Assembly (NCBI RefSeq): GCF_013315695.1
Contig: NZ_CP054353.1
Strand: one strand, 5' to 3'
Length of the DNA stretch: 64,000 nt
From: Escherichia coli
GTDB lineage: Bacteria; Pseudomonadota; Gammaproteobacteria; Enterobacterales; Enterobacteriaceae
Shown: positions 1-64,000 of the stretch, one piece after another
Layout: the number at the start of each line of letters is the position of its first letter
How positions within the stretch are numbered: position 1 is the stretch's first letter
Program-made: the position numbers and the translations under genes
Notes under the pieces: model-generated
What the model saw: the letters and a program-made list of their open reading frames with translations, nothing else
What the model was told of the DNA's origin: nothing
Database searches by the model: none

Positions 1-79
1 CACCAGAAAGGCGCTTAAGAAACGGGTGATGCTGCCAACTTACTGATTTAGTGTATGATGGTGTTTTTGAGGTGCTCCA

Positions 80-355
80 GTGGCTTCTGTTTCTATCAGC
101 TGTCCCTCCTGTTCAGCTACTGACGGGGTGGTGCGTAACGGCAAAAGCACCGCCGGACATCAGCGCTATCTCTGCTCTCACTGCCGTAAAACATGGCAAC
201 TGCAGTTCACTTACACCGCTTCTCAACCCGGTACGCACCAGAAAATCATTGATATGGCCATGAATGGCGTTGGATGCCGGGCAACAGCCCGCATTATGGG
301 CGTTGGCCTCAACACGATTTTACGTCACTTAAAAAACTCAGGCCGCAGTCGGTAA
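80..355 (+). CDS. insA: IS1 protein InsA (91 aa)
   Basis: ORF track 91 aa [16 protein letters not shown]...; recognised InsA sequence. Confidence 0.9.
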
Positions 356-777
356 CCTCGCGCATACAGCCGGGCAGTGACGTCATCGTCTGCGCGGAAA
401 TGGACGAACAGTGGGGCTATGTCGGGGCTAAATCGCGCCAGCGCTGGCTGTTTTACGCGTATGACAGGCTCCGGAAGACGGTTGTTGCGCACGTATTCGG
501 TGAACGCACTATGGCGACGCTGGGGCGTCTTATGAGCCTGCTGTCACCCTTTGACGTGGTGATATGGATGACGGATGGCTGGCCGCTGTATGAATCCCGC
601 CTGAAGGGAAAGCTGCACGTAATCAGCAAGCGATATACGCAGCGAATTGAGCGGCATAACCTGAATCTGAGGCAGCACCTGGCACGGCTGGGACGGAAGT
701 CGCTGTCGTTCTCAAAATCGGTGGAGCTGCATGACAAAGTCATCGGGCATTATCTGAACATAAAACACTATCAATAA
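274..777 (+). CDS. insB: IS1 InsB reading frame (167 aa); transposase is made as InsAB by -1 frameshift
   Basis: ORF track 167 aa [16 protein letters not shown]...; overlaps insA 3' end as in IS1. Confidence 0.9.
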
Positions 778-846
778 GTTGGAGTCATTACCGGATTTTC
801 TTAACCCGTACTATACACATAGGGGCAATGATAAAAGGTGGCAAAA

Positions 847-942
847 ATGAATGTTTCCAGTAGAACTGTAGTACTGATAAATGTCTTTGCTGCTGTTGGT
901 TTGTTTACTCTTATCTCTATGAGATTTGGCTGGTTTATTTGA
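847..942 (+). CDS. yncL: Small membrane protein YncL (31 aa)
   Basis: Hand-translated ATG..TGA: MNVSSRTVVLINVFAAVGLFTLISMRFGWFI; position next to patD as in K-12. Confidence 0.6.
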   Translation: MNVSSRTVVLINVFAAVGLFTLISMRFGWFI

Positions 943-1038
943 TGTAGTGATTTTGCACGCAGCACGTACTGTCAGAGAAATCAGTGCTCTGACAGTACGC
1001 AAGATCATCTCATACTCTTACGATCTGCAATATTATCC

Positions 1039-2463
1039 TTAATGTTTAACCATGACGTGGCGGACGACGGTGTAATCCTCCAGCCCATAAAGTGACATAT
1101 CCTTGCCGTAACCAGAAAGTTTCTGCCCACCGTGCGGCATTTCACTTACCAGCATGAAATGGGTATTGACCCAGGTACAACCATATTGCAGCCGCGCGCT
1201 GACGCGATGCGCCCTGCCCACATCTTTCGTCCATACCGAGGATGCAAGTCCGTACTGACTGTCATTCGCCCAGTTCACCACCTGTTCTTCGTTGTCGAAG
1301 AGCGTAACACTCACTACCGGACCAAATACCTCTTTTTGCACGATGGCATCATCCTGTAATGCGCCAGCCAGTAGCGTCGGCGCATAGTAATAGCCATTAC
1401 CCTTGCGCTTTTCACCACCGGTGATCACTTTGATGTGCCCTGTCGCTTTCGCCTCTTCTACCGCCTTGCTGACGCGTTCGAGATGCGCCAGCGAGCTTAA
1501 AGGTCCAAGCTCCGTAGACTCGTCAGCCGGTGCACCCGATTTTAACGTTGCCACCGCAGCACCGAGTTTTTCCACCAGCGTATCGTAAATGCCTTTTTGC
1601 GCGTAGATCCGACAAGCCGCTGTACAATCCTGTCCGGCATTGTAATAGCCAAAAGTACGTACACCTTCGACCACTGCTTCAATATCCGCATCATCAAAAA
1701 CAATCACTGGCGCTTTGCCACCAAGTTCCATATGAGTACGCTTAATCGACGGCGCGGTATGGCTGATGATGTGCTCGCCGGTGGCGATAGAGCCCGTCAG
1801 CGACACCATCCGCACTTTAGGATGTCCGGTCAGCGGATCGCCCACCGTTTTGCCTCTGCCAAACAGTACGTTAATCACGCCTGCCGGGAAGATATCTTTC
1901 GCCAGCTCTGCCAACTTCAACGCGGTCAGCGGGGTAATTTCTGATGGTTTAAGCACTACGCAGTTCCCTGCCGCCAGCGCCGGAGCCAGTTTCCACGCGG
2001 CCATCATCAGCGGATAATTCCACGGTGCGATAGAAGCCACGACCCCCAACGGATCGCGACGGATCATCGAAGTATGACCTTCAAGATATTCACCTGCCGC
2101 CAGACCATTCAGACAGCGCGCCGCACCCGCGAAAAAGCGAAAGACATCGACAATCGCCGGGATTTCATCATTGAACGCACTATGCAGTGGTTTGCCACAA
2201 TTACGGGACTCCAGTTCGGCAAAAACCTGACCATTTTCTTCGATAACATCAGCCAGTTTCAGCAGACATTCCGCACGCACTTTCGGCGTGGTTTGCCCCC
2301 ATTCGGCAAATGCTGCATCTGCCGCGCGCACAGCAGCATCGACCTGCTCTGCGGATGCCTCGGCAATCTCCAGTAAAACGTCCCCCGTTGCCGGATTATA
2401 GACAGGCTGTTTTTCCCCTTCGCCGCTAACCAGTTCTCCGTTAATCAGTAACTTATGTTGCAT
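1039..2463 (-). CDS. patD: Gamma-aminobutyraldehyde dehydrogenase (474 aa)
   Basis: [30 protein letters not shown]...; aldehyde dehydrogenase family, recognised as PatD/YdcW. Confidence 0.9.
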
Positions 2464-2484
2464 AGCATATTCCTGTATCAGTGG

Positions 2485-3279
2485 TTATTGACCATTGTCG
2501 CCTTCGCGGGTTAGCCACCAGGCTCCCAGGATCGGCAAGGTTGTTACCAACATAACCAGCAGTGCCACGACGTTGGTTACCGGTACATCACGTGGTCGCC
2601 CAAGCTGATTGAGTAACCACAACGGTAACGTTCGTTCATGACCTGCCGTAAAAGTCGTAACGATGATTTCATCGAACGACAAAGCAAACGCCAGCATTCC
2701 TCCTGCCAGTAGCGCCGAACTGAGATTCGGCAACACTACGTAGCGGAAGGTTTGCCAGCCATTGGCCCCAAGATCCATTGACGCCTCAACCAGACTCCAC
2801 GAGGTGCGGCGAAAACGGGCGATGACATTGTTAAACACCACCACTACGCAAAAAGTCGCATGGCCGACCACGATGGTGAAAAATCCCGGCTCCAGATTGA
2901 TGGTTTTAAAGGCGGTTAATAGCGCCAGACCAGTGACAATGCCCGGCAGCGCAATGGGCAGCAGCAGTAACAGCGAAATGGCATTTTTGCCGAAAAAGTC
3001 TCGTCGCCACAGCGCAGCAGCTGCCAGCGTCCCTAACACCAGCGCGATTAATGTCGCCAGCGCTGCCACTTTAAGTGACAGTGTCACGGAATCAAGAATA
3101 TCACTACGCTGTGCTGCCACGCTAAACCAGCGCAGCGTCAGGCCTTGCGGTGGAAAACTAAACGCCGCATCTTCAGTGTTAAATGCATAGGCGGCGATAA
3201 TCAGGATAGGAAAATGTAGGAAAACTACGCCGCCCCAGGCCGCCAGTTTGAGGAAAAACGGTGCGCGTTCAGAGTGCAT
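2485..3279 (-). CDS. ydcV: ABC transporter permease (264 aa)
   Basis: Multi-pass membrane ORF in ydcSTUV operon order. Confidence 0.85.
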
Positions 3280-4210
3280 CGAACGCTCCCAGACGTTTCA
3301 CGAACGCCAGGTACAGTGCGATGAGAACAATCGGCACCAGGGTGAATGCCGCCGCCATCGGCATATTGCCAATCGCTCCCTGCTGGGAATAAACCATATT
3401 GCCGATAAAATATCCTGGCGGGCCAACCAGTTGCGGGACGATAAAATCACCCAGTGTGAGTGAGAAGGTAAAGATAGAGCCAGCGGCAATACCCGGGATC
3501 GCCAGCGGCAACACTACATAGCGGAAAGTTTGTCTAGGACGAGCGCCAAGATCAGCCGACGCCTGCAACAATGACGGCGGCAAACGCTCCAGCGCTGCCT
3601 GCACCGGCAGGATCATGAACGGCAGCCAGATATAAAGAAACACGAGAAAGCGTCCCAGTCCTGACGTTGACAGCGTATTGCCGCCCACCGCCGGTAGTGT
3701 GAGAAACGCCGTGAGTAGTGGCTCCAGCCCAAGATGCTGTAAAAACCACTGCGCTACACCGTCTTTAGCCAGCAATAATGTCCAGGCATAGGCTTTAACA
3801 ATGTAGCTTGCCCACATGGGTAACATTACCGCAATGTAGAAGAACGCTTTCATTTTTCCGCTGGTATAGCGCGCCATATACCACGCCATTGGAAAAGCCA
3901 GAATGGCGCTGGCGATAGTGACTGCCACAGCCATAATCAGCGTGCGGAGAATGATGTCGTAATTCGCCGGATTAAACAGCGCACGGATATTGGCCAGCGT
4001 CAGTTCCGGCGTTACCGACATGGTGAAATCGTCAAAGGTATAAAAGCCCTGCCATAACAGCGTTAGCAGCGAGCCAAAATAGACAATGCCAAACCACATT
4101 AGCGGGCCAAGCAGCAGTAAAAACAGCCCCAGCCCCGGATTACGCCAGAAGAAACCGGAAACCTTACCCAGACCTGGACGTGAAGGTGATTGCAATACAT
4201 TCATCGCCAT
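3269..4210 (-). CDS. ydcU: ABC transporter permease (313 aa)
   Basis: Multi-pass membrane ORF; overlaps ydcV start; operon synteny. Confidence 0.85.
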
Positions 4211-5224
4211 TCACCTCTCCTCAACCAGCGGCACCATCACATCACGCGACCAGGAAACCATCACCTGTTGACCGGGCGTGAGCGTATTGGGTAAGTCTTC
4301 GCCCGTTACATTTGCCTGGCTAACCAGCAGTTTTTCTCCACCGCTAAGTTTCAGTTCAAAACGTGTGGCTGCCCCCTGATATTGCACCGCCTGAATCGTG
4401 CCATTAGCCTGCACTTCGCCGGGGATGTTGAAGCGGATATGTTCCGGTCGCAGGGCGAAGCTTCCCGTCATGCCACAAAGTTTGTCTGCCATCAGTGCAT
4501 CAAAAACATTCGATGTCCCGACGAACCCGGCAACAAACGGCGTGCGCGGGCGCATATAGAGATCGCGCGGGGAATCGACCTGCTCAATGCGTCCATTATT
4601 GAAAACCGCCACACGATCGGACATCGATAACGCTTCGCCCTGATCGTGGGTAACGAAGATAAAAGTGATACCGAGAGACTGTTGCAGCTTTTTCAGTTCC
4701 AGTTGCATCTGCTCACGCAATTTGAGATCCAGTGCGCCGAGCGGTTCATCCAACAGCAATACGCGCGGTTCATTCACCAGTGCTCTGGCAATAGCAACCC
4801 GTTGGCGCTGACCACCAGAAAGTTGTGACGGTTTACGTTGCTGTACAAACCCCAACGCCACTTTCTCCAGCGCCTCCTGCGCCATCGCATGCCGCTGCTT
4901 TTTATTCACGCCTTTGACCATCAGCCCATAGGCGACATTGTCAAGAATCGACATATGCGGGAATAGCGCGTAGTCCTGAAAGACAGTATTCACGTCCCGC
5001 TCCCACGGTGGCAGATTGCTGGCGGGTTTACCAAAGATAGAGATAGCCCCGCCGGAAAGTTGTTCGAATCCAGCAATCAGGCGCAGGCAGGTGGTTTTGC
5101 CGGAACCGGACGGCCCCAGCATAGAGAAGAACTCACCATCTTTTATCGCAATACTGACGCCATCTACTGCGCGCACGTCACCGTACAACCGTGAGACGTT
5201 GTCAAACTCCACTGCGTACGTCAT
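4211..5224 (-). CDS. ydcT: ABC transporter ATP-binding protein (337 aa)
   Basis: Walker A GPSGSGKTT, signature LSGGQRQR, Walker B LLLDEP in translation. Confidence 0.9.
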   Translation of the reverse strand: MTYAVEFDNVSRLYGDVRAVDGVSIAIKDGEFFSMLGPSGSGKTTCLRLIAGFEQLSGGAISIFGKPASNLPPWERDVNTVFQDYALFPHMSILDNVAYGLMVKGVNKKQRHAMAQEALEKVALGFVQQRKPSQLSGGQRQRVAIARALVNEPRVLLLDEPLGALDLKLREQMQLELKKLQQSLGITFIFVTHDQGEALSMSDRVAVFNNGRIEQVDSPRDLYMRPRTPFVAGFVGTSNVFDALMADKLCGMTGSFALRPEHIRFNIPGEVQANGTIQAVQYQGAATRFELKLSGGEKLLVSQANVTGEDLPNTLTPGQQVMVSWSRDVMVPLVEER

Positions 5225-5241
5225 AAAACACCCCAGCGAAG

Positions 5242-6387
5242 TTAGCGACCACCCATAATGGCAATGTAATCCTGCGTCCAGCGACTGTAGGGAACAAACT
5301 TGCCCCCTTCTGCTATAGGCGTTTTCCAGAAGGCGATTTTATCGAAATAGTTAAAACCGTTTGTTTCACAACCTTTCTCGCCTAATAACGGACTGGCTTT
5401 ACACCCTTGCGGCACTACTGGTAGCGAGCCAAACCAGGCCGCCACATCGCCCTGCACTTTTGGGGTTAATGACCAGTTCATCCATTTGTAGGCGCAAACC
5501 GGATGTTTCGCTTCGCTATGTAGCATGGTGGTATCAGCCCAACCGGTAACGCCCTCCTTCGGGAAAACGGTAGCGACAGGCTGGCCTTCGGCTTTCAGGG
5601 CGTTGGCCTGATAGGGCCATGCACTGGAAGCAACCACACCCTCGTTTTTGAAATCGCTCATTTGCACGGTAGTGTCATGCCAGTAGCGATGGATCAAACT
5701 ATGTTGATCGCGCAGCACTTTCAGCACCGCCTGGTACTGTTCTTCGGTGAGTTGATACGGATCGCTGATGCCCAACTGTGGCTGAGTGGCTTTAACGAAC
5801 AACGCAGCGTCCGCAATGTAGATAGGGCCATCATAAGCCTGAACGCGGCCTTTATTGCTCTTGCCGTCCGGCAGATTCTGCTCAACAAAAACCACTTGCC
5901 AGCTATTCGGCGGCGTCGGGAAGGTTTTAGTGTTGTACATCAGCAGGTTCGGCCCCCATTGGTAAGGTGTGCCGTAAACTTTGCCGCCAACGTTAAACCA
6001 GTCGCCTTTAACCACGCGCGGATCGAGCGCTTTCCAGTTGGGAATCAATGCGGTATTAATCGGCTGCACGCGTTTGCCCATAATCAGGCGCAGCGAGGCA
6101 TCGCCGGATGCCGTAACCAGATCGTAACCCCCTTTGGTCATCAGACTGACCATTTCATCGGAAGTCGCGGCGGTTTTCACATTCACCGCGCAGCCTGTCT
6201 CTTTTTCGAATTGCGTTACCCAGTCGTATTGTTTATCAGTTTGTCCGCGTTCGATGTATCCCGGCCAGGCGATAATATCCAGTCGCCCTTCCGGTTTATC
6301 TAAATTGGTAGGCGGTTCGGCGGCGTGAGCGGTCATTATTGTCATGGTGAGCGCACACAGGCTGCTGCGGGCAAATATCTTGCTCAT
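5242..6387 (-). CDS. ydcS: Periplasmic substrate-binding protein of polyamine-type ABC transporter (381 aa)
   Basis: Signal-peptide-like N terminus; operon synteny with ydcTUV. Confidence 0.85.
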   Translation of the reverse strand: MSKIFARSSLCALTMTIMTAHAAEPPTNLDKPEGRLDIIAWPGYIERGQTDKQYDWVTQFEKETGCAVNVKTAATSDEMVSLMTKGGYDLVTASGDASLRLIMGKRVQPINTALIPNWKALDPRVVKGDWFNVGGKVYGTPYQWGPNLLMYNTKTFPTPPNSWQVVFVEQNLPDGKSNKGRVQAYDGPIYIADAALFVKATQPQLGISDPYQLTEEQYQAVLKVLRDQHSLIHRYWHDTTVQMSDFKNEGVVASSAWPYQANALKAEGQPVATVFPKEGVTGWADTTMLHSEAKHPVCAYKWMNWSLTPKVQGDVAAWFGSLPVVPQGCKASPLLGEKGCETNGFNYFDKIAFWKTPIAEGGKFVPYSRWTQDYIAIMGGR

Positions 6388-6631
6388 AAGGTCTTACTCC
6401 TGTCGTAATTAATTGTTCAGCCGCCGTGCCGTAAAAATATCTCCTTGTTTAACCATAGACGGCGGCTAGCAGGCACACCTTCGCCCCTGAGAAAATTTAA
6501 TCAGGTTGTGAGCTACCGCGCATTATGCCCTCTGTAAGGTTATCTTCTGGAGTATAGACAAGGAGTTAGGAAATATGACTGCTATTCGAAATTCATATTA
6601 CCCATCCTGAGAGGAATTAAATTAAACGCTA

Positions 6632-8038
6632 TTACAGCCGTTCTTGAATAAGTTTGCCTAATTGTTTTACCGCCTGTTCTTCACGTTCTCCCCACTGCCA
6701 CGCGGTATTAAAACGAAAAAAACGTGACCAGTTTTCACCGGTAGAAAACATTTTACCCGGCGCAATACTGATATGATGCGTCAGTGCCACCAGGCTTAAT
6801 TCTCCTGCATCTAACGGCTCGGGGAGCTCCAGCCAGAGAAAATAACCGCTGTCATTGTGATGAATTTTGACTTCCGCAGGCAGATAACGCAGCAAAGCCT
6901 GCCAGGCGCGTTGTTTACGTTCCGCAAGCTGGCGACGCAGACGACGAAGATGAGCATCGTATCGGCGAGTAGAAAGGTAATCCACCAGCGCAAGCTGCAT
7001 CGGTGAGCTGGTGGAAAGCGTACTCATCAACTGCAAGCGTTGAATTTTACGTGCATGTTTTCCGGCGGCGACCCAACCAATACGAAAACCAGGCACCAGA
7101 CATTTCGAAAACGAAGAGCAATGCAAAACACCATCGTGGTGATCCCACGCTTTCGCAGGCAGCGGTTTTTCCCGTCCAAAATAAAGTTCGCTGTAAACGT
7201 CATCTTCAATCAGCGTTACGTTGTACTGATTGAGCAACGCCACCAGTTGTGCTTTTTTTTGCGGTGTTAAGGTAAATCCGAGTGGATTCTGGCTATTAGT
7301 CATCAGCCAGCACGCTTTCACCGGATACTCCTGCAACGCCAGTTCCAACGCCTGAAGATCTATCCCTTCTTTAACATCCGTCGCCACTGATAACGCTTTC
7401 AGCCGTAGCCGTTCCAGCGCCTGCAACGCGCCATAGAAACAAGGATTCTCTACTATCACCCAATCGCCCGGTTCAGTGACCGCTTGTAAACTGAGGTTTA
7501 ATGCCTCTAACGCCCCGACGGTAATGACAATTTCATCAGGAGAAATAGTGATGCCCTGTAAGGCATAGCGACGAGCAATAGCCTGACGCAGTTCTGCGTT
7601 TCCTGGCGGTAAGTTTTCAATCACGCTCATCGCCGTGGCGGTTTTGCTTACCTGCGCCAGCGAGCGGTTTAGTTGTTGGAGGGGGAAAAGTCGCGGGTCG
7701 GGAAAGGCCGAGGCAAACGGAACGACCGACGGATCGCGACTGGCCTGCAACATATCAAAAATATAAGTGTTGATATCGACTGCTTCATCTCGAGTGACTG
7801 GAATGACTGGCGCTTTCGGCATTTTTATTGCCTGTGGCGCAACGTAATAACCCGACTGCGGTCGTGCGATAATATATCCCTGACTTTCGAGCAACTGATA
7901 GGCATGGCTCACGGTCATAAAGCTCATGCCAGAAAGTGCCACCTGGTCACGCAACGAAGGCAAACGATCTCCGGGTTGCCAGATACCCGACGCAATCTGC
8001 TCGCGTAATTGTTCTGCAAGCTGCTGGTATTTTTTCAT
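6632..8038 (-). CDS. ydcR: MocR/GntR-type regulator with aminotransferase-like domain (468 aa)
   Basis: N-terminal HTH region plus long PLP-fold-like domain; synteny. Confidence 0.85.
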   Translation of the reverse strand: MKKYQQLAEQLREQIASGIWQPGDRLPSLRDQVALSGMSFMTVSHAYQLLESQGYIIARPQSGYYVAPQAIKMPKAPVIPVTRDEAVDINTYIFDMLQASRDPSVVPFASAFPDPRLFPLQQLNRSLAQVSKTATAMSVIENLPPGNAELRQAIARRYALQGITISPDEIVITVGALEALNLSLQAVTEPGDWVIVENPCFYGALQALERLRLKALSVATDVKEGIDLQALELALQEYPVKACWLMTNSQNPLGFTLTPQKKAQLVALLNQYNVTLIEDDVYSELYFGREKPLPAKAWDHHDGVLHCSSFSKCLVPGFRIGWVAAGKHARKIQRLQLMSTLSTSSPMQLALVDYLSTRRYDAHLRRLRRQLAERKQRAWQALLRYLPAEVKIHHNDSGYFLWLELPEPLDAGELSLVALTHHISIAPGKMFSTGENWSRFFRFNTAWQWGEREEQAVKQLGKLIQERL

Positions 8039-8147
8039 TATCGAATCGTTATTATGTGCAGGTGATTCGGCAGTCTATATCAGTTGTTAAAAATGACAAC
8101 TTTTCATTAACTGTTATCAAACCATCACCAGCGATAACTCCTTGCCT

Positions 8148-8183
<36 letters not shown>

Positions 8184-8358
8184 TTACCTCCGTGTGTAAT
8201 GTGCTCGAAAATAGCACTAAATCGCCGCAACGGCAGAATGCTATGCAAAATCAGGAAGGAAGATTCCAGAATTTCTTTGCGCTAATTTGCAAAACTGAAT
8301 AATAACCTCAAGAAACGATCGGCATCATAGCGTCAAAAGGTTAGAAAAAGGTGGCGGG

Positions 8359-8589
8359 ATGTTTTCGAAGGCGTTATCGGTTGTCTTATTAACGTGTGCA
8401 CTGTTCTCAGGACAACTCATGGCAGGGCACAAAGGACATGAATTTATGTGGGTAAAGAATGTGGATCATCAGCTGCGTCATGAAGCGGACAGCGATGAAT
8501 TGCGTGCTGTGGCGGAAGAGTCGGCGGAAGGTTTGCGCGAGCATTTTTACTGGCAAAAATCGCGCAAACCAGAAGCGGGACAGCGTTGA
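8359..8589 (+). CDS. yncJ: Secreted small protein YncJ (76 aa)
   Basis: ORF MFSKALSVVLLTCALFSGQLMAGHKGHEF...; signal peptide; synteny. Confidence 0.7.
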   Translation: MFSKALSVVLLTCALFSGQLMAGHKGHEFMWVKNVDHQLRHEADSDELRAVAEESAEGLREHFYWQKSRKPEAGQR

Positions 8590-8600
8590 GTCATTTGTTG

Positions 8601-8632
8601 CCGGATACGGCGTAACGCCTTACCCGGCCGAC
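8601..8632. repeat. REP (repetitive extragenic palindromic) element
   Basis: GCCGGATACGGCGTAACGCCTTACCCGGCC resembles the REP consensus, just downstream of yncJ. Confidence 0.5.
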
Positions 8633-8680
8633 AATATCATGCAGATTTGATAAGTTGTGAGTAACCAGAAAACTGGCGTT

Positions 8681-10684
8681 TTACCCTTTTCGCTTCGGCA
8701 ATGTTTTCAGCAGATCATCCGGACTTACGGATGCCACTACGCTTCCCGGTAACGGCATTTTCAGTATGTGATTTTTGATTTTGCCAATGACGTGCATCTC
8801 GCATGGGCGGCAATCAAACTTTAGCGTTAATACTTCATCGCCGTTAACCAGTTGCATTGGCGTTGCCTTCCAGCTTTTGATATTGCCTTTCGCCTGTTTC
8901 GGGCACAGATTAAAGGCAAAGCGCAGACAATGCTTGGTGATCATCACCGGGACTTCGCCCTTCTCTTCATGTGCCTCATACGCCGCGTCAATCAGCTGCA
9001 CACCATAGCGATGATAAAATTCACGCGCTTTCTGGTTGTATACGTTCGCGAGGAAACTCAGATGCGTTTGCGGATAAACCGGCGCAGGATCAGCAACCGG
9101 TTTACGGCTGCCCCGCTGGTAACCGGCAAGACGTGCAGCATCCAGCATGTCGGCGGCTTCACGGCGGAACTGGTTTAACAGACTGTTTGGTACAAACAGC
9201 GCACCCGGCAAATTAATTTGCACATCGCGGGCGTAATAGATGGTTTGCCCCAGTTTTGCCAGACCATCCTTTAGATTGTTCATTGCTTTTTCGGCGTTAT
9301 TGGCTTCGTCGAACTGCCCGTCCAGCGTATGCGTGATGCTGACACCCTCTTCACTGGTGAGGGTCAGAATCAGTTGTTCCTGCCAGCCGCCCAGTTCAAT
9401 GTCTACCGCCACCCGACGTTCGCTGGAGGTTTTTGTCAGTGCCTGCTGCCAGTTATGATCAAGATTACGGTTTAGTGGGTGATGCGGGCGAATTTTGTGC
9501 AAATCTGCTGGCATTTCATTGGGCCAGACGCGGTACTGATTTTCTCCGGTTTTCTCGACCGTATTGGCACGAAAGCCGACGACTTCACGTTTAATCATCA
9601 CGTTCAGGCCATCGCCATTTGCCAGTGGTTCGGAAACGGCAACATCGAGATGATCTTTCGCCACTTTCAATACTTCACCCACCGGCAGGCCGATAAATTT
9701 CGGCGAATCGAACGCGCCAATATCGCCTTTACGGGCATTCACAAAATAATCTGTGCTACCACGGTGGAAAGTCTTTTCCGTCGATGGAACAAAGAAATGT
9801 TCAGTACGACCTGATGAAGCACGCGTCAGATCGCCACGTTCTTCAATAATGGCATCCAGCATCTGGCGATAATGGGCGGTGATATTCTTCACGTAGCTCA
9901 TATCTTTGTAACGCCCTTCAATCTTGAAGGAGCGTACGCCAGCATCAATCAGCGCGCCGAGGTTGGCAGTCTGATCGTTATCTTTCATCGACAGCAGATG
10001 TTTTTCATAGGAAACCACCCGCCCCTGATCGTCTTTCAATGTGTATGGCAAACGGCACGCCTGCGAGCAATCGCCACGGTTGGCGCTACGCCCTGTTTGC
10101 GCATGAGAAATGTAGCACTGACCCGAATAGGCCACGCACAGTGCGCCATGAATAAAGAATTCAATGGTCGCGTCCGTGGCCTGGTGAATCGCGCGGATCT
10201 GCTCAAGATTCAGCTCTCGCGCCAGCACAATCTGCGTAAAGCCAACATCAGAGAGGAACTTCGCTTTTTCTACTGTGCGAATATCGCACTGCGTACTGGC
10301 GTGCAGTTCAATCGGCGGAATATCAAGTTCCAGAATCCCCATATCCTGAACAATCAGCGCATCGACGCCGGTCTGGTAGAGGTCAGTAATCAGCCGTTGC
10401 GCGGGTTCCAGCTCATCATCATGCAAAATTGTGTTAAGCGTGACGAAAATTTTTGCACCATAACGATGGGCAAATGGCACCAGCTCGGCAATATCTTTCA
10501 GGCTATTACTGGCATTATGACGGGCACCAAAACCAGGGCCGCCGATATAAACAGCATCGGCACCGTGCAAAATAGCTTCGCGGGCAATGGCGGCATCGCG
10601 TGCCGGACTTAACAGTTCAAGACGATGAGAAGATACGGTCACTTTCTTATCCAGTAGCTGAAAAATGGCGGCTATTTTAGCCAC
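8681..10684 (-). CDS. ydcP: Peptidase U32-family protein YdcP/RlhA (ORF 667 aa; K-12-length start would be near 10642)
   Basis: Long ORF recognised as YdcP; start codon choice uncertain. Confidence 0.85.
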   Translation of the reverse strand: MAKIAAIFQLLDKKVTVSSHRLELLSPARDAAIAREAILHGADAVYIGGPGFGARHNASNSLKDIAELVPFAHRYGAKIFVTLNTILHDDELEPAQRLITDLYQTGVDALIVQDMGILELDIPPIELHASTQCDIRTVEKAKFLSDVGFTQIVLARELNLEQIRAIHQATDATIEFFIHGALCVAYSGQCYISHAQTGRSANRGDCSQACRLPYTLKDDQGRVVSYEKHLLSMKDNDQTANLGALIDAGVRSFKIEGRYKDMSYVKNITAHYRQMLDAIIEERGDLTRASSGRTEHFFVPSTEKTFHRGSTDYFVNARKGDIGAFDSPKFIGLPVGEVLKVAKDHLDVAVSEPLANGDGLNVMIKREVVGFRANTVEKTGENQYRVWPNEMPADLHKIRPHHPLNRNLDHNWQQALTKTSSERRVAVDIELGGWQEQLILTLTSEEGVSITHTLDGQFDEANNAEKAMNNLKDGLAKLGQTIYYARDVQINLPGALFVPNSLLNQFRREAADMLDAARLAGYQRGSRKPVADPAPVYPQTHLSFLANVYNQKAREFYHRYGVQLIDAAYEAHEEKGEVPVMITKHCLRFAFNLCPKQAKGNIKSWKATPMQLVNGDEVLTLKFDCRPCEMHVIGKIKNHILKMPLPGSVVASVSPDDLLKTLPKRKG

Positions 10685-10714
10685 AAGCGCGACGTTGCGA
10701 AATAGTTTTCCCGC

Positions 10715-11251
10715 TTAACTGCGCGGGTAATGGATGAGGGAATGAAAATGTACGGTTTGCTCCCCTCCATTACGATAGACATGCGTGACGTCTGCAGCAA
10801 ATCGAGCGCCTTCCCCACAATTAAGGCTCTGCCATTCACCATCAACGCACAGATCAAGTTGTCCATCAATGACGACAACATGTTCGATTACTCCCTTCTC
10901 ATGGGGCGTCGATTCACTTATTGCACCGGGTGCCATCTGAATCGAGAAGTGTTCAAAGCAGAGTTGTGGATCATAAGGAAACAGCGAAGTGATCACCATC
11001 GCCTGCTGTTGCGGATCATAAACTGAAGGCGTAGCGGACTGCGGCGGAGAAATAAATGTCGAAAATGGCACATTCAACCCGGTGGCAATTTTCCATAATG
11101 TCGCGACCGTCGGGCTGGACTCATTACGCTCAATCTGCCCTAACATCGCTTTAGAAACGCCTGTCGCTTCTGCCAGTCGCGAAAGACTCCAGCCGCGCTG
11201 CTGACGTAGTTGTTTAAGTGTGGTGGATAAAAAGCGAGTGAGATTTTCCAT
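10715..11251 (-). CDS. ydcN: XRE-family HTH regulator with C-terminal cupin domain (178 aa)
   Basis: N-terminal LKQLRQQRGWSLSRLAEATGVSKAMLGQIERNESSP HTH motif. Confidence 0.8.
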   Translation of the reverse strand: MENLTRFLSTTLKQLRQQRGWSLSRLAEATGVSKAMLGQIERNESSPTVATLWKIATGLNVPFSTFISPPQSATPSVYDPQQQAMVITSLFPYDPQLCFEHFSIQMAPGAISESTPHEKGVIEHVVVIDGQLDLCVDGEWQSLNCGEGARFAADVTHVYRNGGEQTVHFHSLIHYPRS

Positions 11252-11342
11252 GTGACTCCTCCGGCAAAGCGGAAGTTTATCACTTGTGCGTTATAACGGA
11301 CAAATGCTACGGTACCTGTACGCTATAACGCACGAGGTGACC

Positions 11343-12515
11343 ATGCGTCTGTTTTCTATTCCTCCACCCACGCTACTGGCGGGGTTTCTGGCGGTATTAA
11401 TTGGCTACGCCAGTTCAGCGGCAATAATCTGGCAAGCAGCGATTGTCGCCGGAGCCACCACTGCACAAATCTCTGGCTGGATGACGGCGCTGGGGCTGGC
11501 AATGGGCGTCAGTACGCTGACTCTGACATTATGGTATCGCGTACCTGTTCTCACTGCATGGTCAACGCCTGGCGCGGCTTTGTTGGTCACCGGATTGCAG
11601 GGACTAACACTTAACGAAGCCATCGGCGTTTTTATTGTCACCAACGCGTTAATAGTCCTCTGCGGCATAACGGGACTCTTTGCTCGTCTGATGCGCATTA
11701 TTCCGCACTCGCTTGCGGCGGCAATGCTTGCCGGGATTTTATTACGCTTTGGTTTACAGGCGTTTGCGAGCCTGGATGGTCAATTTACGTTGTGTGGCAG
11801 TATGTTGCTGGTATGGCTGGCAACCAGGGCCGTTGAGCCGCGCTATGCGGTAATTGCCGCGATGATTATTGGGGTCGTGATCGTTATCGCGCAAGGTGAC
11901 GTTGTCACAACTGATGTTGTCTTTAAACCCGTTCTCCCCACTTATATTAGCCCTGATTTTTCGTTTGCTCACAGCCTGAGCGTTGCACTCCCCCTTTTTC
12001 TGGTGACGATGTCATCGCAAAACGCACCGGGTATCGCAGCAATGAAAGCAGCCGGGTATTCGGCTCCTGTTTCGCCGTTGATTGTGTTTACTGGATTGCT
12101 GGCACTGGTTTTTTCCCCTTTCGGCGTTTATTCCGTCGGTATTGCGGCAATCACCGCGGCTATTTGCCAAAGCCCGGAAGCGCATCCGGATAAAGATCAA
12201 CGTTGGCTGGCCGCTGCCGTTGCAGGCATTTTCTATTTGCTCGCAGGTCTGTTTGGTAGTGCCATTACCGGGATGATGGCTGCCCTGCCCGTAAGTTGGA
12301 TCCAGATGCTGGCAGGTCTGGCGCTGTTGAGTACCATTGGCGGCAGTTTGTATCAGGCGCTGCATAATGAGCGTGAGCGCGACGCGGCGGTGGTGGCATT
12401 TCTGGTAACGGCAAGTGGATTGACGCTGGTCGGGATTGGTTCTGCGTTTTGGGGATTAATTGCCGGAGGCGTTTGTTACGTGGTGTTGAATTTAATCGCT
12501 GACAGAAACCGATAA
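11343..12515 (+). CDS. ydcO: BenE-family inner membrane transporter
   Basis: Multi-pass membrane ORF; start set at MRLFSIPPP inside the longer track ORF 11286..12515. Confidence 0.8.
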   Translation: MRLFSIPPPTLLAGFLAVLIGYASSAAIIWQAAIVAGATTAQISGWMTALGLAMGVSTLTLTLWYRVPVLTAWSTPGAALLVTGLQGLTLNEAIGVFIVTNALIVLCGITGLFARLMRIIPHSLAAAMLAGILLRFGLQAFASLDGQFTLCGSMLLVWLATRAVEPRYAVIAAMIIGVVIVIAQGDVVTTDVVFKPVLPTYISPDFSFAHSLSVALPLFLVTMSSQNAPGIAAMKAAGYSAPVSPLIVFTGLLALVFSPFGVYSVGIAAITAAICQSPEAHPDKDQRWLAAAVAGIFYLLAGLFGSAITGMMAALPVSWIQMLAGLALLSTIGGSLYQALHNERERDAAVVAFLVTASGLTLVGIGSAFWGLIAGGVCYVVLNLIADRNR

Positions 12516-12516
12516 T

Positions 12517-12541
12517 AAAAAGCGCCATCTAACGATGGCGC
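12517..12541. terminator. Bidirectional stem-loop between convergent ydcO and ydcL
   Basis: AAAAA GCGCCATC TAAC GATGGCGC; T-run on minus strand. Confidence 0.5.
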
Positions 12542-12549
12542 GGCTGGAA

Positions 12550-13218
12550 TTACTTTTTGTTAACGTCAAACATGGTGGCATCGGTCGCCATGTCATCAAT
12601 AACTTGTTTAATATTTTCGAAAGCCATTGGCGTACTTTCGTTATTCAGGTCTTTACCTTCGCCCTGACGAACGACTTTGATAACCGGTTTATTAGTCGCT
12701 GCATCAATCAGCTCACCTTCAAAATAGAGGCGAGTATCCATGGTACGGTGGCCTGTAGCCATTTGCGTCCCCGCAACCACTAATGCAACAGGAACCACTT
12801 CATAGAATTGCAGCCCTTCTTTGCTGGTATCTACACCGGTAATGGCCCCACGGAAAATCAGACTACGCGGCCCAGCGGTGGTAACCAGTGGTTTACGCTG
12901 CGCTATCGCTTCTTTCATTTCGGTGTTGGTATAGTTCAAAATTTTATCCAGAACTTTCTGCCCTACCTGGGTAGAAGGTTTTGGTACCGGATAATAAGTG
13001 ATTGGGTTCCAGACGATGCTGTCATATTTGCTTTGATCAAAACTCGGGTCTACCCAACGTAAAACAGGTTTACCTGTTGCTGAGGTTGTTTCTTTTAAAT
13101 CAGAGTAATTGTTTAAAAAACCAGAATATTTATCTGGCTGGGTGATTTTAGAGGCACAACCAGACAGAGCCAACAAGCCGCATAAAGCTGCAACTTTCGC
13201 AAATGATGTGGTACGCAT
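12550..13218 (-). CDS. ydcL: Lipoprotein YdcL (222 aa)
   Basis: Lipobox LALSGC near N terminus; synteny. Confidence 0.8.
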   Translation of the reverse strand: MRTTSFAKVAALCGLLALSGCASKITQPDKYSGFLNNYSDLKETTSATGKPVLRWVDPSFDQSKYDSIVWNPITYYPVPKPSTQVGQKVLDKILNYTNTEMKEAIAQRKPLVTTAGPRSLIFRGAITGVDTSKEGLQFYEVVPVALVVAGTQMATGHRTMDTRLYFEGELIDAATNKPVIKVVRQGEGKDLNNESTPMAFENIKQVIDDMATDATMFDVNKK

Positions 13219-13520
13219 GAATAGTTTCCTGAGATGATTATATTACTTTTTAAGTTATAGCAAAAAGCACCGCTTCGTGTTGTGGCAAAAAAAGTGTTGG
13301 TGAAAATAAATTTTTCAGCCCCTTTTCAGACGACATAGTCAATGCCGAAAAAGGGGCTAAGTCAATCATCAGTAGTTAAATATCAGTGCGTTAATCTGAT
13401 GAAAAACTTCGACTACCGTGATTAATTTCACATCCTTTTGATTAAAAATATGCTTACCGAAAAGAAGAACAGTAAACCATCTCAGCGTGGGGAATTTTCA
13501 CGCGCTTTGTTCTTACCGGA

Positions 13521-14114
13521 TCATTTTTTACGTGCCAGCATCGTGGCGAAACGCAGTTTAATACGATTACCGTTGGCGTCGGTGCGGTGCAGCTCGCCGA
13601 CGTCTTCATTGTATTTCACCCTCTCCCAGCCTTCGTAATATCGACGTAATTCTCCCTCTTTGAAGGCAAACGGGAAGCCGACGGTACATGGATAATCAGC
13701 GGTATCCATCGCCGCCACAATCAGGTTGTAACCACCAGGTTTAGTGCAACGTTGCATATTGGCAATCAGCCCTGGGATGGTTTTAGCCTCAAGGAACATC
13801 AGCACCACAGTCGAAAGAATAAAATCGTACTGTCCATCAAATGTGAGGTTATTCAGATCAACGACCCGAGTGTGTAAATTATCCAGATTTTCAATAGATT
13901 TAATGCGCTCAACGTTGGCGATACTCATGGCATTTTTATCCCATGCGTCAACATCATAACCATTGGCTGCCAGGTAAAGACTGTTACGACCATTGCCACA
14001 GCCCAGATCCAGCGTTTTACCCGGTTTAACCACTTTCACCGATTCCAGTACTTCAGAGTGTGTGCGGGTTAATTCATATTTATCAGTAAAATAGTTTTCG
14101 TCACGAATGATCAT
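13521..14114 (-). CDS. tehB: Tellurite resistance SAM-dependent methyltransferase (197 aa)
   Basis: SAM-binding motif [15 protein letters not shown]; recognised TehB. Confidence 0.9.
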
Positions 14115-15103
14115 TCTTTGTCCTCTGCTTTCATTAAAACGGCGCGCTCGGTTCTGACTAACAATTTTCCCTGCATCAGAAGCGCAAAAGTACGGATGAG
14201 CAGTATTGCAATAATAAAATTGGTAAAGATAAACAGCGGCACCGCCAGCGTATGGAAAAATCCATTATCGCTGCCACTCCCCAGATGCAAACCGGTGGTT
14301 GCCAGTGCAGATACGCCGAACGAGAAACTCCAGAATGAAGCATTAAATGGCTGGGAGAGATACCATGGCATCAGACGTAGCATAAACAGCAGTTGCAGCA
14401 GTCCATAACCGAAAAGCATTTTCGCCAGCGTGTCACCCTCGCCGCCGTTGACGCTCAGCCAGGCACTACAGGCCACCAGCGCAGGAGCGAGCTGAATGCC
14501 GAGTGATGTCCTCAGTGCCGTGGGTAATTCTCCCGAACTGCGCAGACGCTGCAAGATCACCGGTTCCAGGCTTAGCCATGAGAAAACGCCTGCGCCTAAA
14601 AACACCAGACCGGCGTCGGTGTAGCCCAACGCACCACAGGCCATTGCGCTGATAAAGTTGTTGGCAACTGTCGGCAGATACAGTCCAGGCGTGGTAGCTT
14701 CTTCAGGGTGAGATCCGCGCCATAATCCCGCAGTTTGCCAGGCGGCATAAGCCAACTGAACCACGACACCAAAACTGAACAGGCACACCGCCAGTGGGCG
14801 AAACCACGGAACAAAACCAATCGCCACCAGCATCGTCGTTGCCGGAAACAAACTCACAAAACTGCTCAGCACTGGATGGCGCACTTCTGCCAGCACGCTA
14901 TGCGGAAAGCGTATGAGTCGGGTAATAAATGCGCCAGTCAATAATCCCCAGATGATCATCGCCAGAATCACCAGCCCATCCCCCAACCAGTGGCTGACCT
15001 GCCAAACCTGGCTGGCATAGCGCCAGGCAAATCCCATCCCTATCGTCCCCAACACAATACCAAAGTAGCCTGCCGGCAAATTGAGCACTTTATCGCTCTG
15101 CAT
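14111..15103 (-). CDS. tehA: Tellurite resistance membrane protein TehA (330 aa)
   Basis: Start set at [15 protein letters not shown] within longer ORF 14111..15211; 4-bp overlap with tehB. Confidence 0.85.
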
Positions 15104-15226
15104 CTTCTTACTCATTTTGTTTAATTTATAAAGTATATTTGAAATGCATTTTATGGAATTTTCTCGAGCATAGCCAGAGCCGCAGAATTTGCTACGGTTA
15201 TAGTAAGTCACCTGTGGGAAAACGCT

Positions 15227-16207
15227 ATGCGCAAATATCGTCTAAGTGAAGAACAGCGAGCCTTTAGTTATCAGGAAGATGGCACTAAAAAAAATGTGTT
15301 ATTACGGCAGATTATCGCCATTAGCGATTTTAACGATGTGATAGCAGGAACCGCTGGCGGCTGGATCGATCGCGAAACGGTGTTAGCACAGGAAGGAAAT
15401 TGCTGGATTTACGACCAGAATGCTATTGCGTTCGGCGGAACGGTGATTTCCGGGAATACGCGTATCACCGGCACCAGCGTGCTGTGGGGAGAGGTTTACG
15501 CAACGGATAATGTCTGGATCGATAATAGTGAAATCAGCCAGGGTGCATATATAAGTGACAGTGTCACCATTAGTGACTCATTAGTTTGCGGTCAATGTAG
15601 AATATTTGGTCACGCCTTAATTGATCAACATTCTATGATCGTCGCCGCACAAGGCTTAACGCCCGACCATCAACTCCTGCTACAAATTTATGATCGCGCG
15701 AGGGTTAGCGCCTCGCGGATTGTCCACCAGGCACAAATTTATGGCGATGCCGTCGTCCGGTATGCTTTTATTGAACATCGCGCCGAAGTTTTTGATTTTG
15801 CCAGTATTGAGGGTAATGAAGAGAACAACGTCTGGCTATGCGATTGTGCTAAAGTCTACGGTCACGCGCAGGTGAAAGCTGGCATAGAAGAAGATGCCAT
15901 TCCGACGATTCATTACAGTTCGCAGGTGGCGGAATATGCCATTGTGGAAGGTAATTGTGTGTTAAAACATCATGTCTTGATTGGCGGAAATGCCGTGGTA
16001 CGTGGCGGACCGATTCTGCTCGACGAGCACGTTGTCATACAAGGTGAGAGCCGTATTACAGGTGCGGTGATAATTGAAAACCATGTGGAGTTAACCGACC
16101 ACGCCGTCGTTGAAGCCTTTGATGGCGACACGGTTCATGTCCGTGGTCCAAAAGTCATTAACGGCGAGGAGCGCATTACGCGAACGCCGCTGGCAGGGTT
16201 ATTGTGA
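15227..16207 (+). CDS. ydcK: Uncharacterised protein YdcK (326 aa)
   Basis: Repetitive beta-helix-like sequence; synteny. Confidence 0.8.
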
Positions 16208-16738
16208 ATCGATAATACGCGCGTATAAGTTCACATCATCATAGGCATCATTCAGAAACTCAGCCTGTTTCAGGCAACCTTCAAGGATAAAACCATTGCG
16301 CAAAGCGACCTGGTTGCTTTGCGGATTGTCCACCCGACATTTGATCACGAAGCGTCTAAGTTCACCAGACTGAGCGTAATGATGAATCAATGCCTGCAGC
16401 GCCTGAGAAATGATCCCCTGCCCCTGATGAGATTCGTCCAGCCAGTAGCCGATTTCAGCGGTTTTATTCAGTGGTTCAATACGATTAAACGAGATAACGC
16501 CGATAAGTTCATCTTCTTTGAAAATCATGAACATTTTGGCATATCCGCGTTGATGCAACATTACATTGCCCTGCACCGTTTTTCGCGTGTCCTCTTCACT
16601 TTGAACAAACTGCGGCCAGTTTAGCGACTGCTGTAGCCAGGTTCTATTTTTACAGATTAACTGATAAAGAGGTGTGACATGACTTTCTGCAACAGCATGT
16701 AATTCAAGTGATTCACTTACTTTTATCGTTTCGGTCAT
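16199..16738 (-). CDS. rimL: Ribosomal-protein-serine acetyltransferase RimL (179 aa)
   Basis: GNAT-fold sequence; start set at [14 protein letters not shown]. Confidence 0.85.
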
Positions 16739-16800
16739 CTTATCTCCAGTCACTCCATGCAGTTGTTAAAAAAGCCGCCTGGCTGGCGGCTTAGGAAAGT

Positions 16801-17025
16801 TTACACCTCTTTGACGCTCTCCTGCTGCAGGATTTTGAGCATCTCATCTTTTAACTGTAGCTTTTGTTTTTTCATGCGGACCACTTCCGCATTGTACCCT
16901 CGACCGTCGGAACCTTCCTTTCTGGCAATTTCATGATCAAGTTTATTGTGTTTATCGAACAAGGACATAAAGCGAGGATTTTCGTTTTTCAGACGGGATA
17001 TTAAATCTCGATATTCTGGAAACAT
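16801..17025 (-). CDS. ydcH: Small protein YdcH (74 aa)
   Basis: Start set at MFPEYRDLISRLKNENPRFM; stem-loop downstream. Confidence 0.75.
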   Translation of the reverse strand: MFPEYRDLISRLKNENPRFMSLFDKHNKLDHEIARKEGSDGRGYNAEVVRMKKQKLQLKDEMLKILQQESVKEV

Positions 17026-17164
17026 ACGCACTCCCTGTTAGTGGCTGACAAGGTGTATCTGAAATACACACCATCAGATTACTCATTTAACTTAGGGAAA
17101 AATGCGAGCGGGATCGTGTTTAACCAGACGGCACCTCCCGAAGAAGGTGCCGAAGAAAAAACGA

Positions 17165-18820
17165 TTAACTCATCACGCGGTCGTCAACATACTGACGTTT
17201 ATCGGGCGCTGGCGGGAAATACTGATACAGCCATGTTTCACTGATAGCGTCGCCCTGACAACGCAGATACATCCGCATATCGACCGGATCAGTGGAGTCC
17301 GAAGTCGGATACCAGTCAAACTGAATACGATAACCATCAATGGGTTCAATATAGAGAATTTCGATTTGCTTCGCTTCCCCACTGGAAAGCGTAATCACCG
17401 GCTCAATGCCTTTTGGCGCGGCAGCTTTCAGATCACCACCAACGAAATCGACGGCAAAACGACGCGCCCATTTTTCGGGATAGTGTTCACCTGGAGCCCA
17501 ACCTTCCGGGAAACCACCCATGCCGGTACGCGTCGCCATAACGCGCGCTAATGGGCAATGAACAGGCGGTTGCGCACTCCAGTACAGACGATACTGGAAT
17601 GCAAACTCATCACCCGCTTTTACAGCTTTTTCTGGCTGCCAGAAGCAGACAATGTTATCCAGCGTTTCGCCCGTTGTTGGGATTTCCATCAGGCCGATGG
17701 TGCCCTTACCCCACTTGTTACGCGGTTCCACCCACAGACTTGGGCGTTTGTTATACCAGCCCATAATGTCCTGATAATGGGAGAAATCACGATCCAGTTG
17801 CAATAAACCAAACCCTTTCGGGTTGTTGTCGGTGTAAGCATTGAACTGCAATTTTTGCGGATTGTTCAGCGGACGACAAATCCACTCGCCGTTGCCCCGC
17901 CACATGGACAAACGATCAGAGTCATGGATTTGCGGATGAATGGTGTCGCACATCCGACGTTCATTAGTACCGCAGCTGAACATACTGGTCATCGGCGCAA
18001 TGCCCAGCTGTTTAATGTCTTTGCGCGCATACAGGTGATTTTCCACATCCATAATCACCTGACTTTTCTCGCAATGGATAGTGAACTTATAGGCACCAGT
18101 AATGCTGGCGCTATCGAGCAACGCATAAACGGTAAAGGTGGTTGCCCCCGGTTTTACCGTATCAAACCAGAAGGCGGTAAAGTCGGGGAACTCTTCTTTA
18201 CTGTCGGTGTAAGTGTCGATCGCCAGGCCGCGAGCCGATAGACCGTATTGATATGTGTCGTCAACGGCGCGGAAATAACTCGCACCGAGGAATGATACGA
18301 CATCACGGCGCGCCAGTTCGGGGGCTTTAAACACGCGAAAACCGGCAAAACCGAGATCGCTTTGCCCTTCTAATTGTTTGGTATCAACACCCGCATCGTT
18401 GTATTTGAACAACTCCGGGCGAAAGTGAATTTCACGCGCCAGATGTGTTGCGGGATCTACAGAAAACATACGAACGCGGCGACGGAATCCCATTCCCATA
18501 TGGAAGAACTGAGCGTCCAGTTGACGGTTCTCAACGTTATGCCAGAGCGATTTTTCGGCGTCGTATTGAATACTGTTATAAGCCTGCGGCGTCATTGTCG
18601 CCAGAGTGTCAGGTAACGGACGCGGCGCACCACGCCACGCTGTTTGCGCTAAGTCGTGCGCCATTGACTGTAGAATGGAGAAGTCAAAACGCTGGGTTTG
18701 CCCGTCGGCAATATCAGAATCTGCCGCGAATGCCGCCTGAGAAAAAAGAGAAGCAATGCCGCTGGTACCGCACACGGCGGCCATAGCCATTGAACCTTTA
18801 ATAAATCGTCTACGATCCAT
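17165..18820 (-). CDS. opgD: Glucans biosynthesis protein D (551 aa), Tat-exported
   Basis: Twin-arginine motif [10 protein letters not shown]; recognised OpgD/MdoD. Confidence 0.9.
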
Positions 18821-19044
18821 ACCTGAAAGTGAGTCCTTCTGGTGTTGTGAATGGTCCCGCGCTGAACGTTTTCAGCGGCAAGAAAGTGCTTATTTATGAC
18901 CGCTCACTCTAGACAATATTTATTAATAATCCAATTGTTGAACTGAGAGAATATGCATAAATCGGCAATTTTTTTATGTCGATGGGATGAGCCTGATTCG
19001 TTTGTAAAATCAGGCAAATTTTTGCAAAGGCGGATGGTCAGAAT

Positions 19045-20388
19045 TTAAAGCAAACCACAGCGACGTTTACTGCGTTCTTCCGCTTCCTGATAAAGCTGGA
19101 ACTCATCCAAAACCGGGCAGCCCAACGCCTGCTCAAATGCTTCGCGACTGGCATTACCGTGACTGCGTGCCTGCGTTTCATTACCCAGATTTGACTGGAA
19201 GATCCCCGCCGCGCTAACAGGCAAGAAATCTTCATAGGTAATGGGTTGCGCCACTACCCAACCACGTTCAATTAAGGGCTGTGGATCGTCTCCGGGATGA
19301 ATCGCCTGACGATGCGCCTCACCTGAAGGCGTCAGACGGTACCGGAACCATGCCAACCCTTGCTGACGCATTAAAAACTCACTGTCAGGAAAAGTGCGGA
19401 AGGTTTCCTGTAAATGCATTTGGTGAGTGAGATTATCCTGCCCGGTTCCAGCGTTCCGCAGTAGATCATCATACAGTTGTCGTCCTTTCGGCGTTAATGC
19501 CACGCCACGCTGCTCTATTTCACCAAAGCGCGCGGTATGCGTGCCCTGTTTCTGCCCTGCAAACAACACCGTCTCTTCCAGTGCTTTAAAGCTGGTCTGG
19601 CGTAGTAAAATAGGTACCTCGCGGCGCGGCGGCCCTTCGATCAGAATTTTGGGTTCAATCCCGCATTCAGGCATCATCGACTGCACCCGGTCAATATCCA
19701 GCGTACGTGGCGTCAGGTGGTTGATATGGCATCCAGGAAAACAGACCACATCAGCAATCAACCGATGTTCGTTGTGCAAGGCGCGATAGGTTTCTTCATC
19801 TACCGTTGCTGACTGGTGCCAACGAAACGTTTCCAGGGCTTCCTGCACAAACTCCTGTGCCTGTGTTTCGTTAAAACCGCCCCGCTGCTCATACTCCTCT
19901 AACAGTTGTCGACAACGTGGGGTGAAGATATCGCGCTGACGCAGAATCTCCGCCGCTTTCTGGCGCAAAAATTCGTTCTCGATAAGCTCAAGGCGGAGTA
20001 ATGAGGTAAAAACGCGGAAGGGATTACGCGCCAGAGAAGCATCATCAATGGGCCGAAATGCTGTGGAATGTACCGGCACTCCCGCCTGCGAGAGATCGTA
20101 ATAGCTCACCGGGTACATCCCCATAATGGCAAACATCCGCCGAAGAGTAGCAAGCTCTTGTGCAGTCCCAACACGAATCGCCCCATGACGTTCAACATTC
20201 AGTCGCGCCAGCTCGTCTGCATTTACCATTTTTTCGTGCAGTTGAGGATTGTTTTCCAGCACAGCCAGATTCACATCAGCTACCAGTTCCAGCAGCGTGC
20301 CGTACTGCGGAACTTCTTGCTGGTACATGGCTGACATTGCCTGCGAAAACTGTTCCCGAATCTCATCCGCCGTGATGCTGTTCGCCAT
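19045..20388 (-). CDS. ydcJ: Uncharacterised protein YdcJ (447 aa)
   Basis: ORF and synteny. Confidence 0.8.
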   Translation of the reverse strand: MANSITADEIREQFSQAMSAMYQQEVPQYGTLLELVADVNLAVLENNPQLHEKMVNADELARLNVERHGAIRVGTAQELATLRRMFAIMGMYPVSYYDLSQAGVPVHSTAFRPIDDASLARNPFRVFTSLLRLELIENEFLRQKAAEILRQRDIFTPRCRQLLEEYEQRGGFNETQAQEFVQEALETFRWHQSATVDEETYRALHNEHRLIADVVCFPGCHINHLTPRTLDIDRVQSMMPECGIEPKILIEGPPRREVPILLRQTSFKALEETVLFAGQKQGTHTARFGEIEQRGVALTPKGRQLYDDLLRNAGTGQDNLTHQMHLQETFRTFPDSEFLMRQQGLAWFRYRLTPSGEAHRQAIHPGDDPQPLIERGWVVAQPITYEDFLPVSAAGIFQSNLGNETQARSHGNASREAFEQALGCPVLDEFQLYQEAEERSKRRCGLL

Positions 20389-20604
20389 AGTGTCTGCCTC
20401 CAGTGGTCAGTAATCTGGAGTGTAGGTAACCGCATTCACTCCGGCGGGAAGAATTTACAAACTGTGATCTCGCCGCGAAAACATCAATATTATCCATTTT
20501 GCTGTAACATAATTGCTTTAATTGTTAATAATATTTTGCAATCAAGTTATCATAATCAAACAACTTCACTTGTCAGCGACACCGCTTCGTTTTTAACATC
20601 GCTT

Positions 20605-21528
20605 ATGGAAAAAAATAGTCTGTTTAGTCAGCGCATCCGTTTGCGCCACCTTCATACATTCGTAGCTGTCGCACAACAAGGAACTTTGGGGCGCGCGGCT
20701 GAAACCCTTAATTTGAGTCAACCTGCGCTCTCTAAGACATTGAATGAACTGGAGCAGCTGACGGGCGCTCGCTTGTTTGAGCGTGGTCGTCAGGGGGCGC
20801 AACTTACCTTACCCGGCGAACAATTTTTAACGCATGCAGTCAGAGTTCTTGACGCCATCAACACTGCTGGACAGTCGCTTCATCGTAAAGAAGGTCTTAA
20901 TAATGATATCGTCAGGGTTGGTGCACTACCTACTGCGGCACTGGGGATATTACCTTCGGTTATAGGTCAGTTTCATCAGCAACAAAAAGAGACGACCTTG
21001 CAAGTTGCGACAATGAGTAACCCTATGATTCTGGCGGGTTTAAAAACCGGGGAAATCGATATCGGCATTGGTCGGATGTCAGATCCTGAACTGATGACCG
21101 GGCTTAATTACGAACTGCTGTTTCTTGAATCGCTGAAGCTGGTTGTCCGCCCCAATCATCCGCTACTTCAGGAGAACGTAACGCTAAGCCGGGTGCTGGA
21201 ATGGCCGGTCGTTGTATCACCAGAAGGCACTGCGCCACGCCAGCATTCAGATGCATTAGTGCAGAGCCAGGGATGTAAAATTCCTTCGGGTTGTATCGAA
21301 ACGCTGTCTGCTTCGCTATCTCGTCAACTTACGGTTGAATACGACTACGTGTGGTTTGTCCCTTCTGGCGCTGTAAAAGACGACCTGCGTCATGCCACGC
21401 TGGTGGCCCTGCCTGTTCCGGGACATGGTGCAGGCGAACCGATTGGAATACTGACCCGCGTAGATGCGACGTTCTCTTCTGGTTGCCAGTTGATGATTAA
21501 CGCTATTCGAAAATCAATGCCGTTCTGA
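20605..21528 (+). CDS. ydcI: LysR-family transcriptional regulator (307 aa)
   Basis: HTH LRHLHTFVAVAQQGTLGRAAETLNLSQPALSKTL; start set at MEKNSLF inside longer track ORF. Confidence 0.8.
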   Translation: MEKNSLFSQRIRLRHLHTFVAVAQQGTLGRAAETLNLSQPALSKTLNELEQLTGARLFERGRQGAQLTLPGEQFLTHAVRVLDAINTAGQSLHRKEGLNNDIVRVGALPTAALGILPSVIGQFHQQQKETTLQVATMSNPMILAGLKTGEIDIGIGRMSDPELMTGLNYELLFLESLKLVVRPNHPLLQENVTLSRVLEWPVVVSPEGTAPRQHSDALVQSQGCKIPSGCIETLSASLSRQLTVEYDYVWFVPSGAVKDDLRHATLVALPVPGHGAGEPIGILTRVDATFSSGCQLMINAIRKSMPF

Positions 21529-21566
21529 AAGGTGAAGGGATCTGTCGATCCCTTCCTTGAACATTT

Positions 21567-23207
21567 TCACACCGTAGCGAAACTAACTGGTTCACCCGCT
21601 CCGCGAGGTTCTGCCGACACAGTATGTTTGTTCAGACGGAATACGTCCACCGCCTCAGTTAATCGTGCCGCCTGTTCTTCAAGGGACACCGCCGCCGCTG
21701 AGGCCTCTTCTACCAGAGAAGCATTCTGTTGCGTCACCTTATCCATTTCAGAAATCGCCTGGCTAACCTGCGTTATGCCTCTACTTTGTTCATCCGAGGC
21801 GGCGGCGATTTCCTGCATGATATGTGTGACACTCGCGACGGCATCAACAATAGTGCTCATGGTTTTCCCTGCCGTTGCCACCTCATCCGACCCCAGGTCA
21901 ATTAACCTGACTGATTCACTGATCAAGCCTTCAATCTCTTTCGCCGCCTGAGCGCTGCGGCTTGCGAGTGTCCGTACTTCGCTGGCGACAACGGCAAATC
22001 CACGTCCTTGCTCACCCGCTCGCGCGGCTTCAACGGCAGCATTCAGTGCCAGAATATTCGTCTGGAAAGCAATACTGTTGATGACGGCGGTGATCTCGGA
22101 AATTTTCTTCGAACTCGTGGAGATAGCGCCCATCGTTTTTACTACACCGGAAACCGTCTGCCCGCCATCGCTGGCTTTAATAGAAGCCTCCTGCGCCAGT
22201 TTGCTGGCATGATGCGCGTTATCTGCATTCTGTTTCACCGTCGCAGTGAGTTGCTCCATGCTGGCGGCAGTTTGTTCAATTGCCGCCGCTTGTTCTTCGG
22301 TGCGAGATGAAAGGTCCGCATTGCCAGCGGAAATTTCGCTGGTGCCACGATAAATCTCTTCCGCGCCCTGTCGAACGGTCCCTACAGTCATCCCCAGTGA
22401 ATGCTGCATTTGCTGTAAATGACGACTTAAGCGACCGATTTCATTACGACCCGCCGGTTCATCATTCATCGTCAGATCGCCACTGGCGATTTTTTCAATC
22501 CGTTGTGCGGCATGTTGCAGTGGACGAATGACGATCCGACGTAGCACTATAAATGTTATCAGCGTCATGACCAGGGCAAGCACAAACGCGCCAATCATGA
22601 ACATCCCACCCAGGCGGGTGCGCTGATGGGCCAGTTCCGCCAGTTGGTTGGCTCTGGTGCTACGTATCTTAACGGCTTTGCTCAAAATATCGGTATAAGC
22701 ATTATCCAGCGGTCGGATCTGCTCACTTTCATGATTGATAATCGCTTCAAACATGCCATTTTTGGCATATTTCAACATCGGTTGCATACCCGTGATATAA
22801 GCCTGGAAGCGTTGATTTAATTCAGTGTCGAGGGCTTCATCAGCAGGTGTTTTCACCGACCGATTCTGATAAGCACGATAACCTTGCTGCGACTGTTTAA
22901 TCTCCGATTCGGCTTGCGCAATATTTCGCTTCATTGCTTCCATTTCCGCAATACGACTCGCTGCCCCGGCCTGAATCATATTGATCCGGGCTGAACGCAA
23001 AAAATCTGAACTGTTCGCTAACCCGGTCCGAATCTCAATCTCCGCAGTAACATCACGCTGATCGCGATCGGCCTGCCAGAGGAAATAGCCAGCCAGAGCA
23101 GAACTTAATGCGAATAGAACTAAGATACCGCCAAGAATGCAGGCAAATAACGGAACCAGCCTGATGTGATGCAAAAAACCTAATCGCTGTGAGGGAGTTG
23201 TATTCAT
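21567..23207 (-). CDS. trg: Methyl-accepting chemotaxis protein III (546 aa)
   Basis: MCP signalling domain with methylation-site sequence context; recognised Trg. Confidence 0.9.
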
Positions 23208-23479
23208 TACCGTTGTCTCTCGTCCAGGTTTACTCCTGATAGAAAGTCATCGGCACTTGACGGTAATTACTTATGACCAAAAACCTCTTTGCGTCACATT
23301 TTTACAACAATTATGGCAGAGAAGAATAATGCCATTGGAATGAAGAGAGTAACGAACGGCTAAACCGAATGACGAAAAATTCTGGAAAACAGCACGCAAT
23401 TTCGTCAAGTGATTATTTTCGTCCCTAAGGAAACCTCATAGGATGCCTGCGGGTGCCTGAGACTTTCTGTTTTCAGGCT

Positions 23480-23538
23480 AACCGGGAATCAGAAAGACGA
23501 AGGCCCCGACCGATATTTCTATCAACCGAGGCCAACGA

Positions 23539-23545
<7 letters not shown>
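23480..23545 (-). ncRNA. sokB: Putative SokB antisense RNA (position approximate)
   Basis: Inferred from hok/sok organisation: antisense to the mokB leader; not resolved directly in sequence. Confidence 0.3.
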
Positions 23546-23746
<201 letters not shown>

Positions 23747-23817
23747 GGGCAAGCGCGGGGATTTTCCCCGCGCATCTGACTAGCGGATTCATTTTCTCAT
23801 GGCACCCCTTTTACACT

Positions 23818-23991
23818 TCAGTTAGTACATGTTTTTTTCGATGCACTAATAGAACCATCATTACAGACAAATTTGCCGCCTGCCGTACAGTGTGAGATTC
23901 CCCCTTTCGAACCAGAACAGGGTTTGCGCCCGGCATCGGCATAAAAGGAAACAAGCGTTCCCATAACCAAGATAAGTGCCAGTTTTTTCAT
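23818..23991 (-). CDS. ydcA: Small secreted cysteine-rich protein YdcA (57 aa)
   Basis: Hand-translated MKKLALILVMGTLVSFYADAGRKPCSGSKGGISHCTAGGKFVCNDGSISASKKTCTN. Confidence 0.7.
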   Translation of the reverse strand: MKKLALILVMGTLVSFYADAGRKPCSGSKGGISHCTAGGKFVCNDGSISASKKTCTN

Positions 23992-24161
23992 ATAACCTCC
24001 ATGGTTTATCGAATCTTATGTTCGATTTGAACGTTATACGCTGGTTTATTTTGATACCGTTGATGAGATCAAAGATCGGGTGAATTGATTAAAGATAAGC
24101 CAGATGGACGTATAGACAAGGATTATGGTTTTATTTGTCATACAAATAAATATAATAGGCG

Positions 24162-24225
24162 CTTCCGATGTAGGCCCGTATTCTTCGCCTGTACCACGGG
24201 TCGGTTTTAGTACAGGCGTTTTCTT
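24162..24225 (+). ncRNA. rydC: RydC small RNA (pseudoknot sRNA)
   Basis: CTTCCGATGTAGGCCCGTATTCTTCGCCTGTACCACGGGTCGGTTTTAGTACAGGCGTTTTCTT between ydcA and cybB, matching my recollection of RydC. Confidence 0.6.
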
Positions 24226-24235
24226 TAAATATCCT

Positions 24236-24766
24236 TCAGGAACGTTTACGCGGCATCATGCGTAGAAGTGTGTTGTCCTTCCAGAAATAGTGGTGTGCCA
24301 GTGCAGCCGCAGCGTGCAACCCGATGACAAAATATCCCAGATTCGCCAGCGTTTCATGCCACGACTTTAAGCTATCAACCCGTTCGAAATTGGCCTCTGA
24401 AGCGTAAGGCATCGTCATACCAAACGCAAACCACGGGTTGCCCCGGTTATACATCATCACCAAACCAATCACCGGCAGCGCAATAAACAGGAGATAAATC
24501 ACCAAATGGCCCAAATGCGCCAGTCCCGTCATCATCGGTTTTGGCTTAGGTATAATCGGCGGGGTTGGGTATTTCAGCCTTAACAAAAGACGAACCACCA
24601 TCAGTACGAGAATTGAGATGCCACAGGAAACATGAATCATGTTGATGAGGGGCCGATCGCTACGTGGGAAGAAACCACGAAACTCCATTGCGCAATACGC
24701 TGCGATAACCAGCAAAAAGACCAGCCAGTGAATGCTGATTTGTAACCTTGAGTATTTATTTTCCAT
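24236..24766 (-). CDS. cybB: Cytochrome b561 (176 aa)
   Basis: Start set at MENKYSRLQISIHWLVF; membrane protein. Confidence 0.9.
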   Translation of the reverse strand: MENKYSRLQISIHWLVFLLVIAAYCAMEFRGFFPRSDRPLINMIHVSCGISILVLMVVRLLLRLKYPTPPIIPKPKPMMTGLAHLGHLVIYLLFIALPVIGLVMMYNRGNPWFAFGMTMPYASEANFERVDSLKSWHETLANLGYFVIGLHAAAALAHHYFWKDNTLLRMMPRKRS

Positions 24767-24954
24767 AACATTTCCTGCTTTAAAACAATTTGCCGTTAAC
24801 ATAACGGGCTTTTCTCAAAATTTCATTAAATATTGTTCACCCGTTTTCAGTACGTTACGTTTCACGGCAAGAATGTAGATTGCCCATCCCGCCATCCTGG
24901 TCTAAGCCTGGAAAGGATCCATTTTCATCCGAACGTTCCTGACAGGAGAAGACC

Positions 24955-25956
24955 ATGAGTAAAGTTGGTATTAACGGTTTTGGTCGTATCGGTCGACTGG
25001 TGTTGCGTCGATTACTTGAAGTCAAAAGCAACATAGACATTGTCGCTATTAATGATCTCACTTCCCCAAAAATTCTCGCCTACCTGCTGAAACATGATTC
25101 AAACTACGGACCGTTCCCCTGGAGCGTTGATTTTACGGAAGATTCACTTATCGTTGATGGGAAAAGTATCGCGGTTTACGCCGAAAAAGAGGCTAAAAAT
25201 ATTCCGTGGAAAGCGAAAGGCGCAGAAATCATTGTCGAATGTACTGGCTTTTATACCTCCGCCGAGAAATCGCAGGCGCATCTCGATGCTGGCGCGAAGA
25301 AGGTGTTGATTTCCGCCCCTGCCGGTGAAATGAAAACTATCGTTTATAACGTCAATGACGACACTCTGGATGGCAACGATACCATTGTTTCCGTGGCGTC
25401 ATGCACCACTAACTGTCTTGCACCGATGGCCAAAGCCTTGCACGACAGTTTCGGAATAGAAGTCGGCACGATGACGACCATTCATGCCTATACCGGCACT
25501 CAGTCACTGGTGGATGGTCCGCGAGGTAAAGATCTACGCGCTTCACGTGCAGCGGCAGAAAATATCATTCCCCACACTACAGGTGCGGCAAAAGCCATTG
25601 GTCTGGTGATCCCGGAACTGAGCGGCAAACTGAAAGGTCATGCGCAACGCGTGCCGGTGAAAACAGGTTCGGTCACTGAGCTGGTGTCCATTCTCGGAAA
25701 AAAAGTGACTGCCGAAGAGGTGAATAACGCACTTAAACAAGCAACCACCAATAACGAGTCATTTGGTTATACCGATGAAGAAATAGTCTCTTCCGATATC
25801 ATTGGCAGCCATTTCGGTTCGGTGTTTGATGCCACGCAAACGGAAATTACCGCCGTGGGCGATTTACAACTGGTGAAAACGGTCGCCTGGTACGATAACG
25901 AATATGGCTTCGTCACACAGCTCATTCGCACCCTCGAAAAATTCGCTAAACTCTGA
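24955..25956 (+). CDS. gapC: Glyceraldehyde-3-phosphate dehydrogenase C, intact 333-aa frame
   Basis: NAD-binding [10 protein letters not shown] at N terminus; full-length uninterrupted ORF. Confidence 0.9.
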
Positions 25957-25964
25957 CGCACACA

Positions 25965-25986
25965 GGCGGAGGAAAAAACCTCCGCC
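25965..25986. terminator. Bidirectional terminator between convergent gapC and aldA
   Basis: GGCGGAGG AAAAAA CCTCCGCC. Confidence 0.6.
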
Positions 25987-25997
25987 TCTTCCACTCA

Positions 25998-27437
25998 TTA
26001 AGACTGTAAATAAACCACCTGGGTCTGCAGATATTCATGCAGGCCATGTTTACCATCTGCGCCGCCAATACCGGATTTACGCCATCCGGCGTGGAAGCCT
26101 TGCATAGCTTCGAAGTTTTCACGGTTGATGTAAGTTTCACCAAACTTCAGCCCTTTAATGGCTTTCATCGCGACGTTCAGATTTTGGGTATAGATTGATG
26201 AGGTCAGGCCGTAATCACTATCATTCGCCATTGAGATAGCCTCTTCCAGCGTATCAAATGCGACCACCGGCAGAACCGGGCCAAAGGTTTCCTCATGCAT
26301 AATCGACATTTCCTGGCGAACATCCAGCAGCAATGTCGGCGGATAATAATATCCTTTCCCCTCTACCGCTTTGCCACCCAACGCCACTCTCGCCCCTTCT
26401 TCTACTGCGCGCGCCACTTTTTGCTCAACCCTTTCCAGCGCCGCGGCGTTAATCAACGGTCCCATCGCAATGTCGTTGCGTTCAGCGGGGTTACCAAATT
26501 GAACCGCTTGCATCGCTTCACCCAACCGATTGACAAACTGATCATAAATGCCTTTCTGTACATAAACACGTTCTGCACAGTTACACACTTGCCCACTATT
26601 AATGACGCGTGAATCAACGATGGCTTTGACTGCCAGTTCAAGATCGGCATCGTCCATTACGATAGCCGGTGCTTTACCCCCCAGTTCCAGGCACACTTTG
26701 GTGATGTTTTTCGCCGCAGTCGCCATAATCTTTTCACCTGCAGAGACGCTGCCTGTCATACTGACCATTGCGACCTTTGGGTTACCCGCCAGTTCTTGCC
26801 CAACGGTTTCACCACGCCCCAGAACAAGGTTAAACACGCCGCGCGGAAGGCCTATTTCATCGACGATTTTGGCGAATGCAATCGCATTGTTTGGCGTAAA
26901 TTCACTGGGTTTAATGACGATGGTATTACCGGTCAAAAGAGCGGGAGCCATTTTGCGGGCAATGAGGAAGAACGGGAAGTTCCACGGCAGAATGCCGGTA
27001 GTCACGCCAAGCGCACGTTTAAACAGAAGAATATTTTCTCCTGGACGATCGCTTTGAATAATCTCGCCTTCATAACGCCGTGCCCACTCCGACATGTAAT
27101 CGATATAGTCCGCAGTAAAAGCCACTTCGACTTCAGCCAGCTGCTGGATCTTACCCCCTTCTTCAACAATCAGCGCACTGATTTCACTGGCGCGTTCGCG
27201 GATCCCGGCGGAGATTTTGCGCAACCAACTGGCGCGTTCAATAGCAGGCAACGCTTCCCATTCTGGTTGTGCACGTTCTGCTGCATCGATTGCCTTACGG
27301 ACATCCTCGGCCTGACCATCGGGAATGCGGGAAATGACAGCCTCTGTTGCAGGGTTTACCACATCAATCCATGCGTCTCCACGCCAGGTAACAAACTGTC
27401 CATCAATATACATAGGATGTTGAACGGGTACTGACAT
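25998..27437 (-). CDS. aldA: Lactaldehyde dehydrogenase (479 aa)
   Basis: ORF MSVPVQHPMYIDGQFVTWRGDAWIDVVNPATE...; aldehyde dehydrogenase family. Confidence 0.9.
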   Translation of the reverse strand: MSVPVQHPMYIDGQFVTWRGDAWIDVVNPATEAVISRIPDGQAEDVRKAIDAAERAQPEWEALPAIERASWLRKISAGIRERASEISALIVEEGGKIQQLAEVEVAFTADYIDYMSEWARRYEGEIIQSDRPGENILLFKRALGVTTGILPWNFPFFLIARKMAPALLTGNTIVIKPSEFTPNNAIAFAKIVDEIGLPRGVFNLVLGRGETVGQELAGNPKVAMVSMTGSVSAGEKIMATAAKNITKVCLELGGKAPAIVMDDADLELAVKAIVDSRVINSGQVCNCAERVYVQKGIYDQFVNRLGEAMQAVQFGNPAERNDIAMGPLINAAALERVEQKVARAVEEGARVALGGKAVEGKGYYYPPTLLLDVRQEMSIMHEETFGPVLPVVAFDTLEEAISMANDSDYGLTSSIYTQNLNVAMKAIKGLKFGETYINRENFEAMQGFHAGWRKSGIGGADGKHGLHEYLQTQVVYLQS

Positions 27438-27633
27438 GAGCGACTCCTGTGATTTATATGTTTGTTTTTAGTAAATACATTGTTAATTAACATCAATCAT
27501 CAGAGAGACGGCATCATGAAAGGACAATTCTGTGAAGGGCTTCATAAAAACAAGTGTAAAAGGAATAAGAGGCAGAAATAAAAGGCAGGAGTTATGCCCG
27601 TTTGCAAACAAGTGGTTCACAAACGGGCAATTT

Positions 27634-28434
27634 TTAACGTAACGAGCGACTTTCCATCGCCTCGATGAGCACCGCATCGTGTTTCAGCGTTTGCCATGCC
27701 TGGATGACTTCTGCCGGAAAATCAACGTGAACGATAAAATCTCGCCCGCGGGGACCGTAGCCATCGCTATCATCGTGTAAACGCGGCAGCTCGCCAGTGA
27801 GTAGTGATAGATAACGCTCAACCGGCCATAATCCTTGTAACTGATTAATAAAGATTACACTGTCTGCGTTATTTCCTAACTGAGGAACGAATCCGGGATA
27901 ACTTAACCAGCGTGGTGCATCGGGATTGTCCCCGGTCATACGGCGGAACGTCGCCATCGTGCGCCGCTGCATGGTGGGGTCCTGAACAACGATAGCTGTG
28001 TGAACTCGTTCTACGGCCTGATTCAATAGCGCGATGCTAAAGCGTGCGTTTTCACCGCAGTTTGTTGACTGGTCTTCAATCCAGATTTTTTCATGCGGAA
28101 TGTGCCAGAACTGATGAGCGATATCCGCCAGGATGGTAGCTTCAGCTCTGCCAGTGGTGCGGATAGTGTTGTAGTGCGGATGCTGTGCGATGGCGCTATA
28201 CAAAAAAGTTGTCGAGTGACCGATACCACCACTAATCAGTAAAGGAATTTGCTGATCGCGGGCAATCTTACATGCCGCATCGATAGTCGGCATAACCGCA
28301 TTGCCTGCAAGGATCACGCAATCGGCCTGATACGGCACCTCACCGGAGAAATCATCCTGCGCCAGCCACTGACCGATAACATTTATGGCATCTATGGTTG
28401 CCGGCGAAAGCGTCGGAAACGGGGTAATGTTCAT
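27634..28434 (-). CDS. ydcF: DUF218-family protein YdcF (266 aa)
   Basis: ORF and synteny. Confidence 0.8.
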
Positions 28435-28706
28435 GGTTCCTCCTTATCGTTCCCTTAAGAATACTGCGTGAGATAATAGTGAGAAGCGGAGCACTCTGAA
28501 AGGAGGAAGTCGTATTTCCTTAACTACCACTCCGCAAGCCTGACATATCTTTTAAGGAAATGCTGTAGATAAACATTATTCATCTTGCAGCAGAGAATTG
28601 TATTTTTCTGAACTCCTGAATTTTTTCCCATACCGTTTTTAGAATTAATAAAAAACCCGGCGCTAAATGCTTACCGGGTTTTAGATTTATCAGGCAAATA
28701 GCAGTG

Positions 28707-31700
28707 TTAACCGCTAATCTGCTCCATCGCCTGCAAAATACGCTTATCTGAAATCGGATAAGGCGTACCAAGTTGTTGAGCGAAGTAACTAACGCGCAAC
28801 TCTTCTATCATCCAACGGATCTCTTTCACGTCTTCATCCTCACGACGTGCGGGCGGCAGTTTGTTGATCCATTGCTGCCACGCCTGCTGGACGTTTTCGA
28901 CTTTCAGCATCTGAGCACGGTCACGATGCGGATCAACCGCCAGTTTTTCCAGTCGTTTTTCAATCGCCTGCAAATAACGCAGCGTGTCGCCCAACCGTTT
29001 GAAGCCGTTACCAGTGACAAAACCGCGATATACCAACCCGCCCATCTGCGCTTTAATGTCAGAAAGCCCCAGCGCCATAGTCATATCCACCCGCCCTTTC
29101 AGACGTTTATTGATATTGAACACCGCAGTGAGGATTTGCTCGACCTGCTTCGCAATATCCACCACCGTGTCGTTCAGTTCAGCACGGACTTTTTCATGCA
29201 GCGCAGCAAAGCCTTCTTCCGTCCAGACCGGGCCACCATTGGCGTCGATCAGTTGATCCACCCCGCAGGAGATACAGTCGTCGATCAGCTCCAGCACTTT
29301 GCCATACGGGTTAAAGTACAGCCCCAGCTTGGCTTTGTTCGGTAACTTTTCATGCAAATATTTGATCGGCGATGGAATATTCAGCAGCAGTAGACGGCGA
29401 AGACCGTTCCACATTGCCTGCTTTTGTTCCAGCGGATTATCAAACAATTTGATTGCCACACTGTCGCGTTCATCCACCAGCGCTGGCCACGCCTTCACTT
29501 TATAGTTGCCACGCTTCTGTTCGTAGCTTTCCGGCAGCTGACCAAAACTCCAGATATGTAAGCCGCTCTGCTCGATACCGTCATCCGCCACCGCAGACAG
29601 CGTTTCCTGCACTTTGCCTTTCAGCGCATCTTTCAGATCTTGTAGAGAGCGCCCTTCTTTTAGCTTCTTGTTTTTGTCATCCACCACGCGGAAGGTGATT
29701 TTCAGGTGATCAGGCACCTGATCCCAGTGCCAGTCTTCGCGGTCAACGGTAACACCGGTCATCCGCCGTAACTCGCGCTCAAGACTGTCGAGCAACGGTA
29801 ACTCCAGCGGTTTGACGCGGCCTAAAAACGCTTCGGCATAGTTTGGCGCAGGTACAAAATTACGGCGTACCGGTTTCGGCAACGATTTAATCAGAGCAAT
29901 CACCAGTTCGCGGCGCAGGCCGGGGATTTGCCATTCAAACCCGCTCTCTTCTACCTGATTAAGCAGCGGCAGCGGGATATGCACAGTCACACCGTCAGCA
30001 TCCGCGCCGGGCTCAAACTGATAGCTCAAACGCAGCTTGAGATTGCCCTGATGCCAGAAGTTCGGATAATCCAGCTTGCTGATTTTTTCCGCCCCTTCTT
30101 TGATCAACATGCTCTTTTCAAAGTTGAGCAAATCAGGCGTTTCGCGGCTGACTTTTTTCCACCAGCTATCGAAGTGACGAGCGGAGATTACATCGTGGCG
30201 GATGCGCTGGTCGTAGAACTCAAACAACGTTTCGTCATCAACCAGAATATCGCGGCGACGTGATTTGTGTTCCAGCTCTTCCACTTCGGCCCGCAGTTTC
30301 AGGTTTTCACGGAAGAATGCGTGACGCGTCTGCCAGTCACCTTCCACCAGAGCGTGGCGAATAAAGAGTTCACGACATAACGCCGGATCGATCTGGCTGT
30401 AGTTGACCTTGCGCGCAGCAACAATCGGCAAACCATAAACAGTGACTTTTTCCGTTGCCATCACCGCGCCCTGCGCCCGTTCCCAGTGCGGTTCGCTGTA
30501 GGTGCGTTTAATCAAATGCTGAGCAACGGGTTCTACCCATTCCGGGTCGATACGCGCAGCAATGCGCCCCCACAGGCGGCTGGTTTCTACCAGTTCCGCC
30601 ACCATTACCCATTTCGGCGGCTTTTTAAATAAGCCGGAACCGGGGAAAATGGAGAAACGCGCGTTACGTGCGCCGGTATATTCTTGTTTATCGGCATCTT
30701 TCATGCCGATATGGGAAAGCAAACCGGTCAGTAAGGCGATGTGAATTTCGCGATACTCCGCCGGTTCGCTGTTAACCGGAATGCCAAGTTCTTTCACTAC
30801 CTGACGCAACTGGGTGTAGATATCCTGCCATTCGCGCACGCGCAGATAGTTGAGATAATCGGTACGACACAGGCGACGGAAGGCGTTGGAAGAAAGCGCC
30901 TTTTGCTGCTCGCCAAGATAATTCCACAGATTTACAAACGCGAGGAAGTCGGATTCTTTGTCGTGGAAGCGACGATGTTTTTCGTCCGATGCCTGCTGTT
31001 TATCCATCGGACGCTCGCGCGGATCCTGAATGGAGAGCGCGGACGTGATAATCATCGCCTCACGCACGCAGCCATGTTTCTGCGCTTCCAGCACCATACG
31101 CGCCAGACGAGGATCGACAGGCAATTGCGAAAGCTGGCGACCGAGCGGCGTCAGTTTATAGGCGCTGGCCTGTTCATCCGTGGTGATCGCGCCCAGTTCT
31201 TCGAGCAGACGCACGCCATCCTGGATATTGCGTTTATCCGGTGCTTCAACAAACGGGAACGCAGCGATATCGCCCAGCCCCAGCGCAGTCATCTGCAAAA
31301 TAACCGAGGCCAGGTTGGTACGCAGAATCTCCGGATCGGTAAATTCCGGGCGCGAAAGGAAATCGTCTTCGGAATAGAGACGAATACAGATCCCTTCGGA
31401 CACACGACCACAGCGGCCTTTACGCTGATTGGCAGACGCCTGCGAAATGGGTTCAATCGGCAAACGCTGCACTTTGGTGCGATAGCTGTAGCGGCTGATA
31501 CGCGCTGTACCGGGGTCGATAACGTATTTAATACCCGGTACGGTCAGCGAGGTTTCCGCGACGTTGGTCGCCAGCACAATGCGCCGTCCACTGTGCGACT
31601 GGAAGACGCGGTTCTGTTCGCTGTTCGAAAGCCGCGCATAAAGCGGCAAGATTTCCGTATGGCGTAAGTTCAGCTTGTTCAGCGCATCGGCGGTATCGCG

Positions 31701-32609
31701 AATTTCTCGCTCGCCGCTCATAAAAATCAGAATGTCGCCAGGGCTTTCCTGGCTCAGTTCGTCTACGGAATCAAAAATCGCCTGCAACTGGTCGCGCTCG
31801 GTGTCATCAGCTTCTTCAACAATCGGGCGATAACGCACCTCCACCGGATAGGTACGACCGGAGACTTCGATAATCGGCGCATTATTAAAGTGGCGCGAAA
31901 AGCGTTCCGGGTCGATAGTCGCGGAAGTAATAATGATTTTTAGGTCAGGACGCCGCGGCAGCAACTCTTTCAAATAGCCGAGCAGAAAATCGATATTCAG
32001 GCTGCGTTCGTGCGCTTCGTCAATAATGATGGTGTCGTACTGCATCAGCAGGCGGTCTTGCTGGATCTCTGCCAGCAGGATACCGTCGGTCATCAGCTTG
32101 ACCATCGTGTTATCACTTACGTGATCGCTGAAACGCACTTTGTAACCGATGCAACCGCCCGGCTCCGTTTTCAGCTCTTCCGCAATACGGTTAGCCACCG
32201 TTCGTGCCGCCAGGCGACGCGGTTGGGTATGACCGATCAGCCCTTTAATACCGCGCCCCAGCTCCATACAGATTTTCGGTAGCTGAGTCGTTTTACCGGA
32301 ACCGGTTTCCCCGGCGACGATCACCACCTGGTGATCACGAATCGCGTCGAGAATGTCCTGCTTTTTCTGACTAACCGGCAAATTGTCGGGATAAGTGATT
32401 TCCGGTCGTGCCGCTTCACGCAGCAGTACTTTCCCTGCCGCCTGGTCAATCTCTTTCGCCATCTCCTGGAAAATGGCCTGTTGTGCATCAGGATTTTTAA
32501 CCTTCTTAACACCGTGCAGACGGCAAGAAAAACGCTGTCTGTCGCGCAGCATCAGCGAATCCAGCCGCTGCTGCAAGGCCGTAAAGGTCAATTTTTGTTG
32601 TTCTGTCAT
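28707..32609 (-). CDS. hrpA: ATP-dependent RNA helicase HrpA (1300 aa)
   Basis: DEAH-box motifs GETGSGKTTQ, DEAHER, SAT in translation. Confidence 0.9.
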   Translation of the reverse strand: MTEQQKLTFTALQQRLDSLMLRDRQRFSCRLHGVKKVKNPDAQQAIFQEMAKEIDQAAGKVLLREAARPEITYPDNLPVSQKKQDILDAIRDHQVVIVAGETGSGKTTQLPKICMELGRGIKGLIGHTQPRRLAARTVANRIAEELKTEPGGCIGYKVRFSDHVSDNTMVKLMTDGILLAEIQQDRLLMQYDTIIIDEAHERSLNIDFLLGYLKELLPRRPDLKIIITSATIDPERFSRHFNNAPIIEVSGRTYPVEVRYRPIVEEADDTERDQLQAIFDSVDELSQESPGDILIFMSGEREIRDTADALNKLNLRHTEILPLYARLSNSEQNRVFQSHSGRRIVLATNVAETSLTVPGIKYVIDPGTARISRYSYRTKVQRLPIEPISQASANQRKGRCGRVSEGICIRLYSEDDFLSRPEFTDPEILRTNLASVILQMTALGLGDIAAFPFVEAPDKRNIQDGVRLLEELGAITTDEQASAYKLTPLGRQLSQLPVDPRLARMVLEAQKHGCVREAMIITSALSIQDPRERPMDKQQASDEKHRRFHDKESDFLAFVNLWNYLGEQQKALSSNAFRRLCRTDYLNYLRVREWQDIYTQLRQVVKELGIPVNSEPAEYREIHIALLTGLLSHIGMKDADKQEYTGARNARFSIFPGSGLFKKPPKWVMVAELVETSRLWGRIAARIDPEWVEPVAQHLIKRTYSEPHWERAQGAVMATEKVTVYGLPIVAARKVNYSQIDPALCRELFIRHALVEGDWQTRHAFFRENLKLRAEVEELEHKSRRRDILVDDETLFEFYDQRIRHDVISARHFDSWWKKVSRETPDLLNFEKSMLIKEGAEKISKLDYPNFWHQGNLKLRLSYQFEPGADADGVTVHIPLPLLNQVEESGFEWQIPGLRRELVIALIKSLPKPVRRNFVPAPNYAEAFLGRVKPLELPLLDSLERELRRMTGVTVDREDWHWDQVPDHLKITFRVVDDKNKKLKEGRSLQDLKDALKGKVQETLSAVADDGIEQSGLHIWSFGQLPESYEQKRGNYKVKAWPALVDERDSVAIKLFDNPLEQKQAMWNGLRRLLLLNIPSPIKYLHEKLPNKAKLGLYFNPYGKVLELIDDCISCGVDQLIDANGGPVWTEEGFAALHEKVRAELNDTVVDIAKQVEQILTAVFNINKRLKGRVDMTMALGLSDIKAQMGGLVYRGFVTGNGFKRLGDTLRYLQAIEKRLEKLAVDPHRDRAQMLKVENVQQAWQQWINKLPPARREDEDVKEIRWMIEELRVSYFAQQLGTPYPISDKRILQAMEQISG

Positions 32610-32800
32610 AACGTTAGTGGGCAGTAGGCTGCCTGATTAATTTTCTTTTAAATGATAGATATAGAGTACCACATCGCGGCTTTCTATGCGTTGTTCAATA
32701 AATTCGAACATAGGCTTCGATTTATTGCGCTATCTCTGTGGCAGGATTGTGAATAAAGTGTCAGCAAGCAACGGGGCATCGCCCATTCAAACATCTATAA

Positions 32801-33415
<615 letters not shown>

Positions 33416-33429
33416 CCGGACACGATCTT

Positions 33430-33459
33430 GATGTGGACTGTAGATATTCAGTCCACATC
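33430..33459. terminator. Stem-loop between convergent azoR and ynbD
   Basis: GATGTGGACT ... AGTCCACATC inverted repeat. Confidence 0.5.
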
Positions 33460-33468
33460 TCAATCCGC

Positions 33469-36532
<3,064 letters not shown>

Positions 36533-36547
36533 TTTCTCTATTTTCCT

Positions 36548-37444
36548 TCAGTAACAGCAGTAGCGAATAAAATAAAAAAATACCGGAGCGGTGAAAATTA
36601 ATGAGTCAATCCTGTCAAGGAGTCCGCCATGTCCTGGTAATAGTTTTCCACTATCTTTAACACCAATATCTCGTTTGATGGCTGACATCACTACATCGCC
36701 GCAAAAACCACTTACCCCAATCAGTAACCCCGCCAATAATGCCTGCCAGGCGTTTAAGGGTGTCAATAACGGTCCAATGATCATCGACGCTATCATGGTG
36801 GTGATTACGCCGCCCATCAGACCTTCCAGTGTTTTTCCCGGGCTGACTTTGGGGACCACTTTTCTTCTGCCGCAGGATTTTCCCCATAAATACTGTGCAA
36901 TATCGTTTGACTCGGTTAATGCCAAAAGAAATAACACCAGTAACGCCCCGCCCTGGATATTTGTGGTTGGCAACATTAATAACCAGGCGGCATGACTCAA
37001 GGCGAAAACGGTCATTATCCAGCCACAAAAAATGGCACTCACGGTATGCAGAAAACCAGAGGGGTCACCCACTAAAACTCGCCAGGTGGCTAATATCAGA
37101 AACCCAGCCAAAGGTATAAATAACAGAAACAGCTCAAAGCAATTAAAACCGATAAGCAAATAGTTAAGAGGAATACCCCAATATAACCAACGCGGAAAAT
37201 GTACGGATATAAGCGTACAATATTCTTTCAATGCCAGAAAACTTATCAGCGCAAAAAACGTCAACGTCATCCAGCGTGGACCTGAAATCACCATTGAAAA
37301 ACAAATGACGATGCCCCACCAGGTACGAATACGTAATGTAACCTCACCCCCTTTTCCCTCCGGTAACCGCCATATCAGAAAACGGTTTATCAGCGTTGCT
37401 AAAATTAACAACGCGAAAAGTGTTGCCAGAGATTTTTCCAGCAT
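36548..37444 (-). CDS. ynbB: CDP-diglyceride synthetase (CdsA)-family membrane protein (298 aa)
   Basis: Multi-pass membrane ORF; synteny. Confidence 0.8.
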   Translation of the reverse strand: MLEKSLATLFALLILATLINRFLIWRLPEGKGGEVTLRIRTWWGIVICFSMVISGPRWMTLTFFALISFLALKEYCTLISVHFPRWLYWGIPLNYLLIGFNCFELFLLFIPLAGFLILATWRVLVGDPSGFLHTVSAIFCGWIMTVFALSHAAWLLMLPTTNIQGGALLVLFLLALTESNDIAQYLWGKSCGRRKVVPKVSPGKTLEGLMGGVITTMIASMIIGPLLTPLNAWQALLAGLLIGVSGFCGDVVMSAIKRDIGVKDSGKLLPGHGGLLDRIDSLIFTAPVFFYFIRYCCY

Positions 37445-38049
37445 TATCTTTCAGCACTCATCAGGAGCACACTTCGACAACGATTAATCGCAGTCCAGAG
37501 AAGCAAAATTGAAGCAATGCTCCATAAAAGATTATTCCATTGCATCCACTGTGGATAAATGGCAACAGCCAGCCCCCACAACCCAAATATTAACGCACGA
37601 TCGCTTTTGCCGAATGGACCGGCATAACTGCGAATACCGTTAATCGTCTGCGCGAGTAAACCGCAAAACTCAGTTAATATGGTGCAAAATAACATGAGTA
37701 TTACGAGTGATGCGTTACTTTCCGGTAAAAATAAAAACGGTAAATAAAGCGCAATATCGGAAATAACATCGCCAGTTTCATTCAAAATCGCCCCAAGACG
37801 TGTTTGCTGATTGCACTCACGCGCCATCATGCCATCCAGCGCATTGAGCGCCATACGGATAAAAAGCACGATAGGCAATAGCAAAAAGAGGATGGGTTGT
37901 GCCACCAACATCAACAGCAATCCGGTAAGAAGAGAAAGCGCCAGTGCAGCAAGAGTGATGTGATTCGCTGTAACATGGTGCTTATTAAGCCAAAACATCG
38001 TCGGCCTTAACAGCGACTGAAAGAGCGGTTTTATCTGGTAGAGCGTCAT
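37444..38049 (-). CDS. ynbA: CDP-alcohol phosphatidyltransferase-family membrane protein (201 aa)
   Basis: Start set at MTLYQIKPLF; motif DGMMARE... consistent with CDP-alcohol phosphatidyltransferase. Confidence 0.8.
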   Translation of the reverse strand: MTLYQIKPLFQSLLRPTMFWLNKHHVTANHITLAALALSLLTGLLLMLVAQPILFLLLPIVLFIRMALNALDGMMARECNQQTRLGAILNETGDVISDIALYLPFLFLPESNASLVILMLFCTILTEFCGLLAQTINGIRSYAGPFGKSDRALIFGLWGLAVAIYPQWMQWNNLLWSIASILLLWTAINRCRSVLLMSAER

Positions 38050-38219
38050 TATCAATCCTTGATAATTCGGTTTGCGCTATGGTGCATCAATTCCCCTGAC
38101 GGAGATATCGCAACACGCCGCTTCATTAAAAATTCAGAATATATCAAGGTATTGGGGACTCACCGTCAGGAATGATTATCCCCAATAAATCAAGTGGTTA
38201 AAAATTATTACGCTGTTAT

Positions 38220-38597
38220 TCAATACAACTCATTAAGTTTTCTCATCGCTTGTTCCCGTATTGCGCGCGTCTTACCGTTAAGCGCCAGCTGGCGGACTAA
38301 ATCCAGTTCAGGGTTAACAAGCTCTAACGCCAGCAAAGGATCACGTTTCAGCCTCGCCTTCAATACATCAACTGGGAAACGGGGATCATTCATCGCCATA
38401 ATCCACCACTCGGGATCAATTTCTGCCGCTAGTGCCGCAGACGGTGTATGGCGATTGTTAAGTGCGCCGAACTTGAAAAATGTAAGATTGCTTTTCGCCA
38501 GCGTACTCCACCATATACGATCCGGTTGTTTTGCCAGTTTATCCAGTTGCGCTAATGCATCGGAGTCAAGTGCATAATAAACACGTAACGCTTCGTT
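38220..38597 (-). pseudogene. ydbD: 3' remnant (125 codons) of a gene truncated by IS1; ydbD by synteny
   Basis: Minus-strand frame open from the IS1 junction (38597) to stop at 38220, with no start codon. Confidence 0.5.
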
Positions 38598-38652
38598 GGT
38601 GATGCTGCCAACTTACTGATTTAGTGTATGATGGTGTTTTTGAGGTGCTCCA

Positions 38653-38928
38653 GTGGCTTCTGTTTCTATCAGCTGTCCCTCCTGTTCAGCTACTGACGGG
38701 GTGGTGCGTAACGGCAAAAGCACCGCCGGACATCAGCGCTATCTCTGCTCTCACTGCCGTAAAACATGGCAACTGCAGTTCACTTACACCGCTTCTCAAC
38801 CCGGTACGCACCAGAAAATCATTGATATGGCCATGAATGGCGTTGGATGCCGGGCAACAGCCCGCATTATGGGCGTTGGCCTCAACACGATTTTACGTCA
38901 CTTAAAAAACTCAGGCCGCAGTCGGTAA
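38653..38928 (+). CDS. insA: IS1 InsA
   Basis: Translation identical to copy 1 InsA. Confidence 0.9.
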
Positions 38929-39350
38929 CCTCGCGCATACAGCCGGGCAGTGACGTCATCGTCTGCGCGGAAATGGACGAACAGTGGGGCTATGTCGGGG
39001 CTAAATCGCGCCAGCGCTGGCTGTTTTACGCGTATGACAGGCTCCGGAAGACGGTTGTTGCGCACGTATTCGGTGAACGCACTATGGCGACGCTGGGGCG
39101 TCTTATGAGCCTGCTGTCACCCTTTGACGTGGTGATATGGATGACGGATGGCTGGCCGCTGTATGAATCCCGCCTGAAGGGAAAGCTGCACGTAATCAGC
39201 AAGCGATATACGCAGCGAATTGAGCGGCATAACCTGAATCTGAGGCAGCACCTGGCACGGCTGGGACGGAAGTCGCTGTCGTTCTCAAAATCGGTGGAGC
39301 TGCATGACAAAGTCATCGGGCATTATCTGAACATAAAACACTATCAATAA
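38847..39350 (+). CDS. insB: IS1 InsB reading frame
   Basis: Translation identical to copy 1 InsB. Confidence 0.9.
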
Positions 39351-39505
39351 GTTGGAGTCATTACCACTTGAACCGATAATAAACGCAGAAATTCTATTTT
39401 GTAGCTCATTGTTGCCTCCTGTGTGAATTGTTCGAATCTACCAGGCTGCGATGAAAGAAGTCGTGTAGTAGAGAGCTATACCCGCAACAAGCGGGGCAGA
39501 CGTTC

Positions 39506-39829
39506 TTATTTCTGTAACCATTTTCCGTTAATGCCCTGCACATATTCTCCTGATTTAGCGCGAGCTACGAGCTTTTGCCCGGCAAGTTTCGCGATATCAT
39601 CTACCGACACATTATTTTGCTTTGCCAGTTGTTGATAGCTCGCTTTACGTTCGGCATTAATGTCGGTTACTAATTTCTCTGTTTCAGCATCTGTTTTCAG
39701 CGCAACCAGATAACCATAAAATGTTTCCCCTACCCGCCCCTGAGTTCTGGCTTCATCCAGAGTCAATGCCATTACATTGCTGCTTACCAAGCCAACAAGA
39801 AATGCACAAAGAAGTAATGTTCTTTTCAT
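39506..39829 (-). CDS. ydbL: DUF1318-family periplasmic protein YdbL (108 aa)
   Basis: Start set at MKRTLLLCAFLVGL; signal peptide. Confidence 0.8.
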   Translation of the reverse strand: MKRTLLLCAFLVGLVSSNVMALTLDEARTQGRVGETFYGYLVALKTDAETEKLVTDINAERKASYQQLAKQNNVSVDDIAKLAGQKLVARAKSGEYVQGINGKWLQK

Positions 39830-39836
39830 CATCACC

Positions 39837-40022
39837 TCAAAAAAGATCGCTACGGGTCTCAAGCAGCTCTTCGACATCTTTGTCTGCCTTGATGATGATC
39901 TCATGCTCAATTTTAACGTTCATATTGATAGTGATCGGTTCCTTAGGTGCAGCGACTTCAATGCGAGGCGTACAGCCAACCAGCATAAAAGATGACGTCA
40001 ACGCAGCCAGTAAAATTTTCAT
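39837..40022 (-). CDS. ynbE: Lipoprotein YnbE (61 aa)
   Basis: MKILLAALTSSFMLVGC lipobox. Confidence 0.8.
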   Translation of the reverse strand: MKILLAALTSSFMLVGCTPRIEVAAPKEPITINMNVKIEHEIIIKADKDVEELLETRSDLF

Positions 40023-42658
40023 TGTTTTTCCTCACACTCTTTTCCTTGCGGACAGTCATTTCCCGGCAGACGCGCGTTCTGCTCCAGCCATGCCTGGAGA
40101 TTATCGCCAAAGCGTAAACTGCGCCACAGCGTAAAAATATTCTCTTCATGATGGTAATTAAGATTTACCGTACCGCTTTTACCATCAACGCGACTGGTAC
40201 CTGTAATGTTGGCCTGCATGGTTAATAAACCGAGATTATCTAAATTAATTTTTGTCGATGAACGGCTAATTTCCATATAGCGCAACCAGTTAATTGCTGA
40301 ACCCGCGGTCATATTGTCTTTCACCACCGCATCTGCGGTGTCTTTATCCAGCCGCAAGGTCATCGGCCCGCTATTTGCCAGCCAGCCGTCTTTCACTATC
40401 CATTTTTCGTTGTTTAGCCATAACGGCAATGCACCACTAAATGCCCCGGACATGGCGAATTGTTTCGGATTGACGGCGCTAACCAGTTCGCTGGAGGAAA
40501 GATTATTCAGCCGCAACAGCGCCGGGTCATGTTGCGGCATACGTAATTGTTTCATCAGCACGTTACCGCCTAACACATCAACGCTAACATCAGTCAACAG
40601 CAATGGTTCTTCTTCAGTCCACGGATAACGACCTTGCAAATCAGCCGTAATATTTTTCGCTGTCACCAGATTAATCACTTCGGCAATTCGCAACGTAACG
40701 GGGCCGCGAGTCCCCAGATGCCAGGCTCCATCGGCAAAACGGAAAGGCAGGACAAAATCGACACCGTTAACCTGATTATCTGGCATCCAGGCACTACCGC
40801 CTTTCAACACACCGTGCCCTCCCGCGCGGAATCCTTGTTCAGGCGCAGCAGAAAATGCGACCTGGGCATATAGTTCGCCATCGCGTAAGTTCATCTTCCA
40901 GTCGGGTGGCACCAGCGGCTGGAATACGGTCAGTGATTGTTTAGGCCACCAGGCGTTACCGCGCAGACGAATACCGTCCCAGCGACCATTTACCCGAACC
41001 GGGCCAATCTCACCAGCATGTAAATCGCCTTTAAAGAGGAAATACGTCGGATCGCGTCCATCGACGCTAAATTTTAAGGTTGATGGCGGTAACACACTGC
41101 CGCCAGTGAACAGCGTTTGCCCGGCGTCCAGTGACAGCGCGCCGCTAAAGGAGGGATGCTGTGCGTCACGTACCCAGACGACGGGCTTGTCGAGAATTAG
41201 TCGCGGCTTTTCAACCGTCATCGTACCGTATTGTAACTGGTCGAAACCGGTGGAGAGATCGGTCAGCGTAATCGTGCTGTCATGCCACTCACCCTTTCCT
41301 GCGACATCCCAGGTGGCATTCATCGGTGTAAAACTGCCTTTTCCCCAGTAGCGCCACTGCCAGCGGCCAGCGTCAGGGAGAAAATCATTCGCCAGTCCAT
41401 CCATATGCAGCACGAAATCGCCCAGTTCATTTTCATGCGCCTGCAAAATGGCCTGCAAACGTCCGTCAACACCACGTTGGGTGACTTTTACACCCGCTAA
41501 AGGCCAGCGGATTTCATCGATGTCCAGCGAATCAATGACTCTTCCCTTTGAACGAAGTAACGCGCCTGGCTCAAAGGTCAACGTTGGGTCAGACAGACTT
41601 CCACTTAGCTGCGCAGGTAAACGGGCATATAAAATGAGGTCCGCCTGTTTCGCTTCACCGGTCAGTTGCATAGGCAGCTGGCTGTTATCCATGCTTAATT
41701 TTCCTGGGCCAAAATTAAGCACCGCGTTGCCTTTACCCGCTTGCCCCTGGGTCAGCACACTCAGTCGTCCGCTGACCAGAGCGTTCTCGAGCCCTGCCTG
41801 CCAGTTGTCGACTTTGACACCCAGTCGGCCACTCAAAGGAAAACCTGCATACGGCCAGCTCCAGCGACCATCGCTTACGGTCAATTGTTGACGAGTAATT
41901 TGCCACGGCAAATCGAGCAACGGATCGCCGTTATCCCGTGCCAGCACGATCAATTGCCCGCTATTTTCCTGCCAGTCCAGCTCTGCATCCACCAGTGACG
42001 GTTCCTGCGGCAAGTTTAACGTCGCAGTAGCATGCCCACTTACCGGAAGTCCATCCGGCACGAGCGGCATAGTAAATTCCCCCTCCAGTTTAACCGGCGG
42101 CTGATTTTCAAACGCGACGACATCCAGTTCGCTGACTGTAAGTTGTTGCCCTTTCAGCTGGCCTTGAAATTTAACTTTTTCGCCCTGATAACGCAGTTGC
42201 TGGATATCGGAGGTTAATGCGAGAGAGAGTTTTCCCTGCCATTCCTGCCAGGGAGAAAAAATCAGTTTATCGATATTGATCCAAGTGTTAGGCAACATGG
42301 CCTGCCACTGCGCGAGGTTTTTTGGAGCGGCTGGCGATTGCTCCGTCTGCGGCAATTTCGCCAGACAAGTAGAATCAAGTTCTACCGTGCCGACGTTCAA
42401 TAACCAGCGGCTGGGATGTGAAAGGCTGGCGTTGGTGATATGCGCAAGCTGACAATCTCCCACCAGATAACGGAGATCGGGAATGATTAAACCTTTACGC
42501 GTAATGCGTGGGCTTTCATCTAATGCAATACGTGTCCCGAGCGGTAGCCAGATGCCCGCCAGCGTGGGAACCCACAGCCCGAGCGTCATCAGCAGCGTCA
42601 ACGGCACAAGAATAATCAGTAATAACAGCGCGAGAACGGCTTTATATTTACCCAGCAT
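40019..42658 (-). CDS. ydbH: AsmA-like large membrane-anchored protein YdbH (879 aa)
   Basis: N-terminal TM segment then long soluble region; ydbH-ynbE-ydbL cluster. Confidence 0.85.
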   Translation of the reverse strand: MLGKYKAVLALLLLIILVPLTLLMTLGLWVPTLAGIWLPLGTRIALDESPRITRKGLIIPDLRYLVGDCQLAHITNASLSHPSRWLLNVGTVELDSTCLAKLPQTEQSPAAPKNLAQWQAMLPNTWINIDKLIFSPWQEWQGKLSLALTSDIQQLRYQGEKVKFQGQLKGQQLTVSELDVVAFENQPPVKLEGEFTMPLVPDGLPVSGHATATLNLPQEPSLVDAELDWQENSGQLIVLARDNGDPLLDLPWQITRQQLTVSDGRWSWPYAGFPLSGRLGVKVDNWQAGLENALVSGRLSVLTQGQAGKGNAVLNFGPGKLSMDNSQLPMQLTGEAKQADLILYARLPAQLSGSLSDPTLTFEPGALLRSKGRVIDSLDIDEIRWPLAGVKVTQRGVDGRLQAILQAHENELGDFVLHMDGLANDFLPDAGRWQWRYWGKGSFTPMNATWDVAGKGEWHDSTITLTDLSTGFDQLQYGTMTVEKPRLILDKPVVWVRDAQHPSFSGALSLDAGQTLFTGGSVLPPSTLKFSVDGRDPTYFLFKGDLHAGEIGPVRVNGRWDGIRLRGNAWWPKQSLTVFQPLVPPDWKMNLRDGELYAQVAFSAAPEQGFRAGGHGVLKGGSAWMPDNQVNGVDFVLPFRFADGAWHLGTRGPVTLRIAEVINLVTAKNITADLQGRYPWTEEEPLLLTDVSVDVLGGNVLMKQLRMPQHDPALLRLNNLSSSELVSAVNPKQFAMSGAFSGALPLWLNNEKWIVKDGWLANSGPMTLRLDKDTADAVVKDNMTAGSAINWLRYMEISRSSTKINLDNLGLLTMQANITGTSRVDGKSGTVNLNYHHEENIFTLWRSLRFGDNLQAWLEQNARLPGNDCPQGKECEEKQ

Positions 42659-42865
42659 GGGTAGTTAATATCCTGATTTAGCGAAAAATTAAGCATTCAA
42701 TACGGGTATTGTGGCATGTTTAACCGTTCAGTTGAAGGTTGCGCCTACACTAAGCATAGTTGTTGATGAATTTTTCAATATCGCCATAGCTTTCAATTAT
42801 ATTTGAAATTTTGTAAGATATTTTTAGTAGCTTAAATGTGATTCAACATCACTGGAGAAAGTCTT

Positions 42866-43855
42866 ATGAAACTCGCCGTTTATAGCACAAAACAGTACGA
42901 CAAGAAGTACCTGCAACAGGTGAACGAGTCCTTTGGCTTTGAGCTGGAATTTTTTGACTTTCTGCTGACGGAAAAAACCGCTAAAACTGCCAATGGCTGC
43001 GAAGCGGTATGTATTTTCGTAAACGATGACGGCAGCCGCCCGGTGCTGGAAGAGCTGAAAAAGCACGGCGTTAAATATATCGCCCTGCGCTGTGCCGGTT
43101 TCAATAACGTCGACCTTGACGCGGCAAAAGAACTGGGGCTGAAAGTAGTCCGTGTTCCAGCCTATGATCCAGAAGCCGTTGCTGAACACGCCATCGGTAT
43201 GATGATGACGCTGAACCGCCGTATTCACCGCGCGTATCAGCGTACCCGTGACGCCAACTTCTCTCTGGAAGGTCTGACCGGCTTTACTATGTATGGCAAA
43301 ACGGCAGGCGTTATCGGTACCGGTAAAATCGGTGTGGCGATGCTGCGCATTCTGAAAGGTTTTGGTATGCGTCTGCTGGCGTTCGATCCGTATCCAAGTG
43401 CGGCGGCGCTGGAACTCGGTGTAGAGTATGTCGATCTGCCAACCCTGTTCTCTGAATCAGACGTTATCTCTCTGCACTGCCCGCTGACACCGGAAAACTA
43501 CCACCTGTTGAACGAAGCCGCCTTCGATCAGATGAAAAATGGCGTGATGATCGTCAATACCAGTCGCGGTGCATTGATTGATTCTCAGGCAGCAATTGAA
43601 GCGCTGAAAAATCAGAAAATTGGTTCGTTGGGTATGGACGTGTATGAAAACGAACGCGATCTGTTCTTTGAAGATAAATCCAACGACGTAATCCAGGATG
43701 ACGTATTCCGTCGTCTGTCTGCCTGCCACAACGTGCTGTTTACCGGGCACCAGGCATTCCTGACAGCAGAAGCTCTGACCAGTATTTCTCAGACTACGCT
43801 GCAAAACTTAAGCAATCTGGAAAAAGGCGAAACCTGCCCGAACGAACTGGTTTAA
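42866..43855 (+). CDS. ldhA: D-lactate dehydrogenase, fermentative (329 aa)
   Basis: NAD-binding GVIGTGKIG; recognised LdhA. Confidence 0.9.
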   Translation: MKLAVYSTKQYDKKYLQQVNESFGFELEFFDFLLTEKTAKTANGCEAVCIFVNDDGSRPVLEELKKHGVKYIALRCAGFNNVDLDAAKELGLKVVRVPAYDPEAVAEHAIGMMMTLNRRIHRAYQRTRDANFSLEGLTGFTMYGKTAGVIGTGKIGVAMLRILKGFGMRLLAFDPYPSAAALELGVEYVDLPTLFSESDVISLHCPLTPENYHLLNEAAFDQMKNGVMIVNTSRGALIDSQAAIEALKNQKIGSLGMDVYENERDLFFEDKSNDVIQDDVFRRLSACHNVLFTGHQAFLTAEALTSISQTTLQNLSNLEKGETCPNELV

Positions 43856-43862
43856 TCTTGCC

Positions 43863-43890
43863 GCTCCCCTGCATTCCAGGGGAGCTTATT
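43863..43890 (+). terminator. Rho-independent terminator after ldhA
   Basis: GCTCCCCTG CATTC CAGGGGAGC followed by T-rich tract. Confidence 0.6.
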
Positions 43891-43965
43891 CAGATAATCC
43901 CCAAAGACCTTTCATCCTCTATTCTTAAAATAGCCCTGAGTCAGAAACTGTAATTGAGAACCACA

Positions 43966-44388
43966 ATGAAGAAAGTAGCCGCGTTTGTTGCGCTAAGCCT
44001 GCTGATGGCGGGATGTGTAAGTAATGACAAAATTGCTGTAACCCCAGAACAGCTACAGCATCATCGCTTTGTGCTGGAAAGCGTAAACGGTAAGCCCGTG
44101 ACCAGCGATAAAAATCCGCCAGAAATCAGCTTTGGTGAAAAAATGATGATTTCCGGCAGCATGTGTAACCGCTTTAGCGGTGAAGGCAAACTGTCTAATG
44201 GTGAACTGACAGCCAAAGGACTGGCAATGACCCGTATGATGTGCGCCAACCCACAGCTTAATGAACTCGATAACACCATTAGCGAAATGCTGAAAGAAGG
44301 TGCACAAGTGGATCTGACCGCGAACCAGTTAACGCTGGCGACCGCGAAACAGACATTAACTTATAAGCTGGCGGATTTAATGAATTAA
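43966..44388 (+). CDS. hslJ: Heat-shock lipoprotein HslJ (140 aa)
   Basis: Start set at MKKVAAFVALSLLMAGC lipobox. Confidence 0.85.
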   Translation: MKKVAAFVALSLLMAGCVSNDKIAVTPEQLQHHRFVLESVNGKPVTSDKNPPEISFGEKMMISGSMCNRFSGEGKLSNGELTAKGLAMTRMMCANPQLNELDNTISEMLKEGAQVDLTANQLTLATAKQTLTYKLADLMN

Positions 44389-44651
44389 TAGCTGCCACAG
44401 CTCCCGGCGGCAAGTGACTGTTCGCTACAGCGTTTGCCGTTGGGTAATGCACACATCCCAATCGCCGTACCATCCAGTTGACGGGCAACAGAAAGCGAAC
44501 CGCCGATCATTGCACAATTTGCTTCTCCACTACTGGACATCGACGCTTTTAAACCTGGCGCTACGTGCGCCGCAGTCGCCTGCTGAACAGGTTCACTATT
44601 ACACGCCGACAATAATAAAGCGGCACACCCTACCCAAAACGCTGCTCGCAT
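44385..44651 (-). CDS. ydbJ: DUF333-family lipoprotein YdbJ (88 aa)
   Basis: LLLSACNS lipobox; synteny. Confidence 0.75.
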   Translation of the reverse strand: MRAAFWVGCAALLLSACNSEPVQQATAAHVAPGLKASMSSSGEANCAMIGGSLSVARQLDGTAIGMCALPNGKRCSEQSLAAGSCGSY

Positions 44652-44923
44652 CTTTTCTTCCTCTGATCTTCAAGCCAAACGACACCGCCATAAATAATAG
44701 GCAGCACAGAGGGCGACGTCGAGAGCTGTCCTGCGCGTTGCCCCGCATTTTTACTTTTTTATGGCTATTTTTTGCCCTCTGTTTGATCAAAACATTCATT
44801 ACGCTGATGTGGGGGACACAAAAGCGAAAATGCAGAAGAAAGCCATTTGCTAAAATTGAAGGATTACTACTGGGCGCGCAGCAATTTCGTGCGCCCCTCA
44901 TTTGCGCAATGTAAGGGTGTCAT

Positions 44924-47900
44924 ATGATTACTATTGACGGTAATGGCGCGGTTGCTTCGGTGGCGTTTCGCACCAGTGAAGTTATCGCCATCTACCCTAT
45001 TACCCCCAGTTCCACGATGGCAGAACAGGCTGATGCCTGGGCCGGAAACGGCTTGAAGAACGTTTGGGGAGACACACCACGCGTGGTTGAAATGCAGTCG
45101 GAAGCGGGTGCTATCGCTACCGTGCATGGCGCTTTGCAGACGGGTGCCCTTTCAACATCGTTTACGTCATCGCAGGGTTTGCTGCTGATGATCCCGACGC
45201 TGTACAAACTGGCAGGCGAACTGACGCCATTTGTCCTGCATGTAGCGGCACGTACCGTTGCCACACATGCACTCTCTATTTTTGGCGATCATTCCGACGT
45301 TATGGCGGTGCGCCAGACGGGTTGCGCGATGTTGTGTGCGGCTAACGTCCAGGAAGTGCAAGACTTTGCTCTCATTTCGCACATCGCAACGCTGAAGAGC
45401 CGCGTGCCATTTATTCATTTCTTTGATGGTTTCCGCACGTCCCACGAAATCAATAAAATTGTCCCGCTGGCCGATGACACTATTCTTGATCTCATGCCGC
45501 AGGCCGAAATTGATGCTCATCGCGCCCGGGCGCTCAACCCGGAACATCCGGTGATCCGCGGTACGTCCGCCAATCCTGACACTTATTTCCAGTCTCGCGA
45601 AGCCACCAACCCCTGGTACAACGCGGTCTATGACCATGTTGAACAGGCGATGAATGATTTCGCTGCCGCGACAGGTCGTCAGTATCAACCGTTTGAGTAT
45701 TATGGGCATCCGCAAGCGGAACGGGTGATTATCCTGATGGGCTCAGCCATTGGCACCTGTGAAGAAGTGGTTGATGAATTGCTAACCCGTGGCGAAAAAG
45801 TCGGCGTGCTGAAAGTTCGCCTGTACCGTCCCTTCTCCGCCAAACACTTGCTACAAGCTCTGCCGGGATCCGTACGCAGCGTGGCGGTACTGGACAGAAC
45901 CAAAGAACCCGGTGCCCAGGCAGAACCGCTCTATCTGGATGTGATGACCGCACTGGCAGAAGCCTTTAATAATGGCGAGCGCGAAACCCTGCCCCGTGTC
46001 ATTGGTGGGCGCTATGGTCTTTCATCCAAAGAATTTGGCCCGGACTGTGTACTGGCGGTATTTGCCGAGCTCAACGCGGCTAAACCGAAAGCGCGCTTTA
46101 CGGTTGGTATTTACGATGATGTGACCAATCTGTCACTGCCGTTGCCGGAAAACACCCTGCCAAACTCGGCGAAACTTGAAGCCTTGTTTTATGGCCTTGG
46201 TAGTGATGGCAGCGTTTCCGCGACCAAAAACAATATCAAGATTATCGGTAATTCCACGCCGTGGTACGCACAGGGCTATTTTGTTTACGACTCCAAAAAG
46301 GCGGGCGGCCTGACGGTTTCTCATCTTCGTGTGAGCGAACAGCCGATTCGTTCCGCTTATCTGATTTCCCAGGCTGATTTTGTTGGCTGCCACCAGTTGC
46401 AGTTTATCGATAAATATCAGATGGCTGAACGTTTAAAACCTGGCGGCATTTTCCTGCTCAACACGCCGTACAGCGCAGATGAAGTATGGTCGCGCTTGCC
46501 GCAGGAAGTTCAGGCCGTGTTAAACCAGAAAAAAGCGCGCTTCTATGTGATTAACGCGGCGAAAATCGCCCGCGAATGTGGCCTGGCGGCCCGTATTAAT
46601 ACCGTCATGCAGATGGCTTTTTTCCATCTTACGCAAATTCTGCCTGGCGATAGCGCCCTCGCAGAATTGCAGGGTGCGATTGCCAAAAGTTACAGTAGCA
46701 AAGGCCAGGATCTGGTGGAACGCAACTGGCAGGCTCTGGCGCTGGCACGTGAATCCGTAGAAGAAGTTCCGCTGCAACCAGTAAATCCGCACAGCGCCAA
46801 TCGACCGCCAGTGGTTTCCGATGCCGCCCCTGATTTCGTGAAAACCGTAACCGCGGCGATGCTCGCCGGGCTTGGTGATGCCCTCCCCGTTTCGGCGCTG
46901 CCGCCAGACGGCACCTGGCCGATGGGCACCACGCGCTGGGAAAAACGCAATATCGCCGAAGAGATCCCCATCTGGAAAGAGGAACTCTGCACCCAATGTA
47001 ACCACTGCGTCGCTGCTTGCCCACACTCAGCTATTCGCGCAAAAGTGGTACCGCCTGAAGCGATGGAAAACGCCCCTGCCAGCCTGCATTCGCTGGATGT
47101 GAAATCGCGTGATATGCGCGGGCAGAAATATGTCTTGCAGGTGGCTCCGGAAGATTGCACGGGTTGTAACCTGTGCGTCGAAGTTTGCCCGGCGAAAGAC
47201 CGTCAGGATCCAGAGATTAAAGCCATCAATATGATGTCGCGGCTGGAACATGTCGAGGAAGAGAAAATCAATTACGACTTCTTCCTGAATTTACCAGAAA
47301 TCGATCGCAGCAAACTGGAACGTATTGATATTCGTACATCGCAACTGATTACACCGCTGTTTGAATATTCAGGTGCTTGCTCTGGTTGTGGCGAGACGCC
47401 GTATATTAAATTGCTGACTCAGCTCTATGGCGATCGGATGTTGATCGCTAACGCTACGGGTTGTTCTTCAATTTATGGTGGTAACCTGCCCTCCACACCA
47501 TATACCACTGATGCCAACGGTCGTGGACCGGCATGGGCGAACTCGCTGTTTGAAGATAACGCCGAATTCGGCCTTGGTTTCCGCCTTACGGTCGATCAAC
47601 ACCGTGTCCGCGTGCTGCGTCTGCTGGATCAATTTGCCGATAAAATCCCGGCGGAATTACTGACTGCGTTGAAATCAGACGCTACGCCAGAGATTCGTCG
47701 TGAACAGGTTGCAGCTTTACGCCAGCAACTCAACGATGTTGCCGAAGCACATGAACTGCTACGTGACGCAGATGCTCTGGTGGAAAAATCAATCTGGCTG
47801 ATTGGTGGTGACGGCTGGGCTTACGATATCGGCTTTGGTGGTCTGGATCATGTATTGAGTTTGACGGAAAACGTCAACATTCTGGTGCTGGATACGCAAT

Positions 47901-48448
47901 GCTATTCCAACACCGGTGGTCAGGCGTCGAAAGCGACACCGCTGGGTGCAGTAACTAAGTTCGGCGAGCACGGCAAACGTAAAGCGCGTAAAGATCTTGG
48001 CGTCAGTATGATGATGTACGGTCATGTTTATGTGGCGCAGATTTCTCTCGGCGCGCAGCTGAACCAGACGGTGAAAGCGATTCAGGAAGCGGAAGCGTAT
48101 CCGGGACCATCGCTGATCATTGCTTATAGCCCGTGTGAAGAGCATGGTTACGATCTGGCTCTCAGCCACGACCAGATGCGCCAACTCACTGCTACCGGCT
48201 TCTGGCCGCTATATCGCTTCGATCCTCGTCGTGCCGATGAAGGCAAACTGCCGCTGGCGCTGGATTCACGCCCGCCGTCAGAAGCACTGGAAGAAACGTT
48301 ACTTCATGAGCAACGTTTCCGTCGTCTGAATTCGCAGCAGCCAGAAGTGGCAGAACAGTTATGGAAAGATGCTGCAGCTGATTTGCAAAAACGCTATGAC
48401 TTCCTGGCACAAATGGCCGGAAAAGCGGAAAAAAGCAACACCGATTAA
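44924..48448 (+). CDS. ydbK: Pyruvate:flavodoxin oxidoreductase (1174 aa)
   Basis: 4Fe-4S ferredoxin CxxCxxCxxxCP motifs and TPP-binding region in translation. Confidence 0.9.
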   Translation: MITIDGNGAVASVAFRTSEVIAIYPITPSSTMAEQADAWAGNGLKNVWGDTPRVVEMQSEAGAIATVHGALQTGALSTSFTSSQGLLLMIPTLYKLAGELTPFVLHVAARTVATHALSIFGDHSDVMAVRQTGCAMLCAANVQEVQDFALISHIATLKSRVPFIHFFDGFRTSHEINKIVPLADDTILDLMPQAEIDAHRARALNPEHPVIRGTSANPDTYFQSREATNPWYNAVYDHVEQAMNDFAAATGRQYQPFEYYGHPQAERVIILMGSAIGTCEEVVDELLTRGEKVGVLKVRLYRPFSAKHLLQALPGSVRSVAVLDRTKEPGAQAEPLYLDVMTALAEAFNNGERETLPRVIGGRYGLSSKEFGPDCVLAVFAELNAAKPKARFTVGIYDDVTNLSLPLPENTLPNSAKLEALFYGLGSDGSVSATKNNIKIIGNSTPWYAQGYFVYDSKKAGGLTVSHLRVSEQPIRSAYLISQADFVGCHQLQFIDKYQMAERLKPGGIFLLNTPYSADEVWSRLPQEVQAVLNQKKARFYVINAAKIARECGLAARINTVMQMAFFHLTQILPGDSALAELQGAIAKSYSSKGQDLVERNWQALALARESVEEVPLQPVNPHSANRPPVVSDAAPDFVKTVTAAMLAGLGDALPVSALPPDGTWPMGTTRWEKRNIAEEIPIWKEELCTQCNHCVAACPHSAIRAKVVPPEAMENAPASLHSLDVKSRDMRGQKYVLQVAPEDCTGCNLCVEVCPAKDRQDPEIKAINMMSRLEHVEEEKINYDFFLNLPEIDRSKLERIDIRTSQLITPLFEYSGACSGCGETPYIKLLTQLYGDRMLIANATGCSSIYGGNLPSTPYTTDANGRGPAWANSLFEDNAEFGLGFRLTVDQHRVRVLRLLDQFADKIPAELLTALKSDATPEIRREQVAALRQQLNDVAEAHELLRDADALVEKSIWLIGGDGWAYDIGFGGLDHVLSLTENVNILVLDTQCYSNTGGQASKATPLGAVTKFGEHGKRKARKDLGVSMMMYGHVYVAQISLGAQLNQTVKAIQEAEAYPGPSLIIAYSPCEEHGYDLALSHDQMRQLTATGFWPLYRFDPRRADEGKLPLALDSRPPSEALEETLLHEQRFRRLNSQQPEVAEQLWKDAAADLQKRYDFLAQMAGKAEKSNTD

Positions 48449-48476
48449 ATGCTCTGGATAAGGATCATCCAATTCT

Positions 48477-48571
48477 AAAAAAAAGCCCGGACGACGGTTC
48501 GGGCTTGTCTCATTATTTGTTGGATAAACAGTAACAAGGGTCCAACAGAAAATAATCTTTGTGACAATAAA
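48477..48571 (-). ncRNA. micC: MicC small RNA (OmpC-repressing), with its intrinsic terminator
   Basis: Minus-strand GTTATATGCCTTTATTGTCACA... 5' seed, ending in hairpin GCCCGAACCGTCGTCCGGGC plus T-run; between ydbK and ompN as in K-12. Confidence 0.6.
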
Positions 48572-48838
48572 GGCATATAACCCGCGAAGAATAACGCATC
48601 ACTATTTAAATGTATAATTTTTATTTTGTATATGTCGCCAACAATATATTCACCAGACTTATTATCATTTCAGAAGAATTATTTGATTAAGGTTTTACTT
48701 AAGGCGTAACAAATAATATTTATCGTCTAACTGAACTTCTCCTTTAGGATGCTTTCACTCCCCGAAATGGGGATAAAAGGCAAGGTGATGCTGCCAACTT
48801 ACTGATTTAGTGTATGATGGTGTTTTTGAGGTGCTCCA

Positions 48839-49114
48839 GTGGCTTCTGTTTCTATCAGCTGTCCCTCCTGTTCAGCTACTGACGGGGTGGTGCGTAACGG
48901 CAAAAGCACCGCCGGACATCAGCGCTATCTCTGCTCTCACTGCCGTAAAACATGGCAACTGCAGTTCACTTACACCGCTTCTCAACCCGGTACGCACCAG
49001 AAAATCATTGATATGGCCATGAATGGCGTTGGATGCCGGGCAACAGCCCGCATTATGGGCGTTGGCCTCAACACGATTTTACGTCACTTAAAAAACTCAG
49101 GCCGCAGTCGGTAA
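48839..49114 (+). CDS. insA: IS1 InsA
   Basis: Translation identical to copy 1 InsA. Confidence 0.9.
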
Positions 49115-49536
49115 CCTCGCGCATACAGCCGGGCAGTGACGTCATCGTCTGCGCGGAAATGGACGAACAGTGGGGCTATGTCGGGGCTAAATCGCGCCAG
49201 CGCTGGCTGTTTTACGCGTATGACAGGCTCCGGAAGACGGTTGTTGCGCACGTATTCGGTGAACGCACTATGGCGACGCTGGGGCGTCTTATGAGCCTGC
49301 TGTCACCCTTTGACGTGGTGATATGGATGACGGATGGCTGGCCGCTGTATGAATCCCGCCTGAAGGGAAAGCTGCACGTAATCAGCAAGCGATATACGCA
49401 GCGAATTGAGCGGCATAACCTGAATCTGAGGCAGCACCTGGCACGGCTGGGACGGAAGTCGCTGTCGTTCTCAAAATCGGTGGAGCTGCATGACAAAGTC
49501 ATCGGGCATTATCTGAACATAAAACACTATCAATAA
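49033..49536 (+). CDS. insB: IS1 InsB reading frame
   Basis: Translation identical to copy 1 InsB. Confidence 0.9.
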
Positions 49537-49551
49537 GTTGGAGTCATTACC

Positions 49552-50357
49552 TCGATTACGGACGTAATTATGGCGTAATGTACGACATCGAAGGCTGGAC
49601 CGATATGCTGCCTGAATTTGGCGGTGACTCTTATACCAATGCAGACAACTTTATGACTGGTCGTGCCAACGGCGTCGCGACTTATCGTAATACTGATTTC
49701 TTCGGTCTGGTAAATGGTCTGAACTTCGCAGTGCAGTATCAAGGTAACAACGAAGGTGCCAGTAATGGTCAGGAAGGCACCAACAACGGACGTGATGTTC
49801 GCCATGAAAACGGTGACGGCTGGGGTCTTTCCACAACATATGATTTAGGCATGGGCTTTAGCGCTGGTGCGGCATACACCTCATCTGACCGCACCAATGA
49901 CCAGGTTAACCATACTGCGGCAGGTGGTGATAAAGCAGACGCGTGGACTGCTGGGCTAAAATACGATGCTAACAATATTTACCTGGCAACCATGTATTCA
50001 GAAACACGTAACATGACCCCGTTTGGCGACAGCGATTATGCAGTTGCGAACAAAACCCAGAACTTTGAAGTTACTGCACAGTACCAGTTTGATTTTGGTC
50101 TGCGTCCGGCAGTCTCTTTCCTGATGTCTAAAGGCCGTGACCTTCACGCTGCCGGTGGTGCAGACAACCCGGCAGGTGTTGATGATAAAGATCTGGTTAA
50201 ATACGCCGATGTTGGCGCGACTTACTATTTCAACAAAAATATGTCCACCTACGTTGACTATAAAATCAACCTGTTGGATGAAGATGACAGCTTCTACGCT
50301 GCCAACGGCATCTCTACCGATGATATTGTCGCTTTAGGTCTGGTTTATCAGTTCTAA
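49552..50357 (+). pseudogene. ompN: 3' portion of outer membrane porin gene truncated by IS1; ompN by synteny
   Basis: Frame open from the IS1 junction (..[15 protein letters not shown]..) to a porin-type C terminus LGLVYQF; N-terminal ~110 codons and promoter missing. Confidence 0.75.
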
Positions 50358-50365
50358 ATCCTCCT

Positions 50366-50389
50366 GCCCGCTGTTATGGCGGGCTTTTT
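50366..50389 (+). terminator. Rho-independent terminator after ompN remnant
   Basis: GCCCGC TGTTATG GCGGGC TTTTT. Confidence 0.65.
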
Positions 50390-50416
50390 CTGCTTATTCT
50401 TCCTCCTTTGATCTAA

Positions 50417-50932
<516 letters not shown>

Positions 50933-50939
50933 CACTAAC

Positions 50940-50964
50940 GCCCGCACATTGCTGCGGGCTTTTT
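50940..50964 (+). terminator. Rho-independent terminator after uspF
   Basis: GCCCGCA CATTGC TGCGGGC TTTTT. Confidence 0.65.
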
Positions 50965-51421
50965 GATTCATTTCGCAAATGTGCTGACATTTTCCCCTCT
51001 AATCCGTACCATACACGCCACAGTTTTTATATCAGATTTCTTATGCTGGGCGTTCCGGCATGACGCATACTCTTCTGATGCCATATAACGAATTGAGTCG
51101 CTTTTAAATGTCGCAAAATCAAGAAATTAGTAAGAAAGAACAATACAACCTGAACAAGTAAGGGCAAAAATCACAACTCTCTGACTCATAAGTATTTTAC
51201 TTATTTTTCAATGTGTTAAATATCATCAGCGACAACAATAAGCTACGATAACCCACTCTTTTTTTGCCCCTTTTTTGCCCCTTTTGCAGCGCTTTGCCCC
51301 ATTTTTGCCATCAACAATTTTCCTCATCAAGTCATTTCAAAGCCTAATAGGTGCCCTACTTTTTTCCTCAGTACCACGTCGCCAGCAGGAAACAACCTAA
51401 TCCCGGTTCGGATCTAAAATT

Positions 51422-51440
51422 GCTAATGATAATCATTTTC
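51422..51440 (+). promoter_or_regulatory. Fur box upstream of sitA
   Basis: GCTAATGATAATCATTTTC versus consensus GATAATGATAATCATTATC. Confidence 0.75.
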
Positions 51441-51462
51441 ATTTTGTATTGCTTATGCTATA

Positions 51463-51484
51463 AAACATAGCCGTTGCTATGTTT
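51463..51484 (+). promoter_or_regulatory. MntR operator upstream of sitA
   Basis: Perfect palindrome AAACATAGC CGTT GCTATGTTT, matching the MntR box form. Confidence 0.7.
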
Positions 51485-51516
51485 GTTCTAATTTTGCTCA
51501 CTATAGGTACTAAATT

Positions 51517-52431
51517 ATGTACTCAATAAAAAAAGTAACCATGCTCTTGGGGTGCCTCGCCCTCACCTGCTCGATCGCATTTCAGGCGAGTGCAACTGAA
51601 AAATTCAAGGTCATTACAACATTTACCATCATCGCAGATATGGCCAAAAACGTGGCTGGAGATGCTGCAGAAGTCTCATCCATAACCAAGCCCGGTGCAG
51701 AAATTCATGAGTATCAGCCTACCCCTGGCGATATTAAACGTGCGCAGGAGGCACAACTGATTCTCGCCAATGGTATGAATCTGGAATTGTGGTTCCAACG
51801 CTTTTACCAGCATCTTAATGGGGTTCCAGAAGTAATTGTCTCTTCGGGTGTGACGCCAGTAGGGATCACTGAAGGCCCCTATGAGGGCAAACCTAACCCC
51901 CATGCCTGGATGTCGCCAGATAATGCTCTGATTTACGTCGATAATATTCGTGATGCGTTGATAAAATACGATCCGGCAAATGCACAAACCTACCAACGTA
52001 ATGCCGATACTTATAAAGCCAAGATTACCCAAACCCTTGCCCCCCTGCGTAAGCAGATTGCTGAACTCCCTGAGAATCAGCGATGGATGGTCACCAGTGA
52101 AGGGGCTTTTTCTTATCTCGCACGCGATTTGGGGCTAAAAGAGCTTTATCTGTGGCCGATTAATGCCGATCAACAAGGCACGCCGCAGCAGGTACGTAAG
52201 GTTGTTGATATGGTGAAGAAAAATCATATCCCGGCAGTCTTTAGCGAGAGTACGATTTCCGATAAACCAGCGCGTCAGGTTGCGCGTGAAACCGGCGCGC
52301 ACTACGGCGGTGTACTCTATGTCGATTCCCTGAGCACAGAAAACGGCCCGGTACCTACGTATATCGACCTTCTGAAGGTTACTACCAGTACGCTGGTACA
52401 GGGAATTAAAGCCGGGAAAAGGGAGAAATAA
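51517..52431 (+). CDS. sitA: Periplasmic Mn/Fe-binding protein of Sit ABC transporter (304 aa)
   Basis: Signal peptide plus metal-binding lipoprotein-9-like sequence; first gene of a four-gene transporter operon. Confidence 0.85.
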
Positions 52432-53258
52432 TGATGCAATCTGCGGGCATTGTCGTTAATGATGTTACTGTCACCTGGCGTAACGGGCACACAGCACTGC
52501 GCGATGCATCCTTCACAGTACCAAGTGGATCTATTGCCGCTCTGGTTGGGGTAAACGGTTCCGGAAAATCGACGTTGTTTAAAGCGATTATGGGATTTGT
52601 GCGTCTGACCAGCGGAAAGATATCTGTTCTGGGTATTCCCACGCGACAGGCGCTACAGAAAAACCTGGTTGCCTACGTCCCTCAGTCAGAAGAGGTTGAC
52701 TGGTCATTTCCTGTACTAGTGGAAGATGTGGTGATGATGGGCCGCTATGGGCACATGGGTATGTTGCGTATAGCCAAAAAGAGGGATCGTCAGATTGTCA
52801 CCGATGCGCTGGAACGTGTCGATATGGTGGATTTTCGCCATCGACAAATCGGCGAGCTTTCCGGTGGACAAAAGAAACGCGTCTTTCTGGCGAGAGCGAT
52901 TGCACAGCAGGGTGATGTGATCCTGCTGGATGAACCTTTTACCGGCGTTGATGTGAAAACCGAAGCGAAAATCATCAGCCTGTTGAGGGAGTTACGCGCG
53001 GAAGGCAAGACGATGCTTGTCTCAACGCACAATCTCGGCTCAGTCACGACATTTTGCGATTATACGGTCATGGTCAAAGGCACCGTCCTGGCAAGCGGGC
53101 CGACAGACACCACTTTTACAGCCGAGAACCTGGAGCTGGCTTTTAGCGGCGTACTGCGCCATGTCACACTTAACGCCTCGGAAGAAAGCATTATTACTGA
53201 CGATGAACACCCTTTTGTGGCACATCGACCGTCAGCGGTGCAGAGGGAAGCAAGATGA
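52431..53258 (+). CDS. sitB: Sit transporter ATP-binding protein (275 aa)
   Basis: Walker [10 protein letters not shown], signature LSGGQKKR, Walker B ILLDEP. Confidence 0.85.
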
Positions 53259-54112
53259 ACGTGCTACTGGAACCCTTCAGCTATGAATATATGCTCAATG
53301 CGATGTGGGTCTCGGCGATGGTCGGCGGTCTCTGCGCTTTCCTGTCATGCTATCTGATGCTAAAAGGCTGGTCGCTGATTGGCGATGCGCTGTCGCACTC
53401 TATTGTCCCGGGTGTTGCGGGGGCATATATGCTGGGGCTTCCGTTTTCTCTGGGAGCCTTCTTTTCCGGCGGACTGGCAGCGGGCAGCATGCTGTTTCTT
53501 AACCAACGCACTCGCTTAAAAGAAGATGCCATCATCGGCCTGATCTTCTCCTCCTTTTTTGGCCTGGGGCTGTTTATGGTGTCATTGAACCCGACATCCG
53601 TGAACATTCAGACCATCGTCCTAGGCAATATTCTGGCAATCGATCCGGCGGATATCCTGCAACTCACTATCATTGGCATTCTCTCGATCATCGTGCTTTT
53701 TTTCAAATGGAAAGATCTTATGGTGACCTTTTTCGACGAGAATCACGCCCGTGCTATTGGATTGCATCCGGGCAGATTAAAAATCCTCTTCTTCACCCTG
53801 CTGTCGGTTTCGACCGTTGCGGCGCTGCAAACGGTTGGTGCCTTTCTGGTGATCTGTCTGGTGGTGACTCCCGGTGCAACAGCATGGTTGTTAACCGATC
53901 GTTTTCCCCGCCTGCTCATAATTGCTGTAACTATTGGCAGTGTAACCAGTTTCCTCGGCGCGTGGGTCAGTTACTTTCTGGACGGCGCGACAGGTGGAAT
54001 CATCGTGGTGGCGCAGACACTGCTGTTTCTTTTAGCATTTGTATTTGCGCCCACCCATGGGCTTTTGGCAAATCGTCGGCGTGCGCATAAAGCGCTGGAG
54101 GATCGCTCATGA
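53255..54112 (+). CDS. sitC: Sit transporter permease (285 aa)
   Basis: Multi-pass membrane ORF overlapping sitB end. Confidence 0.85.
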
Positions 54113-54966
54113 TGGCATTATTACTGGAGCCACTGCAGTTCACCTTTATGAGTCACGCACTGCTGATTTCACTGGTAGTTTCCATACCCTGTGCGCTGCT
54201 GTCGGTCTTTCTGGTCCTGAAAGGTTGGGCACTGATGGGTGACGCGATGAGTCATGCGGTTTTTCCTGGCATCGTGCTTGCCTGGATTCTGGGGTTACCT
54301 CTGGCTACAGGGGCATTTATCGCCGGAGTATTCTGCGCGGTGGCGACGGGATACCTGAAAGACAACAGCCGAATCAAGCAAGATACAGTGATGGGGATTG
54401 TTTTTTCTGGCATGTTTGCCGCAGGTCTGATCTTGTATATTGCAGTCAAACCAGACATACATCTTGACCATATTCTTTTCGGCGACATGCTCGGGGTAAC
54501 CATCGGCGATATAATCCAGACGATGATTATTGCCGGGCTGGTTACACTTGTTATTAGCGTAAAATGGCGGGATTTTTTGCTGTTCAGCTTTGATTATCAA
54601 CAGGCGCAGGTAAGCGGTTTGCATACGCGATGGCTGCATTATGGGCTGCTGTGCATGGTTTCCCTGACCATTGTGGCGACGCTGAAAGCAGTAGGTATCA
54701 TTCTCTCCATTTCTCTGCTCATTGCGCCTGGCGCCATTGCGGTACTCCTGACACAACGCTTTCATATTGCACTCCTACTGGCGACTGGCATATCGGTAAT
54801 AGTCTCAATGACTGGTGTTTGGCTGTCCTTTTTTATCGACAGCGCACCCGCTCCGACGATTGTCGTCTTATTCGCGGTTGTGTTCATCATGACGTTTACC
54901 GTTATCAGTTTCAACGCACGCACAAAGGGAAACGCTCATAGACAGGATCTGTTATCCCCCAATTAG
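54109..54966 (+). CDS. sitD: Sit transporter permease (285 aa)
   Basis: Multi-pass membrane ORF overlapping sitC end. Confidence 0.85.
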   Translation: MMALLLEPLQFTFMSHALLISLVVSIPCALLSVFLVLKGWALMGDAMSHAVFPGIVLAWILGLPLATGAFIAGVFCAVATGYLKDNSRIKQDTVMGIVFSGMFAAGLILYIAVKPDIHLDHILFGDMLGVTIGDIIQTMIIAGLVTLVISVKWRDFLLFSFDYQQAQVSGLHTRWLHYGLLCMVSLTIVATLKAVGIILSISLLIAPGAIAVLLTQRFHIALLLATGISVIVSMTGVWLSFFIDSAPAPTIVVLFAVVFIMTFTVISFNARTKGNAHRQDLLSPN

Positions 54967-55417
54967 CACAACATCCGAGGGCAGCATTGTCCGCTAGTAC
55001 ACTGCAGTCCAGAAAGTCATGGGCGGACGTTGGGAGGAGGCGCTAATCCTTTCATACAAAAAATATGTAAAATCAATAACGGCTGTAAATCATTCAATAC
55101 TCGCACTATCGGAAGTTCACCAGCCAGCCGCAGCACGTTCTTGCATACGACGTGTCTGCGGTTTCAACTTCACCAGTCCACCAATCACGATGGACAGTGC
55201 CAAGACAGCACTAGCAAAAACAGGAAATTAGCAGTCTCAGCAGAACACCGACCAGACGGTGAAGAAACAAAAAAGGATACGCAAAGGGGCCGCAGTTCCC
55301 GATTGATAAAAAAGCCAGCTTATGCGCTTTTTTTTCATGTATTATTAAGTATTGGTTAGCGTCTTTTTAATCAGAACTTTAAAGACAAGCCATTTGTAAG
55401 AAAACCGACAGATTCGG

Positions 55418-56233
55418 TTGACAAGCAGGAGTAATACTTTGGACATAAGAAAAGATTTGGAATCAGTAGCCCAATATATAAGTAGACTGTTATCGATAGG
55501 GTACGAATTTAGCCGTTTTGATAAAGACTGGGTCCATTTAAAAAATGAAGAGGATTTTCGTTTTATTTCAAGAATACCATTTGCAACACGGAATAAAGTG
55601 GAAGCAGTATATGCGGAAGGCAGAGATATGGCACTTTATATGTCTGATGAGTTACTATCCATTAATAGTGATTTCAGTAAATTTCCAACGTTGACAGCTA
55701 TTATCGAAAGATTCAAGGACACTTGGGTTTATGGTAATTATGATTCGGAAGTGCCAAATATAGCTAAAAAAACATGCGAAGAAAATGCAGTTCAGCTTTG
55801 GTCTGTAGAACAGATGTGTTCCTTATTCAAAAAGCAAGAACAACTATTAGCAGCAGTACGTATCACATTGCAGATGCTACAAGATAGTGACCTATACAAG
55901 ATGGAGAATGGTTTACCTCTTATGAAACAAGAAGCTAATATTCATGTCAGTGGAATTTCCGGTTCTAGTATCAATATACATTCTTCAGGTGCTACGGCAA
56001 CTACTACGACAAATTATAATGAGCCCACAATATTTAATGAAATGATTGAGGCAATAAAATCGAAAAACTTTGATGGCGCGACAGAATCACACCTTATAGA
56101 TAATGTACAGGCACTGGCAGCCAGTCACCAAAGCGGCTGTTTTAAAGAAGCATATAAGGACTTTATTAATAATGTATCTGCACACATTACAGTATTTACT
56201 CCATTTCTTGCTGGCATATCATCTTTACTATAA
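55418..56233 (+). CDS. Hypothetical protein, AT-rich orphan ORF (271 codons from TTG; a TTG at 55439 has better Shine-Dalgarno spacing)
   Basis: Long open frame in a visibly low-GC segment; AGGAG at 55427..55431; no family recognised; Ser/Thr-rich linker SGISGSSINIHSSGATATTTTN. Confidence 0.55.
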   Translation: MTSRSNTLDIRKDLESVAQYISRLLSIGYEFSRFDKDWVHLKNEEDFRFISRIPFATRNKVEAVYAEGRDMALYMSDELLSINSDFSKFPTLTAIIERFKDTWVYGNYDSEVPNIAKKTCEENAVQLWSVEQMCSLFKKQEQLLAAVRITLQMLQDSDLYKMENGLPLMKQEANIHVSGISGSSINIHSSGATATTTTNYNEPTIFNEMIEAIKSKNFDGATESHLIDNVQALAASHQSGCFKEAYKDFINNVSAHITVFTPFLAGISSLL

Positions 56234-56778
56234 AATAAGTGACAGATACATTAATACATAACGAAAAATCTTTTTAGCTACTCATTCATATCAATAGTGC
56301 CCTACCATAGGGCACATTATTCGTGGAACTCGTTTATGACAAAAGAATTTTGATGGTCTGCCTGATGCAACAGATATAATTCTGGGAGTGTTGAGTAAGA
56401 GTATTCACCGGCGCTCAACACAAATGCCAGCAAGCACGAGAAAGAGCAGGTAAGCCTGAGTGTTCAGGAAATGTTTGAAAAGGCTAATATGTGGCTGGTT
56501 TCAGATTAAACGCCTTGAACCGTCATATTACTTAAGTACAATCCGCCTAGACTAGCAATCATTCAATAGTAGCACTATCGAGCGCTCGCCAGTCGAGCGC
56601 AATCATGCTCCTTGCATACGGCGTGCAGCATATCACAAAACGATTACGCCATGACGGACTGCAGGCTACTCAATATCTGGCTCGATTAGCGTATTGGCAT
56701 GATTTAACAGACCCCGGCGCTTATTCCCAGCAACCTGAAGCGGCACCTCTTCCTGTGTTGCGTTTACAACTCCCTTTT

Positions 56779-57087
56779 TCACCCACGATTAACCAACAGC
56801 CAGACCAGCAGACAAGCCACCACCGGCACAGAAAAATCCATCAGGCTTGCCACATCCCACACGCGCGGATCAAAACCACCCCACCACGGCATATTCATAC
56901 GCTTGCCATGCCCGAACATTTCAATCCAGCGATATTCTGCCTGGGTATGTTCACGAGCAATGAAGAACGTACAACCGGCTATCGCCCCGTAAGCCCAGTT
57001 TCCGGTAAAAAGACCAACCAGTACCTGCGCAGCCACAGCACAAAGTGCATGAAGGAAAGGTGTTATATCCATTTTCATCCTACCCAA
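56779..57087 (-). CDS. Hypothetical small membrane protein (102 aa; may start at MKMDITPF, 57075)
   Basis: Two hydrophobic segments (AVAAQVLVGLF..., VPVVACLLVWLLV); overlapping plus-strand 161-aa ORF is low-complexity. Confidence 0.5.
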   Translation of the reverse strand: MGRMKMDITPFLHALCAVAAQVLVGLFTGNWAYGAIAGCTFFIAREHTQAEYRWIEMFGHGKRMNMPWWGGFDPRVWDVASLMDFSVPVVACLLVWLLVNRG

Positions 57088-57148
57088 TAAAACGAGGCGC
57101 TCGGCCCCTTAATATTATTTAGACGCAAGCGTCGGTAATGACTCCAAC

Positions 57149-57652
57149 TTATTGATAGTGTTTTATGTTCAGATAATGCCCGATGACTTTGTCATGCAGC
57201 TCCACCGATTTTGAGAACGACAGCGACTTCCGTCCCAGCCGTGCCAGGTGCTGCCTCAGATTCAGGTTATGCCGCTCAATTCGCTGCGTATATCGCTTGC
57301 TGATTACGTGCAGCTTTCCCTTCAGGCGGGATTCATACAGCGGCCAGCCATCCGTCATCCATATCACCACGTCAAAGGGTGACAGCAGGCTCATAAGACG
57401 CCCCAGCGTCGCCATAGTGCGTTCACCGAATACGTGCGCAACAACCGTCTTCCGGAGCCTGTCATACGCGTAAAACAGCCAGCGCTGGCGCGATTTAGCC
57501 CCGACATAGCCCCACTGTTCGTCCATTTCCGCGCAGACGATGACGTCACTGCCCGGCTGTATGCGCGAGGTTACCGACTGCGGCCTGAGTTTTTTAAGTG
57601 ACGTAAAATCGTGTTGAGGCCAACGCCCATAATGCGGGCTGTTGCCCGGCAT
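57149..57652 (-). CDS. insB: IS1 InsB reading frame
   Basis: Translation identical to copy 1 InsB. Confidence 0.9.
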
Positions 57653-57846
57653 CCAACGCCATTCATGGCCATATCAATGATTTTCTGGTGCGTACCGGGT
57701 TGAGAAGCGGTGTAAGTGAACTGCAGTTGCCATGTTTTACGGCAGTGAGAGCAGAGATAGCGCTGATGTCCGGCGGTGCTTTTGCCGTTACGCACCACCC
57801 CGTCAGTAGCTGAACAGGAGGGACAGCTGATAGAAACAGAAGCCAC
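57571..57846 (-). CDS. insA: IS1 InsA
   Basis: Translation identical to copy 1 InsA. Confidence 0.9.
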
Positions 57847-57925
57847 TGGAGCACCTCAAAAACACCATCATACACTAAATCAGTAAGTTGGCAGCATCAC
57901 CCCCGGCGTTAAGGGGAGAGATAAG

Positions 57926-58060
57926 ATGGTGCATTACGAAGTAGTTCAGTATTTGATGGATTGTTGCGGTATCACTTACAACCAGGCTGTGCAGGCTTTA
58001 CGCAGCAACGCCTGGGATCTCTGGCAGGCAGAAGTCGCTATACGTAGCAACAAGATGTGA
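57926..58060 (+). CDS. ydaG: Rac prophage small protein, YdaG-like (44 aa)
   Basis: Hand-translated MVHYEVVQYLMDCCGITYNQAVQALRSNAWDLWQAEVAIRSNKM; name assigned from length and position. Confidence 0.5.
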   Translation: MVHYEVVQYLMDCCGITYNQAVQALRSNAWDLWQAEVAIRSNKM

Positions 58061-58070
58061 GATTCGCAAA

Positions 58071-58226
58071 ATGCAAAAAATCGACCTCGGCAACAACGAA
58101 TCCCTGGTGTGCGGCGTGTTCCCCAACCAGGATGGAACGTTCACTGCCATGACGTATACCAAAAGCAAAACATTTAAAACCGAAACTGGTGCGCGCCGAT
58201 GGTTGGAGAAGCACACAGTAAGCTAA
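58071..58226 (+). CDS. ydaF: Rac prophage small protein, YdaF-like (51 aa)
   Basis: Hand-translated MQKIDLGNNESLVCGVFPNQDGTFTAMTYTKSKTFKTETGARRWLEKHTVS. Confidence 0.5.
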   Translation: MQKIDLGNNESLVCGVFPNQDGTFTAMTYTKSKTFKTETGARRWLEKHTVS

Positions 58227-58711
58227 CGATTAAAACGTCTACTCCTGCTGTTCCAGAATAACTTCATAAAATGGGAGTATTTTTCGGTGACGAGATAATA
58301 AGAACAGTTTGCGCTATCACTCTGATGTTGAATGATGCCCTTCCGTTCTAATTTTTTCATAACCGGGTTACGGCAAGGAGAAGTGATAATAAGATTTCCT
58401 GTTTTAAGGAAATCTTTAAATACAGCGATTTCTTTCTCAGATAAACGAAGCAATACTCGTTGCTCTGGTAGTAATGAATAATGCTTTTGAATATGTGCTC
58501 GCAATCTTGAGAAGGAAATGGCGACCACGAAAGAAAAGGCAAAAACGATAATCTGAAAGAGCCAAGGTATTTCAGTATAAGCATTGAATGCGACAGTAAA
58601 CTCTTTCGGTATCAGCCAGAGAGTGAGACCAAAAATGATAATCGTATACATAAGTCTTTCGAGTGGCTCGTTAGCAAAAAGTTTCAATAATGGAGTAGAT
58701 ACATCCAACAT
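58223..58711 (-). CDS. sieB: Superinfection exclusion protein B, Rac prophage (162 aa)
   Basis: Start set at MLDVSTPLLKLFANEPLERLMYTIIIFGL within longer track ORF. Confidence 0.8.
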   Translation of the reverse strand: MLDVSTPLLKLFANEPLERLMYTIIIFGLTLWLIPKEFTVAFNAYTEIPWLFQIIVFAFSFVVAISFSRLRAHIQKHYSLLPEQRVLLRLSEKEIAVFKDFLKTGNLIITSPCRNPVMKKLERKGIIQHQSDSANCSYYLVTEKYSHFMKLFWNSRSRRFNR

Positions 58712-59151
58712 ATCAATAACTCTCAACTGTAAGGGTATTGAAATGTTAACACAAGCTCTCGCTGTAGGGGTATAGCCGAGACCACCGAAGCCCGGAGGTG
58801 GTGAAATAAAACCGGGCACAACACGAAGGCGCATTTCCGATATCCATAAAGAGTCGGTCTTGTCTGTTAAATTTAAATGGTGGGAGTGCGCCTCCGGTTG
58901 TAAATAACGACATTGCTGTGTGTAGTCCTGGCGGCATCAGTTTTTTCTTGAAGTTCGGCTGATGTCCGCCCTTTTTTAAGTGAATTTTGTGATGCGGTGA
59001 ATGCGGCTAAGCGCACGTGGCACAGTTAAAAGTCATGTTAGTCCTTATTGGTTTGGGTGGGAAAGCCGACTGTAATTGTTAACTGGTTGCAGTCACCTGG
59101 AGGCACCAGGCACCGCATCAACAAAGTTCATTTGTAAAAATGGAGATAATT

Positions 59152-59373
59152 ATGATTGCACATCACTTCGGAACTGATGAAATACCACGTCAGTGTGTGA
59201 CTCCTGGCGATTATGTTCTTCATGAAGGCCGGACATATATTGCCTCGGCAAACAATATTAAAAAGCGAAAACTATATATTCGTAACCTGACCACAAAAAC
59301 ATGCATTACTGACCGCATGATTAAAGTCTTCCTCGGTCGTGATGGTTTACCTGTAAAGGCGGAGTCATGGTGA
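59152..59373 (+). CDS. kilR: Cell-division inhibitor KilR, Rac prophage (73 aa)
   Basis: [38 protein letters not shown]... Confidence 0.8.
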
Positions 59374-59543
59374 TGACTAAGAAAATAAAATGTGCTTACC
59401 ACCTTTGCAAAAAAGACGTTGAAGAAAGCAAAGCTATTGAAAGAATGCTTCACTTCATGCACGGGATTTTATCAAAAGACGAACCGAGAAAATATTGCAG
59501 TGAATCTTGTGCCGAAAAAGACCAGATGGCACATGAACTTTAA
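59373..59543 (+). CDS. ydaE: Rac prophage small zinc-finger-like protein YdaE (56 aa)
   Basis: Hand-translated [56 protein letters not shown]; start overlaps kilR stop. Confidence 0.6.
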   Translation: MTKKIKCAYHLCKKDVEESKAIERMLHFMHGILSKDEPRKYCSESCAEKDQMAHEL

Positions 59544-59617
59544 TTAATTGACTATTCGAAACTGAATTTATGCCAGAAATGGCAGGTATTCGCTCAACCT
59601 TAATTAAGGAGAAAAAC

Positions 59618-59893
59618 ATGATTACCAATTATGAAGCCACTGTTGTAACTACCGATGACATTGTTCACGAGGTGAATCTGGAAGGAAAGCGCATTGGCTA
59701 CGTAATTAAAACAGAAAATAAAGAAACCCCATTCACTGTGGTTGATATCGATGGTCCATCAGGCAACGTAAAAACACTTGATGAAGGTGTCAAAAAAATG
59801 TGCCTGGTGCATATCGGAAAGAATCTGCCCGCAGAAAAAAAAGCCGAATTTCTGGCAACTCTAATTGCAATGAAATTAAAAGGTGAAATCTGA
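59618..59893 (+). CDS. racC: Rac prophage protein RacC (91 aa)
   Basis: Start set at MITNYEATVVTTDDIVHEVNLEGKRIGYVIK. Confidence 0.75.
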   Translation: MITNYEATVVTTDDIVHEVNLEGKRIGYVIKTENKETPFTVVDIDGPSGNVKTLDEGVKKMCLVHIGKNLPAEKKAEFLATLIAMKLKGEI

Positions 59894-59994
59894 AAGAAAT
59901 AGCCTGCGTATGGCGCAGGCTATGAACAGTGTGTATCCGGCAAGATCATTCACTGAACAAAACGAATTTTAATCTGAGTTGAGGTTAAAAAACA

Positions 59995-62595
59995 ATGAGC
60001 ACAAAACCACTCTTCCTGTTACGGAAAGCGAAAAAATCATCCGGTGAACCTGACGTCGTCCTGTGGGCAAGCAACGATTTTGAATCGACCTGTGCCACTC
60101 TGGACTACCTGATCGTTAAGTCAGGTAAAAAACTGAGCAGCTATTTTAAAGCTGTTGCCACGAATTTTCCTGTCGTTAATGACCTGCCCGCTGAAGGTGA
60201 GATCGATTTTACCTGGAGTGAACGCTATCAACTCAGCAAAGACTCCATGACATGGGAACTAAAACCGGGAGCAGCACCAGACAACGCTCACTATCAAGGC
60301 AATACCAACGTCAACGGCGAAGACATGACTGAGATTGAGGAGAATATGCTACTCCCAATTTCTGGCCAGGAACTGCCCATTCGTTGGCTTGCTCAACACG
60401 GCAGCGAAAAACCGGTAACGCACGTTTCACGCGACGGACTCCAGGCATTACACATTGCTCGGGCTGAAGAACTACCGGCTGTTACTGCCCTGGCTGTTTC
60501 CCACAAAACCAGCCTGCTCGACCCGCTGGAAATTCGCGAACTCCACAAACTGGTTCGTGACACTGACAAAGTTTTCCCTAATCCTGGTAATTCAAACCTG
60601 GGACTGATAACTGCTTTTTTCGAAGCATACCTGAACGCTGACTACACCGATCGAGGACTGCTGACAAAAGAGTGGATGAAGGGTAATCGTGTTTCACACA
60701 TCACTCGCACGGCTTCCGGTGCTAATGCTGGCGGCGGAAACCTCACCGATCGCGGCGAAGGTTTCGTACACGATCTGACGTCACTGGCGCGCGACGTAGC
60801 CACTGGCGTACTGGCCCGTTCAATGGATCTGGACATCTATAACCTTCATCCGGCACACGCTAAACGCATTGAGGAAATTATCGCTGAAAATAAACCGCCC
60901 TTTTCTGTTTTCCGCGACAAATTCATCACCATGCCTGGCGGGCTGGATTATTCCCGCGCCATCGTGGTTGCGTCCGTAAAAGAAGCACCAATTGGGATCG
61001 AGGTCATCCCCGCGCACGTCACTGAATATCTGAACAAAGTACTGACTGAAACCGATCATGCCAACCCTGATCCGGAAATCGTGGATATTGCCTGCGGTCG
61101 CTCCTCTGCCCCGATGCCGCAGCGAGTAACAGAAGAAGGAAAACAGGATGATGAAGAAAAACCGCAACCATCTGGAACAACGGCAGTTGAACAGGGAGAG
61201 GCTGAAACAATGGAACCGGACGCAACTGAACATCATCAGGACACGCAGCCGCTGGATGCTCAGTCACAGGTAAATTCTATTGATGCGAAATATCAGGAAC
61301 TGCGGGCAGAACTCCATGAAGCCCGGAAAAACATTCCATCAAAAGATCCTGTCGATGCCGATAAATTGCTTGCTGCATCACGTGGTGAATTTGTTGACGG
61401 AATTAGCGACCCGAACGATCCGAAATGGGTAAAGGGGATCCAGACTCGCGATTGTGTGTACCAGAACCAGCCAGAAACGGAAAAAACCAGCCCGGATATG
61501 AATCAACCTGAGCCAGTAGTGCAACAGGAACCGGAAATAGCCTGCAATGCCTGCGGCCAGACTGGCGGGGATAACTGCCCTGACTGTGGTGCGGTGATGG
61601 GCGACGCAACATACCAGGAAACATTCGATGAAGAGAGTCAGGTTGAAGCTAAGGAAAATGATCCGGAGGAAATGGAAGGCGCTGAACATCCGCACAATGA
61701 GAATGCTGGCAGCGATCCGCATCGCGATTGCAGTGATGAAACTGGCGAAGTCGCAGATCCCGTAATCGTAGAAGACATAGAGCCAGGTATTTATTACGGA
61801 ATTTCGAATGAGAATTACCACGCGGGTCCCGGTGTCAGTAAGTCTCAGCTCGATGACATTGCTGATACTCCGGCACTATATTTGTGGCGTAAAAATGCCC
61901 CCGTTGACACCACAAAGACAAAAACGCTCGATTTAGGAACCGCTTTCCACTGCCGGGTACTTGAACCGGAAGAATTCAGTAACCGCTTTATCGTAGCACC
62001 TGAATTTAACCGCCGTACAAACGCCGGAAAAGAAGAAGAGAAAGCGTTTCTGATGGAATGCGCAAGCACAGGAAAAACAGTTATCACTGCGGAAGAAGGC
62101 CGGAAAATTGAACTCATGTATCAAAGCGTTATGGCTTTGCCGCTGGGGCAATGGCTTGTTGAAAGCGCCGGACACGCTGAATCATCAATTTACTGGGAAG
62201 ATCCTGAAACAGGAATTTTGTGTCGGTGCCGTCCGGACAAAATTATCCCTGAATTTCACTGGATCATGGACGTGAAAACTACGGCGGATATTCAACGATT
62301 CAAAACCGCTTATTACGACTACCGCTATCACGTTCAGGATGCATTCTACAGTGACGGTTATGAAGCACAGTTTGGAGTGCAGCCAACTTTCGTTTTTCTG
62401 GTTGCCAGCACAACTATTGAATGCGGACGTTATCCGGTTGAAATTTTCATGATGGGCGAAGAAGCAAAACTGGCAGGTCAACAGGAATATCACCGCAATC
62501 TGCGAACCCTGTCTGACTGCCTGAATACCGATGAATGGCCAGCTATTAAGACATTATCACTGCCCCGCTGGGCTAAGGAATATGCAAATGACTAA
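59995..62595 (+). CDS. recE: Exodeoxyribonuclease VIII (RecE), full-length 866 aa
   Basis: 866-aa ORF with acidic central region and C-terminal nuclease domain; directly followed by overlapping recT. Confidence 0.9.
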
Positions 62596-63397
62596 GCAAC
62601 CACCAATCGCAAAAGCCGATCTGCAAAAAACTCAGGGAAACCGTGCACCAGCAGCAGTTAAAAATAGCGACGTGATTAGTTTTATTAACCAGCCATCAAT
62701 GAAAGAGCAACTGGCAGCAGCTCTTCCACGCCATATGACGGCTGAACGTATGATCCGTATCGCCACCACAGAAATTCGTAAAGTTCCGGCGTTAGGAAAC
62801 TGTGACACTATGAGTTTTGTCAGTGCGATCGTACAGTGTTCACAGCTCGGACTTGAGCCAGGTAGCGCCCTCGGTCATGCATATTTACTGCCTTTTGGTA
62901 ATAAAAACGAAAAGAGCGGTAAAAAGAACGTTCAGCTAATCATTGGCTATCGCGGCATGATTGATCTGGCTCGCCGTTCTGGTCAAATCGCCAGCCTGTC
63001 AGCCCGTGTTGTCCGTGAAGGTGACGAGTTTAGCTTCGAATTTGGCCTTGATGAAAAGTTAATACACCGCCCGGGAGAAAACGAAGATGCCCCGGTTACC
63101 CACGTCTATGCTGTCGCAAGACTGAAAGACGGAGGTACTCAGTTTGAAGTTATGACGCGCAAACAGATTGAGCTGGTGCGCAGCCTGAGTAAAGCTGGTA
63201 ATAACGGGCCGTGGGTAACTCACTGGGAAGAAATGGCAAAGAAAACGGCTATTCGTCGCCTGTTCAAATATCTGCCCGTATCAATTGAGATCCAGCGTGC
63301 AGTATCAATGGATGAAAAGGAACCACTGACAATCGATCCTGCAGATTCCTCTGTATTAACCGGGGAATACAGTGTAATCGATAATTCAGAGGAATAA
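62588..63397 (+). CDS. recT: Single-strand annealing protein RecT (269 aa)
   Basis: Start set at [28 protein letters not shown]; overlaps recE stop (ATGACTAA). Confidence 0.9.
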
Positions 63398-63453
63398 TTC
63401 AGCCTGGCGGTGTAATGCACCGCCAACTTGAAATATTTTTTATGAGAAAAATT

Positions 63454-63648
63454 ATGAGATATGACAATGTTAAACCATGTCCATTTTGTGGTTGTCCATC
63501 AGTAACGGTGAAAGTCATTTCAGGATATTACCGAGCGAAGTGTAACGGATGCGAATCCCGAACCGGTTATGGTGGAAGTGAAAAAGAAGCACTCGAAAGA
63601 TGGAATAAACGAACCACTGGAAATAATAACGGAGGTGTTCATGTATAA
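63454..63648 (+). CDS. ralR: Restriction alleviation protein RalR/Lar (64 aa)
   Basis: Start set at MRYDNVKPCPFCGCPSVTVKV; Cys-rich motif. Confidence 0.7.
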   Translation: MRYDNVKPCPFCGCPSVTVKVISGYYRAKCNGCESRTGYGGSEKEALERWNKRTTGNNNGGVHV

Positions 63649-63829
63649 AATTACCGCCACTATTGAAAAGGAAGGTGGCACTCCTACTAACTGGACAAGA
63701 TATTCAAAATCTAAACTAACGAAATCAGAATGCGAAAAAATGCTCTCAGGTAAAAAAGAAGCAGGCGTTTCCAGAGAGCAGAAAGTAAAACTGATAAATT
63801 TTAATTGCGAGAAACTTCAGTCCTCGTGA
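63641..63829 (+). CDS. ydaC: Rac prophage protein YdaC (62 aa)
   Basis: Start set at MYKITATIEKEGGTPTNW, overlapping ralR stop. Confidence 0.6.
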   Translation: MYKITATIEKEGGTPTNWTRYSKSKLTKSECEKMLSGKKEAGVSREQKVKLINFNCEKLQSS

Positions 63830-63928
63830 ATTGCATTGTATTCAAATTAAAACTTCATAGCTGATTATTAATAATCAACATCGGGCGTCAATTTCAGTCT
63901 AACATTGGCGCCTGCCAGAGGTGATGCG

Positions 63929-64000
63929 ATGGCACAAGTAATCTTTAATGAAGAGTGGATGGTTGAATACGGCCTGATGCTTCGCACTGGTCTGGGGGCC
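63929..64000 (+). CDS. xisR: Rac prophage excisionase-like protein, 5' partial (runs off window end)
   Basis: ATG at 63929: MAQVIFNEEWMVEYGLMLRTGLGA... Confidence 0.5.
   Translation, partial: MAQVIFNEEWMVEYGLMLRTGLGA

Follow-up and report, generated by a model that had tools for sequence, protein, structure and literature searches.

Joint loss of racR and of the promoter region upstream of the Rac left arm at an IS1 junction in Escherichia coli, with probable silencing of kilR and recET

A decayed Rac prophage that lacks the repressor gene racR and still carries the toxic gene kilR raises the question of how kilR is controlled. Such a remnant was found in a stretch of 64,000 nucleotides of Escherichia coli (contig NZ_CP054353.1), the whole of which is called the window here. 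As the first-pass annotation of this DNA had recognised, Rac is cut by IS1 in its immunity region: an IS1 copy at 57134..57901 abuts the left arm, and racR, ydaS and ydaT are absent. The closest relatives were E. coli MSB1_4I (NZ_LR898874.1), recovered from a human rectal swab and matching the window with 100% identity, and the blood-culture isolate AF3 (NZ_OZ547117.1), which was nearly identical.

Beyond the IS1 copy, positions 57902..64000 were colinear with K-12 (NC_000913) from 1,419,480 down to 1,413,381, with 99.7% identity over 6,099 bp, the differences amounting to 19 substitutions and one 1-bp indel. The gene order, established from our own translations and from the RefSeq annotation of MSB1_4I, was ydaG, ydaF, sieB (minus strand), kilR, ydaE, racC, recE, recT, ralR, ydaC/rcbA and xisR, the last being cut by the window end. 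The earlier description of a retained sieB and kilR-recET arm, with its genes in this order, was thus borne out by both the colinearity and the translations. The left arm comprised the following features:

57926..58060, plus strand: ydaG, 44 aa, D29A relative to K-12
58071..58226, plus strand: ydaF, 51 aa, identical to K-12
58223..58711, minus strand: sieB, 162 aa, F5S relative to K-12, antisense to early-left transcription
59152..59373, plus strand: kilR, 73 aa, intact, F51C relative to K-12, C-terminal tail unchanged
59373..59543, plus strand: ydaE, 56 aa, A45S
59618..59893, plus strand: racC, 91 aa, identical to K-12
59995..62595, plus strand: recE, 866 aa, intact, four substitutions
62588..63397, plus strand: recT, 269 aa, identical to K-12
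63454..63648, plus strand: ralR toxin gene, 64 aa, A21V
63647..63825, minus strand: ralA antitoxin sRNA (Rfam RF02694, 225 bits against a gathering score of 170)
63641..63829, plus strand: ydaC/rcbA, shortened by the premature stop R63*

With the exception of ydaC/rcbA, all left-arm coding sequences were full length, and this integrity could reflect either a recent deletion or ongoing use. MSB1_4I, whose sequence is the same as the window's here, has a frameshifted intR adjoining ttcA just outside the window.

The junction at which this arm begins is composed of two elements:

57134..57901, minus strand (insA/insB): IS1 copy 4, 768 bp, with its IRL end at 57901 facing ydaG and the Rac left arm
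57902..57925, plus strand: residue of the racR–ydaG spacer, 24 bp kept of the 308 bp found in K-12, containing the ydaG ribosome-binding site and no promoter

IS1 copy 4 is a complete element of 768 bp, with terminal inverted repeats and with insA and insB joined via a programmed frameshift, and it carries the RefSeq label of an IS1A-family transposase with programmed frameshift. It was 100% identical to the copies at 25..792, 38598..39365 and 48784..49551, so that the window harbours four identical copies. The 9-bp flanks of copy 4 were unlike each other (GCAAGCGTC versus CCCGGCGTT), and their comparison revealed no target-site duplication, which is expected to span 8–9 bp after a simple insertion. 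Since these flanks differ, copy 4 is not a simple insertion, and its state is compatible with the product of a deletion or of inter-IS1 recombination.

The breakpoint lies at K-12 1,419,480/1,419,481, which is 24 bp ahead of the start codon of ydaG. Both copy-4 junctions, left and right, were found in 2 of 5,426 complete genomes, namely MSB1_4I and AF3, and this confinement indicates a deletion that is recent and private to the lineage. A wider distribution of the IS1/ydaG junction among further strains was considered and rejected, as dedicated junction queries returned the two genomes and the earlier matches proved to be joined pieces of nearby IS1 copies. The progenitor state of the junction was not found among the 5,426 genomes; consequently, adjacent deletion and recombination between two IS1 copies, either of which is compatible with copy 4, are indistinguishable here.

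A second IS1-associated loss was observed 8 kb from copy 4. In MSB1_4I, IS1 copy 3 lies 25 bp upstream of ompN, and its 9-bp target duplication, AAAAGGCAA, is perfectly preserved. Relative to MSB1_4I, the window lacks 362 bp beside copy 3, a loss that takes in this duplication and 328 bp from the start of ompN and that indicates that IS1-adjacent deletion is active in the lineage. This lineage carries at least 40 IS1 copies.

The material missing at the copy-4 junction was delimited by comparison with K-12 and with related strains. By blastn, K-12 positions 1,419,481..1,434,805 had no match in the window, and by tblastn the best window match to RacR, YdaS or YdaT had E = 0.4, the genes being absent at both the DNA and the protein level. 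The far side of IS1 copy 4 presented the following features:

51108..57133, plus strand: surviving right end of the prophage, from ttcC'/attR through the last 19 bp of the tail-fibre gene
51108..51158: ttcC'/attR, right end of the prophage
51159..51310: K-12 Rac right-end sequence, 152 bp
51517..54966: sitABCD, in the right end of the prophage
after sitABCD, up to 57133: one hypothetical ORF, a DinI-like gene with a frameshift, an ORF of 97 aa and the final 19 bp of the tail-fibre gene

The earlier statement that everything beyond racR is absent holds for the middle of the K-12 prophage, which is gone, but not for the right end, which survives past IS1 at 51108..57133. In strain 7/2 the equivalent left flank runs straight into the tail-fibre gene of a complete-looking lambdoid prophage. 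Because relatives such as 7/2 continue into this gene, all the DNA from the tail fibre to racR was lost in the window. Strain 7/2 itself was rejected as a progenitor, since the left arm to which its sit-bearing right arm is joined is of Qin type and terminates at rspB.

What this deletion removed can be read from the 308-bp racR–ydaG spacer of K-12. On the ydaG strand, a promoter scan reported TTGACA-17-TATAGT, which preserves 11 of the 12 consensus positions (9655->9627 of the K-12 locus sequence). The RacR operator consensus derived from footprints is (T/A)TAGGC-n3-GCCTA(T/A) (PMC9638921), and it was present in K-12 Rac at six sites, located around racR only: four in the racR–ydaS region and two in the racR–ydaG spacer. 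One spacer operator, TAGGCATAGCCTA, is a perfect consensus match that abuts the –35 hexamer, and the other, TAGGCATTACCTA, has one mismatch and is placed between the –35 and –10 hexamers, overlapping the latter. In the Rac-type locus of O157:H7, with an overall identity of about 86%, neither the hexamers nor any operator half-site differed, and the operator spacers varied. We infer that this promoter and its two palindromes form the Rac counterpart of lambda pL/OL, as the arrangement of the sequence suggests.

The RacR regulon has not been characterised in detail (PMC11014345). The pL/OL assignment agrees with the published transcriptome. Upon RacR depletion in K-12, ydaG and ydaF rose about 40-fold, and kilR, ydaC and ralA rose more than 70-fold (PMC6765115); the de-repressed promoter must accordingly be upstream of ydaG. 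Independently, Shashni et al. reported that the lethal kil expression observed on Rho failure originates at PRM-racR, from which transcription is normally halted at trac, a NusG-dependent Rho terminator within racR (PMC4150792). PRM, trac and the putative pL and OL all lie past the breakpoint and are absent from the window together with racR.

The sieB–kilR intergenic region, 58712..59151, had been taken by the first-pass annotation as a RacR-controlled kilR promoter. This was not supported: no RacR operator with two or fewer mismatches was present in 57902..64000, and hence none in 58712..59151, and the promoter scan reported no plus-strand promoter-like site in 57902..59400. Instead, the region holds KilS with its own candidate promoter and terminator. 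In K-12, KilS is an sRNA generated from the kilR 5′ UTR with its own transcription start (PMC8175672), and it is annotated as b4833. The features of this region, all on the plus strand, were:

58865..58873, plus strand: candidate extended –10 promoter TGtTAAATT, read from the sequence, 7 nt upstream of the KilS 5′ end
58880..58976, plus strand: kilS sRNA, homologue of K-12 b4833, with the 5′ end at K-12 1,418,502 (window 58880)
58930..58971, plus strand: KilS terminator hairpin, which with the U-tract at 58972..58977 makes up an intrinsic terminator; the start codon of kilR lies 175 nt downstream
58960..59159, plus strand: conserved kilR leader, STnc100-like, 37.7 bits against a gathering score of 47 and thus below the Rfam threshold

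The TGtTAAATT element may represent the KilS promoter, judging by its motif and position. Relative to K-12, kilS has lost one U; its loop U-run is 1 nt shorter and its U-tract contains six residues instead of five. The predicted fold had an energy of –34.4 kcal/mol (z = –2.5), compared with –34.9 kcal/mol in K-12. A match to DicF (Rfam RF00039) at 58917..58971 reached 37.6 bits, below the gathering score of 48 and therefore short of the family threshold (E = 8.5e-7 in a 401-bp search), and the DicF likeness of KilS resides mostly in the terminator stem. Leader segments of about 80% identity were found upstream of dicB/kil genes in many genomes.

Taken together, the anatomy of the locus makes it likely that the left arm has been cut off from its upstream promoters, not de-repressed, and that kilR and recET stay silent without RacR. 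A single IS1-associated deletion would have taken the whole centre of a Rac-type prophage, from the 3′ end of the tail-fibre gene to 24 bp upstream of ydaG. This one step would have removed racR, the RacR-operated early-left promoter of the pL/OL type, PRM and trac, which would be all the known or inferred feeders of ydaG–ydaF–kilR–ydaE–racC–recE–recT transcription. What would be left upstream of kilR is a weak KilS promoter, whose transcripts mostly end at the KilS terminator, together with the conserved leader, which is also the situation of a K-12 lysogen under repression. The silence of kilR and recET in the strain would thus follow from the persistence of only this weak promoter and the terminator. 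Counted against this explanation, IS1 or the left flank could be a source of transcription into the arm, and read-through from the KilS promoter may exceed what is assumed here.

The kilR gene itself is intact. The C-terminal unstructured tail of KilR is needed for toxicity (PMC12482147), and the window protein, with its full length of 73 aa, differs from K-12 by F51C only and leaves the critical C-terminal 12 residues unchanged. Inactivating changes, which the first-pass annotation had also named as evidence against its view, were sought by comparison with K-12 and detected neither in kilR nor in its leader. An identical KilR protein (WP_000560223.1) is encoded by PSS-07, a racR+ strain, in which the ydaG–recE segment is 99.92% identical to the window, including the leader alleles. 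Compensatory mutations in kilR or its leader were accordingly rejected: F51C and the leader changes also occur where racR is retained. Furthermore, Krishnamurthi et al. (2017) reported that a K-12 deletion of sieB–ydaU, in which racR was lost and kilR kept, was viable, and that racR is essential solely owing to ydaS/ydaT (PMC5700373).

These data bear on the possibility that a local promoter in 58712..59151, normally repressed by RacR, is now de-repressed and that the cells survive by virtue of an attenuated KilR F51C or of the leader. The F51C allele, the altered loop U-run and U-tract of the leader and the local KilS transcription start reported in K-12 (PMC8175672) would fit such a situation, but it is very unlikely in view of the lack of a RacR operator in this region even at two mismatches, the sharing of the protein and the nearly identical segment with racR+ PSS-07, the unchanged C-terminus of KilR and the tolerance of racR loss by K-12 with wild-type kilR (PMC5700373). 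The absence of RacR could also be compensated in trans by a prophage repressor, of the RacR type or another, whose gene lies elsewhere in the genome. Other lambdoid prophage sequences do occur in the genome, and an anchor of about 2.2 kb, the prophage-derived left flank, matched 10 places in MSB1_4I. In this closest genome the occurrence of racR was assessed indirectly, by place counts of chimeric queries built on that anchor: the anchor alone gave 10 places, its combination with the racR coding sequence and the right operators 9, and its combination with the entire 908-bp block 11. Inclusion of the racR coding sequence and the right operators thus contributed no place (9 versus 10), and the difference between 11 and 10 fits a pL-leader segment of about 155 bp that is common to lambdoid prophages (thousands of genomes; a class of about 17% coverage). 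A further racR copy, which the first-pass annotation had named as the finding that would overturn its view, is therefore probably absent from the MSB1_4I chromosome. In addition, racR-like DNA occurred in just 1,096 of the 5,426 genomes and the remnant has no RacR operators to bind, so that a repressor acting in trans is an extremely improbable solution.

Alternatively, the IS1 copy itself could drive the arm, either from a hybrid promoter formed at the IRL end or by read-through, producing low constitutive expression of ydaG–kilR–recET as a natural activation of the sbcA-like kind. IS1 insertions are reported to create hybrid promoters, and a –35-like TTGGCA is present at 57888..57893, pointing outward at a distance of 8 bp from the end of the element; both recE and recT are undamaged. 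Against this, the hexamers placed 16–18 bp downstream of TTGGCA (TAAGGG, AAGGGG, AGGGGA) lack essential –10 features and no plus-strand promoter was reported by the scan, for which reason a hybrid promoter at the IS1 end was rejected as having no acceptable –10. Transcription of insA/insB runs away from ydaG, and any transcript derived from IS1 must cross the antisense, untranslated sieB sequence, 490 nt long, and after it the intrinsic terminator of KilS before reaching kilR. Expression driven by IS1 is thus unlikely. Its specific form, in which the junction would act as a natural sbcA-like mutation giving low constitutive recE/recT (and ydaG/ydaF) expression with the KilS terminator holding kilR at a sub-toxic level, is highly improbable; if true, it would raise RecET-type recombination and feed IS1-mediated rearrangements in a lineage rich in IS1.

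The carriage of kilR without racR is not unusual. At a coverage of at least 80%, the kilS–kilR–ydaE block was counted in 1,742 of the 5,426 complete genomes, and any racR-like DNA in 1,096, of which 1,086 had the full racR and operator block. From these two counts, at least 646 genomes that carry kilR have no racR DNA. The puzzle of a toxic kilR left without its repressor, as it was initially framed, largely dissolves: the putative RacR-gated promoter upstream of ydaG was deleted as well, and the K-12 deletion of sieB–ydaU is viable (PMC5700373). More generally, a decayed prophage may keep a toxin gene and lack the repressor without posing a regulatory puzzle, as the deletion endpoint decides whether the promoter leaves too.

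In K-12, kilR is induced by a route gated by OxyS, NusG and Rho (PMC5793797, PMC12482147). As a corollary of silent kilR and recET, this route would have been lost in the lineage, with the kilR gene intact. Overall, the locus represents ordinary prophage decay of a well-known kind, and its IS1 junction is one particular allele, which two public genomes already contain in annotated form. Existing K-12 genetics, combined with the position of the breakpoint, answer the biological question, and the significance beyond annotation is slight. As a by-product, the Rac early-left promoter and two candidate RacR operators were tentatively placed at the sequence level in K-12, which was not described in the literature examined.

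The closest known system is the cryptic Rac prophage of K-12 (b1345–b1375). Both occupy the same integration side, with the ttcA/intR end visible in the matching genome, and the ydaG–xisR arm, with kilS, kilR, recET and ralR/ralA, agrees between them in gene order and is 99.7% identical. Unlike K-12, the window is missing 1,419,481..1,434,805, that is, pL/OL, racR, ydaS–ydaW, trkG, the tail genes and pinR, and its right end bears sitABCD and other cargo foreign to K-12, with IS1 at the junction. K-12 Rac follows the logic of the lambda immunity region (cI, OL/pL, OR/pR/pRM), with three operators between racR and ydaS (PMC9638921) and, as candidates, two further operators over a consensus promoter aimed into the early-left arm; it differs in that the left operators of Rac are sequence-predicted, and the window in that the whole module is missing. 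As regards IS1-mediated adjacent deletion, a complete IS1 without target duplication stands at the deletion junction, as that process would leave it, whereas none of the 5,426 genomes supplied a progenitor for copy 4.

The dicF–dicB pair of prophage Qin offers a further parallel, in which an sRNA ending in a hairpin and U-tract likewise directly precedes a gene for an inhibitor of cell division, within the early-left arm of a lambdoid prophage, and the 3′ half of KilS aligns across the full DicF model. In contrast, the KilS score is sub-threshold, its 5′ targeting region is different, and KilR and DicB are unrelated proteins. Finally, the sieB–ydaU deletion of K-12 (PMC5700373) resembles the window in having lost racR, ydaS/ydaT and the spacer upstream of ydaG while keeping kilR. 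That deletion is a laboratory construct also devoid of sieB, ydaF and ydaG, whereas the one in the window is natural, IS1-associated and much larger, and it has kept these three genes.

The window carries four IS1 copies, the last of which lies at the deletion junction of the Rac remnant.

25..792: IS1 copy 1
38598..39365: IS1 copy 2
48784..49551: IS1 copy 3
57134..57901: IS1 copy 4

These four elements are mutually 100% identical within 64 kb, and a target-site duplication was found around none of them (0 of 4). Their identity and lack of duplications, together with the presence of at least 40 IS1 pieces in the genomes matching the window, point to a recent expansion of IS1 accompanied by repeated rearrangement. 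The comparison with MSB1_4I (NZ_LR898874.1), one of the two closest genomes, revealed a fresh IS1-adjacent deletion in the 48784..49578 region, where 362 bp adjoining copy 3 were absent from the window and the sequences were otherwise identical. Of the 9-bp target duplication AAAAGGCAA, the right-hand repeat lay in the lost segment, as did the first 328 bp of ompN, which is therefore 5′-truncated in the window; ompN is intact in both MSB1_4I and AF3 (NZ_OZ547117.1).

The right end of the prophage also bears an additional operon.

within 51108..54966: sitABCD, iron/manganese transporter operon, inside the prophage right end

This operon is flanked on one side by attR (ttcC′) with a 152-bp stretch of the Rac right end, and on the other by a tail-fibre remnant; its placement inside the prophage right end therefore identifies it as prophage cargo that outlasted the deletion. 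The rcbA/ydaC gene has a premature stop (R63*) at 63827, and intR, placed just beyond the window, is frameshifted in the matching genome (L001 19747..20980); the Rac remnant is probably unable to excise. Related prophages in other strains presented different structures. The Rac-type prophage of PSS-07 (L003 2965..3453 and 17094..17779) kept racR and carries a deletion fusing sitB to trkG, plus an internal recE–recT deletion, being another decay route of the same prophage. In strain 7/2 (L005/L006, NZ_CP023820.1 1,795,586..1,850,000), the sit-bearing right arm at the Rac site runs on into a Qin-type early region that carries dicB, relBE and cspB/F/I and ends at rspB, which suggests a large rearrangement between the prophages at the Rac and Qin sites.

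The racR–ydaG spacer of K-12, deleted from the window up to 24 bp before ydaG, presents a potential regulatory region.

L002 (K-12 Rac locus) 9627..9668 = K-12 1,419,626..1,419,667: TTGACA-17-TATAGT, a promoter close to consensus, and two palindromes of the RacR operator type

The promoter and both palindromes are conserved in an O157 Rac-type prophage and, judging from their sequence, likely correspond to the Rac early-left promoter and operators (pL/OL), which are not described in the cited Rac and RacR papers. Between this putative pL and ydaG, a segment of ~155 bp (L002 ~9466..9621, K-12) has matches in 3,713 genomes; it is found in most E. coli genomes with 80–90% identity, is seldom annotated, and possibly represents a conserved leader of the early-left arm, for instance a nut-like site.

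Regarding known systems, the 3′ half of KilS (58917..58971), the sRNA in the kilR 5′ UTR, aligned with the full-length Rfam DicF model at 37.6 bits, where the gathering score is 48, and the kilR leader (58960..59159) matched STnc100 at 37.7 bits, where it is 47, both under threshold and with the likeness mostly in the terminator stem. Based on these alignments, the Rac kilS–kilR pair resembles the Qin dicF–dicB module in position and looks like its positional counterpart.

Follow-up and report, generated by a model that had tools for sequence, protein, structure and literature searches.

An intact Rac prophage recE-recT pair beside an IS1-associated deletion in Escherichia coli, probably preserved by youth rather than by demonstrable host selection

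The recE-recT pair at 59995-63397 in the 64,000-nucleotide stretch of Escherichia coli DNA analyzed here (the window) is the canonical, already known recE-recT pair of the Rac prophage. The best explanation of the locus, to which we give a probability of roughly 75%, is that this canonical pair lost its control region in a deletion marked by IS1, and that its reading frames are intact through youth and not through demonstrable host selection.

recE (exonuclease VIII) was found at 59995-62595 on the + strand, where it encodes 866 aa from an ATG start, with the Shine-Dalgarno sequence GAGG (59982-59985, + strand) located 9 nt 5' of the ATG. recT, encoding the single-strand annealing protein, follows on the same strand at 62588-63397. 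Its open reading frame spans 62531-63397, and the ATG at 62588 gives a protein of 269 aa. The two genes share the 8 nt ATGACTAA (62588-62595, + strand), which contain the recT ATG and end with TAA, the stop codon of recE (62593-62595). A Shine-Dalgarno sequence for recT, AAGGA (62575-62579, + strand), lies within recE, separated by 8 nt from the ATG at 62588, while its distance to an alternative in-frame ATG at 62582 is just 2 nt; the start at 62588 is favoured because of this spacing. K-12 and seven further genomes that were inspected are annotated with the identical 8-nt overlap; no annotated allele among those inspected lacked it, not even the divergent recT of strain EC14. With the recT start placed over the recE stop and the ribosome-binding site inside recE, the pair has the structure looked for in coupled genes, and its overlap is consistent with translational coupling. 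The initial annotation had described two full-length genes with overlapping stop and start codons that implied such coupling; the coordinates, lengths and overlap were all found to be exact against the list of open reading frames, and the gene identities were confirmed by Pfam domains and alignment to K-12.

RecE carries an N-terminal Exonuc_VIII domain (PF06630; aa 2-178, E=6e-98, 327 bits against a cutoff of 25) and a C-terminal PDDEXK/DUF3799 domain (PF12684; aa 615-850, E=4e-28), the PD-(D/E)XK nuclease domain extending from about aa 588/605 to 866. The middle region of RecE is poorly constrained. RecT contains the RecT domain (PF03837; aa 53-244, E=1e-55) and distantly matches the LiRecT structure 7UB2, and its gene is located directly 3' of that of the partner exonuclease, the arrangement sought in a RecT annealase. 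By homology, RecE is a predicted 5'->3' dsDNA exonuclease and RecT its predicted single-strand annealing partner.

Open reading frames could nevertheless encode proteins inactivated by missense changes. The pair differs from that of K-12 MG1655 by 9 nucleotides in 3403, with four nonsynonymous and four synonymous differences in recE and one synonymous difference in recT. RecE therefore deviates from the K-12 protein at four residues, I429V, D451N, A455D and V614I (window/K-12; 862/866 identical, 99.5%). Inactivation is effectively refuted by the positions of these residues and by the remainder of both proteins. RecT is identical to that of K-12 MG1655 at 269/269 residues. Most of the six sequences compared carry A455 and V614, D451 also occurs in EC14, and residues 429-455 fall in a weakly constrained region dispensable for recombination. 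The segment encoding the crystallised nuclease domain (aa 605-866; 61807-62592, + strand) matches PDB 3H4R with E=4e-180, and differs only at V614 (I in the crystal), at P658 (where L is the crystal construct's own) and at the first residue of the construct. All catalytic motif residues, H652, D748 (in RPD), D759 and K761 (in MDVK), are present, and alignment to K-12 and 3H4R revealed no inactivating substitution among them. We take D748, D759 and K761 to be the D...D-x-K of the PD-(D/E)XK motif. Earlier work describes the part played by His-652 and the conserved active site of RecE, and relates the fold and active site of the nuclease to those of the lambda Red exonuclease (PMC11611040).

The pair lies in a Rac remnant of about 14 kb that also carries sitABCD as cargo and apparently extends from a ttcC' attR fragment to ttcA. 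The ttcC' fragment (51108-51158, + strand) forms the right end of the remnant and is followed by sitABCD (51517-54966, + strand) and by an IS1 element (57134-57901, - strand). From 57902 to the end of the window at 64000 the DNA is 99.67% identical over 6.1 kb to the ydaG-xisR part of K-12 Rac, and the gene order ydaG-ydaF-sieB-kilR-ydaE-racC-recE-recT-ralR-rcbA-xisR is that of K-12. Ahead of recE are ydaG (57926-58060, +), ydaF (58071-58226, +), sieB (58223-58711, -), the intact gene for the FtsZ inhibitor KilR (59152-59373, +), intact ydaE (59373-59543, +) and racC (59618-59893, +), which has no differences from K-12 racC and is annotated in a genome that is 100% identical to the window over 49552-64000. 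Behind recT are the toxin gene ralR (63454-63648, +; Pfam Lar), the RalA antitoxin sRNA (63647-63825, -; Rfam RalA, 225 bits), rcbA/DUF1187 (63641-63829, +; 62 aa, Pfam DUF1187) and the start of xisR (63929-64000, +), which is cut by the window end. The rcbA stop codon occurs seven codons earlier than in K-12, and the 62-aa form is annotated in other strains too. The attL/ttcA end is outside the window; in the genome with 100% identity, xisR is followed by intR and ttcA. Next to another IS1, 362 bp are also missing from the 5' end of ompN in the window.

The prophage had been called eroded, which holds to an even greater degree than for K-12 Rac: racR, ydaS/T and the replication, lysis and structural genes are gone. 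The IS1 at 57134-57901 has no target-site duplication, its IRL end is 24 bp upstream of the ydaG ATG, and homology to K-12 begins exactly at the IS1 end (57902). It marks a deletion of racR, ydaS/T, the RacR operators, the early-left promoter and everything rightward. The early-left promoter was identified in K-12 from sequence only; the candidate, TTGACA-17-TATAGT (11/12 consensus match), is located about 170-200 bp upstream of ydaG in K-12 (K-12 coordinates around 1,419,626-1,419,654) and is also found in strain GN06156. In both genomes two TAGGC-n3-GCCTA palindromes, the published RacR operator consensus (PMC9638921), flank this promoter downstream of racR, and three further sites are located between racR and ydaS, giving five sites against a chance expectation of 0.5-0.7. 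The window contains no match to TAGGC-n3-GCCTA and also lacks the promoter string. Promoter, operators and repressor have been lost, no RacR-operator pair controls early promoters here, and the locus is a remnant and not a regulated prophage. A deletion that removes racR would presumably be viable only if it also disabled the promoters from which the toxic genes ydaS/T and kilR are transcribed, and a breakpoint at the position of this IS1 would disable them along with the loss of racR.

Judged by the signals that are missing, recET is most likely silent in situ, or transcribed through weak conditional read-through only. In K-12, titration of RacR increases expression of ydaG, ydaF, kilR, ydaE, racC and ydaC 40-70-fold (PMC6765115, PMC11014345), the rac recombination genes show zygotic induction (PMC5917428), and activation of recET requires sbcA mutations (PMC9504249). 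A crude consensus scan, in which the total number of hits equalled the chance expectation, found no + strand promoter-like site matching at least 9/12 positions between 56800 and 61852. The possibility that a hybrid promoter directed outward from IS1 arose at the junction with ydaG was considered and rejected; the sole -35-like sequence, TTGGCA (57889-57894), has no -10 at 16-18 nt, and transcription of insA points away from ydaG. Weak or non-canonical promoters, transcription outward from IS1 or read-through from sitABCD are possible sources of transcripts reaching recET.

The only literature-supported + strand transcription start remaining upstream of recET is that of the KilS sRNA, located about 1.1 kb before recE. 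The equivalent of KilS and the kilR 5' UTR was found at 58880-58976 (+ strand) with a 1-nt deletion relative to K-12, and carries its own terminator consisting of a stem-loop and a T-run. KilS has an independent transcription start (PMC8175672) and kilR is under Rho/NusG control (PMC5793797). Some transcript from the retained start could reach recET, provided that it escapes Rho/NusG-dependent termination and reads past the terminator of KilS. Just 3' of the racC stop codon is a hairpin of 10-11 bp that is rich in G+C (59899-59923, + strand). The 114-nt racC-recE spacer folds with -31.6 kcal/mol (z=-4.1) and the hairpin is identical in K-12. We do not claim it as an intrinsic terminator directed at recE, as its T-run is on the opposite strand and there is no U-tract on the recE strand.

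The same loss of RacR might be read in the opposite direction, as a natural sbcA-like activation in which the IS1 junction or the KilS/kilR promoter makes RecET constitutive and active. recE can be switched on by classical sbcA alleles or by Tn5 inserted upstream of the gene, and IS1 ends are able to form hybrid promoters. Repressor and operators are indeed gone here and the KilS start is kept, but the deletion took the early-left promoter itself, the junction TTGGCA lacks a suitably spaced -10, the scan gave no + strand candidate up to recE, and insA is directed away from ydaG. KilS transcription moreover stops at its own terminator, kilR is silenced by Rho/NusG, and strong constitutive transcription of the arm is hard to reconcile with an intact kilR, the expression of which is toxic. 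Taken together, we find such activation quite improbable. A milder form is equally doubtful, namely that the remnant is a natural sbcA-like state with low or stress-conditional transcription that would supply RecET without lethal levels of KilR, either from the KilS/kilR start under relaxed Rho/NusG termination or by read-out from IS1 or read-through from sitABCD. If true, this clinical lineage would gain a RecA-independent end-joining or annealing pathway that would aid recombination with incoming phages and linear DNA.

The canonical pair with a deleted control region remains the preferred reading, and the age of the deletion accounts for its open reading frames. The recET DNA is 100% identical to the copy in strain GN06156 and to that of four other genomes. 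Rac of GN06156 is far more complete and has retained late genes as well as racR and the early-left promoter. Over the 6.1-kb arm the window and GN06156 differ at four positions in total, none of them within recET; therefore zero substitutions have accumulated in the pair since the deletion. Relative to K-12, dS was 0.006 for the Rac arm against 0.090 for flanking core genes. The recET reading frames are intact as a result of a point-mutation age of essentially zero and not of demonstrable host selection.

The initial annotation had taken the intactness of RecET in an otherwise eroded prophage as a sign that it is still being selected for, and this was found to be unsupported for the present copy. 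Current host selection would act through RecA/RecBCD-independent repair or recombination, or through recombination with incoming phages. With zero substitutions relative to a repressor-bearing Rac copy, nothing has yet been tested by selection. All ten neighbouring left-arm reading frames are equally open, including that of the toxic kilR, and in a neutral simulation with nine random substitutions both recE and recT stayed open in 67% of cases. The IS1 deletion halted before the left arm, which speaks for host selection, but in the sister sit-carrying Rac remnant of AF10 an IS1 deletion takes the 5' third of recE. One more genome is truncated likewise, and other genomes have a 5'-truncated or internally deleted recE. 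The absence of the native promoter also argues against selection in the host.

Carriage among genomes can be read both ways. At least 80% of recET was found in about 1635 of 5426 complete E. coli genomes (about 30%), which is near the 1827 that carry intR-xisR and would fit host selection. The block farther from the int end was found in 1366 genomes, and retention thus falls with distance from the int end, from 1827 over 1635 to 1366. Preferential retention of recET was rejected, since its count lies between those of the two neighbouring blocks.

The dN/dS ratio from the window and K-12 on recET alone was uninformative, as the substitutions were too few, and the set was extended with four more alleles and the flanking core genes. 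Family-level dN/dS was 0.04-0.14 for the RecE nuclease domain and 0.13-0.18 for RecT, so that purifying selection is clear at family level only, in the nuclease domain and RecT (dN/dS ≈0.04-0.18). These low values count in favour of host selection, but phages can explain them as well; deposited phage genomes carry recET at 99.1% identity, and the family-level selection may be acting there. Some benefit of recET exists somewhere, for phage or host. For the present copy we regard current host selection as unlikely, and youth as the explanation to be preferred.

The significance of the locus beyond annotation is small, as the Rac recET genes are among the best-studied recombination modules. Where a prophage decays through large IS-mediated deletions and what is left of it has gained no point mutations, an intact reading frame cannot be taken as a sign of selection. 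The pair had also been suggested for recombineering in this host. The proteins are those of the K-12 RecET system used in ET recombineering, and to that extent the suggestion stands, but in situ the native promoter is lost; use of the chromosomal copy in this lineage would therefore require an added promoter. Since there is no RacR to repress it, promoter insertion alone might suffice.

Among known systems, the pair closely resembles that of K-12 Rac, with proteins of 866 and 269 aa, the 8-nt overlap, an identical RecT and a 99.5% identical RecE, the same ydaG-to-xisR flanks and apparently the same chromosomal site at ttcA/ttcC'. K-12 Rac differs in that racR, ydaS/T, the early-left promoter and the RacR operators are all retained, together with some 15 kb of additional prophage DNA, whereas the window has an IS1-associated deletion and sitABCD in the right arm. 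The lambda Red genes exo-bet likewise encode an exonuclease and an annealase and belong to a lambdoid early-left operon, that of pL, in which they follow a repressor-controlled promoter and have a kil gene close by. They differ in that RecE is a tetramer of 866 aa with a large N-terminal extension while the lambda exonuclease is a trimer, and in that the Red-beta annealase family is not that of RecT; moreover no gam equivalent is evident beside recET, and the pL-like promoter is deleted in the window. Similar in layout are the sit-carrying Rac remnants of E01, AF10 and MSB1_4I, which share the order uspF-ttcC'-sitABCD ... recT-ralR-xisR-intR-ttcA at 98.8-100% identity. E01 still has the immunity region, replication genes, Q and tail-fibre genes and in AF10 the IS1 deletion extends into recE, whereas the breakpoint in MSB1_4I is located 24 bp before ydaG, as in the window.

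The recE (59995..62595, + strand, 866 aa) and recT (62588-63397, + strand, 269 aa) genes have exactly the coordinates and lengths reported in the initial annotation, as judged from the ORF table and the sequence. The recE stop codon TAA is located at 62593-62595, and the recT ATG at 62588 lies 5 nt upstream of it in a different frame, giving an 8-nt overlap that reads ATGACTAA (62588-62595). The reading frame that contains the recT start is open between 62531 and 63397, and a Shine-Dalgarno sequence AAGGA (62575-62579) precedes the ATG by 8 nt.

By Pfam the first protein carries Exonuc_VIII (aa 2-178) and a PD-(D/E)XK-like domain (aa 615-850), and the second belongs to the RecT family. The recET DNA differs from that of K-12 MG1655 by nine nucleotides in 3403. 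RecT is identical between the two, while RecE has four substitutions (window/K-12: I429V, D451N, A455D, and V614I). RecE aa 605-866 correspond to the nuclease domain of RecE solved by crystallography (3H4R, E=4e-180). This domain alone can genetically substitute for full-length RecE, and the N-terminal domain is without known function (PMC11611040). The check proposed earlier for inactivating substitutions in the nuclease active site was negative, since His652, Asp748, Asp759, and Lys761 were all retained (for His-652 and the conserved active site see PMC11611040). The recE/recT pair is genuine, correctly named and already known.

Homology to K-12 Rac is limited to window 57902-64000, from ydaG to xisR (99.67%), with an IS1 copy directly to the left (57134-57901). 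Between this IS1 and the iron/manganese transporter operon sitABCD (51517-54966) are two hypothetical genes with a frameshifted dinI-like gene between them. The sitABCD operon is part of the Rac remnant and sits a short way inward of the ttcC' attR fragment (51108-51158), beyond which uspF and then a 5'-truncated ompN are found. Strain MSB1_4I has the same sequence, at 100% identity, across the whole of window 49552-64000. In MSB1_4I xisR is followed by an intR annotated as frameshifted (20595-21828 of the MSB1_4I sequence, L003, just past the window end) and then by ttcA. If the frameshift holds, the remnant is probably unable to excise. The description of the prophage as eroded was borne out, as about 14 kb is left and the erosion is greater than in K-12.

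The sitABCD cargo was also found in relatives such as strain E01, in a less eroded Rac that still has genes for immunity and replication, Q, and tail-fibre genes. RalR and RalA form an intact type I toxin-antitoxin pair (63454-63829 region; Rfam RalA, 225 bits). Four identical IS1 copies are present in the 64 kb (24-793, 38598-39366, 48784-49551, and 57134-57901), each marking a site that is rearranged with respect to K-12. The copy at 38598 stands in place of about 31 kb of K-12 DNA (feaR, tynA, the paa operon, ydbA, and part of ydbD), and the copy at 48784 cuts the ompN 5' end, with 362 bp of the otherwise identical MSB1_4I absent from the window.

In K-12 and in GN06156, a strain with a more complete Rac, the racR-ydaG interval contains a promoter, TTGACA-17-TATAGT, that is close to consensus (11/12 match) and reads toward recET. 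A TAGGC-n3-GCCTA palindrome stands on either side of it (11627-11668 of the K-12 Rac sequence, L001), and three more are located between racR and ydaS, i.e., five sites against 0.5-0.7 expected by chance. The palindrome equals the consensus published for the RacR operator (PMC9638921); in the RacR literature examined, operators are described only for the racR-ydaS interval (three sites), and no published mapping of the racR-ydaG promoter was found. To us this promoter looks like the OL/PL equivalent (early-left operator and promoter) of Rac. Such a reading fits the 40-70-fold increase of ydaG, ydaF, kilR, ydaE, racC, and ydaC upon RacR titration (PMC6765115; PMC11014345), the zygotic induction shown by the rac recombination genes (PMC5917428), and the requirement of sbcA mutations for recET activation (PMC9504249). 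The window contains neither a RacR operator nor the TTGACA-17-TATAGT promoter. The IS1 IRL end adjoins the sequence 24 bp before the ydaG ATG without a target-site duplication, a pattern that points to a deletion associated with IS1 and not to simple insertion. What is particular to this strain is that the recET pair has lost its native promoter as well as its repressor.

The insA gene of IS1 is oriented away from ydaG, and no + strand promoter-like site was found from IS1 to recE at the threshold of a weakly informative scan. The single surviving + strand start with literature support is that of KilS/the kilR 5' UTR (PMC8175672), which maps to ~58880 in the window. A stem-loop and T-run of its own terminate KilS, and Rho/NusG keep kilR silent (PMC5793797). 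Relative to K-12, the KilS/5' UTR sequence (58880-58976) has a 1-nt deletion in a T-run at 58940, and a substitution is found at 58977, directly after the KilS 3' end. The racC-recE gap holds a strong hairpin without a U-tract, a perfect 10-11-bp G+C-rich structure directly 3' of racC (59899-59923) that is kept in K-12. With its T-run on the minus strand, the hairpin resembles a terminator of antisense transcripts, not one that acts on the recET strand. With operators and promoter gone, and considering the KilS terminator and the silencing of kilR, recET is most likely silent or subject to weak conditional read-through. Strong constitutive transcription of the left arm (ydaG to xisR) is unlikely because kilR is toxic and intact. 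A deletion removing racR would be viable only if the ydaS/T and kilR promoters were disabled as well, and the breakpoint found here would disable them.

The initial annotation took the intactness of recET as a sign of ongoing selection; for the window copy this was found unsupported. The recET DNA is 100% identical to the copies in five genomes, one of them GN06156, in which racR, PL, lysis, and terminase genes of Rac are still present; the 6.1-kb left arm differs from that of GN06156 at four positions, none of them in recET. Synonymous divergence from K-12 is 0.006 for the Rac arm and 0.090 for ten flanking core genes, which means that the arm and K-12 Rac have a far more recent common ancestor than the chromosomes. 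The dN/dS of the arm relative to K-12 is 0.36, from only 16 substitutions. Nor is recET alone in being intact, as all ten left-arm ORFs are open. The sole ORF-length difference from K-12 is in rcbA, where a T/A difference at 63827 shortens the ORF by seven codons (62 aa vs 69 aa); annotations of other strains examined, e.g., GN06156, MSB1_4I, and O157:H7 OK1, likewise give 62 aa. When nine random substitutions were simulated, both recE and recT stayed open in 67% of runs. Among complete genomes (n=5426) intR-xisR was retained in 1827, recET in 1635, and ydaF-racC in 1366, a simple gradient without a peak at recET. A separate IS1 deletion has removed the recE 5' part in AF10 and one other genome with a sister sitABCD-carrying Rac remnant, and in further genomes recE is 5'-truncated or internally deleted. 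Intactness of this copy is not evidence of selection.

At the level of the family, purifying selection is real: dN/dS is 0.04-0.14 in the RecE nuclease domain and 0.13-0.18 in RecT, in a comparison that takes in a strongly diverged recT allele; constraint is weak in the RecE middle region (aa 236-587, 0.2-2). The STEC005 recE has an unrelated block in place of aa 97-235, and EC14 carries a diverged recT (dS 0.93). The family-level selection may well act in functional phages, since recET of 99.1% identity is present in deposited phage genomes and many ttcA-integrated relatives keep immunity and replication modules. The N-terminal and middle part of recE (nt 306-1772, window 60300-61766) is 80-90% identical to genes whose annotation reads 'exonuclease' or '3'-5' exonuclease'; these occur in most genomes that have no full-length recET of the Rac type, and in Stx2a phages. 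The recE module thus appears to be shared, as a mosaic, with genes of other lambdoid prophages whose annotation names another type of nuclease.

Follow-up and report, generated by a model that had tools for sequence, protein, structure and literature searches.

The closest described relative of the locus analysed here is the RalR/RalA system of the Rac prophage in Escherichia coli K-12 (ralR, b1348; ralA, b4714; RNA family RF02694), reported by Guo et al. in 2014 (PMC4041452). In that work RalR, when overproduced, is a toxic, non-specific DNase that also cuts DNA in vitro, its toxicity being reduced by mutation at residues 14, 37, 39, 49, 51 and 52 (PMC4041452). The proposed antitoxin is a small RNA, RalA, encoded opposite the neighbouring gene ydaC (also called rcbA): ydaC DNA with a destroyed start codon or an early stop still neutralises RalR, RalA supplied alone in trans from pBAD protects the cells, and mutation of a 16-mer within RalA ends this protection, which is then restored by matching mutations in ralR (PMC4041452). 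Upon neutralisation RalR protein drops with little change in ralR mRNA, and Hfq is required; ydaC itself is said to make no protein, none having been seen by western blot, and the rcbA phenotype is put down to loss of RalA (PMC4041452).

RalA has been detected in K-12 by qRT-PCR and was found in all eight conditions of an independent K-12 RNA-seq study, with no significant change between them (PMC12266141); perturbing RacR brings a rise of over 70-fold in early genes of Rac, ydaC and ralA reads included (PMC6765115). Searching the literature for RIL-seq or transcription-start-site evidence on RalA, we found the original paper, one review and a single RNA-seq study in which RalA was constitutively detected, and nothing else. 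The window—the whole 64,000-nt stretch of E. coli DNA that was analysed—holds, close to its end, a locus with the same genes as that of K-12, in the same order, on the same strands and between the same flanks (recT and xisR).

The ralR/ralA locus in its prophage setting

The final 4 kb of the window are taken up by the left arm of a Rac-type prophage, in which recE (59995–62595) is followed by recT (ending at 63397), ralR, ydaC and xisR (beginning near 63929); the prophage context, including the immunity genes/region, is also seen in an otherwise identical genome. Alignment of the region with the Rac prophage of K-12 MG1655 gives 680 identical bases out of 683, leaving three differences—a resemblance that reflects homology and not chance. 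Directly past the recT stop codon there is also a G+C-rich hairpin with a 7-bp stem (63406–63426, +; GGCGGTG TAATGCA CACCGCC), with a T-run some 12 nt 3′ of it and directly before ralR; the structure could partially terminate transcription between the two genes or serve there as an RNA-processing element.

The ralR coding sequence occupies 63454–63648 (+), with its ATG at 63454 and its stop at 63646–63648, and encodes a protein of 64 amino acids (MRYDNVKPCPFCGCPSVTVKVISGYYRAKCNGCESRTGYGGSEKEALERWNKRTTGNNNGGVHV) without an internal stop or frameshift; five cysteines are present, in the arrangement CxxC...CxxC. RalR scores 52.8 bits against Pfam PF14354 (Lar_restr_allev; cut-off 28.6), 54.9 bits against TIGR03655 and 163.4 bits against the NCBIfam equivalog NF007260 (cut-off 113), the last match covering residues 1–64 of 64; searches of the PDB with the RalR and YdaC sequences gave nothing useful, RalR having no relatives there. 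Compared with K-12, the protein is identical at 63 of its 64 positions. As the sole substitution is A21V, resulting from C>T at 63515, the residues linked to toxicity (14, 37, 39, 49, 51 and 52) are all as in K-12; a second difference, T>C at 63630, is synonymous at N59 and lies outside RalA. Residue 21 is A in K-12, V in the window and D in three other alleles (L003, L004 and L011), with the V21 form in the minority: its exact 61-mer occurs in 58 of the 1818 genomes holding the segment.

An Rfam scan of positions 60000–64000 produces a single match, to RF02694, which spans the full model (positions 1–179) and scores 225.1 bits (gathering score 170; E 7e-55); scanning the entire window at the gathering threshold recovers it again. 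The model was made from near-identical E. coli sequences, so that its score gauges how alike the sequences are and is not an independent measure of structure. The match places the gene for the 179-nt sRNA antitoxin RalA at 63647–63825 (−), with its 5′ G at 63825 and its 3′ end at 63647. Curated ralA of K-12 (b4714; NC_000913.3 1413556–1413734), which lies on the opposite strand inside rcbA/ydaC, maps exactly onto 63825–63647, and the two RNAs are identical at 179 of 179 positions, all three base differences lying outside RalA.

A sequence-only reading of this DNA had described a 64-residue, cysteine-rich Lar/RalR frame overlapping ydaC and had left open whether the antitoxin is intact, offering an alignment with K-12 ralR–ralA as the check. 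The frame is borne out by the matches to PF14354 and NF007260 and by the five cysteines, and the overlap by the 8 nt (ATGTATAA) that the two genes share, the ydaC start at 63641 lying inside the end of ralR; the span assigned to the pair, 63454–63829, is exact, running from the ATG of ralR to the TGA of ydaC. The alignment, now run, finds ralA intact at 63647–63825 (−)—an outcome which, as that reading had itself said, makes the finding unremarkable. K-12 RalR/RalA was likewise the right reference, with one refinement: RalA is antisense to ydaC, not to ralR, and acts in trans (PMC4041452). Here, just as in K-12, it lies within ydaC (63641–63829, +), and its overlap with ralR is confined to the final 2 nt of the stop codon; it is probably because RalA opposes ydaC, rather than ralR, that no antisense partner was seen by eye.

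Given the full-length Rfam match, the exact correspondence with b4714, the identity of 680 bases in 683 and the equivalog match of the protein, we are confident that the window carries a complete module of the K-12 type, the mechanism of which is taken from K-12 and assumed to operate likewise here. The locus is the already-known RalR/RalA system of K-12 Rac, and an ordinary example of it. Of 5426 complete E. coli genomes, 1921 have the ralR–ralA segment, 1411 of these with a RalA that matches the window copy at 99% identity or more; with a textbook Rac locus found in about a third of complete genomes, the value as a discovery is small.

The annotation of this segment is less complete than its content. 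PGAP has annotated ralR and the DUF1187 open reading frame (ydaC), and not ralA, in NZ_CP026755.1 and other RefSeq records (L002–L009 and L015), the ncRNA being listed only in the curated MG1655 record among those compared. A missing ralA annotation in RefSeq E. coli consequently says nothing about presence, for which an Rfam scan is needed. Elsewhere in the window, the other Rfam matches at gathering level are the sok antitoxin RNA at 23451–23602 (+; 109 bits), marking a hok/sok-type locus, RydC at 24162–24225 (+; 90.5 bits) and MicC at 48469–48584 (−; 104 bits).

Transcription signals, pairing elements and RNA structure

In K-12 the 5′ end of RalA was placed by primer extension on plasmid RNA, from an insert ending at the ydaC stop, and the plasmid used for this mapping contained just 25 bp of native DNA upstream of +1 (PMC4041452). 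On the minus strand of the window, the sequence leading into +1 (G at 63825) runs ...TTTGAA TACAAT GCAATTCAC G, in which we read by eye a likely −10 hexamer, TACAAT (63835–63840, −), 9 nt upstream of the mapped start and lacking a good −35. In the divergent alleles L005–L007 the hexamer has become the consensus TATAAT through G>A at 63838, which supports TACAAT as a plausible −10 for ralA.

The search of the minus strand for a promoter and terminator, which the sequence-only reading had also proposed, was productive in part. It yielded a promoter-like element, TTGACG-16-AATAAT (63864–63891, −; 10 of 12 matches in the consensus scan), approximately 32 nt upstream of the RalA 5′ end, while the RalA promoter itself was not reported by the generic promoter scan, and the generic terminator scan reported no terminator at the RalA 3′ end. 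The element is not kept in L005–L007; judging by its position, it could belong to a longer RalA precursor or could be a regulatory site for xisR/intR. It also overlaps a perfect palindrome, ATTATTAATAAT (63865–63876), in the spacer between ydaC and xisR.

At the 5′ end of RalA, both the MFE fold and the Rfam consensus structure contain a predicted stem-loop (nt 2–39; 63787–63824, −), a hairpin described in the K-12 study as stabilising (PMC4041452). A second hairpin is predicted at the 3′ end (63647–63680, −), formed by nt 146–171 with a 6-bp stem and a 14-nt loop and followed by GUAAUUUU; identical to that of K-12, it is proposed to act as a weak Rho-independent terminator, the 3′ end of RalA in K-12 being itself predicted and unmapped (PMC4041452). 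The terminator scan passed over this hairpin because a 14-nt loop with only four U is not covered by the rules of the scan.

The target of RalA in the ralR mRNA lies at 63576–63591 (+), a 16-nt element (AAGTGAAAAAGAAGCA) identical to that of K-12, which comprises nt 123–138 of the coding sequence and runs from the third position of codon 41 through codon 46 (G-S-E-K-E-A). Its partner is nt 63–78 of RalA (63748–63763, −; 5′-UGCUUCUUUUUUACCU-3′), encoded 157 nt from the target site; AAGTGAAAAAGAAGCA in ralR and TGCTTCTTTTTTACCT (minus strand) in RalA are the wild-type sequences of the K-12 study (PMC4041452). Between the two there are 11 contiguous Watson–Crick pairs, and 15 of the 16 positions pair if G.U is counted.

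A local scan (30 nt) returns this published site as the best RalA:ralR duplex, at −19.8 kcal/mol, a strength not above chance: of 100 versions of RalA shuffled with dinucleotides preserved, 59 form a duplex at least as stable (mean −20.5, sd 2.1). A full-length RNAduplex calculation for RalA against the ralR mRNA was discarded, having given an unrealistic end-to-end duplex. With the pairing energy at chance level, the interaction is not one that sequence alone can establish, and it rests on the compensatory mutants made in K-12. Nor does the RNA stand out otherwise: its MFE against shuffles has z = −0.26, giving no structural signal, and covariation of the Rfam structure among the E. coli alleles plus three distant DUF1187 loci is no better than in slid controls. 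Pairing, fold and structure of RalA are thus without a statistical signal of their own. [quoted passage not shown]

The ydaC reading frame and its natural variation

Turning to the strand opposite RalA, the ydaC/rcbA frame (DUF1187; 63641–63829, +) encodes 62 amino acids and ends in a TGA at 63827–63829. Its product scores 132.2 bits against Pfam PF06688 (cut-off 20.7), covering profile positions 1–61 of 61, and 138.7 bits against NCBIfam NF007283 (cut-off 92). Measured against allele L007, the frame contains nine synonymous differences and one non-synonymous difference, and against homologues of 59–65% amino-acid identity pS is 0.69–0.88 and pN 0.22–0.24. dN/dS is about 1 or above in the two other + frames and in frame −2, and 0.63–1.05 in frame −0; frame −1, the mirror of the coding frame, has the lowest values of these (0.19–0.49). 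The alignment of DUF1187 proteins also shows conserved motifs. These comparisons show strong purifying selection on the ydaC frame, which is therefore probably a genuine protein gene, contrary to what was claimed in 2014; the selection pattern conflicts with its published non-coding status. Most likely, a protein gene and, in the Rac lineage, an antisense RNA share this segment.

The DUF1187 family is narrow, found mainly in E. coli and Shigella, with members at 59–69% identity, among them one from Klebsiella oxytoca. The distant homologues, carried by other prophages (L010, L011, L013 and L014), lie directly before xis/int genes wherever those fall in the fetched stretch, and upstream of them a Dam-like methylase or an unrelated ORF can replace the Lar gene. 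At L011, the only distant locus with both Lar and DUF1187, the complementarity between RalA and ralR is absent, the longest common word being 8 nt and located elsewhere; the Rfam RalA model reaches just 24–36 bits at the distant loci.

The third difference from K-12, A>T on the + strand at 63827, creates the stop codon of ydaC seen here by changing its codon 63 from AGA to TGA, giving 62 amino acids in place of the 69 of K-12 (which would end at 63850); on the other strand it is at −2 of the RalA start and outside the RNA. A disabling nonsense mutation was considered here and rejected, as the 62-residue form spans all 61 positions of the Pfam model and outside K-12 is the common allele. The exact 61-mer with T at 63827 occurs in 575 of the 1784 genomes holding the segment, and numerous genome annotations, O157:H7 among them, list the 62-residue protein (WP_001302840.1). 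We conclude that the shorter frame is a normal allele and not a lesion; the 69-residue rcbA of K-12 may be a read-through variant.

For the most part, the natural variants of E. coli would still allow RalA to pair with ralR. Two synonymous changes in ralR, 63584 A>G (L009) and 63591 A>G (L003), produce G.U pairs with RalA. Three findings speak against the pairing model. In L005–L007 the flank of the duplex is weakened. L003 and L009 both have a ydaC-synonymous G>A at about RalA nt 168 (window ~63658) that breaks a G-C pair in the terminator stem, which suggests little selective constraint on the proposed terminator hairpin. In the mouse isolates M3, M8 and M18, a 12-nt in-frame deletion in ydaC has taken away the pairing core and left ralR intact; in M3 (L002, NZ_CP010183.1), where ralR is K-12-like, the deletion is at ~613–614, corresponding to window 63756–63767, and removes the GAAGCA... 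core. Judged by their genomes, these three isolates seem to live with the toxin gene although the antitoxin has lost its pairing site. The converse arrangement is found in two strains: O157:H7 F3113 (L004) has a ralR pseudogene with an internal stop, together with a full-length RalA that differs from the window copy at two positions, and 2013C-4187 (L008) has a truncated ralR (W51stop, 49 aa) with a RalA region identical to that of the window. These RalA copies are orphan 'antitoxins'.

Mechanism and related systems

If the K-12 findings carry over, RalA would act with Hfq, pairing through its nt 63–78 to codons 41–46 of ralR and thereby lowering RalR protein; by analogy, the module would be expected to work in the same manner in this strain. 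We infer further that ralA would be transcribed weakly and constitutively from the TACAAT −10, that ralR would be mostly silent within a repressor-controlled early-left operon, and that the DUF1187 ORF on the + strand would also be a real protein gene, its DNA held in common with ralA. Nothing speaks against the identity and intactness of the module; the mechanism is less secure, and a site 123 nt into a coding sequence is an unusual place for translational repression.

One could instead suppose that DUF1187 (RcbA) is the main selected product, with RalA a young, lineage-specific antisense transcript whose 16-nt match to ralR is largely fortuitous and matters only on overexpression, so that there is no genuine addiction module in vivo. 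As a whole we regard this as possible but rather unlikely, even though a good deal of the comparative evidence leans towards it: the 11-nt identical core falls where both ORFs use identical codons for (E/K)-K-E-A; the ydaC frame has its nine-to-one ratio of synonymous to non-synonymous differences against L007, its excess of pS (0.69–0.88) over pN (0.22–0.24) and its conserved protein motifs; DUF1187 is present without a Lar gene, L011 is without complementarity, and the Rfam RalA scores at the distant loci are only 24–36 bits; pairing energy, fold and covariation are not significant; and the in-frame deletion of M3, M8 and M18 removes the pairing core from strains with an intact ralR. Against it stand the K-12 genetics, namely ydaC start and stop mutants that still neutralise RalR, the 16-mer mutation with its compensation, protection by RalA in trans, the need for Hfq, and the failure to see YdaC by western blot (PMC4041452). 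Saying this, protein and RNA roles are not mutually exclusive; were RcbA indeed the principal product, the published non-coding claim for ydaC would be wrong and the type I behaviour an overexpression effect.

It is also conceivable, if improbable in our estimation, that RalR is mainly a Lar protein, helping unmodified incoming or recombining DNA to escape type I restriction, rather than a toxin, and that RalA merely tunes an early-left gene. Membership of the family by PF14354 and TIGR03655, the location of ralR directly after recE–recT in the early-left operon and an earlier restriction-alleviation assignment cited by Guo et al. (PMC4041452) all fit such a role; the K-12 study, however, saw no restriction alleviation and found toxicity and DNase activity instead (PMC4041452). 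The change at 63827 raises a separate question, as the sole difference from K-12 near ralA is 2 nt upstream of +1: the antitoxin might be present but weakened, with the output or start choice of its promoter altered and RalR under-controlled. On the minus strand the change is T to A at the favoured 7-nt distance from TACAAT, from which one might infer that the start could shift by 2 nt. Such a weakening strikes us as very improbable, since the −10 hexamer and the entire RNA are unchanged, two added 5′ nucleotides would leave the pairing site at nt 63–78 untouched, the T allele is the common one outside K-12 (the exact allele occurring in 575 of 1784 genomes, many with intact ralR), and its 62-residue product matches the full 61-position Pfam model. 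To our knowledge, moreover, −2 belongs to no recognised sigma-70 contact element. We accordingly keep to the complete, K-12-type module as the preferred reading.

Set beside K-12 RalR/RalA itself, this module shares all 179 nt of RalA, both 16-nt elements and 63 of the 64 residues of RalR, and differs in A21V, the synonymous change at N59 and T at 63827 (ydaC of 62 rather than 69 aa). With lambda Ral and the other Lar/Ral proteins (PF14354, TIGR03655), RalR has in common its family, by profile, and the same lambdoid early-left position; identity to lambda Ral is only 24%. Compared with DUF1187/RcbA, the double-strand break reduction protein (PF06688), the ORF in the window has a full-length profile match and protein-like substitutions; RcbA is 69 aa in K-12 and 62 aa here, and the protein denied by Guo et al. 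(PMC4041452) is suggested by our comparative data.

Amongst type I systems, TisB/IstR-1, ShoB/OhsC and ZorO/OrzO resemble RalR/RalA in that the antitoxin RNA adjoins the toxin gene without overlap and pairs over 16–21 nt (PMC4041452). Their toxins are small hydrophobic membrane peptides and the pairing is in the 5′ UTR, whereas RalR is a soluble zinc-ribbon protein and reported DNase, with pairing deep in the coding sequence and a need for Hfq (PMC4041452). The hok/sok type, in which a cis-antisense RNA overlaps the leader or coding sequence of the toxin mRNA, does not describe RalA, which overlaps its toxin gene by only 2 nt at the 3′ end. RalR/RalA here is a type I system of the trans-encoded subclass with limited complementarity, not of the hok/sok type, and on every feature open to in silico testing—equivalog match, full-length RNA model, pairing elements and arrangement—the locus is a member of the K-12 RalR/RalA system.
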